A DNA stretch of 64,000 bases from Adineta vaga (lineage: Eukaryota; Animalia; Rotifera): assembly GCA_021613535.1 (NCBI GenBank), contig CP075494.1, positions 4,092,001 to 4,156,000 of the forward strand, in the 5' to 3' direction. Below, one piece after another: positions 1 through 64,000 of the stretch (positions within the stretch are counted from its first letter, which is position 1; every line of letters begins with the position of its first letter). The notes under the pieces are model-generated. The model saw nothing but the letters and a program-made list of their open reading frames with translations, did not search any database and was not told the DNA's origin. A program made the translations under genes and the position numbers.

Positions 1-1468
1 CTTAGAAAGGTACCATTACCTGCATTAAAAAGAATACTAATGTTGTTCGAATTAGAATTTATAGCAATAATATCAGATTTATTATCATTATTCAAATCGC
101 CGACAGCTATTGAAATTACATAAGTGCCAATTGGATAAGTAATTTGATTCAGAAAAGTACCATTGCCCATATTGAGAAGAACACCAACATTAGATGAATT
201 GGAGTTTCCAACGATAATATCAAGCTTATTATCATTGTCTACATCAATGACTTCTATGGCGATTGGCTGACTACCAACTGTATATACCGTTTGATTGAAA
301 AAGGTTCCATTACCGATATTGATAAGAACTCCCACATTATTTGAATTATAATTGGCTACAATAATATCAGGTTTATTGTCGGCGTTAACATCAGCTACTA
401 CTACTGAGAACGGATTTGTACCTACGGAATAAGTCGTTTGACTTAGAAAAGTTCCATTGCCTGCATTGAGAAGAACGCCAACATTGTTTGAATTATAGTT
501 TGCTACGACAATATCTGGTAGATTGTCAAGGTTTACATCAACTGCCGTCACTGAACGTGGATACACACCAACTGAGTAAAATATTTCAGCCAGGAAGGTA
601 CCATTACCTAGATTGAGACGAACACCGACATTGTTTGAATTATAGTTTGCTACGATCATATCGGGTTTATCGTCATTGTTAACGTCAAGTACTGCCATTG
701 AATATGGGACCAATCCAGTCGAGTATGTAGGCTGACTAACAAACATAATATTGCAAGCTATAAAGAAAAAACAAAATACTGAGAATTTTTCCAAATTAAT
801 GAATTGATAATTCAGTAAAGTGACCGTAACTTTTAAAGGAAGTGATTAGCAGTCAAATTGTTTTAAAATCTTGAAATCGTCGTAGGCATTTGAAAAAGGT
901 TCTCTCATCAATCAGTATTTCTTCTAGTATCGAAATTTATTTTATTAATTTATGAACTGCAGTCTTTTATATCTGTTATTTAAGATTTTGTTAGCTATTC
1001 TGAATACGTTGATAGATACTAAATCACTTACCAGTTGTTGTTGTCAATGTACTAATTGTGGATGTTGTAGTCGATACTATTGTAAAGAAAAGTAGACGAT
1101 GATGTATTTCTAAATATATTCTATCAATACTAACTTTGTAGAGTTCGCATTCCAGATACGGTGATCATGCTAATAGTATCCACATCGATAGACATGTTTG
1201 TATTTTGATTCGATATATTAGTGAATAATTGACAATTCAAAGACGATCGATGAAAACTTGCTGCTTGGCATTGAATTTCATTTAAACAAGCAACTTGACA
1301 CTTGCGAACATCTAGTGTAGTAGTTGTCGTTAACGGTAAACAAGTTGTATTCGTACATTGAAATTGCCATCCACTCAGAACTGACATTGTCAATAAATGT
1401 TTATCTTGTGCAACTAATTGTACGATAAGACCAAACAAAATCACCATCGATATTCCTAACGAATTCAT
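1..1468 (-). CDS. Secreted PAN/apple + Thr-rich linker + FG-GAP/VCBS repeat protein (3' end lies outside the window)
   Basis: Exons 1468-1135, 1076-1032 and 757-<1 splice in frame at GT-AG sites. Signal peptide MNSLGISMVILFGLIVQLVAQ, PAN-type CQVACLNEIQC, then repeated DVNNDDKPDMIVANYNSNNVGVRLNLGNGTF units. Confidence 0.88.
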
Positions 1469-2509
1469 AACTAATAGGACTTCAAAGTATGATAGAATAA
1501 ATTTGATTTTGAATCCAAGACAGAAAAAAATATGAAACAATATGTTAATTTTTTGTTCCTCTTTCTCTTGACAAATGATATATTAAAGTCTACTGAGAAA
1601 TTAATTATATAAGTTTTTTTAAACTTGTCCAGGAAGTCTCATTTTGAAAGTGAACAGTACTCTATTTTTCTCTGATATTCAAGATTGAAACGAGTCATTT
1701 TTAGCTTTTATTTTATGCAAAATTTTTCGAAAGATTATGTAAAACTATATAATTTCAAGCACAAATCAAATTTCAACAGAGACACTGTTTTGAAACTAGA
1801 CAAGTAACAATAGTCTTTCTAAACAAAACTGATAATCACAATATTCATGATGTTTGTTCTCCGGACATAATCATCAAGATGAAGTATCAGTAAGTTTTTA
1901 ATAGCTATGGAAACATTTCTTTCAATTTATTAAATGGTTTTTTCTTCTAAGAAAGAAAGTTTATTTGATTTTGTATCAAATGTTCTTTTTTTGTCATTTT
2001 CATTTTCTTTATTGCTATGATTTTAAATAAATTCATAATGAACATTGTTCTTTCAAAAGAAAATGATCAAGATAGACATAAATTGAAAGAGAATAATATA
2101 ATCACTCTAAGTGTGTAGTTATAGATCATGATTAAGTTCAATTTGATATTCTTTTATTATCATCGTATACCAAATGAGGTCGGAAAATGCTTGAAATATG
2201 TGTTGGAATATCGAATTTGTTTGTCATTTCGGTTCACGATCTGTTTATGATATTCAAATTGAACTTTAACTCGTCTTTCACTATTTGTATCCTTACATTA
2301 ATCTCTCGAATTACGAGAAAAATTCAACAATCAAATGATAACTATTCTATCTAGATATATACCTACCGTTGTTTAATGACATCTAAGATTTGATCAAAGA
2401 TGAATTCCACAAATAATACTGTAACATGTTAAATATTAACAAAAAAATAATCTGTTATCTCGACTACCATCTTCATGAAATTCGATCGAATCAAAAACTG
2501 ATAATTCAG

Positions 2510-3270
2510 TAACGAAAAATCTTCACGTTGATACATATGCTTCGTTTTGGATACAACGTGAAATGTTATTTGATCAAGTAAAACAGGGAGATATTGCTGT
2601 TGATTTCGGTGCTGGAACTGACATTCTTTCCATGTTTGCTGCTAATTAAGCTAGTGCAAAAAAAGCTTACGCATTGGTAATTACAGATATGGCAGATGTT
2701 GCAGGTAAACATTCTCCTATAAAAGTTCATTTAAACGATAGAAGGAGCGCAATGGAGCAATATTTACACTACTAATGTTGTTATTTGAGTTGCAATAATC
2801 CAAAGGAATAAATTAGATGATCAACGGTGGAATTGCCTGATGATCCTTCTTTAACAAATATATTATCTTTTTGGCAGTCAAAGTCGTATGATCTTGATTT
2901 ATAGACATGATGGGTGAATTTCACGATAACATTGTTCTCAATGCACGCCATGAGATTTTATCAGACAAACTTTTAAGTAAAGAAAAAGAATTATATGAAT
3001 TAAATATGAAAAATGTCAATAAAACTGATGCAAACTTTTCATTTTCTGGTCGAAGTCGTATCATTAAAGATGGATTATTATCTTGTATTGCTGTATGGTT
3101 CCAATGTGACATGGGTAATAATACAATCTTATCAAATGCACCTGATCCACCACCTACATATTGGGGTAGAACGAGTTTTCCTATCTATCCACCTATTTCA
3201 GTTTCAATGGGTCAGATTGTTCATTGGACATTATCATTATACGGTGTTAATCTTATGAAAGTAATTCAAG
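2510..3270 (+). pseudogene. Decayed protein arginine methyltransferase (PRMT)-like gene
   Basis: Fragments DIAVDFGAGTDILSMFAAN*ASAKKAYAL (SAM motif I with an in-frame TAA), then IAVWFQCDM...LSNAPDPPPTYWGRTSF (THW-loop equivalent). Frameshifts and large deletions. Confidence 0.75.
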
Positions 3271-3381
3271 TTTATTTCATTAACGAAGATATGAACGAGG
3301 AAAGAGTAGTGAACTATTTCGCCTTCAAAATTTTATTTTGGTTAGAAAAGAAAAATAATATAAAAGTATTTGGAAGACTGT

Positions 3382-5852
3382 TCATTTTCTCATAATTCGT
3401 TTCATTCGTTGTTGATGTCTCACTCGTGCTTGGATACTGGCTGCTCTGAATTTATTTGAAAGTTTTGTAAATGCAGCATACATAGCTAAACCTTGAATTG
3501 GCATCATTGCACCCAACATAATAGCGTTCATAATTGCAATTGGTTGAAGACAAGCGAGTTCCTAAGAAAATTATTATTTTAAAATGAAAATAGAATAAGA
3601 AAATTTACGAAATCTTTTGGATACATGACAGCAACGGTAGATTCAGTTGTAGCGCCTGTTGTTGTTGAACCGGCTGTTGTCGGAACTAAATGAAAGAATT
3701 ACTCTCTAGTTTAAATTCAAAATTTCAATCTTTTCTTACGAGCTGTTGTTGAAACTGCAGTTGTCGATGTTGTTGCTGTTGTTGTTACTGGGGATGTTGT
3801 TGTTACAACTATTCCAGTTGTAGTTAACTAATAAAATAATGATAAAAACATCAATTAAAAAAGAAAAAGAAAAAGAAAGATAGTACCAATGTATTGATAC
3901 TCGTTGTTGATGTTGGTTTTGTTGTTACTGTTACTGTAGTAAAAGGTGTCGTTGTCGTTGTTGTTGTTGATGATACAGCAGGATTCCAAATATTAAATAC
4001 CCAAAATGTTTTATCATACATCGGAGCAGATTCAGGACCTTAAATAGATGATCTTTTTCGAAAGATATCATATGTGAAGAGATTCGCGTACCACAAAATT
4101 CAGTTCCACTTGCCACACCTAAAACTCAAATTAAAATGTAAAAATTCGAAGAAAAAACGTTTTTCTCATACCGCTATCCATTGTAACATAAAAGAAATGT
4201 CCAGGAGTCCATGGTGCAACTGGAAAACGAATAACAATTGTAAATCCAGTATATGTTACTTCTGGTTGCCAACCACAATCATATTTTCGAACAAGTGTAT
4301 TACCACCACTTGCATTATAAAAATAAATAAATGTATCATTACGTGTTGGACGATTCACTGATATCGATGCTAGAAAAATAAACAAGAAAAAGAAGTTTGT
4401 TTTTATTAAATTTCCAATAAGACATATTACTTTGAATAGAAAAGACGGTATGATTTTGAAAAATTGTACCAATTGGTGATGCTGAACCTTGAACTATCGT
4501 TGGTCGAATAACATCAGGTGATTTATAACCGACTAAAAATGTAATACACCATTGATTTGATTGAAGATTTGTATTATCAACAGCTCCAATACAAACACCT
4601 TGTGGACCATTTTGATCGGGAATTGGAATCCAACTAAGAACTATTCGATAGATATCTTAAAATAAAACATGCATGAAAACCATGAATAACACTATGATTT
4701 ATACAAACTAGGGCTTGGATTAAGAATAGCGCTTTTTCTCATTCCAACTGGTACACTTGATACATATTCGACAATGCTTTTACCAGGACAATAAACTTCT
4801 ATGGTAACATATTCTGTAATATTGTCATAGGGCATTACACCGATACAAGCTGAGAAAAGAAATCATTTATAATAATCAATGATAGATCAATAATAAAAAT
4901 TAACTATACCTCGATTTGGTCGATCACCGATAATAGCTGGTGGGGTAGAACAACCCGTCGGAGCTGCATAACCGTAGAAAAGAAATTGAAACGGAACAGA
5001 ACTCATTGGTGTATTTGCTAACAATGCTGCATTATTAAAGAAATCTTCAATTTGTATTGCTACGCCAGCATACCAATTAGCTGTTGAAAGTTGAAATACA
5101 ATTGTACAATTACCTGGAATAAGATTAGCACCAGCCACACCATTACACATATCACCACATTCATCGTATTGATTAATAGTTGGTGTTGATTTAGTTGACC
5201 ACCGACATCTTAAGAGATCAGTTCCATCAAAATCAGACATTTGTACAACATGTACATGTTGTTTATTGATTTCCTTATAAAGAATTGGAAGAGTAACACC
5301 AATGGGACTAGTATTTATATAACCATCAGGTCTAAGAAAAGTACTAATTCGACTAACTACAGACCAACTTCCACTACTACCAATAGCCAATTCATAGAAC
5401 CAACAACATGTAGAAAAAGCAATACTAAATGCTGTATTCAATGGAATTACATATGTTTGAAAATATTCACCGGAAGCAACATCCATAGGAGCACTGAAAT
5501 CCGTACAATATGTCGGTACGAGCATACCAGGCCAATGACCACCACATGTACCAGCTACGCAAGTCAGTGTCATATAATCTCCAATCATTGGACTTTGTGC
5601 AGCAATTGTCGCAGGAGAACATACTGGAGGGTATGCACTACGACGCCAAGACCATCGTTCTCGTACGATAACGGGAACTGAACTTCCCGATGGAGTCGCA
5701 TTGTATGGACGCCTTAGGCAAATGAATATATTGAAAATGAATAGAAATTCAAAAATAACTTACCATGTAATTGTTCCACCACGAAAATGAGAAAGATCGA
5801 CAATAGAAATGCATATCAATGAGCAGATAACACCGAATTGATTGATAGTCAT
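3382..5852 (-). CDS. Multi-exon type I membrane protein with HFRGGTITW N-terminal domain, Thr-rich stalk and C-terminal TM (Sib/integrin-beta-like family)
   Basis: ATG at 5852 gives MTINQFGVICSLICISIVDLSHFRGGTITW; later CCW, DxDGTDLLRCRW and GVASGTEFCGPESAP (restored by removing an intron), several Thr-rich mini-exons, hydrophobic IAIMNAIMLGAMMPIQGLAMYAAF, and stop at 3382-3384. Confidence 0.8.
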
Positions 5853-6724
5853 CTGCTATTCAATCAATGAAAAGAATAAAATATTATATTGATGTAGCGA
5901 TGCTGATTGTTTTTATATGCTCTTTTTTTTTTAACTGAAAAAGGAGGGCAAAAATAAAGAATGTACTCATTTTTCAGTATATCCTAATGTTACTAGCGAA
6001 AGTATAATTTGTCCTCGCCGAACAGAAAAAAAGTTCTTAGATTAATAACCGGTTGCACAAGTGCTGTTTTGTTGCGCTGCACAATTTAAACTATTGCATG
6101 ATTTCTTTTGAGTTATTTTAATACTTGTATAAATAATCGAACATTTTAAATACTGAAAATGTTTATCAAACAAAAAAAACGGCCAAACTGTAAACTATTT
6201 AAATACAAGATGAAAAAATAATAAATTCCTCTTAGCTGTTTTTGTTAATCATACCACCAACGCATTTATGTTACAATGCGTTTTTTTGCCGTTTAACTAT
6301 TGCTCCTGGTATTCTTCATGTGAATGTCTCGTGAAATAAGTCATTTATGGCTGCAAGTAACTATGAATCCATATCCATTCATAGTGATGATTCTATAATG
6401 TAACAAAACAATCGATTAATTTCGAATATTTATGATATTTATCTTTTAAACGTATTCTCGTTGAATTATTTCTAAATAAAATTCATGTATTTTGTTTGAA
6501 AATATGTTTTTTCATTATAATTTATCAAGTTCTTTCTATATGAACACTAAACTACGCTCACACTCTCAAAACTGGATACAATTTATTTATATTCGAATAA
6601 TCATTGACAATAAACTTGTTCTGATCATTTTACACATGACATTCAATTTTTTGTCCTCTATCTCTCTACATTCTTTTTATCAGTGTATAGTTTTTAGAGA
6701 GTTCGCTCCGGAAGTTAAATGAGT

Positions 6725-9700
6725 ATGATCATCATTGTTTATACTATTATCCATCTAACATCGGTTTTGCTCAGCAATCTATTCAATATTGTATTCGTTT
6801 TCTCTTCAATGATGTAGAACTAAATAATCTTCATACATATGATAATTCTTTTACTTTTAAACAATTACATGATAAAAAATATTACCATTGATCAGTTACT
6901 ATCATGGTCAACACCAATAGATCTCGTTGAACATTATGGAGATTATCTTGAAAAGAATAATCCATTAAATAATTATCGATTTTATAATTGTACATATCCA
7001 TGGTTTGGTATTCATTGTGAATATTATTTTGATGAAACACAAACAGATTTCAATGAACAAATTGAACGAAGTGTTTTCATAAGAGGAACGTATTCTCCAT
7101 CAGATTTAAAATGTTTTACCTTGTTATACATATTTGAAATGTAATTATGATGATGATTAAACATGTCTCGATTGGCGTGAGATATGTGATGGAAAAATCG
7201 ATTGTATTGATACTGAACTTGACGAAAAATTATGTTGACAATTAGAAATAAATACTTGTAATGATAAGACTGAATTTCGTTGTCAAAATGGTTTATGTAT
7301 TCCTCTGAGTTTTCTAAATGATGATCGAGAGAATACAGATTGTTTAGATCGAACTGATGAATTTCTAATAGGAAGTATTAAACCAGATGCAGGTGGTAGA
7401 TTATGTAATGATCCTAGATTTCGATGTGAAGATCATTTATGTCATAAAACACTTTATCAACAATATCTTATTGAATGTGAAGATGGTTCATGTGACGTTT
7501 TTATTCCAGTTGTCGTAATAAACGAAATGAAATCTTACACAAAAGATCATGGATAAGATCGAATATGTCCAATGAATGTCGTTACAATCTTGAATGTTTT
7601 TTAAGAATACCATAGTGGTGGAATTTAGCGAAAATGATTGTCGTTATCTACCACGTTTTCGGTTTTTGGAATTGATCAAAAAGTATTGTCCCGAATTTAT
7701 TGAAGTTTCACTGATTTTATTTGGACATGTGCAATTAATTTATATAAATAATCAAACTCAAGTACGTTAATAAAAATAAAAAATTGATTGGAATTAACAA
7801 TTATGTGATTTCTATTTAGGAAAAATTTCATTTGTATTCTCATCGACTTATTGTACCTGATTATATTTGTTATATTGAGAATCCATGTATTCAGCAATTG
7901 TTTTCCTTTCCATTATTTTCATCTATTCATCTCTTCAATGATAATAGTACATGCCGATCGTTCGATGACTTTGGATTTACTGACAATATTTTACAAGGAT
8001 GGACTCATTTCATAAATGAATTAATTCGATTATTTCGTAAATGTACAACTTTTTTTGAACCTTCGTCATCATTTGATAATTTGAATGTTTATAAATGTGT
8101 TAATTCATCGAAAATCATTTCCAAATATCGTCTTTTAGATGGAATCGAAGATTGTTTGTATGGAGATGATGAATCATATTCTGATAGTTGTTCATTTGAA
8201 AATTTCAATCATCGATTTAACTGTGATCAAGATATAAACATGAAATGTATTTCACAATCACTTGTATTTAACAAGGAACATAATTGTCAAGATCAATCAG
8301 ATGAAAGAGAAAATCTTCAAAAAGATCCTCAAGCATCAATTGTATTTCAAATGATATGTGATAGATACATTCAAATAGATCCGATTTTAATCGATAATCA
8401 CAATGAAACAGATGAAACACAATGTCATCATTTTCCATGTAATAATATTTATACACGATGTGATGGTTATTGGAATTGTCCAGATGGTGTCGATGAAGTG
8501 AACTGTGAATGGCCATCGATATGTCCTCCATTTCATCATATATGTTTATCACCAATATCTGGTAGTATAACATGTTTACATCTTAAATATGTTAATGACG
8601 GTATTGATGATTGTTTGGGAGCATCGGATGAACGAGAATTTTGTCGTCGAACACAAGTTTACACCTGGGATTCGTTATCGGTGTATTTATACTAATACGT
8701 GTATTTCAAATTACATTTCATGTTTGGAACCACTTAATTGTCCTATAAAAAAGTAATCAAAGTTCTATAACTTTCTGTCAAAATCTACACGGTGCATTAT
8801 ATTGGAAGTGTTTTTTCAAAGAAAACCTTACTCATACTGAACAACTTCTGTGTACTTTAAATGATCTTAGAGAAGGATTTAATGCACATTTTACGCTTAT
8901 TGGCTCGACATCCTACAGCTCTCCGCAAAATAATCGTAAGTTTTCTAAAAGAAACAAAAATATATCTGTCATTACATCTAAGCGTTTTTAGCAGTACGAG
9001 CATCATTTGAATTTCGTACTATCTTTGCTATTATATTTACATTAAGAAAGACGGTTGATAAACAAATTGAATCATTTGATCAAATAGATTATTACTATGA
9101 ACGTGATTGTCAAACGAAATTTAATATTTATTTACTTTATTCAACACATCCGAAAAATTCATCGACAAATTATTATGTACAAATCGATATTTTCAATAAA
9201 CATGATTTCAATTATCAAGCAAGTTGGTTCTTTCCTATTTTATTTTCCTTTCTACCCGTTTATCGTTTGGCTGTTCAATTACAAATTCCACCAGCGAATT
9301 CAATGACACGAAAATATACAACATTAAATTGTGGACTTCATGGTCAATGTTTTTCTTATATAAATAGTAAAACATCGTTTTGTTTATGTGACGAAGAATG
9401 GTCTGGTCAATATTGTCAGATTTCATATAAACGTTATCTTGTTCAATGAATTCATTGAGTTATGATCGAAAGATTTGTATTTGTCCATTGGAAGTATTTG
9501 GTCCTCGTTGTTATTTAAAATATTCGAAATGTTCATGTGAAAATGGTGGAACATGTATATTGAATAATAAACGTTTGTATCAAAACGATGATTATTTATG
9601 TGTTTGTCCGAAAGGTTTTTCTGGATTAAGATGTGAAAAACATGATACAAGAATAAGTTTGTCTTTTGCACCTGAAATACAAATTCCATCTTCAATATTC

Positions 9701-10959
9701 CTTCATTTTATTGAAGTTTTTAGTAAAAATCAATCTCATCTTCGATCAAGTATCTTCAAAATAACTGAAATTGATCAAGAAAGTGTTTCGTTTCTTATCT
9801 CTACTCGATTTCATCTTGTTTTTATTGAAATTAATCGACCAAAACTATATTATCTAATTATTATTCAACATGAATATCGGCCATCAATGAATATGACATC
9901 AATAATTCAATCATCAAATCGTTGTTTATCAATCACAGAAATCTTTAATGAAACATTTTCTAATTGGCATCTTCTTCGTCGTTTAAAATATTATCATATT
10001 CCATGCCAAAAACATTCCGATCTCCTTTGTTTCTATGATGATATTCATCATCACAACTATTGTTTTATTGATTTTCTTTTATTGGTCTTTTCAATGGAAT
10101 ACTTTCTCTAATGACATTTCAAACAAAGAAATCATGTGAAGTTGGATGTGGAAATTATCTTCTTATTTGTTCATATTCATCAATAATCATTTTCATTTTA
10201 TTTGCATTGAAATATTTTCTTCTTCTTTTCACACAAATGAATTTAATTACAAATCGTTCGCATCTTACATTTAATTGTATATTTATTGAATATATACTTA
10301 AAGTTTCTATGAGTGTTGCTGATTGGTTGATTTCATTTGTTGATATCGAACGACTTATTACCGTTCTAAAAGATGCCAAATTTAATAAAATTCAAGCGAA
10401 AAAACTTTCAAAATTGATTATAATTTGTATTTATATAATAACAGCTTTAAATTATATTCATGATCCAATTTATCGTCGAATGATTGATGATAAGGATGAA
10501 GAAGAACATTATCGAATATGATGTCATGTACAATTTAATACCTCATTTCAATGGTTTAATTCAATTATATTAGCTTTACATTTTTTCATTCCTTTTATAT
10601 TAAATATTCTTACAGCTATACTTATTATTGTTATTACTGCTCGTCAACAAACTATTGCGCAAAAACAACAATCTTATAAGATTCAATTACGTAAACAATT
10701 TCATCAATTAAAACATTTATTAATCGCTCCGATTGTATTGACTATCTTAGCATCACCTCAATTTGTTATTTCTTTCTTATCAGGTTGTATGAAAACAACT
10801 CGAGGATATTTATGGTTATATCTTACTAGTTATTTCATTTCATTTTTATCTTCAACATTCTTATTTATTGTTTTCGTTTTACCATCTCAAGCTTATAAAA
10901 ATGAATTTCATCAAACAATTCAATATCCTCAACGACGTATGCGTACATATCTCACTTAA
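6725..10959 (+). pseudogene. LDLa-repeat / EGF / 7TM GPCR gene with multiple stops and frameshifts
   Basis: CLDWREICDGKIDC, CDGYWNCPDGVDE, CENGGTC...CVCPKGFSGLRCE and a 7TM region with IERL. In-frame stops near 7158, 7236 and 10519 plus several frame changes. Confidence 0.85.
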
Positions 10960-10973
10960 TTTAATGTTTATAT

Positions 10974-11888
10974 TTATTGATTAATTTGAGTGAACAATAA
11001 TTTCATTAATTCTTTTCGATAACATCTTGATGTTAATGTATAGATATAAAAACTATTACAATAATTAAAATAAAACAACAAACGTGCTGCAGTAATGAGT
11101 TCATTTAATTGTAATATTTGTGTTTCGGAATAGTAAAAGTGAATTAATAATGAAATGACATTATATGGTGTACTACAAGTAAAATTAATGATGACTTGAG
11201 TGATGAGTAAAAGTATAAGTTCTTGATCTGTACGTTGTGATTGTTGTTGTCGTCGTTGACGGGTGATCAATAAGGAATCGAATAGTTGACGTCTTTTTCG
11301 AATATTTAATCCAATAAGAATACTGAAAAGAAGAAAGAGTATTGTGGGCAGATACGATGTTAATATAGCTACAGTTATAATAAGAAATTTCTTGTAAAGG
11401 ATATTTGTCGTTGTACACATCGAAGAATTGCCAGGAATAATGTCATACATGAAAAATATATGAATAAAAAATAATGAAAAAAAGATCACTATTGTGAAGA
11501 TGAGTTTATTTGAAATAGTAGTTGTACTAAATTTTCGTAGATTAGTATTTAATGATGATAGACAGAAACGATCGATTGTAGCAAGAATAAGAAAACTAGG
11601 TGAGAAGACAGAAAGTAAAATATCCAGATATGTAAATAGTTTACAAGAAATTGAAGAATAAGTTTTAATATCAATTCCGTAACCATCGGCTAACATATTT
11701 AAAATAAATAAAGGATATATTGCAAGACGATCAAGTGCTGAGCAAAGAAAGTAATGTGACACTGACCAAGAACGAAGCGTTGGTCGTGTAAAAATAATTG
11801 CATTGAGCGAATTACCAATAAATCCAATAATCAATTCCAATGGCATTATATAACGAACGAGTAGATTCGAAGTAGAATACATCATCAA
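10974..11888 (-). CDS. Orphan rhodopsin-like (class A) GPCR, single exon
   Basis: 304 aa with seven hydrophobic segments, GFIGNSLN, CK, TIDRF and FYIYTLTSRCYRKEL. Confidence 0.9.
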   Translation of the reverse strand: MMMYSTSNLLVRYIMPLELIIGFIGNSLNAIIFTRPTLRSWSVSHYFLCSALDRLAIYPLFILNMLADGYGIDIKTYSSISCKLFTYLDILLSVFSPSFLILATIDRFCLSSLNTNLRKFSTTTISNKLIFTIVIFFSLFFIHIFFMYDIIPGNSSMCTTTNILYKKFLIITVAILTSYLPTILFLLFSILIGLNIRKRRQLFDSLLITRQRRQQQSQRTDQELILLLITQVIINFTCSTPYNVISLLIHFYYSETQILQLNELITAARLLFYFNYCNSFYIYTLTSRCYRKELMKLLFTQINQ

Positions 11889-12435
11889 TGAGAAACAAAG
11901 AGAAAGAATTATAATAAATTTCTTTTCTGTTGAGGATCAATTGAATATGTTGCTCATCGGTTTGATGATACGTAAAGAAACGCGAGAAATATTATCTTTA
12001 AAATGTAAGACTACATCCGTGATGTTAAATTGAAGCGAATGTTATTTCTTTTCTTTTTAATTTTTCATGCTTATATCAAGAACATTAATAGAAAAAGTAT
12101 AGACAATGAATTATATATTATATAATAAGTACTTTTTTTTTCTTAGCTCACTCATATTGTTTGTTTGAACCTGATTTTCTTCTATTACGATAAAATTAAC
12201 AAACTACGTTTTAATCTATTTTAAACTAGTCAATGAATAGAAAGACTTAAGCACGGACAAGGTTCTCATAAAAAATCATTGTCTTTTTAATTGGAAAGGA
12301 GCCGTGACTTATGTTGTGTTAGACTATGATTTCATAATGATCTCATATTGAAGTATTATATACCTCATAATCTTAACTAAAGTAATTCTGTTTAGTATTA
12401 AGCAATGAATATGAATATAAAAAATTTTCTGTATA

Positions 12436-14234
12436 TTATGTACGATCATTGTAAACTTGCGTAAGAACGATATCGATTTTTGTGTTTTCATTATCTACGG
12501 AATTTCTTTGAATACTTGTTACAGTAAAGACAGCGTAAGGAAAGATAAGTACTTCTTTCTCTTTTGGATATTCAGATATACGATGAACATCTAAAGCAAA
12601 TCGTGTATCTTCAATGATATAAGTACACAGTACACCCATTTTGATTTCTTGACCATTAATATCATGTCGTACGGTTTTTGTTACGAAAAATGCAGCTTCG
12701 TCTTTGTCAATTGTAGCCGAGAGAAATGATTTAGTCATAATTTGTTTATCCGCTGTATATTCTTTGAGATCGCTTTCGGTAAGACGCATTCCTCGGTATA
12801 CTTTACCTCGAAAACGATATCGATCAAAGTAAGGATGAAAAGCAAGAATACCAATGTAAAGTTTACGTTCGGCTTTTCCATCATTCTTTTCACTAGCTAA
12901 GTCAACATTGAGTCTTGTATAAAACCTGTTTCAGCTGTATAAGCTTTGAGAAGATATTTTGGATCTTTTTCTCTAAGAGCCATCTTGAAAAAGTCTAAGA
13001 GTACTTCATACTTCGAAATATCTTGGAAATAAGGTATGATATAATTATCCATGATTTGTTTTGTATGAGATTCAAATTCATGTGTTTCAGTTTGCCGTGC
13101 TGGTTCAATATTTCTAGCTGACATGGCATGTGCATTCGATGAGACTAGAAGCCATTCTACTCGACCAGAATTTCCTATATAACGATTGTTACCAGGTATG
13201 CGATCGAAAAGTTCTCGAATATCATTCGATGCAGCTTCTTCGTATGGTATGCAATTATATTTATTCATGATACTTCGACTAACTCCCTTCGTCAATAGTA
13301 ATTTAACGATTTCTTTATGTCCTCGAAAACAAGCAACATGAAGAGCTGTACTTCCAAGGGGTTCTAATTTATTCATTTCTTTTACGGAAAGTGTTTGAAG
13401 AAGTTGTTGAACTTTCGTAATATCATTATCGCGACAAGCTGCATAGAAATCAGACACAGGCTGAGATGCAGAATTAACGTTTGTTGTTGCAGTTGGAACA
13501 GTCTAAATGATTTAAATGATGTATTTATATTATATAGATCTAATGTATACTCACCGAGGCATGCGAAGCAAGTGAATCGTAGAACTATCATCAATGTTAT
13601 AATAGGAAATGGCGTGATTATCATCGACTTCAGCGCCGTCGATAGCAATAAATTGCTCTTCGAGCGGTGTGTGCTCTTTATCTCGAATTTTCTTTTTGAT
13701 GTCTCCAATTCTCCATGACGGTTCGACCTGTAAATTGAAAAACGAAAGTAGCATTGTTTGTATGATATAGAAGAAAAAAAAGACAATCAAATTACGTCAA
13801 ATGTGATTCTACCACCGTCTTCCGTTTTCACAGTGACGCTCTAAAAGGAAACAAAATCGGTATTAATTTGAAGCAATACTATCGAATTGAAAACCAATGG
13901 ACTTAGTAATCTCTATTACGCATATACTAACCGATAAATGGCTCGTGCTACCAAAATTATAGTCTAGCGACATTAGATAAATGACAGAACTATTGTTAAT
14001 ATTATAGTAAGAAAGAGTCTGATCATCATCCAGTTCTGTATCACCATCGACTAATAATTGTTTGTTTGTATGAATGCCCATCAGCTGTCGAATGTTTTGT
14101 TTCACATCTCTAACCGTATTGCATGTATCAATCTAATAATAAGAAAACGACACATTTATGGTATGTCGAATGAGAATAGAGATGAAAATTACATCGATAG
14201 AGATTTGTTCACCAGCTTCAGTCGTGATCAACAT
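12436..14234 (-). CDS. Ubiquitin-like x2 + ankyrin + R-S-E mono-ADP-ribosyltransferase (two 1-nt frame breaks)
   Basis: Spliced exons give Ubl1 (TVRDVKQNIR...LDDDQTLSYYNI), Ubl2 (IGDIKKKIRDKE...ISYYNIDDSSTIHL), ankyrin (GSTALHVACFRGHKEIVKLLL) and ART (YTAET...VYRG...FLSAT...SEYPKEKEVL). The frame is lost at the 13555 donor and in a T run near 12922. Confidence 0.8.
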
Positions 14235-14854
14235 TTGTCTGAAATAGAAATAGTATTTATGAAACGGACTATTTCGATGGATTCAACATTATTCTAACGC
14301 GAAAGTTTCTTTGTTACTATGGACCGATCTGCAGAGTGGTAAAGTGAAAATTTTGATTAAAAACATGTTTCTGTTTCATTCTCCTTTCGTCTCTCGAAGG
14401 GCTACCTGACGTTTTATCGCCAGAAGAGAAGGAAAGATAAAGCAACCTTTTACGATTTCTTTTCTTATGAAAAACTAGAAAAACAAAGCGAGCATGTGCA
14501 AATGAAGACATCTTTCGCCGAAAAATTGAGAATAGTCATGCTGTTTGAATGTTTGGATTTAACGATGTGCGTATAGTATAGTTCAAATATACAGAAAATA
14601 TATGAACCATATCGCGCACGGAAGTACAAAAAAAAATTTCATCAAGACTATTTTTTTATTCGTATGAAAAGTGACAAATGTTGATTATAAGTACGCTATG
14701 GCTGATACAATGATTTTGATAATCTACGAACGATAGACGGCAACACTAATGATAATGATGAAACTAATAGATGGCTTTGTATTGATCTATTTGGATAAAT
14801 TGCACTCTTTTTGTACTATCGTTCTTGATTTGAAGAGTAGCGACAAACTTTTCG

Positions 14855-14893
14855 AGGGTGGGTGTGCTCTTAATCCTCATCCATACCCACCCT
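14855..14893. repeat. Short inverted-repeat element with telomere-like arms
   Basis: AGGGTGGGTGTG...CATACCCACCCT; shares TGCTCTTAA and its arms with the copy at 32169-32222. Confidence 0.6.
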
Positions 14894-14904
14894 TAAGTTC
14901 TCTA

Positions 14905-15740
14905 TCAGTTTATAGAAGAATATTGATTAGAAAAAAAACTATAGAAAGAACAAAGGTACAAAAGAGTAACAAAGACATCGTGATGATATCCATTATTATT
15001 TTGACAATTAAAATCAGGAGATGAACCGTTTAGTTTTAGAATCATATCAATTGAAGTTTGATCTAATGGTTTTGTTTGATTTTGATCATCAACTACCATC
15101 CAACCAAGAATTGGATAATCGTCTCGAATAAAATAATTTCCATTAACTAATTCATATGAAAGCTCACGTGAATAATTTCCCGTCCAATAATACGTATACC
15201 AATTTTCTTCAGCAATGTGAATAACATCCGACAAAACATCAACAATGACAGCCACATGACCATAAGGTACAGCAGTTCCTGATCGATTATAAATAAGTAA
15301 AGATTCATTCATTGGTCGATAAGGAGAACCATTAGAATATTTTCGAAAAGCAAAACATTTCTTATCTTGAACTCGTTGAACAGAATCTAATTGTGTCCAC
15401 ATATCAGCCGCACTGTCAATACTTGCAAAAACACAACCTTTGCGTTTAAATAACCATCGACGTGCATATTCAACACATTGCCATTTTATACCCATAAAAA
15501 CTCCATATAGATATGAATCACTATCGGATATAAAACTATCATTTCCATTTGAATATGCTTCGACAGTACTTGATGCATATCCAACAATTGTATTATAAGG
15601 TGCAGACGTTCGATTCACTATGAAAAAAATACAAAATTGATAATTAAATTAGTCGATGAATGATTACCTGATACTGATTCGATATTCAAATAATAGTTTG
15701 AGTTGAGAATGAAACAAATGAAGAAAAATTTTCTTATCAT
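14905..15740 (-). CDS. Secreted CHAP-domain amidase (glutathionylspermidine-amidase-like), possibly GPI-anchored
   Basis: Exon 1 15740-15669 (signal-like MIRKFFFICFIL) and exon 2 15617-14905, containing GIKWQCVEYARRWL, YGHVAVI and AEEN, with a hydrophobic C-terminal tail. Confidence 0.88.
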
Positions 15741-18700
15741 ATTTAATTGAATCGATGATGATGAACTTCTATGTAAATCATCAAAAAAGAGCAAATTTTA
15801 ACAATGTGACTATATACTCACCTTTACCACATACAATAAATGTTATCTTTTGTTTCTTCTATACGCAACAAAACTTAATCTGTAGTTTTTTTTATGTTTG
15901 AGAAGAAAAAAAACATGCTCTTTTACATTTATCTAAATAAAATTTGACTGAAGAAAGAAAAACAAGTCGAATCGACCTTGTGATATAGGTATTAGTCGAT
16001 TCGTTTACGATTTCAGTTGATTAAAAAAACATTCAGGGTAATGCACGCATCTTGATGGCGTGGGTGGGTGTTGGTGTTAATATAAATTATCTAATGAGAA
16101 GACATGAACTCCTACACTCACCCTCTTACCTAATATATGATATTAGAGAAACAGTCAAATTAACGCCCATCACGTCCTTGCCGATGATTTCAAAATAAGT
16201 AGAACGATATCAATATTTTGTTCTTTTGATGTAGTCTCCCAAGTTTGAATAACTAATTGCTAAGCTCTTTTCGCTTTCTTCGAGTAAACTTGATGAGTCA
16301 GGTCTATGTCGATAACGTGTAAAACATTATCAAACTGAACCAGCAAAGAAATAAACTCAATGAAGAGCATTTTTATTGTGATATATTCATCCATTCAGTT
16401 GTCTTTATGTATTATCAATGAACAGAAAGTTTAAAAAACAACGAACTTCTGCGTATCTGACCTGATCATCAATGTCTTACAGACATTTATTTCAAGAAAA
16501 TTTAAATATATGACAACGAGTAACATGTTTTTAAATTAATTGAAATAAGATTGGTGTGTAAGTAGATGAGAGTGACATATTTGTAAAGGAAAAATAGCTT
16601 TTTGAAAACCTTCGTGGAAATTATTAGATTTTCGCTATATTTTGATAATTTTTGGTACCTTTGGTAATTCGAATTAAATCGATGAATTCATTGAAAACTA
16701 GAAGAAAATCACCTCCTTCTATTGAAATGAATCGATATATTAAGTTTTCAAAGATTTTTATTTGTATCCAAAGAGAAACAACTTAGAATTCTTTTGACCA
16801 GACAATTAAAACACTCTTCCAATGATAGATTCGACAAGATAATACTATAATTTTGCAAAAAATGTTTGTATCAACCATTATACACATAGAAAAGCTGATC
16901 TATCTCGATACTCGCTCTCTATTGTCTTATTGTTTTTAATACAAAATACGTTTACACAAGACATTAGTTATATCATAGATGCATAGAAGTATGAACGTTT
17001 GATTTTTAATATGTATAACAGTACCAATGTGACAATGCTCTATAATACATGAAGATAAAATTGATTTCTAATTAATTTATTGAAAAATATATTTGAAGAA
17101 AAATTTAAAAAAACAACCTTGAATACGAGTAAATGAAAGATGAATTTTCACTATTAAAATAAAATAACTAACTATAAAAAAAAATTTAAATGTCTTTTAA
17201 TTATGATGGCAACAATTTCCACGAGATGTTGCTAAAAATACAGATATAAAATACTACATTTCTATATTATACACCACTATAGTAAGGAAAATGAATTAGA
17301 AAGCTGAACAAAATCATTACAGGATATTCGAATCATTCTCTTATCGAAGTATAAGTTAAGATTTAAGAAAGAAAAATTCACCTTATCGAAAATTCTATAC
17401 AAAAAATTATCTTTATGCTTGAAATGATGAAATTTAAATATATCTTTTGATGAAATCATAGTTTCTGAATAATTATTATTATCGTATTCCAATATCTTTG
17501 AACATTCGACTCTCGTATAAAATAAGATTAACTTTTACAAAACTGCATAGTATTTGAATTGCACTGCGACCATATTCAAAAATATGTCACTGGCTTTGGA
17601 GATAATTCGTATTAACCTAAAGACTTCAACACCAGATGGTTAGTCAATAAATCAAATATGCATCTATTCATATACTTTATTACCTCGGATATGACACACC
17701 TATCAGATTACGGAATATTTCGTCGAATGTTCTATGAATCAATCTTTCAACAGACTATTTAAATTCTTCTTTCGATTAAATATTATATTCTAACTACATG
17801 ATCTAATATAATCTCTGATGGTAGATGAATAAATTATGCAACATCTTTTGATCTGTTCTAGTAGTTTATTCTATCAATTACCATATTTCAACATAAATAT
17901 TCAATAAGAGACATATAAATAGCCGAATAAACCATGTAATCACATGCTCAATTATCCCACTTTGTCAACTCTTGAATTTGAGCTCTATTCTTAAATATCT
18001 CGTATACTAGTAGATGAACGAGTTATGTCGTTTTCTAGTCAAATATTTGAACGAATCAAGCTCTAGACATCAGTGATTTCATACTGAAGTGGAAAAACAA
18101 TCGTAATTGAATGGATCATGCCGTTGTTTGTCAAAGTATCTCATTCAATTGAAACTATATATTATATAGAGTGTGACATATCAAGATAAATGTATAGGTG
18201 ATACAAATATTTGTTCAAGTATTTTATTGCTTGGACTATCAATATTCTCTCACATTACACAATAAGAGTGATGATAGTAGATGGATTACTCATGCAGTTT
18301 TCTATCCTCATATTTTACTCTATCGAAATGTAGATTTCAACCATGATTGTCAATAATAGGTAAGGTAGGAGATGACTGAATTATGTCAATATCTATCTGA
18401 CTATGTCAATCATTCAAACCGAAGATGTCAGTTAGATTATTCATAACAATACTTGATGGTAGGTGAACGATGCGTTGCACGATTCTTTACTCAAATATTT
18501 CGTGAAATTCGCAGTTAGGCATCTGTTAAAATAAGTAATATGAAAGTAGCTAAGTAACAGAATAATTGATATAGCTTTATTCATTTACTTTGTTCATTAC
18601 ACTTCTAGGATACCAATGAAGTATTCAGAGATAGACGATATGTTAGATGAATACGAAGCTCTGTTCAAATATTCAACTGAATTAGTTTTCAAAGCTTATT

Positions 18701-19443
18701 GTGCAATCTAAAGTAAACGGTGACATAAGAATGAAAAGTGTCATTTTGTCAAGTGTGTCTTCAAAATTAATACTCATTACATTAATGTATAACTTGTTAT
18801 TCTATCAGCAGAATATGACACGATAATTAACTGTGACATAAAGCCCATACAATCTATTTCACTACTCTCTTCAACGTAGATTTAGAGTTGTTGAAGATAA
18901 TTAGTCGAGATTCTTCATTGAGTGATGAATAGTTTTTATCATAGTCAGATTCAAATATTTTATTGAATATAACTGTACTGATAGCACTTATGAAAGATTC
19001 AATATCAAGTAAAAAACGACTATGCTACACGATAAATATGTTCAACTATGTCGTGTATTCGATGGTTGAGTAGTAGTACGAATAGAGAATGCACTATCAA
19101 CTCATGAATGATTACATTGAACGATGATTATATTTAAGTATCTCATTCGTTAGAACTTCATATTTACATCATAAGAGACATTGATTAAAAGACTACAAAT
19201 GAACAAGTAATACGAGTTTCTATTCTACTACTTTGTAATTGAGACGATCAGTTTTTCGATTGGATTTCACATATCTAAATCAAGTAATAGATTAATAAAT
19301 TGACTGAATGTTACGTTCAAATATTAAGATCATAATTCGATGGAAGTATGACACAGTGTATATGAAAGAAAGAACGCATGTAAAGTGAATATTGACTATT
19401 ATAGATTTATCCATATATGTCAGACAATGATCAGAAAATCATT

Positions 19444-19739
19444 TCAACGCTTTTTCCAATACGCATCAAAAAGATACTGAAAGATGCAGAGATGATTTAT
19501 CTAATATTATATCTAATCTCCTATATCCAATAAGACACCATCAAGAAATGCACTTGTATGAAAAATGAATCATTTTCAAGTTCACTCATGAACTGATCAA
19601 CAAGATTGTTGGAATTATGCCCTCGTTTTTCCATCAAGTCTGACTCTTCGAAACTATCTTGAGCATAACGACCTTGGCAAATTGTTGCCAAAAGGACCAA
19701 GATTATCATTGACCAAGTAACAATAATTGTGTTGTACAT
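19444..19739 (-). CDS. Small secreted peptide / neuropeptide-like precursor
   Basis: Signal peptide MYNTIIVTWSMIILVLLATICQG, acidic spacer, MEKR cleavage site; a probable second exon ends YLFDAYWKKR*. TATA-like motif upstream (about 19820). Splicing is ambiguous. Confidence 0.6.
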
Positions 19740-21412
19740 TGTATTGAAGTGCTTGCTTGATTGAAATAATGTTATTGAGGATTAAAAAATTGTTAGTAAA
19801 TACAAGCTTTTTTACATCAGTATATATGTGCTGTATAATGGGTAAATAGAGAGAGAAATAAAATATATCTAATATTTACTGTGCGTATCAAGATAAACAA
19901 AAGTATTTCTCGCTTGTACAGACGAGCAAAAAAGCAATAATCTCATTCTTTATCCTTGTATAAGCAAAAACAAATCTTGAGAATGTCGCACCTATCATTA
20001 AATACGTCAATATGTTGATCAAGAGAAAAATTTATTTTGCTAAGATCAGTAATCATGTTTACCTATATTATAGCCTTAAAAGTATCATCTTTCTTTTTCG
20101 ATTCTCTTTATATGTAGTTTTAGATAGAAATAATAAGAAGCTTTACGTTGTAAAAATACCCTGCAAGTGCATATTTTTTGTATATGATAACGTAAAAAGA
20201 AATAAGACGAAAGGTAAGTCTACTTAATTTAACGAGCACAACTAAGACAAAAGAATACTCTCAAATTTTTTATCATAATCGATAGAACACATCACACGTA
20301 TACATAAAGCAAAAGAGAACGAAAAAGGAAAAGAACGATATTAATGATAAATATCATTCAACTGGAACAGTACGAAGTATATGCAAAGAATAACGTTAAC
20401 TTAAAATCAATTAATTGAAGATGATAAAGTGAAAAAAAGAAGATCGATGTGTAAATGAAAGTGTTTTAAAATATGAGCGATAATAATTTTTTTTCATTGA
20501 GAAATAGTTTTAGATGCTTTAATGAAAAGTATAAAAATCAAAAGTCATATAACGATTGTGATATTGTAGATAAAACTACAGATTATGCTCTTCTGAATAA
20601 AACAAAAACAATTTTTTTCCTCGCATTCATTCATCCATTATAAATAAATATGAAAGAGTTAAAAGTATTCTTCTGTTTAAGCGTGATGACAAACTTCACT
20701 AGTTGCCTGGATCTATTAAGTTGAACAATACCAAAACCAACATCTCTTCGAAATAATGATGTAGCAATTGACGCATATACACTGAAAAATGGAGCGATAC
20801 TCATGGCATTCAATAATCTGAATGGTACATCAAGATCATCATTACCTGTAGCACTTTCTTTTGATAATGAAATGACATGACCATATATCATAGAAATGTT
20901 CAGATTCGGTTAAACAAGAATAATAAACTATTTTAGATAGAAATCGATGAATTAATGGCAATTTTAGCTTCTCATTCGTTTGAATTTGAATAGAATGCTA
21001 TTTAGAATTGTCTTGAGTAACATTTCTTATCTGAGCATTAGAGTTTGGATAATGAAGAAGAATATATATCCTTACTCTTCTATTGTTTAGTAAAATAAAA
21101 TAAATAGATGTGATGTATTTTATCTTTCTATAACATAAACTATAAATCTGAAAATTGTAAGTGATATTTAATGACTTATCACGTATTTGAAATAACATTT
21201 CATCAAAATTCGATGCCATTTAAATTACTTATGGCTGTTTTATATTCTCTTTTTCTTGTTCGTTTTAATCATTAAATTTGATATTTGAGAAGATAATTAC
21301 TTGATGAGAGATGAAGAGTGATGTGAAGAATCGATAACCTTTTTTCTAAATTACATATCTTCTTATATAAAAACACAATTCTTCAAAAAGTAGCAAGATT
21401 AGTTCCATCGTC

Positions 21413-24400
21413 ATGAATAATCATCGTTTACGTTCTATTATAATCAATCTTCGACATCGTCTTACTGATCATGATCGAAAACGACTTCATTTCTATGTTG
21501 GTAATGATGTCATACGAATAATTCAAGACCATCCGACACTTGCTACAACTCTCAATCGCATTGGATCCCTTATCGATCAAAATAGAATTAATAATAAAGA
21601 GCTCGGTTATCTAATCAATGCGCTTGACGAAATCTATTGTTGTGATGCTACAAAATCCTTACGAGGTAAATTCACTTTTTGCGTTTAGTATAATATTATC
21701 AATCACTGTGTTTAGATTATCAAAATAGAAATTGTGCAGATCATTTGAATGTATCGATATACAACTTATCAGAAATGATGCCACCTCGTCGATGGAGTCA
21801 TTCAAAATCATGTAAGTAATCAATGAAATCGTCTGATCTTCTGATTTCATATAAACTCAAATTTAGTTTCTCTTCATCGTGATGATAATAATTACAATGA
21901 TATAAGAGGCAATAACAAGGAAAAATTACTAAAGAGATGTACTTTCGTATTTGTTCTGTTACTTCTTGTCGTAAATACAGAAGTATTATTTCTTTCTTTT
22001 TGGAATCATCATGAATTTCGTCAATTGGAAAAAGAAAATCTTGGATTCACGGAAATGATAAAAGAAATCAAAAGAAATCAAAATGTGAATGCCGGAAACT
22101 TAAATCAATCGGAAGAGAAGCTGGCAAAAATGGGAAGTAAGACTTCGATAAAACTACTTTCTGAGAATAGATATCTGAACGATTTCAATGTATTACATCA
22201 AACTCGATCAAGACTATATTATAGATAAAGAGTAATACAGATGAACTTCAAAGCATTCTCTTCAGTCCTCTGCTTACCTCTAATCACCCTCTAAGTGTCG
22301 CTATGTATGTTCAAGTAAAGAATGGAGTGTTTTAAAAAATAGATAGAATACATATTTCCATTTTAAAGCTCTCAGTTGACAATCTATATAGCTTTTATTA
22401 CTGCTTACTACATAATCTTTTTAGTCTATACCAAGTCAAAGTATCAATCAAACGTTCTCGAAAACTACTGCAATACAATGCGAAACTTGAACAAATCACT
22501 TTCTTCTAATCATTCGAACCTACTCAACAGTTACAACAACATTGGTACTGTGTTTTCCAACATGGGAATGCATTTACAAGCGCTTGAAAACTACAACAAA
22601 GCACTCGAGATTAGACTCATATCTCTACATTCGAATCATCCAGATATTGCCACTAGTTATGATAACATTGGTTTAATCTATTACGAGAAGGGAGACTATA
22701 TACGAGCTCTTGAATATTACAACAAAGCCCTTGGGATTAGAGGGATATCACTTCCTTCTTCTCATATAGACTTCGCTATTAGTTACAACAGCATTGGCTT
22801 AGCTTATAATCAGATGGGAGACTATTCAAGAGCTCTCGAAAACCACAACATAGCACTTACCATTCAAGAAAAATCTCTTGCTTTCAATCACCCAGATTTA
22901 GCCGTTAGTTATAACCATATTGGAAACGTATATTTCACTACGGGGCACCACTTAAGAGCTCTTGAAAACTATTACAAGGCAATACGAATTCAACAAGAAT
23001 TATTCCCTTCTCATCAACTCGACTTAGCTACCACTTATAGTAACATTGGTAACGTGTACAATGATATGGGTAATCACTCAATAGCACTTGAATACCATAG
23101 AAAAGGCTTTGACATTAGAACAAACTCTCTCTCCGGCAAGCATCCACATTTAGGTAATAGTTACCAGAACATTGGTTCCGTATTTTTCGAAATGGGAAAA
23201 TATGCAAAGGCACTCAGATACTACAATAGTGCACTTTTAATTGATCAGAAAACTCTCCCTCTTACTCATCCGAAAATAGCTGATAATTACAACAACATTG
23301 GCTTAGTTTATAATCTAATGGGAGACCGGTCAAAAGCTCTGGAAAACTACAACGAGGCACTCAATATTCAACAAAGATCTCTTGATTCCAATCATCCAAA
23401 CTTAGCTACCATTTATGACAACATCGGTTCATTGTATTCTGATATGGAAGAGCACTCGAGAGCTCTCGAAAACTATGAAAAGGCACTCGAAATTAGAAAA
23501 AAGTCTCTTTCTCTCAATCATCCTGGCTTAGCTACTAGCTACAGCAATATTGGTAACGTGTATTCTATTACAAGAGACCATTCGAGAGCTCTGGAAAATC
23601 ATAACAAGGCACTGGAGATTAGACGTAAATCTCTTGATTTTTCTCATCCTGATTTAGCTACTAGTTATGATAACATCGGTACAGTGTATTCTCACATGAA
23701 TGACTACACCAGAGCACTGGAAAATCGTAACAAGGCGCTCGAAATCAGACAAAAATCCCTTTCCAAAAATCATCCACACCTAGCGAAAAGCTACAACAAC
23801 ATTGGTGTCTTGTATTCCGATATGGGAGAATACTCAAAAGCTCTGGAAAATCATAACAAGGCGCTGGATATCAGACAAACATCACTTCTTCCTGATCATC
23901 CAGACTTAGCCATTAGCTACACGAATATTGGTTCGGTATATTTTAACATGGGAGACTATTCCAAAGCTTTCGAAAATTACAACAAATCCCTCGAGATAAG
24001 ACAAAGAGTTTTGCCGGCCGATCATCCGCACTTAGGTCTCACTTACAACAATATTGGCTCAGTGTACTTTAAGACGGAGAAATACTCAAGAGCTCTTGAA
24101 AACTACGAGAAAGCACTAGAAATTGAACTCAAATCTCTTCATTCAAACCATCCAGATTTAGGAATCATTTACAGTAACATCGGTTCAGTTTATTCAAAGA
24201 TGGGAGACTATTCAAGAGCTCTTGAAAACCACGAAAAGGGACTTGACATTGATCATAAAACTTTTTCTCCCGATCACCCACTCAAAGCTACCAGTTACAA
24301 CAATATTGGATTAGTTTATTATAAAATGGGAGATCATTCAAGAGCTCTTGAGAATCTCCAAAAGGCACTCGAGATTAGACAAAAATCTCTTGGTTTCAAT

Positions 24401-24952
24401 CATCCAGACTTAGGTAGTAGTTATAATAACATTGGTTTAGTGTATTCTGATAACGGAAACTATTCAAAAGCTCTTGAATACTACAACAAGGCACTTGACA
24501 TAGCAAATAAATCCCTTCCTTCTGATCATATACATTTAATTATCAGTTACAACAACATTGCTTCAATGTATTTAAAAATGGGAGAATATGCGAAAACTCT
24601 CGAATATTGTATCAAGACGCTGATGATTCAACAAAAATCTCTTCCTCCAACTCATCAAGACATAGCTATCAGTTATGAAACCATCGGTATTTTATACTTC
24701 AACATGGGAGAATATTCAAAAGCCCTTGAAAACTATCAGAAAGTACTCGCAATTAAAGAAGGATCTCTTCTCTTTACTCATTCAGACTTAGGTACCATCC
24801 ACCACAAGATGGAAGAATACTCGAAGGCTCTAGAAAATTACTCAAAGGCACTACTAATTCTAGGTCAATCTCTGCCTAAAACGCATCCAACATTAGCTAT
24901 TATTCACGATAAAATTCGATCGGTGTTTTACAAGATGAAAGACCAGTCATAA
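21413..24952 (+). CDS. DED-like domain + transmembrane segment + coiled coil + about 19 TPR (42-aa) repeats
   Basis: Exon 1 has a death-effector-like helix pattern (LRSIIINLRHRLTDHDRKRLHFYVG...LINALDEIYC). GT-AG joins through CTFVFVLLLLVVNTEVLFLSFW can be made in frame with the 858-aa ORF of HPDLATSYNNIGxVYxxMGDYSKALENxxKALEI repeats. Confidence 0.8.
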
Positions 24953-25726
24953 ACTCTTGAATATAGCTAAGCACTGCAGACTTAAAGAAAACTTTTTGTA
25001 TTCATTGATTCGTGTAAACGTTATGAACGAATGATCTAAAAAATAGAGTAGTTCGGACTTACTAGCAACACAACTTAATGTATTTTGTTCCATTTATACT
25101 ATTTAGTGATTAAATTGATTTTTTGTGTATCAGAGTAATAATTAGAAGGAACTTTAGAAAATGAGGAGTTTTTTTTTGGGCGATAATTGCTGTTTGGCTA
25201 TAGAAAAGCCAGATGCGTAAGGTGATGAACTTTAGTAAAACATTTAAAATAACTCGGAATGAAAAAAAATCAATTACATCATTTTATTACGAAAGAAATT
25301 ATTAAATATGTTAAAAGACTTCGTTATAATGATTATTACAAGTGCCATCATGTAATCATAAAGCGTACTCTTATAATCAACTATATATCATTCAATTATA
25401 AACAGTTTTGCTTTAGTAACGATTAATTTTGTTGCTGTTCTTTTATAACAAAGAATCATTATCAAGACAGTATACATGTAGAACTGACTCACGTACTGTG
25501 TCTTGCTCATCTATTCTTTATTTTCGTTGCCTATGAGTATACGTGGTCGCATGAAAATATATCAGCTTTATCTTTCACTATCTTCCTTTCGATCTCTCCT
25601 CGCCGTTTTTCTAAATATAAAGAGAACGACCACTAATATATACATTATTCTTCATTGTCTTCACAGTTAACAATGATAATGTGTTTTTTTTCTCAGTAGA
25701 TATACGATCTTATAACATTAACCATC

Positions 25727-26109
25727 ATGACTGAACAGCGATATAGTGCTGTTATTAAAAGTACCGATATGGTAGATGATATGCAACAAAAAGCTGGTAT
25801 GTAGTTTCAATCTATAGAAATTCAATTAGAACATTTTGATTGTCGTCATTAGTTGATACTGCAGCTGACGGGTTTGACAAATACAATATTGAAAAAGATA
25901 TTGCTGCTTATATAAAAAAAGAGTTTGATAGAGAGCACGGTCCAACATGGCATTGGTAAGTTTTAAATTGAGTCTCATTATCTTTCTGTATCTTTTTTCA
26001 TTCCAGCGTTGTGGGTCGTAGTTTTGGTTCATATGTAACACATGAAACCAAGCATTTCATTTACTTTTATCTAGGCAAAAATGCTATTTTACTATTCAAA
26101 TCAGGTTAA
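25727..26109 (+). CDS. DYNLL: Dynein light chain LC8 family
   Basis: Exons 25727-25796, 25853-25955 and 26007-26109 give [15 protein letters not shown]...[14 protein letters not shown]...[28 protein letters not shown]...LLFKSG*. Confidence 0.96.
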
Positions 26110-26280
26110 AATTTGAAATAATAACCAGTTCCCAAAATTCATTCTTAGACAGATTGTTGTTCGAAAATCTTTTCCTTATTCACACTTTGTATTTCATATA
26201 CGTTTTTTCTATTTCTGATGATTATAATTTGAATTGATTTTAAAAATGATTTATAAACACATGAAAGACTATTCGTCTAA

Positions 26281-26712
26281 TTAGTCAATTCGAGTGACGA
26301 TTTCCGTTTCAAGACCAGGTGATGATATAGATTGAGGACAAACTGGAATCAATTTGGGATCTTTATGAATATATTCTGTATAACCAGTACCATTACGTAC
26401 TAAAAGTGAACAACGTAATGCTGGTTCACTAGCATAAATTTGTACACATTCATGAAAGACATAAATATCACCAATTTGTTGTAGAGGTGCTGTCATAGTC
26501 AAAGTACCATTTTCACCCGTTGAAAATGTTACATTTGCATATCTTTTTCCAAATCTAGCATTGGCTGATGTACCATCAGCAAATTCTGCATGAAAATAAC
26601 CAACCATCCATTCCGGAAAAGAAGCTTCGATTGGACAAACTGATGAAGCTATGACGATAGATATAAATGTAAAACCGAGAATAAAAACAAGAACAGCATA
26701 GTTTTTCATCAT
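26281..26712 (-). CDS. Small secreted beta-rich protein of unknown function
   Basis: Intact 143-aa ORF with a signal peptide, four Cys and N-glycosylation sequons. Confidence 0.75.
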   Translation of the reverse strand: MMKNYAVLVFILGFTFISIVIASSVCPIEASFPEWMVGYFHAEFADGTSANARFGKRYANVTFSTGENGTLTMTAPLQQIGDIYVFHECVQIYASEPALRCSLLVRNGTGYTEYIHKDPKLIPVCPQSISSPGLETEIVTRID

Positions 26713-26946
26713 CTAAAACAAAGATAAATCACATCAATACTGAAAACGATGCTATAGCTTTTATCAAGAGAATATATGTGAGAATAAATATCATCTGGAT
26801 ATCAGAAGAGCATAAAAACGAATAAAATAATTTTCATCTTTGTTTTAAACACTCTTCTTTTCATTATTATACTACCATCTATTACAAAAATGTATGATGC
26901 AATATGTAATTATGAAATTTGTAGTAGTTGAATAAATAAAAATAAG

Positions 26947-27018
26947 TGTCGACGCCGAGAGGCGAACCCGGATGTTGACGTTGGCAACGCCAGATCCTGA
27001 CCGTTAGATTACACCGAC
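26947..27018 (-). tRNA. tRNA-like gene with anticodon GCC (Gly), atypical body
   Basis: GTCGGTG-TA-ATCT-AACGGTCA-GGAT-C-TGGCG-TTGCCAA-CGTCA-ACAT-CCGGG-TTCGCCT-CTCGG-CGTCGAC-A folds as a complete 72-nt cloverleaf and is followed by a T5 run. Confidence 0.8.
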
Positions 27019-28477
27019 ATGAATAATTTGTAGTCTTTTTTCTCGTATTTCGTGGGTGTGGATGTAGGTGATCAATTTCTGATAATGATCAGGATTTTCT
27101 ATTAGAAGGATTATTTTATTGTTGTCCTCAAATAGAATATCTTCGTTTGAAGTAATCGAATAAAATTTCTACAAAACGATTAACTAACATTATTGATAGA
27201 TTTGGATATTTGTTAAATGTCTGACTTGATGCTTCATGTTTCACTTCTACTATTGAAAATTCTCGAAGACTCAAAAGACGTAAATTTACTTATCCAGTAA
27301 ATCCATCAATACCAGACAATTTCTTATCATTTATTTCTCATTTTTTAATTGAATCAAAGGTAAACTGTTTTTTTAGACAATAGAATAATGTTTTATCCTC
27401 CTTTTTCAAAGATTCAACAGTTTGCATTGACTGTTCAATCGCCATCAAGATTGGAATATTTTAAACGGTTTATAAAGAATATTTCTCATGCTCAAACGAG
27501 AAGATAGTCGATTGCGTGACGTAGCCTTTTTGTTTGCGATAGCTACTGTCCTAATCTTAAAGTATAAGTTCAATATGTTTGATAATCTTTATAATTATAA
27601 TTTACTTTTTAGGAAGTGCTACTTGGATATATTACGGGTTGCCTGTCTCGATTCACCCATTTGCTTTAACTCTTACTCGGATCTATGTTAATTTATGTTA
27701 AATACGCTTTTTTTAATTTTTTTTTGATAGAGAACTATTGAAGACCATCGTGCACCTACATGAGTTTGTTACCAATCGAATATGAAGAGAAATTATCGTT
27801 TCTTCTTTGTCAATATTTTTAATTATTCACGAGGCATCTTTATTTAATTTTTTCTGCTATTTATAATAAGATCAATTTCTTTTTTGTTTGTACTGCGTTT
27901 TCCTGTTAGTTTTACACATGTATGTTTTCTTTTTGATGCATTCATTTTTCTCGATAGAAAAACGACGAGTTACTACTTTCCTCTCACTTAGGGTTTATAA
28001 AATTTTTATTGACATTTTGTTTTCTTCGGCAAACTCACTGAAACTTATTGAGAAAAATTTTTGAGGATCGGTGTCTTTATTTCACCCACACGTTTACCCT
28101 CAAAATGTCATTGAATTAACGAAAATAAGTTTGTATGTTTGGATGAGTGAAAATGGTGGTAATGGACAACTTAATTGTTTTATAAGTTGATGTTTTCGTT
28201 GTTGTAAAGTTTTGGATTTTTTCTTTCAGATCTGTAAGACATCAAGTAAGAGCATGAGGACAATTTCATCATTAATCAGTGTAGTCATTTAATCGATAAA
28301 GTTGTAGAATTCAAGTTTTGAATAGGAGTTGAAATAATCTAGAATAAAAAGAGAAAAAAAATTATAGAATAAGATTCAAATGAACTGATTATATGAAATG
28401 TAAATCACATGCATGCATGAATAAAGATAAGTTTCAAAAAAGAAATTTCAATGAGTTCTTTAATGGTTGACCAGTAA

Positions 28478-29092
28478 CTAGGCAGACATGCGGCCATGGT
28501 TAATTCCGGTAATGTAACCTTCCGATGATGTTAATGATGATTGCAACGGTGGCTTTGGTTGGCGTTGTTGTTGTTTATCAAATGATTTCCTATTCGGGGG
28601 TGCTGCTTGTTGTTGTCGTTGTACACGATTGATAATTGGTTGGGAAAAACAGGAAACAAATTTGTCACAAAGACCAAAGCCAATTCGACAGATGCAATAA
28701 TATACAAACAAACCACAAACTAATGTAATGGTAAATAAATCAATGATATCACGCCAGCTTGAGAGAACTGGACCAGTTTTAGTATGATGACTTTTAATAG
28801 CATCAGCAACAAAGGTTGCACTAATAGAATTATTAATCAAATAATTTATTATTTTATGATGATCATTGATGGTTGTTTGAAGTGCATGAATGTCGAGATT
28901 ACCAGCATCTGAACTTGGCTTTTGTCGATGTTGAGTTATATTTCTGAAAATGGATGCACACGGTGTTTGTTTCAATATAATAATTATTTCTTGCAAAGTC
29001 ATTGTACGTGAACATGAATATGCTTGATTGGTTAGCTGGCAATTGAATAAAATGATACTAAGACATAAAAGAATACAATGAATGCCAATCAT
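28478..29092 (-). CDS. Intronless single-pass membrane protein of unknown function
   Basis: 204 aa: signal peptide, short heptad-like segment (LDIHALQTTINDHHKIINYL), TM (LFTITLVCGLFVYYCIC) and a Gln-rich tail. Confidence 0.65.
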   Translation of the reverse strand: MIGIHCILLCLSIILFNCQLTNQAYSCSRTMTLQEIIIILKQTPCASIFRNITQHRQKPSSDAGNLDIHALQTTINDHHKIINYLINNSISATFVADAIKSHHTKTGPVLSSWRDIIDLFTITLVCGLFVYYCICRIGFGLCDKFVSCFSQPIINRVQRQQQAAPPNRKSFDKQQQRQPKPPLQSSLTSSEGYITGINHGRMSA

Positions 29093-30407
29093 TTTGAATT
29101 GATTTTTTTCTTTGATTGCTGATGGTGACGAAAACGATCGATATATCTAAAACAAAAAAAACAAAGAGAAAGAACAGATAAAATAGTAAATGGAAAGAAA
29201 ACAAATATTGAAAAGTATTGATAAGACTTAGTTATCTTGAGGATAGTATAGATGTGCACACCAAACACTTTGATTGATAAGCGTTTGAACAGGATATTTG
29301 AAAATATGACCTAATGAATTCAGTTTTGCTTCAGTGTGTGTGACAAGTAAGGAATGAATAATTCGACGAAATGTTTGTGATGCATTCGATGGTAAGACGG
29401 TGAACATTGTTGTTGTATAAACATTATATCGAACGTCATTGAAATCTCCATATAATTTGAGTTCAAAGAATTCATGTTGTTGATGAAGTTGTTGTTCTTT
29501 TAGCAGTTTGTTTTCGAACAGTATTACTCTTTTGATTTGTATCGAGCATTGATGCAGCTGAATTAGTACTAGTAGTAGTAGCAGCAATACAATGAACATC
29601 AACATCATCAGACGATGATGATAATTCGATCACCTCTATTGTACGTTTAGAAGTATTTGTTCGATTTGAATATGCCATTGGTGTAAGAAGATGTATATTT
29701 AGAATGAAAATAAAAAAGAATTATAAATTTACAGAATTAAACAAAAACAAATATAAAAAAGCAAGAACATTAAAAAAATGTGATCATTTAATATTTATTT
29801 TACCCTGTTCACTATCATCCGACAGATTGTGCACATATTCATTGGTATAATTTGGTGTGTATGAATGTGAAACTTGTAATCGTTTACACATTCTATTGTT
29901 TTGAATCTCTAGCTACTGTTATTTGTGCTTCCCAATTGACATCATGAACTAATTTTATATTTGACTAAGATTCTTTGAATTCGATCAGTTCTTTCAGGCT
30001 CATTTTGAATCATCGATATAAGATCTTCAAGTAATCCAGTCCTTGTCATTCTCTTTTGATCAGCAGGTAGGAAAAAAACATTTTTTAAACATAATAAATG
30101 CATAACTTTGTTTCATTGCATTACTTTCATCTGTTCAATCTTCTGTTGTCGTTGCTGCTATTGTTAATTCAGTTTCAAGTGAATCGACTGATGAAAATGA
30201 AGACAAGCTTGCCATTATTGTGCAGAAATAACCAATAGAATTGCTATAATTTTGATAAAATGGTATATAGACTATGAAAAAAATCAGGCTTTATATAGGG
30301 TAAGAGAAGAGAGAGATGAATGCAACTTTAATTGCGCCTTGTATTAAAGGAAATTCCACCACCTTCATATTTCAGAAGCTAAAATCTATGGAATGTTCTT
30401 TTTTTTA

Positions 30408-30431
30408 GGGGGTGCTATATTTCGCACCCCC
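30408..30431. other. Perfect GC-rich stem-loop between divergent TATA boxes
   Basis: GGGGGTGC-TATATTTC-GCACCCCC; TATATAAAG on the minus strand at about 30289-30297 and TATATAAAC on the plus strand at about 30576-30584. Confidence 0.6.
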
Positions 30432-31439
30432 ATTTCTACAAAAGATCAGAGCTGAAATCGAATGTGAGAGAATGCAACGACGTAAATCAACCAGATACAG
30501 TTTATTTTTAACATAGGTCTGTTTTTTCTCCAGAATATTTTAGTGAGTGAGAGAGAATTAGAGATTCAGAGACGGTATATAAACTATGGTTCTTATACAA
30601 TCCTTTTCACTTCTCATTTTTCATTTTGTTATCGATTCAATGATAAGATCCTCTTTAGGTATTTATTTAATTATTGTATTATTCATCCATCCAACTTCAT
30701 CATATTCTGAATCGAAACTTAATCTGTGATGGTGAGTGATGGTGTCTATTATGCGGAAGGTAAGCAGGGTACTCATATCCATAGTTTTTCTAACCAACAC
30801 CCGCACCCTCAAGATTAGACAACGAAATTTCAGATATGAAAGTACCATTTGTGAGCTGTCTCTATGAAGTGACATGATCCCCTGTCTTCAGAGGCAGATA
30901 ATAATTACACTAATCGATGAATATTTTTAAAAAAGATACAAAAAACAAAAGCCAGTAATTCTCGATTGAATATAAATACACACATGTATGAAAGAAAGAG
31001 AGAAAGAATGGTATAAAAGATAGCATTGCTTTTGAAAAATACATATGGAAAAGAAGAAGCGAGAAAGAATGTCTGTAAAAGTAATACGCTACGAAGAAGA
31101 ATAGAAACAACAAGTTTATTAACAAGAATATTTCTTTATAATTATCTATTCCTGTCAATATGTATATTTATTGGTTTTATTATGTTTTTTTCCATCTTAT
31201 AATAATAATTATTAAGATTGCGAAGGAACAAATATGTGTTTTATTTATATTTCAATTTCTTTTTGAAGTTAATAAAATTTTACATTCATCTTTTCATTAG
31301 ATTGTATTATGACTGACATACTGAGTTATACTATAATGTAATAATATACTAATATATTAGTAAAAATCAAAGCGAATTACAGTTTTTTTGTGTGTCAGCA
31401 AGAGAATATTGATAAGCTTGGAGCAAAGGATGATAGAAA

Positions 31440-32168
31440 GATATAGCGCATCTTGTCCAATCGCTAAAGCTCGTTTATAACATGGTAGTGCCTGTAGAAA
31501 ATAGCTTGTTTGATTTTAAGTGATTTTTCAAAGACTTCCAACACTTTTAAATAGTATTGTAGATATGAGCCATGATTGAATGATTTTTAGGGAGTGCATG
31601 TTGTCCAATTTCTACCGCACGTTCATAGAATGAAGTTCTTCTAAATACTGACTCATATGTCAATATAATAAAGTGATGTTACTATTGTTAGTAACTAATT
31701 CTGGATGATTTAAAGGGAGATATTTTATATAATTCAAGTGCTTTCTAATAATCTGCCATATTATCATTACTAACCAAATCGAAAGGATTTGTTTCGAGAT
31801 ATTTTTCTCGAATTTTAAGTGACTTTTCATCATCATGAAATGTTTCTTGAAGGAATGTTTGAAAATTTTCTTCGGCTTTATCGAAATTTCCCATTTTAAT
31901 TAGTAAATGTCCAAGTTGTTCCCATTTTGTTAGTTTTGTTGTTTCTGGTCGTATATATTCAGTAAGTCGTATGAATTCTTCATCGTCATCTCTTGTTAAT
32001 GTAAGTTCTATACGCCATACTCGATCTCAAATTTGTTTTTTTAAAGATTTTTCAGTAAATTGTAATGAAACATTTTCATTGATACATGTTGATAAAAATA
32101 TATTAAACGCCAGCAAACCATCTTTTTTTCTTTCATCAAATTCAATATTTACCATACTTTTGCCTCAA
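31440..32168 (-). pseudogene. Truncated ADP-ribosyltransferase + TPR gene remnant
   Basis: GLLAFNIFLST...VWRIELTLTRDDD...LGHLLIKMGNFDKAEE followed by broken TPR pieces; stops and internal deletions; 5' end cut off at a hairpin repeat. Confidence 0.75.
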
Positions 32169-32222
32169 TGAGGATGCAAGTTAAGAGCATTGACTCATGT
32201 ACATCCTCACCCACACCCACCC
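32169..32222. repeat. Telomere-like mini-hairpin element
   Basis: TGAGGATGCA...TACATCCTCA followed by CCCACACCCACCC; related to 14855-14893. Confidence 0.55.
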
Positions 32223-32299
32223 AACTGGTTTAATTGTCACTTTTATATCTGGTGGAATATCAAGTTATACGGGATCTCCAAATGCAGCTACTTATGGTA

Positions 32300-32748
32300 T
32301 ATAATTATTTTAATGACAATAAGGACTTCAGAGTTGGCAGACATGCCAATTAGTGGGCAACAATCGATTTTAAATGCTCAGGGGAACAACGGTACAGGTG
32401 TAGTTATGACTGAATGGAAAGCTTTTCAAGTTTTCAATGAAAAAATGATCTGTTTTGTCTCCTCTTATATTAGCATCATGAATATCAGGTAATACCACAG
32501 TTATGTCATTCACTTTTATTAGTAATGGACAACCACTTTGGAATAGTCTCCTGACTTCCTTCACTACCTCGGTGACATTAAGTTATAGCCTATTAGACAC
32601 ACCTAAGAATGATACAATGACAGTGGCAACATGTACAAATGGCGGTGGACGCGCAGTTATTGTTACATCTTATTTAGGGACTGCCGGGCGTATAATACAA
32701 ATTGCTTATACTAGTCATTATAAGCTAGGCACATTCAATTGGGAGTAA
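32300..32748 (+). pseudogene. Coding-like fragment of unknown family
   Basis: Two ORF pieces (MPISGQQSILNAQ...GVVMTEW and AGRIIQIAY) with coding-like composition but no clear start. Confidence 0.35.
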
Positions 32749-33016
32749 TGATGCAAGTATACTTATTTATCTTTTCGCGATAATTTTTGTAATACAGTAC
32801 CAGGTGTTGAGCAATAGCTGAATCTACTTGCTTTTTAATAAATATTCGTGAAACATGATAATAGTATTATCTTGGAATGGGAGTGAGATATAGTATCTTT
32901 CCTTCCATCATCCATATTCAGATCATTTAAAGCGAAGAAAAGAATATTTTATTTTATTGATTAGAAAAGCAATGTTGAAGAGTTAATACTAATAAAGTGC
33001 AAGTAATTGAGTTTGA

Positions 33017-34003
33017 TTAACGTGCTAGTTTTTTCACAACTTTTCCAAATTGATGACCTTGAGTTTGAGCAAGTTGTAGTTCGAGCTGGCTTGGTTGCCG
33101 TGAACCCTCACCTGCAATTGTGCCTGCACCTAAATTTGATAAAACGAAGAAAAATTTAGAACGAAGAAGCCAGAGAATGAACTCACCATATGGTGATCCA
33201 CCGTGTACTTCGTCGATGTTCTGAAGGCTTTTGTTTTTATAACCAAGTGGTACAAAAATCATTCCAAGATGAGAGAAAAATGTTACACAAGTGAGTGCAG
33301 TTGTCTCTTGACCTCCACCAAGTGATCCTGTTGAGAAAAAGATGCCAACCTGTAATACAGAGACATATAATCATAACGTGTAAATGAACGAAAAATTTAC
33401 CGGCTTGCCAAAAAGAGCGTCAGACATCCAATGATGACCACATTGATCGAACAGAGCGCGTACCTGTGTTGGCGCCGAACCGAAACGAGTGGGTATACCA
33501 AAAAGAATGCCATCAGCTTCGGGTAATTGATCGGCTCTGATAATTGGTATTTCAGTATTCTTTTCTTTAGCATGCATTTTGGTGAGTACTTCATTAGGTA
33601 ATGTTTCCGCTATTTGAAACAGACGACACTCGCAGCCAGAAGACTCAACACCAGCACAAACTTCTTTCGCCATGCGTTCGATGTGTCCATACATTGAGTA
33701 ATAGATAACGAACACTACTGGACGTTTCTAAGTGAGAAGAAAGGAATTAATTCTTATCTGCCAACATAGGATAAATTTGTTTACTTTGCTGCTACGATGG
33801 TGTCTACTACTACTCGTTTCCGATGACACAGATGTATGATGTTGAGTTACTGCAGCATTCTGAGGAAAATTCGACAACGGTGCTTGCTGTTGTTCACCTT
33901 TACTGCAAGCATCATAGTAGATATGTACAAATGATTAGGAAAGATATATGCCTTACCAGGCGTGTTGCTGACCACTTTGAGGTTGATACTGATGTGAAGC
34001 CAT
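33017..34003 (-). CDS. wrbA: WrbA-type flavodoxin-like NAD(P)H:quinone oxidoreductase
   Basis: Five exons splice in frame: IYYSMYGH, ADGILFGIPTRFG, FSTGSLGGGQETTA, GGSPYGAGT, with a Q/S-rich N-terminal extension. Confidence 0.93.
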
Positions 34004-35086
34004 GGAGTTAAATGTTACTATCTAAAATCATACATACTTCAAGTTTGATTACTGTTTTATTTTTACTATTAACGATATTTACACAGATATGATGACAACG
34101 TAAAAAGTGTAAATTTTCTTTTCTCTCTTTCTTACCTCGAACTAAAATTTCTCACATGCGAAAATTTTAAACTATATATTTGGAATCAATGATTGTTTAA
34201 AAAAGAATTGTACATCTTACCGTGTATCTGTTTTTGTTAAATTGAAATCAATATTGTCAAACTCTATCACGTACCTGTTCTATGAGCAATCCTTTTCAGT
34301 GTGGCCGTCGACGCTGTCGTATCTTTCTATGGATATTTTTGTATGCGGTGACGTCTCTCTCTCTCTGATGTGGATTCTAAATATGTGAGAAAATTTAAAA
34401 AAACCACACCATATATATATACACACATGTTTCCTGTGCACATTGCTTTTCGTTCTGATTGCTTCACGACGAAAATGCACCGTCATCATATCGTAGTGAG
34501 TATGGCTATTACTACTATCACCTGAAGGATGTTTCTACAGTAATGATCGATGACGATTTTTTTGCGTTGTCATTGTGTAATATTAATGCATATATTATTT
34601 TATTTCCATAACTCATTAATTTGTTTTTGAAAGATGCTATCATACATTCATAAAAAAACTAGATGACTTTCTTGTCTAATATGCTGCATATGAGAATAAA
34701 AAACAGATAACCACAATGATGATACTTCTGTGAAGTACTCACATTATCTATTCAAATGTTCTTCCTCTTCGAACATTTTTTTTTGAATGAAACATTGGTT
34801 TGTACTACGTGATTAAAAACAAGTAGCATTCTGTGTCTGTTTATGAACAGATTTTGTTTAAAATTCAATTTCCGTGAACATACGTCTTTTATTTCTGACA
34901 TAAGTTTTGCTTAGGTTGTATTTGCTTTTCTCTCGTTTAGAAACATGCTCTTCTATTAGTGTTTGCCAAGGTATCGTCGAAGAAAACATTCACTTTGTTT
35001 GATGTCCTTTCAGTATTGTTATTTGCACTTTTCTCTCTATCTGTTTCATTTATAAAGTACATGTTCTTTTCTATCAACACACAGCA

Positions 35087-36205
35087 ATGTTTTTCTTCTC
35101 GATTTGTTTGTTTCTTCCAATCATTGATACCATCATAATAACGCGAATTCATCGATCTGCTATCTTTAATCCTAATTCTTCTTGCGCTCTTCTTCGCAAT
35201 GTGTCAATACCTATTGATGGATCGATTCAATCATGTATATGGGAATGTTTCTACGAGAATAATTGCCAGACAAGTGTCTACTTCTATGAAAAGAAAATAT
35301 GTTTATTATATACGGAATTATGTGAACTAACTAAAATTGAATCATTAGGAAATGTTCACGCAAGTGTCATTTGTCATAAAAAAAGTCATAGTAAGTGTAT
35401 TTATTTATTATATTACGAAAGAAATATTTTGCTAGACCCTATCATTACCTGTCCTGTCACTACGATATCCCACCAATTGACAACAGAAATAACAGTACTA
35501 CCATCAGTAGTATTGAGCACTACACAAAGTGAGTACTTTTGTATTTTAGATTTAGTAAAAGCTTAGTTTGGAAGTTTAATTCTGTGAGACTTTTCTTTTT
35601 CTAAAATAATAGATCCAACGTCTACAAGTTCTTCGATGATTCCCACAAATACGACAGGAATCAATGTCAGTTCACCATACATTGTTTCTCTTCCTTTTTT
35701 TGGGAATACATGGACTTGCATCAATGTTAGTTCGTCTATCTCGTCTGCTACAGGTGGAAGATTTTATATTAAACAAGGTCTAACTTACTCTATTAGTTAT
35801 ATGACAAGCGTTACGGCTTATCTCGAATCAGATGCAAATTCAACAATCAATTCTTGTCAATATGTTATGGCGTATGTTGAATCCAATGCCGTCTTATCAA
35901 CTCCAGCGATTCAAAATGTTACAGTTTATTTGGCGTCAAAAGCAAGTCTATCTCTTTCCTCATGTGGAAGTGCTAAAGTTTATATGGAATCCGAAGCAAA
36001 GTTATCAATTTCAAACTGTGGAAGTGTTCAAGTATACCTTAAGTCAAACGCGTCAATGGATTCTGCTAATAATTATGGGCAAGTTACTGCCTACTATGAA
36101 AGTGGCGCTCAACGAATATATCCAGCGTACAGCACACCTAATGAGACCTTATGCTCTTCGATTACATTCAATTATTCAAACAGTTCAACAAGAACATGTC
36201 AATGA
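35087..36205 (+). CDS. Secreted PAN/apple + Thr-rich linker + beta-solenoid repeat protein
   Basis: Three exons; CIWEC...C PAN motif; about six 18-aa repeats of consensus VxxY(L/M/V)xSxAxLxxxxCxx. Confidence 0.8.
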
Positions 36206-36699
36206 TTACATGAAAAACATTATTTTTCATCCTAATTGTCCACATAAAGTACTTAAAAAACATTTTAAATAAAAGGTTTTTTTTCTTCAACTATTCAAAA
36301 GAAAACTCTTTTACGGACATAGATATCAGTATATATGATCAGAAGATTACTACAACATAATCAAGTGAGAACTTCTTTCGAGACTCTCATTATTTTTACT
36401 TTGTTATGTATTATATATATTGATTAAAATAGATCTCTCTCACAATCAAGCCAGTCAACACATACCGTGTTAATTGAAAAAAGAACAAATAAATACTTCA
36501 TTCTTCTTAACAGAGACGATGCGTGAGGATAATTATGGAGTGACGCGATGGCTAAGTTTTACTCTCACGTGTAAAATAAAGTCGTTGATCAATTTCTGTA
36601 TACTCACTGTACATATATCATTGTAAATAATGAAACATGTAGATATACGTAATAACTTATCTATTTTTGCTGGTTAATGACCATGAGAAGTTACACCTC

Positions 36700-37480
36700 A
36701 AGAGAAAAAATGCTCATTTATATGAATCAAATTCTGATTTATATTGGAGTAATGTTATTCGGAATAATTCTAGGCAAATTTACAAGTTGAATGTTTCGAT
36801 TTTCACGTTCAGCACGAGCAAATTGCAATCTATGTACACTACTAATGAAGGAAACAATATGCAAAGATGATATTATCGAACTATAGCCATAATTTATGGA
36901 ATTATTTATGTAGCTGTTGAAGAGTGTTTCTCGGAATATTTAAGAATACATCGATCTGATATTAAACATATTCATTCTTTTCGTTGGATAATAATGAAGA
37001 ATTATTTATTTAGTTTACAAACTAAACGTGAAATATTTGTAATTCATTTTTACTCCTGAATTATATGCTTTTATGAAGGACAAACGTATGACAATCGGTA
37101 CATACTCAGCTAACTATGATTGAGTGAAAACATGTTCAATCAGTTGTTCATGTACAGTACTGAGTCCATGTTCTACAATTTTGTTTTATTTGTCTGTTAT
37201 GGAATCGGAAATATTACATAACACATGCAGCCTGTCGAAAGTCTCTTGGTAGCGATCAAGGAATCCATAATTATATTGTTTATAATCAAAAAGTATCAAA
37301 AGTAGCCATCCATCATATATCTCATGAATATAGATTTGCTACCACTTTGGGTTGTGCGTTATGGTAGAGAAGGGAATCATTTTGGATTGGTTTTAAATGC
37401 AAATCAATCCGTTTATGCAATGATTCACCAATAGAACAGAAGTCAGCAGATATGCGAGATTGATGGATACTTATCGTAGG
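36700..37480 (+). pseudogene. Decayed glycosyltransferase-like gene
   Basis: Fragments IHSFRWIIMKNYL, TIGTYSANYD*VKTC, DQGIHNYIVY and VLNANQSVYAMIHQ*NR resemble the DQGxHN...HQYDR motifs of a GT-A-like family. Confidence 0.55.
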
Positions 37481-37534
37481 TTCAGTACAAGTCTAATTTC
37501 AATGATTTGTTTTAAATAATTTATTAGTATTTTA

Positions 37535-40500
37535 TTAAAAAATTAAGTGACAAAAACAACTCAATTCTCGAATAAACATTTCAAGGATGGTTTCGATATC
37601 CTTTTCTTTCCAACTACCAAGAGGTAATTCAACAATTGTTGATTCATTCATTTTGATATAGACGGATATTTGAATTTGATCGTCGTTTCCTAATCGATTC
37701 ACTTTGAATTTTAATTGAAGTTGACGCTCACCAATATTCAACAGATCATAGTTTTGAATTATTCCTGAATGACCGGACCATTCATTATTTTCATTGTTTG
37801 ACCAATTAATTGAGCCAATACGAGAATAATAGACAATAAACTCTTCTTTCATTCGAGAAATCAATAATCCAAGACGAAGGAATGGTTCATTCAATACAAC
37901 CATAGAGCTATTTTGAACGATTATATCTTGTTCTTTCATTGTGTTTAAAATTTCAAGAAGCATTCGTATTTGATATTTCAATTCGCCGATCGACCATTGT
38001 TGTTGTAAGTTGCCAAAAGCTCGATCAAAGATGAGTTGAAGATGATTATTCAATGCATGAATCTTCCATAAACAACGTCCTAAAAATAAGATTCGTATGA
38101 GTTCTAAAACGTGTTACTAATCATTTTTCTCTTACCTGTCTCTGATACCAAAGTATCTTGAATCAACTGATTATTTTCCGGTACCTGATGTGGAGCCTTG
38201 CCTTCGAAATTCCGTGCGACTTTTGGTTCACGGTAAGTCATCATCGAGAAGAGTATAGCACAGATATAACTGGTGTCAATACCTGGACTTTGACGTTCCG
38301 ATTGGCTCAATTCTTTTTCTTCGTCGATGTCATTGTTGTTCAATGGTTTCACTTCAAATTGAACAGGAAGATAAAAATCATTTGTCACTGGATTATCGAC
38401 TGGAAAGAAACTGACATCGCTGGTTTTTTCAATTTCATTGGATGATGAAATATGAGCAAAGTCAAAATCTGTTATCTGTAAACAGAATCCTTCTTCTTCA
38501 TCATCGTATACACAAGGTTCAATATAGATTTTTGAAGGTGTGAGATTTCGATGAATGACACCGCATTGATGAATTTCGTTGATTAGATCGATCAATTCTA
38601 AGATAATTAACAATTTGTCCTCAAAGCTAGGCAATTCATCTGCCAGAAAACGATCCAGACTCGTTCCTTCAGGTTTTTCAGTCATTAACCATAGTTTTTT
38701 CCATGAATTCGAACTAATCGTTGATTTTCCATAAAAACAATCGATCAATTTCGATACACCATCAACTTCTAAAAGCAATTCAACTATTTTCATTCGAAAT
38801 ATGCCTCTTTCAATTTACCTGATAGTCGCTGAAGAGCCAATCGATGTCGTTCAACACGTAATCGCGACGATTTATCAGATATTTTGGAGTAAATTCGCAA
38901 GTATGCACTTTTATTTGTATCGGTGTGATCGACGATGGTATAAATCTGATCAGTTTCATTTAATAACATTGGATCTTCGAGAGACCATGGAGATGGTAAT
39001 GCGAGTTGTTCTGTTCGTTGATCTTGATCATGATTATTAACACTAAATATCGTTTTCAAAGCTTGTTTTCGCATCCCTTTGACTGCCGCTGCGTGACGCT
39101 CTTTTCGACTGTTGATACTTGAGATAGTAGACGGAGTCGGACTATTCACTTGTTGTGGTGTTAACGAATGATAGTTACCAATCGTCGAATTGTAATAGTC
39201 AACATTCAATTCTAGTTGACATTTCATTCGAGTGTGTTGATCTCTGGAAAATGTTTGATCGTGCCAAGCATGAATTAATTCTTTGACGAATGCTAAAGAA
39301 TCTTCGTCAGTTACATAGACAATTGGTGGTGCCGATGGATCATTTTCATTGCAGATTATAAGATTCTTTTGATCTCGATAGAATCTTAACCGTAAACGAT
39401 CGAAAATTTCAGGTCGCGTAACACCAGGTGGAAAATTACTAATTCGTACACGATAACCATCTTTATCTAGGTAGAAAGAAAGTCAAGTTGAATTCAAAGA
39501 TTTTCTGTAGCCATTACCAGAGATAGGGAGACGCTGTGAATGAGTTTTTCTTTGTTCATCATGTCCATACCAGCATTGAGTATTTCGACATCCCACTGGC
39601 TGTACGCATCGAATGTGTTTCTTTCGACAACAAATAGAAAATCGGCAGTTACCTTTTCGGTAAGATCTACACAGATCGAAATGATTCACCGGTGTTGGAA
39701 TTACTTGGCATTGTATTCGACAACCACGCAAACAATAGCCATTCTTTTCCTGGACTAATTTTTGAAGGGATTCATTGCTACCGATATCTCTAATCCAAAC
39801 TTCCACGGGTTTTCGCTCGTTTTCAACTAAATTATTTTGTAATTCATTATAAGGTCGAATAAGAATATTTGTGATATCGACACGGAAAATCTTTGAAAGT
39901 TCTTCGCCAGTAATATCGTTGGGTAAACTCGTTACATGAATACAATATTCTATCATATCAGAAGTTGGAACAGTTCCTAAATAAAAGATGACATAATGAA
40001 GTATGTCAATGTACGAGTACGACTTACGGCGATTGTTTGGTACCAATACTTTTTGTACTTTTAATGGTATTTCTTTTACTTTGTGTGTCACTTTTTCCAA
40101 GACGATCCGATCCACCGAGTCATAACTACAATAAATAACAGTGAACAACGATTTTTTCTCAATATTCTCTATCTTACTCATCAAAAATGAAATAGATCTT
40201 CTTTTCTGAATATTCTCGATAGTTGATTGAACCATATTGTCGAAAATATTTTTCGACACTATCAATTAATCCATCTGGAGAACATTCATTCGACAGTTCA
40301 ACTAGTAGACCACAAGTAATTTTATGAGATAAATAATGCTTTCTGGACAGCTGTCGAGAAACCGAAAGTTCCTTTCCAAAAAGTTGAATTGGTCGTTTTC
40401 GCATGATTTCATTGACATATTCTTCATGAGAAAAGATGATAACAGCACATTGAGACTTTCGATTATGAATAACTAGAAGACAAAAAAAATTTAAATTGAA

Positions 40501-40764
40501 TTCTTTTAGAGAGTAATTTTTCTATTTATAAGACAAACATGCTGATTCATTCCATGTCACTTTGAATTTGACGTTGTTACTGTCCAAATTTCTGGCAATG
40601 ACTTTTTTGATAGCACTCGCCTTGACAGTTTCATCGAGATCATGAACCATCAAACAGCGTTTATATTCTTCATTTTCTTTGTCAATAAAAGCTCCGGGTT
40701 TCTAAAACGAAGCAAAGAAATTTAGTATTTTTTTTTCGAAATTCATGAAACTTACCTTGTTCAT
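37535..40764 (-). CDS. RRM x4 / CCCH x2 / pseudokinase / conserved C-terminal domain protein
   Basis: About eight exons, spliced mostly in frame: hnRNP-A-like tandem RRMs (FIFDDYDSVDRIVLEK), RRM3 (IHVTSLPNDITGEELSKIF), CRSYRKGNCRFSICCRKKH and CVQPVGCRNTQCWYGH, RRM4 (VRISNFPPGVT), and a kinase fold with AYLR, HRNLTPSK and DFD. Confidence 0.82.
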
Positions 40765-41119
40765 TGTTTTGACTGTAGTAGTTTTCAATTACAAAGAAGT
40801 CGTTTACTGAAATTTAATGCGCTTTCTTTTTTGTTCCGCAGAACATTTATATGTCTCTGTTCTCTTTCTTCCAACTGCGTCACTGGGAAAAACTCTCACA
40901 TTAAATTCAATCTCAAGTAAATAACAATTCGTATTTTCATCCATCATCGATGCCCTGATAATTAAAACAATAGAATATTCCCTTGGCATCTTGAGGAATT
41001 GAGGGATAAAGAGAATTAACCCACACACCCACACTTTCTACATGTTTTTTGATTTAAATAGTTTTATTTTTAAATAATCAATTGTTGTACGAATAAAATT
41101 CTTTTTAAAATATTTAAAA

Positions 41120-43504
41120 TTAGTTCGAAAGATATGAATTCGTTTTGTAGCGAGTTACGTATCTAAAATAAAAGTAGAATGAAACATACAAGATCTCAAA
41201 ACAAACTAAAAAGATTTTACCTTGAATATTCGGTATGATCATGTTTTTTCCTGCTAATTGAATTAAAGTATTAAGTTCAATAATGAATCTGTTCTCAATC
41301 ATGCCAATTTGAACTTTTTCATTGAATCTAGCAACTGGAAGTAGAACAGTCACACCATCAATGACAGTCCCAATCGAAACTTTGATAACATCTGAAACGT
41401 CATCAATATAACAATGAAAAATAGTGAATAGAGACCATTGTGAACTAGAATGTGTACAACTCAATATATCCAAATGTTTCCTTTCGTGCAATATGTTGAC
41501 ATCATCTATCCATTGACAGCTATGAAATGACCAATTTAAATGATTGTCTACAGCATATTGTTTTATGAATATTTTCTTTGCTCGAGAAAATGCCTGTGCA
41601 ACTTGAGTGAAATCTGGTCGACGAATTAAAATTTGACTTAATTTCGATTGTGTTGCCAATTGTTCATCAATTGTATTATTTTGAATCATTTGATTATTTA
41701 AAATTGATTGCTGGTTCGATGTATCATCTATCAGCTGTAATAATATATTAAAACGATACTCTAACTGTTCAATTGTCCATTGTATGTCGGGAAAACCAAA
41801 TCCTCTATCAAATGTATCCATTAAATAGTGTTCTATTCGTGATTGAAAATCTTCAACTAAAAAAAACATCAATCTTTTATCCAAATCAATTATGTGTTAC
41901 CTTTGTTGACGAGAAATTTACTGATCAAATTTTGGAGGTTTCGGTAGCATCTTTCGTGTGGCTGTAGTCCTGATGCGGTACGAGCTGATCCTGGATGTTC
42001 TTTTGTCATTAATGTAAATAAAATAGCGCAAACGCTACTTGGATCGATCGTGGGACTTCGGCGTAATTGTTTGCGCTCATATTTTTCCAGAGTCGTCATT
42101 TGACGTAGAGCAAAATCAGATGCTTTGGCTAGTTGTGAAACACGACACCAAGAGTGACCAATATCTTCTTGAAGGTCTGTAACTGTTATGTCATTCATGT
42201 GTGAAGATCGAAATTTTTCCGATGATGGATCATTGATTTCTGTTCGCATATGTGCTAGGCCATAGTCAATGAGTGTGAATTTACACTGACTACAGATTCG
42301 ATTTAATTGGTGATTGTTACAATCGACCATAATATTAGCAGGTTTAATATCTCGATGAATAATTTCTTTTGAATGTAAAGATTTAATTGTTATCAACAGT
42401 TCTTGACAAAATCGAATTGAATCAATTGGTTGAATATCTATAGTATTTTTCTTCCAGTCATCGATCAATTGCATCAATGTAAGACCTGGACTATAGCTCA
42501 TGATAGTCCATAAAGGTTCTTTTGATTCTGATATTTCCTTTATAGAATCTGGAATATTTGATTCAATGAACTGAGAAACATTGCTCATACCTTGCAATGA
42601 AGAAGTAATTAAGCTATTTATTTATGTATAAAAGATGCATGAAGATGTATACCTTTAATGATTTTCAGAGCATTTCTTTCTTGCAAAGCTCTTGTTTGAA
42701 GCTTTCGTAGTTCCTTTGGATCCTTTTCTGTAAAAATATAAATTTTAATAACAGCTTCTCCCTCTTTGGGTGACTGAATTTTAATGATAGATCCTTGGTG
42801 AGTTTTGCCGCAGATGTTCGCATCAATAATAGTCCATTTTGGTGGAATAATTGATCGCAGTCTTTCTAAACCTAGTTTTTTTGGGGTATTTGTTTTTTCT
42901 AAATAAAAGTTTGTAAGTAAAATTTCAATTAGAAAACAATTGCACCATTCTTTTTGTTCCGCTTTTCTCGTTCTTTAGCGTCCGATCTCTTCGAGTGTTT
43001 ATCCTTCTTTGTTTTGGAAGTATTTTGACGATTCGATCTTTTCTGTTGATCATTAGGAACACTATCATTGTCAGAGGCATTCAATCGACAGGTAGAATTA
43101 TCTCTTTTTATTGTTTCATCTTCTTCTTCATCCGAATCTATTTCTAAAGAGATATTCTGTTGTTTTGGTTGGGAAGTAGCGGCCCTATTGTCAATAACTG
43201 ATAAGGTATCCGTTTCATCTCTATTCATCAAAATTTATTATATGTTTTAATTTTTGACCTTTAATCTTACTCTAACGAACTAGTTGAGTCGTGCACTTCC
43301 GAATTAGCCTGTGCATTGAATTTTTCAGCTGCGTTTTTAACATGTGAAGAACCATTCAATACTTCAGCAGACTCTAAATGAACCATACATAATGTTAGGA
43401 TTGGCGAAAGATTCATTTACTGATGTACTTATTCGAGAATCATGATCGCTTGAATTACGAGAACTTGATTTTTTCTGTTTCCTCGGATAGTTTGATTCAG
43501 CCAT
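41120..43504 (-). CDS. Ser/Thr kinase with disordered N-terminus and the same C-terminal domain as the neighbouring pseudokinase
   Basis: MAESNYPRKQ start, acidic and basic low-complexity exons, then AVIK, HRDIKPAN, DYG, RRSPTID and FDRGFG. The C-terminal domain aligns by eye with 37535-38053. Confidence 0.82.
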
Positions 43505-43603
43505 TCCTTCGTTAATACTGATATAATCTAAAAGACTGCTTGATTTAGTATTCAAGATAAAAATATGAATAGTAAAAAATATTCTTTATAAAGGATTAAA
43601 ACA

Positions 43604-46038
43604 TTACATTACTTTTAATTCATAAAAACTTATTACTCCTGTTAAACGACGAGTACCAAAACTATTAGATTCACTACTATCCAACGATTCTTTTGCCTCT
43701 ACTGTTGAAATGATCAAATAATTTTCTCCAAAAAAACGTGTGTATATATCACTTTCACTAGTAACATTCGAATCAATTTGTATGGCTTTATAGTTTTGAT
43801 CCAAAACGAAGAATTGATCTTTTTCACCGATTGTTAACCATTCTTTATCAGATAATTGTAAATTATGATAAAGAGTTAGCTCGGGTATTTGTATTCTCTT
43901 CAATAAAGTAAGATTATCATCAATGAGACGGAAATCAATAACCCAATTACGTTTATTTAAACGAACATTAAACGCAATGTATTCATTTGTTGTACTACAT
44001 GTTGTTCGACGAATTTCATCAGTATTTCCATAATTTAATATTTCTTTCGTCCATTCACGGTAGAGAAACATTGTTCTGATTGAATATTGTTCAATTTTGT
44101 TGTATGAATGATTGATAAATAGTTTATTATCATTTGTACATGAAATAAATCTTAATTTATCATTTCCTTGTGGTTTAATATGTGGTATTAAATTGATTCT
44201 ACCACAATTTCCCCTTTGATCGGGAGTTAAAACAAACAAACGATGTTGACAAAGAATTAGAAATTGTTGTAAAATCTGACACCATACTATTCTTTGAACA
44301 AAACCTGCTGCTCTATTTCCATGAATATATGTTGATGTACCGACTTGTTCAGCATTCAAATTAAATAGTTTCAATTTTCCATCTTCTGCAAGAAGTAAAT
44401 ATCGATCAGAAGTATCAAATACACCATATTGATTTTCGTCTGTCGTTAAATGTATTTGTTTGATTATAGGACTAGTGAGAACTTTTTCAATATGTACTGC
44501 AACATCACCTAAAATTGAAAAAAAAAGTATTTTACTGCACAAAATATCGACTGCCACACTTTTCTTTAGTTTTGATGGTTTTTTAGATTGAATTTCTTTT
44601 AATTTTCTTAGATCATTTGCTTCAATATCAATAGTTATATTTGCGATTAGATCATGTGCAGTTGGTCGTTCATCGGGTTTATGTGATATTAATCGTCGAA
44701 TGACTGATTTCTACCGGAATAAAAAACAAGGAAAATAAATGATAAGTGATTGCTTTCTATATTGTATCTTACCAAACGTTCATTGGCATATTTAATACAA
44801 AAATCTTCTGGAAATAGCGGTTGTGATTTTCGTACATCTGCAAGAATCTAAGAAAATCATACAAAAAAAAACTAAACTTCCAAAAGCACGATACACTCTA
44901 AGTGTTACTATTTCTCTAGCCTTGTTGTGTGGCAAGGGGTACAATAATTCAAATAAAATAATACCCATTGAATAAATGTCGAATTTATTGGTCAGAAGTT
45001 CTTCAGCTGGTGGCATGTATTCAGGTGTTCCTCGACGTTTTATTACATTGCCGTTAGATATCTCAACAGTTTCTATCATATCTTTTGTCATTAACGTAAG
45101 TCCAAAATCAGCGATTTTAACACAATCATCTTCAAACGAAAATAAGATATTTTCTGGTTTTAAATCACGATGAATCTAAACAGAATATTATAGAAATTTC
45201 ACGGGATTCTTCAAGACTTACTAAACGTTTTTCATCATGTAAATATTTGACGCCCTCGACAATTTGATAAAATATATGAAGTGCAGTAATACGATTCAAT
45301 CCGTTATTTGAACCATTGGTTGATCGTAGATGGTGTCTTAACGACTGTGATTTACATCGACTTGTAACAATAAACAGATAGATACTGGATTTTGAGAGTG
45401 ATGATGATGATGATGATGCTCCTGATTTTTCACTATTTTCTATAACTGAGTCAGTACTATTGTGACTATCTGTTGAAATTCGATCAGAATTATATGATGA
45501 TGTCGTTACTTTTACATCGTTGCTTTCACTTTGTGATGTTGACGAAGAAAATTGTGTTGAATGACTATAATCACTCGAATATCTATTTGATGATGATGAT
45601 GATGTATCTTCTGTAAATAATGATACTACACGACCATTATCGTTAACATTTAGAATTTGATCTCGTGTTCGATGGTAATCGCTTGATTCTTTCCATCGAT
45701 TATGATATCGTAAAACATGACGATGATCTAATTGAGAAAGAATCTTTAGTTCCTTCAAAACATTATCTTGATCGATTCCTCTACAAGTAAAAGAATTGGT
45801 GTAGAAAATAAATTTCTTTTAACATATATGAAATATACGCTTTGAGTTTAACACATTTGATTGCTACTGGGCAATCGGAATCTTTTTCTATTGCTCCAAA
45901 TACGATACCGTATCCACCTTTTCCAAGAAATTCATGATCTTTGTAATCCTCACAGAAACTATTACACAAGTAAATGAAAACTAAGCATTTTTAACTGGTT
46001 TATAGTTACGATGATCGAAATGTTTCATCTGTATTCAT
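43604..46038 (-). CDS. eIF2-alpha-kinase-like (PKR/PERK/GCN2/HRI family) kinase fused to a C-terminal beta-propeller-like domain
   Basis: FCEDY...LGKGGYGIV, AIK, ELKILSQLDHRHVLRYHNRWKE, a long Ser-rich insert before YLFIV..C, HRDLKPEN, DFGL, GTPEYM and DIYSMGIILFELLYP. A phase-1 splice joins the kinase to the 43604-44557 beta-rich ORF. Confidence 0.85.
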
Positions 46039-46949
46039 TTTGTTTGTAATGACTTCGTTATAACAATGCGATGTTTACTGCTAAAATATAAAAATCTTTT
46101 AGCAGTATTACATATACATGATAAAATGGTTTATGCGTCTACTATACCGGCTGTCTTCTGTGAAATTGGATGCTTTCACTTTTTTTTACTGATAAAGTGT
46201 ATTTTCTCGAACAAGCTTCAAGGTGACGCACCTCACAACGCTATTTACTTATTATTCGAGCAGAATAGCGTTTTTTTTCTGTCCTCTCTTTGGTCTGATG
46301 TGGGAATAATACGAATGTTTTCTTTCTTTCTGATGGCAACGAAGGTTGTGCTTTCTGCGGCGTTTCTTAATCGTAAAAATTCTTTTTTTTACATGAAAAA
46401 TGAATAAAACAATTGAGTTTAACATTTAATAATTACACAATTTTTTACTCGCCCGATGTTTAATTATCAAATCAAGCAAAATTAACACTGAATAGAACGA
46501 AAACACAATAAAAGTTTTTCTCTCTTAATAACTCTTTCTAAAAGAATTGAGATTTTCTCTTGATGATGTTTTGGCAGGATGAGGTTTCCCTCGTCAGATT
46601 TTACTAATGATACAAAAATAAAAAAATACACATATATTTTCATTCTCAACAAAATACAATGCGAATATTATGTATCATATGATACAGCTGTGATTAACGA
46701 TATCTTTTTGCCGAGGATGTGAAAAAGGGTAAATTAGATAAACAAAATGCCTAAGACACGCATTCGAACCAGGTTCATGATCATTTGTGTGAGGAATTTT
46801 TTGATAAAGAAATGAAGTTCTATATTTAGAAGAAAAAGAAATAAAAAATACGTCTTAAATTCAGCAGAAAATGAATAGCAGTCAAGATTAAATTTCTGTT
46901 CAGTCAGTATATGGTTTCATTAATAATCGAGATGATTTCTATACATTAT

Positions 46950-47730
46950 TATTAGATGAGAGAACTAAGGGTGATATAGTACACCATTACTTAATAAACT
47001 TGCTTTTCCTAACCAACAATAATCTGTTCCGTTTGGTCCATGAATTTGAATGCCAGTAAATAGAGCATACTGACGATTATGAAAATGTTCTACATCTTGT
47101 TTTGCATGGTGTTCTAAGTCAATATGGTGATTGTTTCATAAGCTGCCATTGCTACTTGAAATAAATCGGATACATTTTTGCATCGGTAAAAAGACCAGTT
47201 CTTCTCACCATATGTTTTTTAACATACTCATTTCCATATCATTTTCATCAAAATGAAGATTCAATTTATCTGAAGCAATTTCAACGGTAAACACAGCAAG
47301 AGCTCCACATACTGTTGTTTTCGCACTCATACCACTACGAGTTCTATAGATTGATCCAATACATCTTTCAGGATCTATCGCAATATGTGTAAAACAATAA
47401 TAAATAAATCGAGCATCATCTGGTGCATGATGATGTGCAGCTGAAAAAGCCGTATTACCACAAAATAGCATACTAGAGAAACAGAAAGTTAAATCATGTC
47501 TTTATCTATTCTTTCCACAGCTATCGCTTGATTATCTGTATCAGATTTGTATTTTTCATCATTATCTAAATTCAATAAAATGTTAGGTGTGTCAATCAAA
47601 TAAAAATGTTAATGTACTTGAACCATTCTTGACATTTTCCCGTCTTATCGTTACTTGTGAACGCCATCGATCTCCATAACAATCAAACTGTTGAACAATA
47701 GCCATTGCATATTTATTATTTTGATGTATG
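46950..47730 (-). pseudogene. LCIB/LCIC-like (limiting-CO2-inducible, beta-carbonic-anhydrase fold) gene, frameshifted
   Basis: MLFCGNTAFSAAHHHAP, THIAID, VCGAL, DMEMSMLK and YALFTGIQIHGPNGTDYCW; frame breaks; the N-terminal CRDE motif was not found. Confidence 0.72.
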
Positions 47731-48145
47731 CAATACTGAAAACAATATGACATTTATATTTCATTTTGATGCCCTTTTATTTGCGTAGGTTCACATTAAC
47801 ATCGCAACTGTTTTCTACTCGATTGTTCAATGAAATGTTTTTGTTGAATTTCTGATTATTTTTCTTTCGAAGGTAGAAAACAAACTGAATGTCAGTTTCA
47901 AGAGTATAAATATGACTATAAATTTATATAAAGACAACATAGAACTAGTATAGCAGTACTTGATAGACTAACAACCAAGTCATTATAATTCCTGAACTGC
48001 TGAATATCTTTTCTTTGAAAATACTCATCGATTGTTTAGTTTAAAAATGAAATGAAACCATTTGAGTATATATCTATGTCTTAATGCAACTTCAATTCAA
48101 CGAAATAATGAATTGTTAACATCTATCGAATCGCTTGGTTGAGTT

Positions 48146-49173
48146 TCATTTATTTTGAATAATTGTTTTCGTTGATCTTGTTTCTCTTCTAAAATTTGAT
48201 TTTGTACTTTTACGTCTTCTCTGTTCACTACGAGTAAAATGAATCATAGTTAATATAACACTCGTAGAGCCGATTGACATAAACATAAAACCAATACGAT
48301 GTGCGTAGGGAGGTGCACGTCTTATCGATAAAGCTTCTAACAGTATAAACGATGAGTAAGGTAGACCGAGTACAAGATAAGTTCCAATAAGAATTAAAAT
48401 ACGACGAATGAGTATCATTTGACGATGTACACGTTGTGTATTGTAAGCATATAAATCATCTAAAAGAAATATACAGTCGCTCTTCTATTTAGTTTCTTGC
48501 TAATACATAAGATGGACTATCAATTAGATTGTTTATACTTACAATCATATCTTTTTTTTGTAAATTGAACGATTATCCAGTATTGAATCACAATCAATGC
48601 CAATGGCAGTAAATAACTAACACAACAGAGATAAACAATTGTACATGTGTTTGTCATTTGGATAAGACATAGAAATTCATGTTCAATATAAACTTGATTA
48701 TTAGTCATTATGATTGGTAAGACTTCGAGAAATGAAAATATCCATTGTATTAAAATCGCATATAAATAAGGTTGTAGACTTTGAAAATATAATTGATGCG
48801 GATAAATTGCACCAACCAGACGATAGAATGCTTGAGTAACGAAACTATAAGCCAGTGAACAGAAGCAAATATGGGCTAAATATCCTCTTAACTGACAGAA
48901 AAATTGACTAATGAATTCTTCTATTTGATGTTTAGAAAATAAATTACAATATAAAGCATAGATTGCAATTGAACACATATCAATGGACATAATAAGAATG
49001 ACTAAACTTGAGTTACATGTAAGTATATTTGAAACTGTATGAAATGAACGATTGTAAACGATAATAAAGATTAGATATGATGCAAAGACAAAGGCCAGAA
49101 TAGAAAAAACAATGGTTATAATACTAATTGTAGAAAGAATAAAAAATGGTTCGTTGAAAGACGTCGAATTCAT
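48146..49173 (-). CDS. Orphan rhodopsin-like GPCR (two exons)
   Basis: MNSTSF start, NILTCNS, CQLRGY, QAFYRL, YLLPL and LGLPY; intron near 48460-48545. Confidence 0.85.
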
Positions 49174-51911
49174 CTTTCGACGATTAATTATTTTAAAACT
49201 CAAGTAAGTTTGAGATAGTGTAAGACTAGAAACGTTTACTCTACTTTCTCTTTGACGCGGCAATGTACAAGATGATAGTGTTATCTTTTCTAAACTTTTG
49301 TGTCTTATCATTTTTCCTACGCCATAATCATTAATATTTGATTTTCATTTATAAACTATATAAAATAAGACAGAGAGTTGAATTCTATTCTTGTCACATG
49401 TGCGCTTCTGACATATGAAGATTCGTAATTAATAATTCTGAAACATTTTCTAAACGTTGTACTCTTGATGTAAATCATTATCATGCTACTTTTTTTCAAT
49501 TGTATGATAGTGATTTCACTGAAAAGTCTATACTAAGAGATATACATAAGAAATATTACGGCATAGTTATCGTAAACTAGATTTTTATTATACAAAATAA
49601 ATCATAGATTCGTGAGTATCGTTATACTTGACATCTTCTTTAAATATAATCTGCTATATTATCTTAATTGCTAAAAAGTATATCATCATAGTTCACAGAA
49701 AGAAGTAATAGCGTGATATTTTAGAAAGATGCATGGTTAAAGTGTCATTTGCGTGAAATTTGAGGGTACAAGGATGCAAGTCTATTAAAAAAAAGTATAT
49801 GAGCAGATGTTGACTTTGAACATGAAACTTTCATATATATTTTCTTCATTACTCTTCTAATTTGGTTGTAAAAAAGTAGTGCAGCGATATATGAAAGTGT
49901 ATTGAAATATTTTTCTTATTTGTTTTCATTGTTCATTATTGATATTAATACTTGTATCAAACGATGCAACATTTTTTTATCAATTCTTTTTATGTGAACT
50001 GAAAAGACTCAACGAAAAAAAAATATTCTCTTAGTGATTGTTCAACATCGATAGCATTCATTTACATTAAAAAGTTTTTTAGTGAAATAAATTCCTTCAA
50101 AATCAGTCAGCACATGTTGTCTTTTATTTACTCTTAATACAAAAACTATTATTGACATTTCGAAATCATTGTCGTAAATCTCTATGTAGTTTCGTTAAAA
50201 AATTTTAATCAATATTTCTTACATAATCCTTTTTTTTTCAGGCAGTGAATAGACCATCTGAAAAGTAATTTGATAGCATATGTGTACGAAATAAATCTCA
50301 TCTCTTGAATAAAGAATACGTTATAACTATATCGTCTGATTTAATATGCATCATTATTTTATTTTAATTAGAACTTGTTGAAGATGTCGCTTCTATGCTA
50401 TACAGATCGATCACACTAAGTAATAATACATTTGGATTTGTTGATTCGAAAAACTGTCGATCTAATGAAGCTTCATTGAATGATGGCATGCAATCAAACA
50501 TACTATATTGTCTCATATGATCATTTTTTTGCAATCCAGAGAACATGAGAGATGATGTGATAAAATAGTTCGAAGCCTGATTTTGTAATCCTTGAAACAG
50601 TCGTAAGATGTTTTTGGGAGAAGATAAATTCAGTAGCGTAACTAATGTCCTGCATCGATAATCATATTACATATGACAGTGGATGACACCTTTTTATTTC
50701 CGTATCGATGATGATACATTAACTCCTTTCGAATTCACGTCCACATTCAAAGAATACAAATGTTGATAAACTGATTAGAATTATGATTCTGTCACATCGC
50801 GTTAGTGCAATCAATTAGAACATAACTTAGAATAAAACTGGTTATTTCTGTTTACAAAGTCATGCATAGAGATGTATTTAAGGAAATAGTTCGAATATGA
50901 ACGAGTATTCAATAATAGCTTTGCTAAAAATAATTTATTTCGATACTACAGAGCCTATTCCACTTTCATTGATCAATAATGTACACGAGATGACGAAAGT
51001 CTAAGAAATAATAAAATTAGCACTTTAGAAACTAATTTTTGCAGTGAGAATGGATATTTAATTAAGTTGTACAGCACAAAGAATTCTTTTTGAGTATCCG
51101 AATAATAACAGAATCGGTGTGTTCTGTCTGATCATTGATAGTGTTATACATTGTCCTAGATAAACAATATAAAGTGATTTGATGAAGAGGAACTAATTGC
51201 ATTCATAGTTCAGTAATTCACACCTTATTAAATATGGAAACTGAAAATCATGAGATAAAATACTCAGCATCATTAACTGGCAGCGTGGTTAACCAAGCGA
51301 AGGAAAAGGAGCGACCAATACGGTGCAGATCAAATACTTTCTTTTCTTTGCGAAGCGTCTCAGTTTTTCTACTCATAAATTTCAGATTGATTATTAGTTT
51401 TAAGATCGTCCAGAATGAGACTGCAACGCACAATTCAAATCAATTCCATTAAGCGTATTAACTCGTAAAAGTCGACTGTCTCCTTCCGAGTACATTGTAT
51501 TAATTAGTATAAATAGAAGCTGTAAATTTTTATACGCAATAGCAGATAGTTTCTCAGATAAAGATAATATGGCTAGATATAAATTGAAAAAGAATTATGC
51601 TAAAAGACCTGGGAAATATTAGAAAATAGCTTTTAAATTGAGTCCTTTTTAGATAAAATCTTCTTCTCAGTAATTTTTCTTGAAATATCCTTAGGATTAG
51701 TGCAAAACTATAATAAAAAATGATTGCTCTGTTAGTTTCGCGAGAAATCCTTTCGACTTTTAAGTGTTAACATCGCGTGCAAATATTACTGAGGATGAGA
51801 ATGTGACGCAGCTGTGGATATTTTCCACTTCAACACTCATTCTCTCAATATAAAAACTTTGAGCTTTTCATTTGCTTTTATTTCTAGATTATTTTCCTGC
51901 TACAAATAAAA

Positions 51912-52925
51912 ATGTTGGACGTTGCGTCTATTAATCGGATAACAAATGATCTAACACTTTACGGCAGTTTCATAATACTCATTCTTGGCAACACAGGATG
52001 TCTATGCAATTTCATAACATTTTCATCTAAACAACTGAGACAAAACTCGTGTGGTTGGTATTTTCTGATGTCGACTATAGCAGATTTTCTTTTTCTCAAT
52101 TGTCTTTTACCCACAAAACTGGCTAGTGATTATTTTGGCAACTCCTCAATCACTACATCACCCATCTACTGCAAAATGCGTACATATATTGGATTTGTGC
52201 TACCATCCATTTCTCTTGGTTATTTAGTACTCGCTGCGTTCGACCGATGCTTGACGACATCACAAAGCACACGTCTTCGCTCATTTAGTCAAATCAAAGT
52301 GGCATATCGTATGACATGTACACCAATCCTTCTATATGCACTTACCACGGCACATCAGCTCTACTATTATGATTTACGACCGAAATGTGCACCGCTATCT
52401 GGAATTTATTCTATTTTCATGTCGGCCTACAATATTGTCTGGACAAGTTTAGTTCCGCAAACTGTCATGCTCGTGTTTGGTCTCATCACTTTCTTCAATA
52501 TGCGAGCGAGCCGTCAACGTTTGATAAGCCGAGATGTACACCAGTTAAGTCAACGGCGAAGTCGAGCCGATGTTCATTTAATCACTATCGTGCTAATACA
52601 AGTGCTAACCAGTTCCATTTTGCTCAATATTCGAACAGCATACGCCTCATACTCAATACTCTCAACGAGTCTCGTCAAAGACAATCAACGACTTGCTCTT
52701 GAGTCATTGCTCTTACAAGTGTCAAGCTTAATTTTCTATACAAATTCCGCCAAGAGCTTTTTCTTCAATACACTCACGAGCAAGCTCTTTCGTCAGACTT
52801 TACGTGACCGTCTTCTGGCCTGTTTTATTCTTATAGCACCATGGAATACTCGTATTCATCCCATCATAAAAAGAAAAGTCGAATCGAATCAATTGAACAA
52901 TGTACGAACGATATTCGCTCAATAA
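51912..52925 (+). CDS. Orphan rhodopsin-like GPCR, single exon
   Basis: 337 aa with GNTGCLCN, CKMR, AFDRC and FFFNTLTSKLFR; upstream TATAAAA near 51849. Confidence 0.9.
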   Translation: MLDVASINRITNDLTLYGSFIILILGNTGCLCNFITFSSKQLRQNSCGWYFLMSTIADFLFLNCLLPTKLASDYFGNSSITTSPIYCKMRTYIGFVLPSISLGYLVLAAFDRCLTTSQSTRLRSFSQIKVAYRMTCTPILLYALTTAHQLYYYDLRPKCAPLSGIYSIFMSAYNIVWTSLVPQTVMLVFGLITFFNMRASRQRLISRDVHQLSQRRSRADVHLITIVLIQVLTSSILLNIRTAYASYSILSTSLVKDNQRLALESLLLQVSSLIFYTNSAKSFFFNTLTSKLFRQTLRDRLLACFILIAPWNTRIHPIIKRKVESNQLNNVRTIFAQ

Positions 52926-53129
52926 ACGAACAACAATGACTGCGCCAATATCGACATGCTCTTTATGTTAGTCTCTTAATTGTCTTGCTCCTTTTTCTCC
53001 CATCATATTTACCTAACCACTTGCTCAATTTTATTTTGCTCATTGAGGGCTTAATTGCATATGATGAGAATTAAATGTAAACGACGCATACCCGTCCTCC
53101 TTAGATCTCTTCTATGTATCATCAATCAT

Positions 53130-53971
53130 TTATTTGCATTTTGTTTTCCTTTTGTCTTCATTTGAATTCAACGGCTTTTCAGTTAAATAAATTGGTTCTA
53201 AATCGATCAAACCATCAAAACGTGTTGGCTTTTGTCGTTGTTTACTTTCGATGCAAACACCATTATTGACACTTCGAAATAATTGTCGTAAATCTCTATT
53301 TGGCTTTTTTAAATGTTTTAATAAATGTTTCGCATATAATCCATTTCTTTCAGTTAATAAGCCATCCGAAGCAATTTGATATTGACTACAAGCGAACACA
53401 ACATATGTACCTTTGGGAACCTTCGTTTCATCTGAATTATTACTTTCATATTTGACTAAACAAATATTATGTAAGAGAGATTATCTAAGTATTTGTTTTC
53501 CTTACCATTCCTTCCTCTTCTTCTTCGTGTGTAGGAATACGATAATCGACAACAATCTAATATAAATATGATAATAGACGATGGAAACTGTTGCGACCAT
53601 TGGTGAAGAATCTGTTCACTATGAATTACACAATTCTCAATTCCTTGATCATTTTCAATGAATTCATCATCAATTGGTAATAAATAATTCTTTCCATTCA
53701 TTTCACAACCATGGCCAGAGAAATAGAACAAAATCAAATCACCATCAAGTATTGTTTTCGAAAAATCCGAAAAAGCATTAATCATTTCTGAATTACATAA
53801 GTCATGGTGCTTGTCTACTTGAAATTGCATAGTTCGTAAAACAAAACCAATATCATTGACGTCATTGATTGTATGATAAAGTTGATCTTCATCCTGACAA
53901 TAGTTTTGATTTCCAATAAGTAATGCAACTTTACGTTTAAAAGTTGAAAGGTTGGAACTTGTAGTATCCAT
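53130..53971 (-). CDS. Caspase-like peptidase C14 (meta/paracaspase-like, catalytic domain only)
   Basis: Exons 53971-53506 and 53455-53130: KVALLIGNQNY, FYFSGHG, NYLLP, IFILDCCR, NGLYAKHLL and QKP; His-Cys dyad intact. Confidence 0.9.
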
Positions 53972-54431
53972 CGAATCAAATGCAAACTGTATGTTGCAAT
54001 ATTCTTTTTTCTGCTTTCAAATAGATATGAGTCATACAGGAGTGTTACGAAAGATTTCATAGGTATTTCACAATCATAACTCTAAATCAATATTTTCTTT
54101 CTCACTTTGTCGTATCACGTTACCTCTATTTATTTGAACATAGAAAAACATATTGAAGTGATTGGTTATTGTTATGTGTTTATGTTAAAGAATATATAAA
54201 ACAAATCAAATATGATGAGTATCATTTCAGTAAATCAGTTCATAGTTGTTCATATTCATTGTTCAGGTGTAGATAATCATATCTATATACTTTCAATCAC
54301 ACATTCCCTCTTTTATTATTGATAGTGAATAAAATCATAAGAGAAGGGCAAAAAAAATCAAAGAAATTTGTAGAAAACTTGTTTAAATGAAAACGGAAAT
54401 TGTAAAAAGTGTTAGAAGAAGATTTATGAGT

Positions 54432-57400
54432 TTAATCCATATCGAATTCATTCATAGTTGATATTGGAGAGTAAAAAGAATTGGCAGTTCGTCTATCATT
54501 TTGTGCTTTCTTCTTAATGTGATATTTCTTCCACCATATAGTACCAAGTACAAGAAGAACAACGGCAGATATAATGCTCAATATGAAAAACACTGGTCTA
54601 TGATTTCTGCTGACTGATTTGTTTCCCTTTTCCATATCATTTGTTGATCCATCGATAGAAATACTAAAAACAAAAAAAAAGCATTCCACCAAGACTGAAA
54701 AAATAAATTAACAATTCCTATTAATAATCTCTTTGTTCAGTATGACAATCAATTTTGATCAAAATTCTAAATTACTATATATTATTCAAATTAAAAGAGG
54801 ATTATAGGAAACTTCTCACTTAGTTATATCATTATATTTTTAGATAGGCTTCAATAAAGTTTAGATGTGATTCATGTCGACCTGTATATTTTCTTTTAAA
54901 TATAATTATCTTATTGGTCTATAACCACTGGCAGGACTGATTAAATTGCACATAAAAGAAATTTACTCTAATGCTCAAAATTTTATCTATACAAGGATGA
55001 TAGTTTTTAAGAAGATCAACTAACCGTTTCGCTTGAATGATTGCCGATTTTTCAATTGGTAATTTTTGGCATATAACAGCTGCTAGTTGCTCACAACCTA
55101 TATCAGCACATGAAAACGATGAATATTCTTCCGATCGAAAATTAAAAGATCCACAACCAATGTTTATAGAATTCGATGTCTTTTTTTTTGCGAGCTCAGA
55201 TTTCGAGTGTGGTGTTAACTTTTGAAAACGGGAACGAAAAGTACTTTCACATTTGTCAGCTCGTAAGGGGAACGAATATGAGTAACTTTGTGTGTTTTTA
55301 TTTTTCGTGTTATATCGCACAACAGTATGTTTTTGATTATCATAAATAACATTAACATGCGCAATACCAGACCACACGTAAATACGACGATATGATAATA
55401 ACACTTCTTTGATCATTGTTATCGTCGCTGATGTTTCAGGTATAAAAAGTGTCGCATTATCACGTGTACATTCAGCTTTTGCTTCGTTCCAAGTTGTTTC
55501 ATGAAAATTTACCTTATAACAATAGTCATTTATTAAGTAATATGCTTCATCATCTCCACAAGTGTAATCGATTGTTGTTTTGACTGATATATCCAATGAA
55601 GAACCATGCTCAATCGGACGAATAACAGTTGAATTAGGTTCCCAATGTTTGTGAACACAAACCGGCATAGCAGATTCAGATGGACATTCATTTGATTCAG
55701 TTAAACATCGTTCATAATCTATCTTATTATCAACCTGAATCCTTTCAAAACTAAGCACAATACAATGTGGATCGAAAGAATCTGATGTTTTAGAGCATCG
55801 TTGAATGGCACGGTTTGATGTTTGACTAGTATTCATAAAATTGGATGCACGATCAACCCAGAAATGTTTTTTTCTATCAGGCATATCGAACGAATTAGTT
55901 ACACTACGGGTTATATCGATGGCCGAACTTGATAAGATATCTTGAATTTCTAAAATGTCATTGACTTTTGCAAGAGTACTATCAATCGATTTACAATGAG
56001 ATTGTGCATCAGGAAAAGCGTGTGCCTTCTGTAGGGTATCATCAAACATACATCGTTTTTTATCATCATTCACGATAAAACCTCAAAGAATAGTAAAATG
56101 TATTTTCTTTCTTTAGCGAGCAAGTTTGCCCTTTTTTTCGTTTTCTTACCAGTCGGACAGCTCAGTTTCAGAGCATACGTTGAATAAATTGATGCATTAT
56201 TTTCAGCTCCGCATGTATGAAAATAATTACCTGGACACTCTCGATTACAAGACAGATCTTGTGACTTGAATACATTCGATGGTTTTCTTCGTGGCGGTAA
56301 ATTATTTGTACATAAGCATTTGTTGCTATTAAGAAGAGCATAACTTTGATTATATCTATTACATATTTCCAAACAATGACGTGGATGTGTATCGTATGCA
56401 TGTTTGATATTGAATTGGTACATGGTTGATGGATTTATTGAATGTAAGTAGATGCAACTATCATAACTGAAAGGAGGATTTGATTCAGTTATTCTACTGT
56501 AATCATATGATGACAATAAACTAATAGTGAGATTGTAAACAATGATTGTATTTTCATCCCCACATTGTTCATGTTTGTTTCCTAATGGTGTGAATAATGA
56601 AATTCAAAAGATATCGATGCAGATACTTCTGACATAAGAGTAGTCAAACTTCGGTTTCACGACACTTCGGTGAACAAGAAATATGCGCAACTCACTAAGG
56701 CCCGCTAGATCCAAAAATTCTATACCTATTCCTGCACCCTCTAGTTTTTAAGATTTGTAGATCCGGATCCGGACTGACACTCACTGTATTAGAGATTTTT
56801 GCATTCACCTTCGGTCACCAATACTCATTTCAATAAATATTAAAAAATAAAGAAAATACTGAATTTAAACGTTCTCAGAACACTTGAACCGCTTGAAAAA
56901 ACCCTTTTTCTATTGCATTCGGTTTGAGATATTCGATTAAATCTAAAGTGATTATAGTGAAGAATTTCTGAAAAATCATAGTCCCAATCTTTCATTATAG
57001 GAAGAGCAATTAATGTTCTGTAAAATAAGACTGACCAATTTATTATATTTCAATATTTATTTCATGAGTAGCTGCTCATTTCCAGTTGCTCTAGCAAGTA
57101 CAGAATTAATTTAACTTTAAAATATGATTTTCGTGAAGTGAATCAGTGGAGAATATCCATCAAATAAAATTTTAGGGATCTATAAGATACCACTATAATG
57201 AACAAGAGTAACATACCTGGACAAGGACGCCCACATTGTAGTTTTTTATACTTGGAATGTAATGATGAAGTTTTATTTAGCCATATAGCACCATAATTCA
57301 AACAATAACATCTATTCATTTGAAGAACAGCTAATCTCGTTTCTAACTTTCGACAGATAGATAAACATAATTTATGTGTTAAATGATTGGATATGACCGA

Positions 57401-59531
57401 TGGTAAACCAATTGCTAACGGTTTTTGAAAACAACCGCTCAGAGATTTATAACCAATGATTGTTTTGGTTGCACATAGTACACGTCTTGGCTTCGAACAA
57501 TTGCTGACTGATGTTTTTGTTAGAACAATACTTCCAATATCGTCGATGGTTGAACGTGTAAAAACTAAGCAAGAATCATTGTTACTAGTAGAGTTATCAG
57601 CATTAATCATTTGAAATTCATTTATAGAGACCCGAGTGACGTTAGTTTTGGACTTTACTGGTTGTATATTTTCAACTGTTAATGCACTACTTGATATATC
57701 TAAGAGAAAACAATATATTAAATTTAAAACATGTGCATCTTTTCTTCTTCAACCTAATCGATACTATGTAGCGAATAAGTTAAGACAATGACAATCTTAG
57801 TGGTATACTATATCTATATCGAGAGATAAACAACAGTTTATCTACAATAATGAAGAACTACTGTACTAAGAGAGAAAATATGAATTGATTTTTTATTGAA
57901 TACTTTACTTGTATCAAGAAGAAAAAAGCCAAGTCGACCTTGCCATTGTGCTGAATAAGGAACAATTTCACTTCCATGTAATTTACTATCATAGTCTGCA
58001 CCTTCATCATTTTTTTCCGTCTCGATATAAATAAATTCATTATCGTCAGTATCATCGAAAATAGGTTTCATTTCATCCTCATGTTCTATATTTAGTTTCA
58101 TTTGTAACACCGTAAAACAACTGTTTTTGGCTTCTTGTATTGTTTTACTTCTATCAGATATTTGATAACAATGGTTATTTAAATCAAGCCAATTCTTTGG
58201 ACATTCATGAGACTTTTGGTTTGTAGTATATTCATACCTGTAATATGATCTAATGATATCATATGATGATTGAGTTTCAGCGGTCAGAAACATTATACAT
58301 AATTTAGAGGATGATGTATATGTATACGAGTAATATGATAAATACTCCTGAGAACGTAAACACCCATCTTTTATTGTATAATATGTACGATCATAAGATA
58401 CAGAACTTATTATATCAGAATTGTATGAATATGTTGATGAGCAAGCCCATTTAGGATTAATGTTACTACGATTTGTAAAGGATATTCTAACAGACGATTT
58501 TGTTGAGTTGAACTTTTCGATAATTTTCAGAACTGAATCCCATGTTATATTTCCATCATAAGCATATATTTCCGTTCCGGATGGACATGAATCGAGCACA
58601 GTCATACATGCCTTTTGTTCTCTCACATAAACATAACCGATCGGACATAAATCACTTAAATCATAAATAGCCCATATTCGTGAATCATTCGTTGAGCCAC
58701 ATTTGAACATATGTTCAATGTTTGAATCACCGAATATATTATTACAATAAAGATTACATCTATCATTGGACAGAGCTGTTGAATTAAGGAAATCATTAGA
58801 AGCAATGTTCAATTTATTCTGTTTTATGCATGAACATTGATTATTATCACCATTGAAAGCTGGAAGAAAATATTCAGTTATTTTTCTGTTAATAACTGTT
58901 ATTTGAGAGTAAAGATGAGATTATGAATGATTATTTCATTTCATATTCATACCTTCACCCTCACCCACCCTCAAAATGAGTTCTGAATATGCATTTCTTT
59001 ACCTATAGATTCTGTCGTCGTATTTCGATCAAGGCATGCAGCGGCACAGCGTTCCAATTTGTTCAATCCTAATTTGCTAGATGTTTCGTCGATTTTTACT
59101 TGTATTATATCAGAATCAGCAGAAACATTTCGAAATTTGCATGCTCTGAATTCAATTTTATAATTGAGCAAATGAAGGTGCTTGGTAAAAAATGGATTTT
59201 CAGCATATGCTGAATAAGCGTCTGATCCACCACATAAATTATTTGATTTAACTTTACTATAACCCGCCATTGGACAGCGTATTGAACACTCACTATTCTT
59301 TCCTTGATTGTGATCCATGAGACCACTCCATGAACATCGACATATGGAACCTTGTATAAAGATTATCGGTGTTTCACATAAAAGAAAACATAATTTTGGT
59401 TCCATATATGAACTTTCAAAATAACTGTCATAAAATACTTGTTGATAGCAGCCAATATAATGATAAGAACCATGAACAGATTGTGCTATAACAATGATGA
59501 GCAAATAAAATAATACTCTTGAATAAAGCAT
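54432..59531 (-). CDS. Large type I membrane protein with multiple WSC and C-type lectin domains
   Basis: Signal peptide; WSC motifs (YIGCY...CGG; CLSIC...CYC...CPG...CG), CLECT motifs (CPKNW...HCY; CYK...TWNEAKAEC) and TM VFFILSIISAVVLLVLGTIWW. Confidence 0.85.
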
Positions 59532-60430
59532 ATTCTGTTCAAAAAGTTTAAGTAAACAAATATGAATACTTTTATTTCATATCACGAGAAAATCGTAAGA
59601 AAAGACATGTTCTCGAAAGTAGAAACGAAGCGCTTATATACCCTTGATCACACATATGTGACTCACGAGATATCAAAACGAGGGTTATTACAACAGATGA
59701 TGAAGAAAAGTAATTTTTATTCGATGATAAAGAATGAGATGAGAAATATGAGATGTTTCTAAACTATTTTCAATTAAGTCATCGATAATGAAAAAAGCGA
59801 GGAGATCGAAGACCTTTACTTTCATGTGATTTATATTTGATACGTAAATATGATTGTTATTTTTTCTATTTTATTTTATTTGTTAGATAGTATTACATTA
59901 TGTTATTAAGATTAACAAATAGAATCTTGTAGATGAAAACCAAAAGCTTAAACTACAACGAATATATATGTGCAGAAAAAGAAAGAAAACACTTATTTAG
60001 AAGTTAGTGTCATGGAGTGACATCTAATGATGCTATAACAATTTCAATTTCTCATTCGATCATTCTCAACATCACAATTGGTTTAATTTCGTTCTGAATC
60101 GACTTTCAGTAAAAAATAATATCATGTTCTTCTTTCTCCAGTAGTTATCTACGAAATAAATCACATCGATTGGACTAGAGTTATCAACAAAAACCTTGGT
60201 TCAGTTATAGCTTCATTTTTATCTTTCTCCACTCATTCAAACAAGAAAAAAAACAACACCATGAGAAAATAATACTCTTTTTTTCCTTTCTGTTAACTAC
60301 ATACGATACAACGAAGCTTTTTCTCATTAATGTTTTTCTTCCAAATGGTTTACTTTTGATTTCTTATAAGCACATTTTCTTTTCTTTTTTCCAAAGATAT
60401 TACAGTTTAGTACAAGACAAACAAAAAAAA

Positions 60431-61165
60431 ATGGTTGATAAAAAACCAGTGATAAAATTATACGGAATGAAAATGTCGACATGTACTCGACGAGTTCGAT
60501 GTGTACTAGAAGAAATGGGTTTATCGTATGAAATTATTCTCGTTGATTTGGGCAAGGGTGAACACAAACAAGCGAATTATCTTGCACTTCAACCATTTGG
60601 CCAAGTTCCATTACTTGAAGATATTGATGGAACAAAAATATTCGAATCGAGAGCAATTATACGGTATTTAGTTAAAAGATATCCAACGGAAGGTAAAGTT
60701 TTGTACCAGTTGACCTTTCATTTTGGTGAAAATGTAGCGTTTGTGTAATATTTAGGTGCAAAAGTTCAACCCGAAGATGCAAAGAACTATGGTCAAATGG
60801 AACAATGGTTGAATGTTGAATCTGAACACTTTAATCGTGAAGCTACCACACTGGTTTGGGAAACTTTATGGAAACCGAAAATGAAACATTTAGGTGAAAT
60901 GGATGAAAAGTTAGTGGAAGAGAAAAAAAAGAAACTAGAAAGTATTTTGTTAATTCTTGATACTCATCTGGCAACGAATGAATATTTTGCTGGAAATCAG
61001 TTTACAATGGCGGATATTAGTTATTTACCATATATCGAAAATCTCATTCGAGCTGGTCATCGTGATCTTTTATTATCGAAGAAGAGTTTTGCTGCATGGT
61101 GGAAGAAATGTAGCGAACGATCAAGTTGGATATTATGCAAAACGGAACAAGAAATAGAGTTTTAA
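60431..61165 (+). CDS. Glutathione S-transferase, phi-like
   Basis: Exons 60431-60692 and 60756-61165: STCTRRV, GEHK...QPFGQVP, FESRAIIRY, EQWLNVE and YFAGNQFTMADI. Confidence 0.92.
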
Positions 61166-61411
61166 ATAAATTCCGTCCTAACAATCCTAGCGTAGTAATC
61201 CATGATTTTCTTTTCTATGATCTGTTTTCTTTTTCTGTATTGTAATTATGAAATATATTCAGGAGCGTGAATAATGTTTCGATGACGTATTTGTTTATAA
61301 TACGTAGATTGGCGTCACTTCCTTTCACAATAAAAACAACGTTAACAAGGTATGGTATATAAATGAAATATTTATTTTTTTTCATATGAGATAGTCTAAA
61401 AAATATCGAAT

Positions 61412-62473
61412 ATGAACAAAACTACGATTGAATTGTTACCTACTGAGTTATGGATGATATTATTTCAATATTTCGATGTTTGTGAATTGTATGCTCAATT
61501 CAATGGACTTAATTCAAGAATTGATCGTATTATACAATCGGTAAATAATCTCTGTTTAAGAATAGATGAAGCCAACCATATCTTCTACCTCGAACATATT
61601 ATGCCATGGATACATTGTGAAAATGTCAACTCTTTATCATTTTTGGATGACTCGAAAACATATCCGCAAACCGAATTTTTCTTACTTTATCCGCTGGAAA
61701 AATTCATAGAACTTCGTTCATTTGTATTTCGTGGTTGGAGTCTTCCGTTTCACAACCCTCGAGAAGTAATTGAACAACTCCCACATTTAACATATTTACA
61801 AAAACTTGACGTCGAGCTTCACGAATTTCCTCAAGATAATTATGAAGAAAATAACAAACGTCTTATGGAACTTATATTTAACTCCAGTGATAATTTACGA
61901 AAGTCATTAAAATATGTTATCATGAACATGTACATTGGTCTAAATATACTTCCTTCAGTGACATTCTTACCTACAAATATCGAATACTTTCAAGTTTCTA
62001 TTATCGACCTCGAACCTTTTCTCAAATTAATTCCTTCGTTAGAATCATGTTGTAAAACTATTGAATTCGAATATTTAGAAGTGAATCATACCGGTGAACT
62101 AATATTACCATCACTAAACGTTCTTAACTGCTGTACAAAATTAACTATAAAAACAAATTGTTATTCCAAATTTGGTCATTTAAAAGTTTTCTTAAGTCAC
62201 TTTCCTGAAGTGAAGGAATTGATAATTGATAATGCACCTGCTGATGATCAATTGACAGCTGATCAGCTTGAAATCTTAGTAAGAAATCATTGATCAAAAC
62301 TACTGAAATTTCAATGGATTTATCGTGACGCTTGGTTCGATCATAATGAATTTATGAAAGGATTTTCCCAATCTAAGTTTTGGTCAGAACAAGATGTCGA
62401 ATGTTTATCTGTTTGTTCAAGGCGATGCAAACTTCAGTTAGATCGGAGTTCACAAATTATAAATGAATGCTGA
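61412..62473 (+). pseudogene. F-box/LRR-like protein with one premature TGA
   Basis: IELLPTELWMILFQYF...FNGLNSRI; the reading frame continues past the TGA at 62291-62293 with family-like FSQSKFWSE to a stop at 62473. Confidence 0.75.
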
Positions 62474-62859
62474 TAATATTGCAATCTCTGTTGCCTTTTT
62501 CCATTTTGAAAAGAAATATTTGCATTTATTATAATCAATAATTTCATAAAATTTCCGTCAGTTGACCAATACAAACGTTAGAGTATCTTTGTGAAACAAA
62601 CAACTTGAGGGTGGATTTTATATTCATGCCACAAATGAACAAGAGCGATATGAACGTACAATTGAGCTTCTTACACGGGTTAACACTGGTTATGCACAAA
62701 AGGTCCAAGAGTTAAAACATACTGACCGTATACTCACCATCAAGAGACTTAGAGGACTGGATGATGATTATTTTCATTAATGAAAACCGTCACTCTGTAT
62801 GACAATCCTTTTTTTCTTTCCTTTTTGGCACAGATGCGTCTGGTTTTGACTTTGCTATA

Positions 62860-63125
62860 TTATAAACAAGATAAATTGACAAAAATTAATCGAATAATGT
62901 AGAGAGTGTGTGACTGGTGAGGTCGTGGGCATGAGATCATCAATCGACTAATTCGAATAGTTAACAAGCATTGCCATTTGATAGCATCTTTTATAGATCG
63001 GACAATCAAATCGATATAAGAGTTGATGCATATAGAAAAGCCTTGGTCACTTGCCAAAAGGGCAAGAATTCAAAGATTTCTCGAACGATTTCAATAGGTA
63101 ACTGTTCAAATGACTTTGAAGGCAT
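62860..63125 (-). pseudogene. F-box gene fragment
   Basis: MPSKSFEQLPIEIVREIFEFL...KAF, then a frameshift into INSYIDLIVRSI. Confidence 0.6.
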
Positions 63126-63581
63126 CTTATTTTGACGAAGTAGTTTCAACAAACAGTGCATACTATTAAAACGGTATCAGAGACAATTCTATAGAGAAAA
63201 ATATGATTTTATGTTGGCTATTTCTTTGTTAACTTTAGGCAATAATAAAAAAAGAAGAATTACTATCTATTTAACCATCTGACGCACTTCAAAATGTTTC
63301 ACAGAATTATTTTAAAAAAATGACGTATAATTATGATGGAAATTTATTCTTTATCTAGGAAGTAAGGTGTTAGTAGTTATATTTATTCAACAAAAGATCA
63401 GTAAATATTAACAGTATCATATTAAGACAATAAAGGTATGTTGCTTTCATTGTGAAAAAATTGTGGGAGAGAGCGATACATCTTTCGTCGATCCCATCCG
63501 ACATCTGCTCTCTTCAGATGGTGAAAAAGAACAAGATTCAAGAAAACAAAGGCGATTGAACTTGTTTTATTAGAAAGTAAA

Positions 63582-64000
63582 TTAATGCGATGTATCGATC
63601 ATTGTATTTGTCATAGGTGTCACAGAGGATTTTATTTTATTTTTGCGTACAACGATAGAATGATATAGAAGTCGATAGATCAATTCACATAATTCAATGA
63701 CACTCAAAACACTCAATCCAATCCATCTAAACATATATACAGATGAGGTTGAAGAGAGAAAATTGTCTTACTTACAATCCTGTTTGTCCACCAATTGCAG
63801 AAAAAGTATCATTGAATGTTAATTTAGCTTCTTGATTGTATTCGATAGTATATTTACTACCACATGATATTTGCAGTTTCAAATAATTTCGATCGAAATA
63901 ATAATCAAAACGTTGTCCTATATCGCTGGGAAGTAAAACGCTGATATTTGATGAACTATTTAATATTAATTCTCGCCAATATTCTCGATCACCTTCTGAT
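63582..64000 (-). CDS. DEG/ENaC/ASIC-family channel, last two exons
   Basis: ...EYNQEAKLTFNDTFSAIGGQTGL|WIGLSVLSVIELCELIY... (TM2 with GxS filter), stop at 63582-63584. Confidence 0.9.

What the first reader, a model, noticed from the sequence alone, without database searches (positions are those of the whole stretch)
37535..46038. Three-gene kinase cassette: eIF2a-kinase-like gene + active kinase + RNA-binding pseudokinase paralogue (candidate antiviral/stress module)
Seen: three tightly packed, co-oriented genes with apparently intact frames. Gene 1 has eIF2-alpha-kinase hallmarks. Genes 2 and 3 share a kinase fold plus an unnamed C-terminal domain of about 150 aa; gene 2 keeps the catalytic motifs, while gene 3 has lost them and carries RRMs and CCCH fingers. 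Established: PKR-type eIF2a kinases, CCCH/RRM proteins (ZAP, PARP12/14) and kinase-pseudokinase pairs (RIPK3-MLKL, plant tandem kinases) are recurring immune designs. Inference: a sensor pseudokinase binds RNA and activates its paired kinase, with translation shut-off by the neighbouring gene. I do not recognise a described system with this organisation.
Basis: partly seen in the sequence, partly recalled or inferred. Interest (0 to 1): 0.85.

Follow-up and report, generated by a model that had tools for sequence, protein, structure and literature searches.

The report
Rotifer eIF2α-kinase beside kinase/pseudokinase paralogues
Three intact neighbouring genes of a bdelloid rotifer encode an unusual translation-control kinase, a stripped-down kinase and an RNA-binding dead kinase from a rotifer-only family; nothing yet shows that they work together as a defence module.

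Summary
Three co-oriented minus-strand genes fill 37535-46038. Each has an ATG, GT-AG introns of 46-66 nt and one terminal stop. The DNA is bdelloid rotifer; the best hits are Rotaria sordida proteins at 69-72% identity.

- **Gene 1 (718 aa):** an eIF2α-kinase-family member, closest to PERK, GCN2, PKR and HRI. It has a serine-rich insert and a roughly 300-aa C-terminal domain seen only in bdelloid or unnamed environmental sequences.
- **Genes 2 (613 aa) and 3 (966 aa):** old paralogues (26% identity) in an apparently undescribed family. All 23 named clusters are bdelloid. The layout is [RRMs]-[CCCH fingers]-kinase or pseudokinase-new C-terminal domain (CTD).
- **Gene 2:** keeps the catalytic residues and has no RNA-binding part.
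- **Gene 3:** has lost the β3 lysine, the catalytic aspartate and the catalytic asparagine. Its roughly 50%-identical relatives show the same losses. It carries RRMs and two CCCH fingers.

The [quoted passage not shown] reading stays an inference:
- Genes 1 and 2 also share a contig of under 10 kb in R. sordida.
- Gene 2-gene 3 linkage elsewhere could not be tested.
- The upstream regions share no motif.
- Other family members are dispersed.

The parts
43604..46038 (-). Gene 1: eIF2α-kinase-family gene, 6 exons (46038-46010, 45958-45839, 45780-45222, 45175-44909, 44847-44773, 44710-43604), 718 codons
   Evidence: The model is frame-consistent and the ATG and first intron were read. Pkinase matched three exon pieces. 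The best PDB matches are PERK, PKR and GCN2. The R. sordida relative P0097 matches PERK at 2.7e-24.
44620..46038 (-). Gene 1 kinase domain (bounds approximate). It starts about 10 residues after the ATG. Motifs read: GKGGYG, VAIK, HRDLKPEN, DFG
   Evidence: Translations; PDB alignments.
45369..45677 (-). Serine-rich insert inside the N-lobe of the gene 1 kinase (bounds approximate)
   Evidence: This stretch lies between the two PDB-matched parts of the exon piece: residues 22-47 and residues 118 onward. Sequence.
43607..44557 (-). Gene 1 C-terminal domain, about 300 aa, fold unknown. Relatives are bdelloid or unnamed environmental sequences
   Evidence: Relatives are P0001-P0004 and P0105-P0108. 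Pfam gave no match. The only PDB signal is one 25-aa WD40-like motif.
43229..43603 (-). Spacer between the gene 1 stop and the gene 2 ATG (375 nt)
   Evidence: It shares no motif with the other upstream regions.
41155..43228 (-). Gene 2: kinase plus CTD, no RNA-binding part. Exons 43228-42946, 42898-42653, 42590-41922, 41856-41221, 41162-41155 (613 codons). The alternative end is 41120 (644 codons)
   Evidence: Model check. Pkinase E 2.3e-14. Motifs. The nearest relatives are the R. sordida fragments P0024/P0103, 69% identical over the kinase exon.
42946..43228 (-). Gene 2 N-terminal low-complexity exon (acidic, then basic)
   Evidence: Translation. No Pfam family below E 4. No CCCH pattern.
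41922..42898 (-). Gene 2 kinase domain (two exons). It keeps AVIKIY, the αC Glu, HRDIKPAN and DYG. The glycine loop is degenerate
   Evidence: Family alignment. PDB matches cover only the catalytic core and point to no kinase group.
41221..41856 (-). Gene 2 CTD (the family's unnamed C-terminal domain), encoded by one exon
   Evidence: Alignments A1 and A3. The profile found 56 representatives. No Pfam or PDB sequence match.
40765..41154 (-). Spacer between the gene 2 stop and the gene 3 ATG (390 nt)
   Evidence: Sequence read; model.
37535..40764 (-). Gene 3: RRMs - 2 CCCH fingers - pseudokinase - CTD. Exons 40764-40756, 40701-40539, 40472-40178, 40125-39518, 39466-38819, 38768-38136, 38079-37535 (966 codons)
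   Evidence: Model check. Relatives P0007/P0061 (Rotaria sp. Silwood1) align across exons 4-7 at 49-55% identity.
39672..40701 (-). Gene 3 RRM-type region, about three RRM-like units, two of them split by introns
   Evidence: The window exons alone give weak Pfam hits (RRM_PARP14_3 E 0.044, RRM_1 E 0.041). They are homologous to the N-termini of P0030, P0033, P0037 and P0026, which carry Pfam RRMs. The clade profile matches hnRNP A1 at 6.4e-11.
39561..39671 (-). Gene 3: two tandem CCCH zinc-finger patterns (C-x7-C-x5-C-x3-H and C-x5-C-x4-C-x3-H)
   Evidence: The pattern scan found 32 matches in 32 family proteins, against a mean of 0.1 in 200 shuffles. The best PDB match of this exon is Yth1, a CCCH protein, at a weak E 0.029.
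38136..39005 (-). Gene 3 pseudokinase domain (two exons; upper bound approximate). It reads AYLRIY, HRNLTPSK and DFD, with no glycine loop
   Evidence: Alignment. Pkinase E 6.6e-6. The same substitutions occur in the P0007/P0061 group and in P0009/P0100.
37538..38079 (-). Gene 3 CTD, encoded by one exon
   Evidence: It is 61% identical to P0006 and 49-50% identical to the P0061 group.

Best explanation
The region holds three separate, intact genes of a bdelloid rotifer.

**Gene 1.** It is a lineage-specific cytosolic member of the eIF2α-kinase family.
- Shown: a PERK/GCN2/PKR-type kinase domain with intact catalytic motifs, a serine-rich insert, and a roughly 300-aa C-terminal domain known only from bdelloid or unnamed environmental sequences.
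- Inferred: that C-terminal domain is the sensor or regulatory part. On activation the kinase phosphorylates eIF2α and lowers translation initiation.

**Genes 2 and 3.** They are old paralogues in a family whose named members are all bdelloid. The full layout is RRMs - one or two CCCH fingers - kinase - new C-terminal domain (CTD).
- Shown: gene 3 is a full-length member whose kinase has lost three catalytic residues. Relatives only about 50% identical have the same losses, so it is a maintained pseudokinase and not a decaying copy.
- Shown: gene 2 is a short member with the catalytic residues but no RNA-binding module.
- Inferred: gene 3 binds RNA and acts as a scaffold or allosteric partner through its pseudokinase and CTD. 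Gene 2 is a catalytic member that could pair with it through those shared domains.

**The trio.** That the three act as one module is possible but unsupported. Ancient tandem duplication (genes 2 and 3) plus retained local gene order (genes 1 and 2) explains the neighbourhood equally well.
For: **Gene models.** All three are frame-consistent.

**Gene 1.**
- 11 of 11 PDB matches of the N-lobe exon are eIF2α kinases, and the top three matches of the catalytic exon are PERK.
- The R. sordida relative P0097 matches PERK at 2.7e-24, GCN2 at 6e-20 and HRI at 5e-12. The first clearly different kinase comes at 1.7e-9.
- The C-terminal domain recurs with the kinase in R. socialis (P0107, 725 aa) and A. 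steineri (P0108).

**The family.**
- The CTD profile found 56 of 1.84 billion representatives.
- 23 of the 27 family clusters looked up carry an organism name, and all 23 are bdelloid. The other 4 are unnamed.
- In a further search, 33 hits had E up to 1e-25, followed by a gap to generic kinases.

**Motif states.** Of 21 long members aligned, 10 have HRD plus DFG, 9 have an H-x-N type loop, and 2 have HRD without DFG.

**Age of the paralogues.**
- The CTD tree puts gene 3 in a 97-98% bootstrap clade of degenerate long forms from both Adineta and Rotaria. Gene 2 sits in a separate 90% clade.
- The two introns shared by genes 2 and 3 lie at aligned positions and are both phase 1.

**RNA-binding modules.**

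**Linkage.** Gene 1 and gene 2 relatives lie on one contig in 2 of 2 R. sordida assemblies.
Against: - No expression, interaction or activity evidence exists for any of the three genes.
- The gene 2 glycine loop keeps only one glycine. It has DYG for DFG, and the family has a Q where APE has its E, so "active" is a prediction.
- The window's own RRM exons give only weak Pfam hits. The closest relatives P0061, P0064 and P0100 give no Pfam RRM hit at E up to 0.01.
- The WD40 signal for gene 1 is a single 25-aa motif scored 13 times against one repetitive protein.
- The R. sordida accession numbers differ by 4 and by 7, so other gene models may lie between the two relatives. Their order and orientation were not seen.
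Confidence: 0.6

Rival explanations
1. The three genes form one RNA-triggered defence or stress module. The gene 3 pseudokinase senses foreign or aberrant RNA through its RRMs and CCCH fingers. It activates the gene 2 kinase by heterodimerising through the kinase or CTD. The gene 1 kinase then shuts off translation by phosphorylating eIF2α.
For: - The three genes are co-oriented with spacers of 375 and 390 nt.
- Gene 2 lacks an RNA-binding part and gene 3 lacks catalysis, so the two are complementary.
- 16 of 17 CCCH-carrying relatives have degenerate or DFG-less kinases.
- PARP14-type RRM hits occur in relatives.
- The family is lineage-restricted, diversified and fast-diverging, as immune gene families often are.
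- Gene 1 and gene 2 relatives share a contig in R. sordida.
Against: - Genes 2 and 3 are ancient paralogues from different clades.
- Some relatives combine RRMs, and in one case a CCCH finger, with intact motifs in a single protein (P0019). The division of labour is therefore not the family's rule.
- Fused gene models show FG-GAP, TPR or MGAT2 genes upstream of long-form members, including one close relative of gene 3 (P0067).
- Four A. vaga members are dispersed.
- The upstream regions share no motif.
- There is no co-expression or interaction evidence.
- Local gene order between related bdelloid genomes can persist without any functional link (recalled).
Confidence: 0.2
2. Genes 2 and 3 serve ordinary RNA metabolism rather than defence. 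Gene 3 would be an RNA-binding pseudokinase scaffold in the manner of PAN3 (CCCH finger, pseudokinase, C-terminal knob), recruiting partners to mRNAs. Gene 2 and gene 1 would have unrelated roles. The adjacency would be historical: an old tandem duplication and retained gene order.
For: - Gene 3 has the same order of parts as PAN3: CCCH finger, then pseudokinase, then a C-terminal domain. The PAN3 layout was read in a passage of PMC10590902.
- The best PDB match of the finger exon is the mRNA 3'-end factor Yth1.
- The clade profile matches hnRNP A1 RRMs.
- The family is old within bdelloids: Didymodactylos, Adineta and Rotaria all have members.
- Nothing points to shared regulation.
Against: - No Pan3 pseudokinase family hit at E up to 0.01 on P0061, or at E up to 10 on the window exons.
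- The CTD profile hit no PAN3 chain at E up to 10.
- A housekeeping role fits poorly with a family confined to one animal class and split into many divergent paralogues.
Confidence: 0.2
3. Gene 3 is a dead duplicate on its way to loss, and its missing catalytic residues are simple decay.
For: Three catalytic residues are substituted and the glycine loop is gone.
Against: - All seven exons are open, with intact splice signals and a single terminal stop.
- The same substitutions (HRN, K for N, DFD, R for K) occur in relatives only 49-55% identical.
- The pseudokinase exon is as conserved as the other exons: 54% against 49-55%.
- Similar degenerate clades exist in both Adineta and Rotaria.
Confidence: 0.03

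Closest known systems
eIF2α kinases (PERK/EIF2AK3, GCN2, PKR, HRI)
   Same: - The gene 1 kinase domain is most similar to these, and for one exon only to these.
- It has intact catalytic motifs and an insert in the N-lobe.
- The αF-αG stretch of the R. sordida relative aligns closely with PERK.
   Different: - None of the four known sensor layouts was found: no dsRNA-binding motif, no luminal domain or membrane segment, no HisRS-like or RWD part.
- The kinase starts about 10 residues from the N-terminus.
- The extra domain is C-terminal and has no Pfam match.
- eIF2α phosphorylation was not tested.
PAN3 (CCCH finger - pseudokinase - coiled coil - C-terminal knob)
   Same: Gene 3 has the same order of parts: an RNA-binding CCCH finger, a pseudokinase, and a C-terminal domain of under 200 aa. 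PAN3 is an RNA-bound scaffold that works as a dimer (passage of PMC10590902).
   Different: - No Pan3 family hit.
- No PAN3 chain matched the CTD profile.
- Gene 3 has several RRMs, which PAN3 lacks.
- The family also contains members with intact catalytic motifs.
IRE1 and RNase L (kinase or pseudokinase followed by a C-terminal KEN nuclease domain)
   Same: A kinase-fold domain is followed directly by a compact C-terminal domain. RNase L is an antiviral pseudokinase (title cited in PMC10057411). IRE1 chains appear among weak kinase-core matches of relative P0011 at E about 3e-4.
   Different: - No Ribonuc_2-5A/KEN family hit, and no IRE1 or RNase L chain for the CTD profile at E up to 10.
- There are no ankyrin repeats and no luminal domain.
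- The folds could not be compared.
PARP12, PARP13 (ZAP) and PARP14
   Same: They use the same kinds of RNA-binding module: CCCH fingers in PARP13, and an N-terminal RRM in PARP14 (passages of PMC10057411). The Pfam family RRM_PARP14_3 matches relatives P0033, P0036 and P0146.
   Different: The output domain here is a kinase or pseudokinase plus the CTD. No PARP catalytic, macro or WWE domain was found.
Kinase-pseudokinase immune pairs (RIPK3-MLKL; plant tandem kinase proteins).
   Same: A predicted active kinase and a related pseudokinase lie side by side.
   Different: - These are two separate genes with their own start and stop, not one polypeptide.
- No MLKL-like executioner domain was found.
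- Pairing was not tested.

Membership tests
eIF2α-kinase (PEK) family, gene 1 | Kinase domain closest to known eIF2α kinases | tested here: met
   - 11 of 11 PDB matches of the N-lobe exon are eIF2α kinases.
- The top 3 of 863 matches of the catalytic-loop exon are PERK.
- For relative P0097, 12 of the first 14 PDB rows are named PERK, GCN2 or HRI and 2 carry generic names. The next kinase class comes at 1.7e-9, against 2.7e-24 for PERK.
eIF2α-kinase (PEK) family, gene 1 | Insert within the N-lobe of the kinase (feature recalled) | tested here: met
   A serine-rich stretch of roughly 80-100 aa lies between the PDB-matched parts of the exon piece.
eIF2α-kinase (PEK) family, gene 1 | Intact catalytic motifs | tested here: met
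   GKGGYG, VAIK, HRDLKPEN and DFG were read in the translations.
eIF2α-kinase (PEK) family, gene 1 | Substrate-docking αG region of eIF2α-kinase type | tested here: inconclusive
   The R. sordida relative aligns with PERK through this stretch with many identities. The window's own exons 4-6 resemble that relative. No structure or residue-level test was possible.
eIF2α-kinase (PEK) family, gene 1 | Phosphorylates eIF2α | not testable with these tools
   No activity evidence is available.
PERK, PKR, GCN2 or HRI orthology, gene 1 | One of the known sensor domains: luminal domain with membrane segment, dsRNA-binding motifs, HisRS-like/RWD, or heme-binding N-terminus | tested here: not met
   Only kinase families matched the gene 1 exons and relatives P0107 and P0108. 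The kinase begins about 10 residues after the ATG.
Pseudokinase, gene 3 | Loss of the β3 lysine, the catalytic-loop aspartate and asparagine (motif names recalled) | tested here: met
   K is replaced by R (AYLRIY). HRD is replaced by HRN. N is replaced by K (HRNLTPSK). No glycine loop remains. The DFG aspartate is kept (DFD).
Pseudokinase, gene 3 | The loss is conserved, so the state is maintained | tested here: met
   HRNLTPNK/IDFD in the P0007/P0061 group and HRNLTPKN/IDFD in P0009/P0100. These are 42-55% identical to the window gene.
RRM-containing protein, gene 3 | RRM fold recognised by profile | tested here: inconclusive
   - Window exons alone: E 0.044 and 0.041, below the cut-offs.
- The nearest relatives P0061, P0064 and P0100 give no RRM hit.
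- In favour: homology to relatives that carry significant RRMs.
- In favour: the clade profile matches hnRNP A1 at 6.4e-11.
CCCH zinc-finger protein, gene 3 | C-x(5-9)-C-x(4-6)-C-x3-H spacing (recalled), conserved in relatives | tested here: met
   - Two patterns in exon 4.
- 17 of 32 family proteins carry at least one.
- 32 matches in total against a mean of 0.1 in shuffles.
- Weak Yth1 match, E 0.029.
- No Pfam zf-CCCH hit was listed for the exon.
PAN3 | Pan3-type pseudokinase and C-terminal knob | tested here: not met
   No such Pfam family for the window exons (E up to 10) or for P0061. No PAN3 chain matched the CTD profile.
IRE1 / RNase L | KEN (Ribonuc_2-5A) domain after the kinase | tested here: not met
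   No hit by Pfam on 29 CTD sequences at E up to 1. No hit by the CTD profile against PDB at E up to 10. A fold-level test was not possible.
PARP12/13/14 | PARP catalytic domain | tested here: not met
   No PARP, macro or WWE family appeared in any scan of the exons or of the 26 relatives scanned.
Conserved three-gene cassette | Gene 1 and gene 2 linked in another genome | tested here: met
   In R. sordida, P0001 (CAF4073115.1) and P0024 (CAF4073108.1) both lie on a contig of 9554 bp. P0097 (CAF1453123.1) and P0103 (CAF1453127.1) both lie on a contig of 9779 bp. Order, orientation and immediate adjacency were not seen.
Conserved three-gene cassette | Gene 2 and gene 3 linked in another genome | not testable with these tools
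One weak hint against: the fused model P0067 places FG-GAP repeats upstream of a close relative of gene 3.
Kinase-pseudokinase signalling pair | Physical or regulatory interaction of the two proteins | not testable with these tools

The most novel reading that the evidence does not exclude
Bdelloid rotifers have their own RNA-sensing kinase system. Multi-RRM/CCCH pseudokinases would act as RNA sensors and pair, through a new C-terminal domain, with catalytic paralogues. In this locus the pair would also be genetically coupled to a new type of eIF2α kinase. That would make it an invertebrate counterpart of the PKR, RNase L and ZAP logic, built from different parts.
Probability: 0.15. Interest if true: 0.85.

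Novelty: new variant of a known kind. Interest (0 to 1): 0.5.

Why it matters
**If the coupling is real.** As I recall, PKR-type RNA-activated kinases are known mainly from vertebrates, and little is known about how most invertebrates link RNA sensing to translation control. A rotifer-only family that joins PARP14-like RRMs and ZAP-like CCCH fingers to a kinase or pseudokinase would offer a new, testable design for RNA-triggered signalling. It sits next to an eIF2α kinase with an unknown sensor domain. It occurs in animals noted for surviving desiccation and for carrying much foreign DNA.

**Even without coupling.** Two things look undescribed in the literature I could search:
- an eIF2α-kinase subfamily with a new C-terminal domain;
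- a C-terminal domain of about 190 aa found only behind these kinases.

Tried and rejected
**Tested and not supported**
- **KEN domain or PAN3 knob as the CTD.** No sequence support.
- **β-propeller as the gene 1 C-terminal domain.** The apparent E of 2.9e-8 to a WD40 protein comes from one 25-aa motif. It was counted 13 times against a highly repetitive chain, and each match was individually insignificant. I keep this only as a hint.
- **Recent tandem duplication of genes 2 and 3.** Rejected: they are 26% identical and fall in different well-supported clades.
- **Gene 1 related to genes 2 and 3.** No cross-hit at E up to 1e-3.
- **Shared promoter words.** None above shuffles. This is a weak test on about 400-nt AT-rich spacers.
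- **Other features in 36000-48000.** No Rfam family and no tandem repeat.

**Synteny routes tried**
- The metagenome scan returned a single 1377-bp locus, L001, which is uninformative.
- Accession proximity worked only for R. sordida.
- It gave no adjacency for the A. steineri gene 1-like P0108 against the family members listed.

**Literature**
- Nine searches found no description of this family or locus.
- I saw search listings and abstract starts only, apart from passages of PMC12220480, PMC10590902 and PMC10057411.
- Supplementary tables were closed and I did not ask for them. The A. vaga differential-expression tables of PMC12220480 could bear on the expression of family members.

**Species.** The window's species was not identified. 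The nearest proteins are R. sordida at 69-72% identity.

Full report
**What is there**

The window is AT-rich, about 31% G+C, and carries short spliceosomal introns. In 37535-46038 every long stop-free segment lies on the minus strand. I derived splice models from candidate GT-AG introns, from direct reading of the two small first exons, and from alignment with relatives.

One search checked the models exon by exon. All three start with ATG, keep frame across GT-AG introns of 46-66 nt, and end in a single stop.
- Gene 1: 46038-43604, 718 codons.
- Gene 2: 43228-41155, 613 codons, or 644 if a last 58-nt intron is not used.
- Gene 3: 40764-37535, 966 codons.
- Spacers: 375 nt and 390 nt.

The organism is a bdelloid rotifer, not human. 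The best hit of the gene 1 last exon is an unnamed Rotaria sordida protein at 69% identity, or 72% in alignment A2. The species itself was not identified.

**Gene 1**

Evidence that it belongs to the eIF2α-kinase family:
- Pfam Pkinase matches three of its exon pieces.
- All 11 PDB sequences matching the N-lobe exon at E up to 0.01 are eIF2α kinases: PERK 3, PKR 5, GCN2 3.
- The catalytic-loop exon matches PERK best, at 1.9e-12 to 4.5e-11, with KIN28 next at 3.7e-9.
- The R. sordida relative P0097 covers the C-lobe and the C-terminal domain as one annotated protein. It matches PERK at 2.7e-24, GCN2 at 6e-20 and HRI at 5e-12.
- Of the first 14 rows for P0097, 12 are named eIF2α kinases and 2 carry generic names. 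The first clearly different kinase comes at 1.7e-9.
- The printed alignment shows close agreement with PERK through the αF-αG stretch.

Other features:
- The window gene has GKGGYG, VAIK, HRDLKPEN and DFG.
- A serine-rich insert lies between the two PDB-matched parts of the N-lobe exon.
- The kinase starts about 10 residues after the ATG, so there is no N-terminal sensor domain.
- Instead, about 300 residues follow the kinase. They match no Pfam family.
- This domain recurs with the kinase in R. socialis (P0107, 725 aa, 31% identical over the whole query) and in A. steineri (P0108). It also appears in ORF-like fragments from JGI, ENA and NCBI records.
- Its only PDB signal is a single WD40-like 25-aa motif. 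The score was inflated by 13 near-identical repeats in one chain. I treat the fold as unknown.

**Genes 2 and 3 belong to one family**

Similarity between the two:
- The kinase exons are 26% identical (E 1e-12).
- The last exons are 26% identical (E 4e-8).
- No other paralogue lies in the 64 kb.

Distribution of the C-terminal domain (CTD):
- A profile of the two last exons (A1) was scored against 1.84 billion representatives. It found 56 proteins at E up to 1e-3, 23 at up to 1e-10, and 4 at up to 1e-30.
- I looked up 27 family clusters. 23 carry organism names and all 23 are bdelloid: Rotaria sp. Silwood1 and Silwood2, R. magnacalcarata, R. sordida, Adineta steineri, A. vaga, A. ricciae and Didymodactylos carnosus. 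4 are unnamed ENA or Logan sequences.
- A profile search with A5 gave 33 family hits at E up to 1e-25. The 15 that name an organism are all bdelloid. After a gap, the next hits are generic kinases from 1e-16.
- The CTD occurs once per protein and at the C-terminal end in the rows printed. The exceptions are two gene models with extensions, P0030 and P0036.
- Neither 29 CTD sequences scanned against Pfam at E up to 1, nor their profile against PDB sequences at E up to 10, gave a meaningful match.

The kinase part matches known kinases only over the catalytic core and has no clear group affinity.

**Active and dead kinases**

In an alignment of 21 long members plus the window exons as separate rows (motif scans):
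- 10 members have HRD[IL]K.xN and [VI]DFG, together with a lysine in A[AV]IK[VI]Y;
- 9 have H-x-N type loops without DFG;
- 2 have HRD but no DFG.

Gene 2 keeps the lysine (AVIKIY), the αC glutamate, HRDIKPAN and the metal-binding aspartate (DYG). Its glycine loop keeps only one glycine. The whole family has Q where APE has its E.

Gene 3 reads AYLRIY, HRNLTPSK and DFD, with no glycine loop. The same changes occur in the Rotaria sp. Silwood1 relatives, which are 49-55% identical across all exons. The pseudokinase exon is no less conserved than the others. Gene 3 is therefore a maintained pseudokinase.

**RNA-binding parts**

CCCH fingers:
- Gene 3 exon 4 carries two CCCH patterns.
- The same scan found 32 matches in 32 family proteins, 17 of which carry at least one. 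The mean was 0.1 in 200 shuffles.
- Of the 17 carriers, 12 have H-x-N type loops, 4 have HRD without DFG, and 1 (P0019) has intact motifs.
- The best PDB match of the exon is Yth1, a CCCH protein, at a weak E of 0.029.

RRMs:
- The window exons alone give only sub-threshold hits: RRM_PARP14_3 at E 0.044 and RRM_1 at E 0.041.
- The nearest relatives P0061, P0064 and P0100 give none.
- Exons 2-4 are homologous to the N-termini of P0030, P0033, P0037 and P0026, which carry significant RRM hits.
- A profile of the gene 3 clade (A6) matches the tandem RRMs of hnRNP A1 at 6.4e-11.
- Single RRMs also occur on members with intact motifs: P0090, P0128, P0130, P0133/P0245 and P0246.

Gene 2 has only a low-complexity N-terminal exon.

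**History**
- A neighbour-joining tree of the CTD (32 sequences, 195 columns, 100 bootstraps) places gene 3 in a 97-98% clade of degenerate long forms from both Adineta and Rotaria.
- Gene 2 groups with P0005 and P0008 (90%) on the other side of the midpoint root.
- A second degenerate clade (P0020, P0033, P0037, P0146) sits among the intact ones. Catalysis was therefore lost at least twice.
- Both introns in the shared kinase-CTD part of genes 2 and 3 lie at aligned positions and are phase 1.
- The two genes are therefore old paralogues of common origin, not a recent duplication.

**Linkage**

Evidence for linkage of genes 1 and 2:
- In R. sordida, the gene 1 relative and the gene 2 relative lie on one contig in both assemblies.
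- In one, P0001 (CAF4073115.1) and P0024 (CAF4073108.1) are on a contig of 9554 bp. In the other, P0097 (CAF1453123.1) and P0103 (CAF1453127.1) are on a contig of 9779 bp.
- I could not see their order, their orientation, or whether other gene models lie between them.

Linkage of genes 2 and 3 elsewhere could not be tested.

Hints against a general pairing rule:
- Fused gene models put FG-GAP repeats (P0067, a close relative of gene 3), TPR repeats (P0092) or MGAT2 (P0084) upstream of long-form members.
- Four A. vaga members sit on three chromosomes with distant locus tags.

One A. steineri model (P0246) holds two kinase stretches, which may reflect a tandem pair. The three upstream regions share no word above shuffles.

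**Mechanism**

Shown:
- domain content;
- the state of the catalytic residues;
- conservation across relatives;
- lineage restriction;
- partial linkage.

Inferred:
- Gene 1 phosphorylates eIF2α when its C-terminal domain receives a signal.
- Gene 3 binds RNA and acts as a scaffold or allosteric partner.
- Gene 2 is catalytically competent and could pair with gene 3 through the kinase or CTD.
- The three cooperate.

The last inference is the weakest. I rate the integrated module at about 0.2.

**Comparison and novelty**
- Gene 1 passes the sequence tests for the eIF2α-kinase family but has none of the known sensor layouts.
- Gene 3 resembles PAN3 in its order of parts (passage in PMC10590902). 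It resembles PARP13 and PARP14 in its RNA-binding modules (passages in PMC10057411). It fails the membership tests for PAN3, IRE1/RNase L and the PARPs.
- Nine literature searches found no description of the family or the locus.
- The relatives are deposited only as unnamed or hypothetical proteins.
- I class it as a new variant of known kinds: an eIF2α kinase with a new domain, and an RNA-binding kinase/pseudokinase family with a new C-terminal domain.

**Limits**
- Names of kinase motifs, the CCCH spacing, the typical eIF2α-kinase insert and general statements about bdelloid genomes are recalled, not taken from a call.

Noticed in passing
window 46968-47498 (-): Directly upstream of gene 1, two stop-free segments match the LCIB/C-type beta-carbonic-anhydrase family (PF18599; E 2e-16 and 0.007). 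As I recall, this family is typical of algae and bacteria, so the gene is a candidate horizontally acquired gene.
   Followed up: no
window 22376-24952 (+): A single 858-aa ORF made almost wholly of TPR repeats (TPR_12 E 8e-176; NPHP3-type TPR E 3e-99). In Rotaria sp. Silwood1 the gene model P0092 fuses TPR repeats to an RRM-pseudokinase-CTD family member.
   Followed up: partly
window 53456-53971 (-): An ORF with a caspase domain (Peptidase_C14, E 8e-23).
   Followed up: no
window 54919-56516 (-) and 57838-59531 (-): Two neighbouring genes that each combine a WSC domain with a C-type-lectin-like domain. Hits: WSC E 2.5e-9 and 1e-3; Lectin_C E 2.6e-8; a weak lectin-like UL45 family hit at E 5e-4. 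This looks like a tandem pair.
   Followed up: no
window 10974-11888 (-) and 51912-52925 (+): Two intronless rhodopsin-type receptor ORFs (7tm_1, E 1.9e-12 and 4.6e-7).
   Followed up: no
window 72-725 (-): FG-GAP-like repeats at the window start. They resemble the N-terminal extension of the fused Silwood1 gene model P0067: 36% identity over 88 aa, plus two further repeats.
   Followed up: partly
relatives P0020, P0033, P0037, P0146 against the gene 3 clade: Loss of the catalytic aspartate seems to have happened at least twice in the family, in two separate clades of the CTD tree.
   Followed up: partly
R. sordida P0024/P0103 against window 41852-42030: The R. sordida gene 2 relatives lack the otherwise family-wide segment around the conserved αF-like motif. 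In addition, one model in each of the two assemblies is marked partial: P0024 in one and P0097 in the other. These may be gene-model errors or real differences.
   Followed up: no
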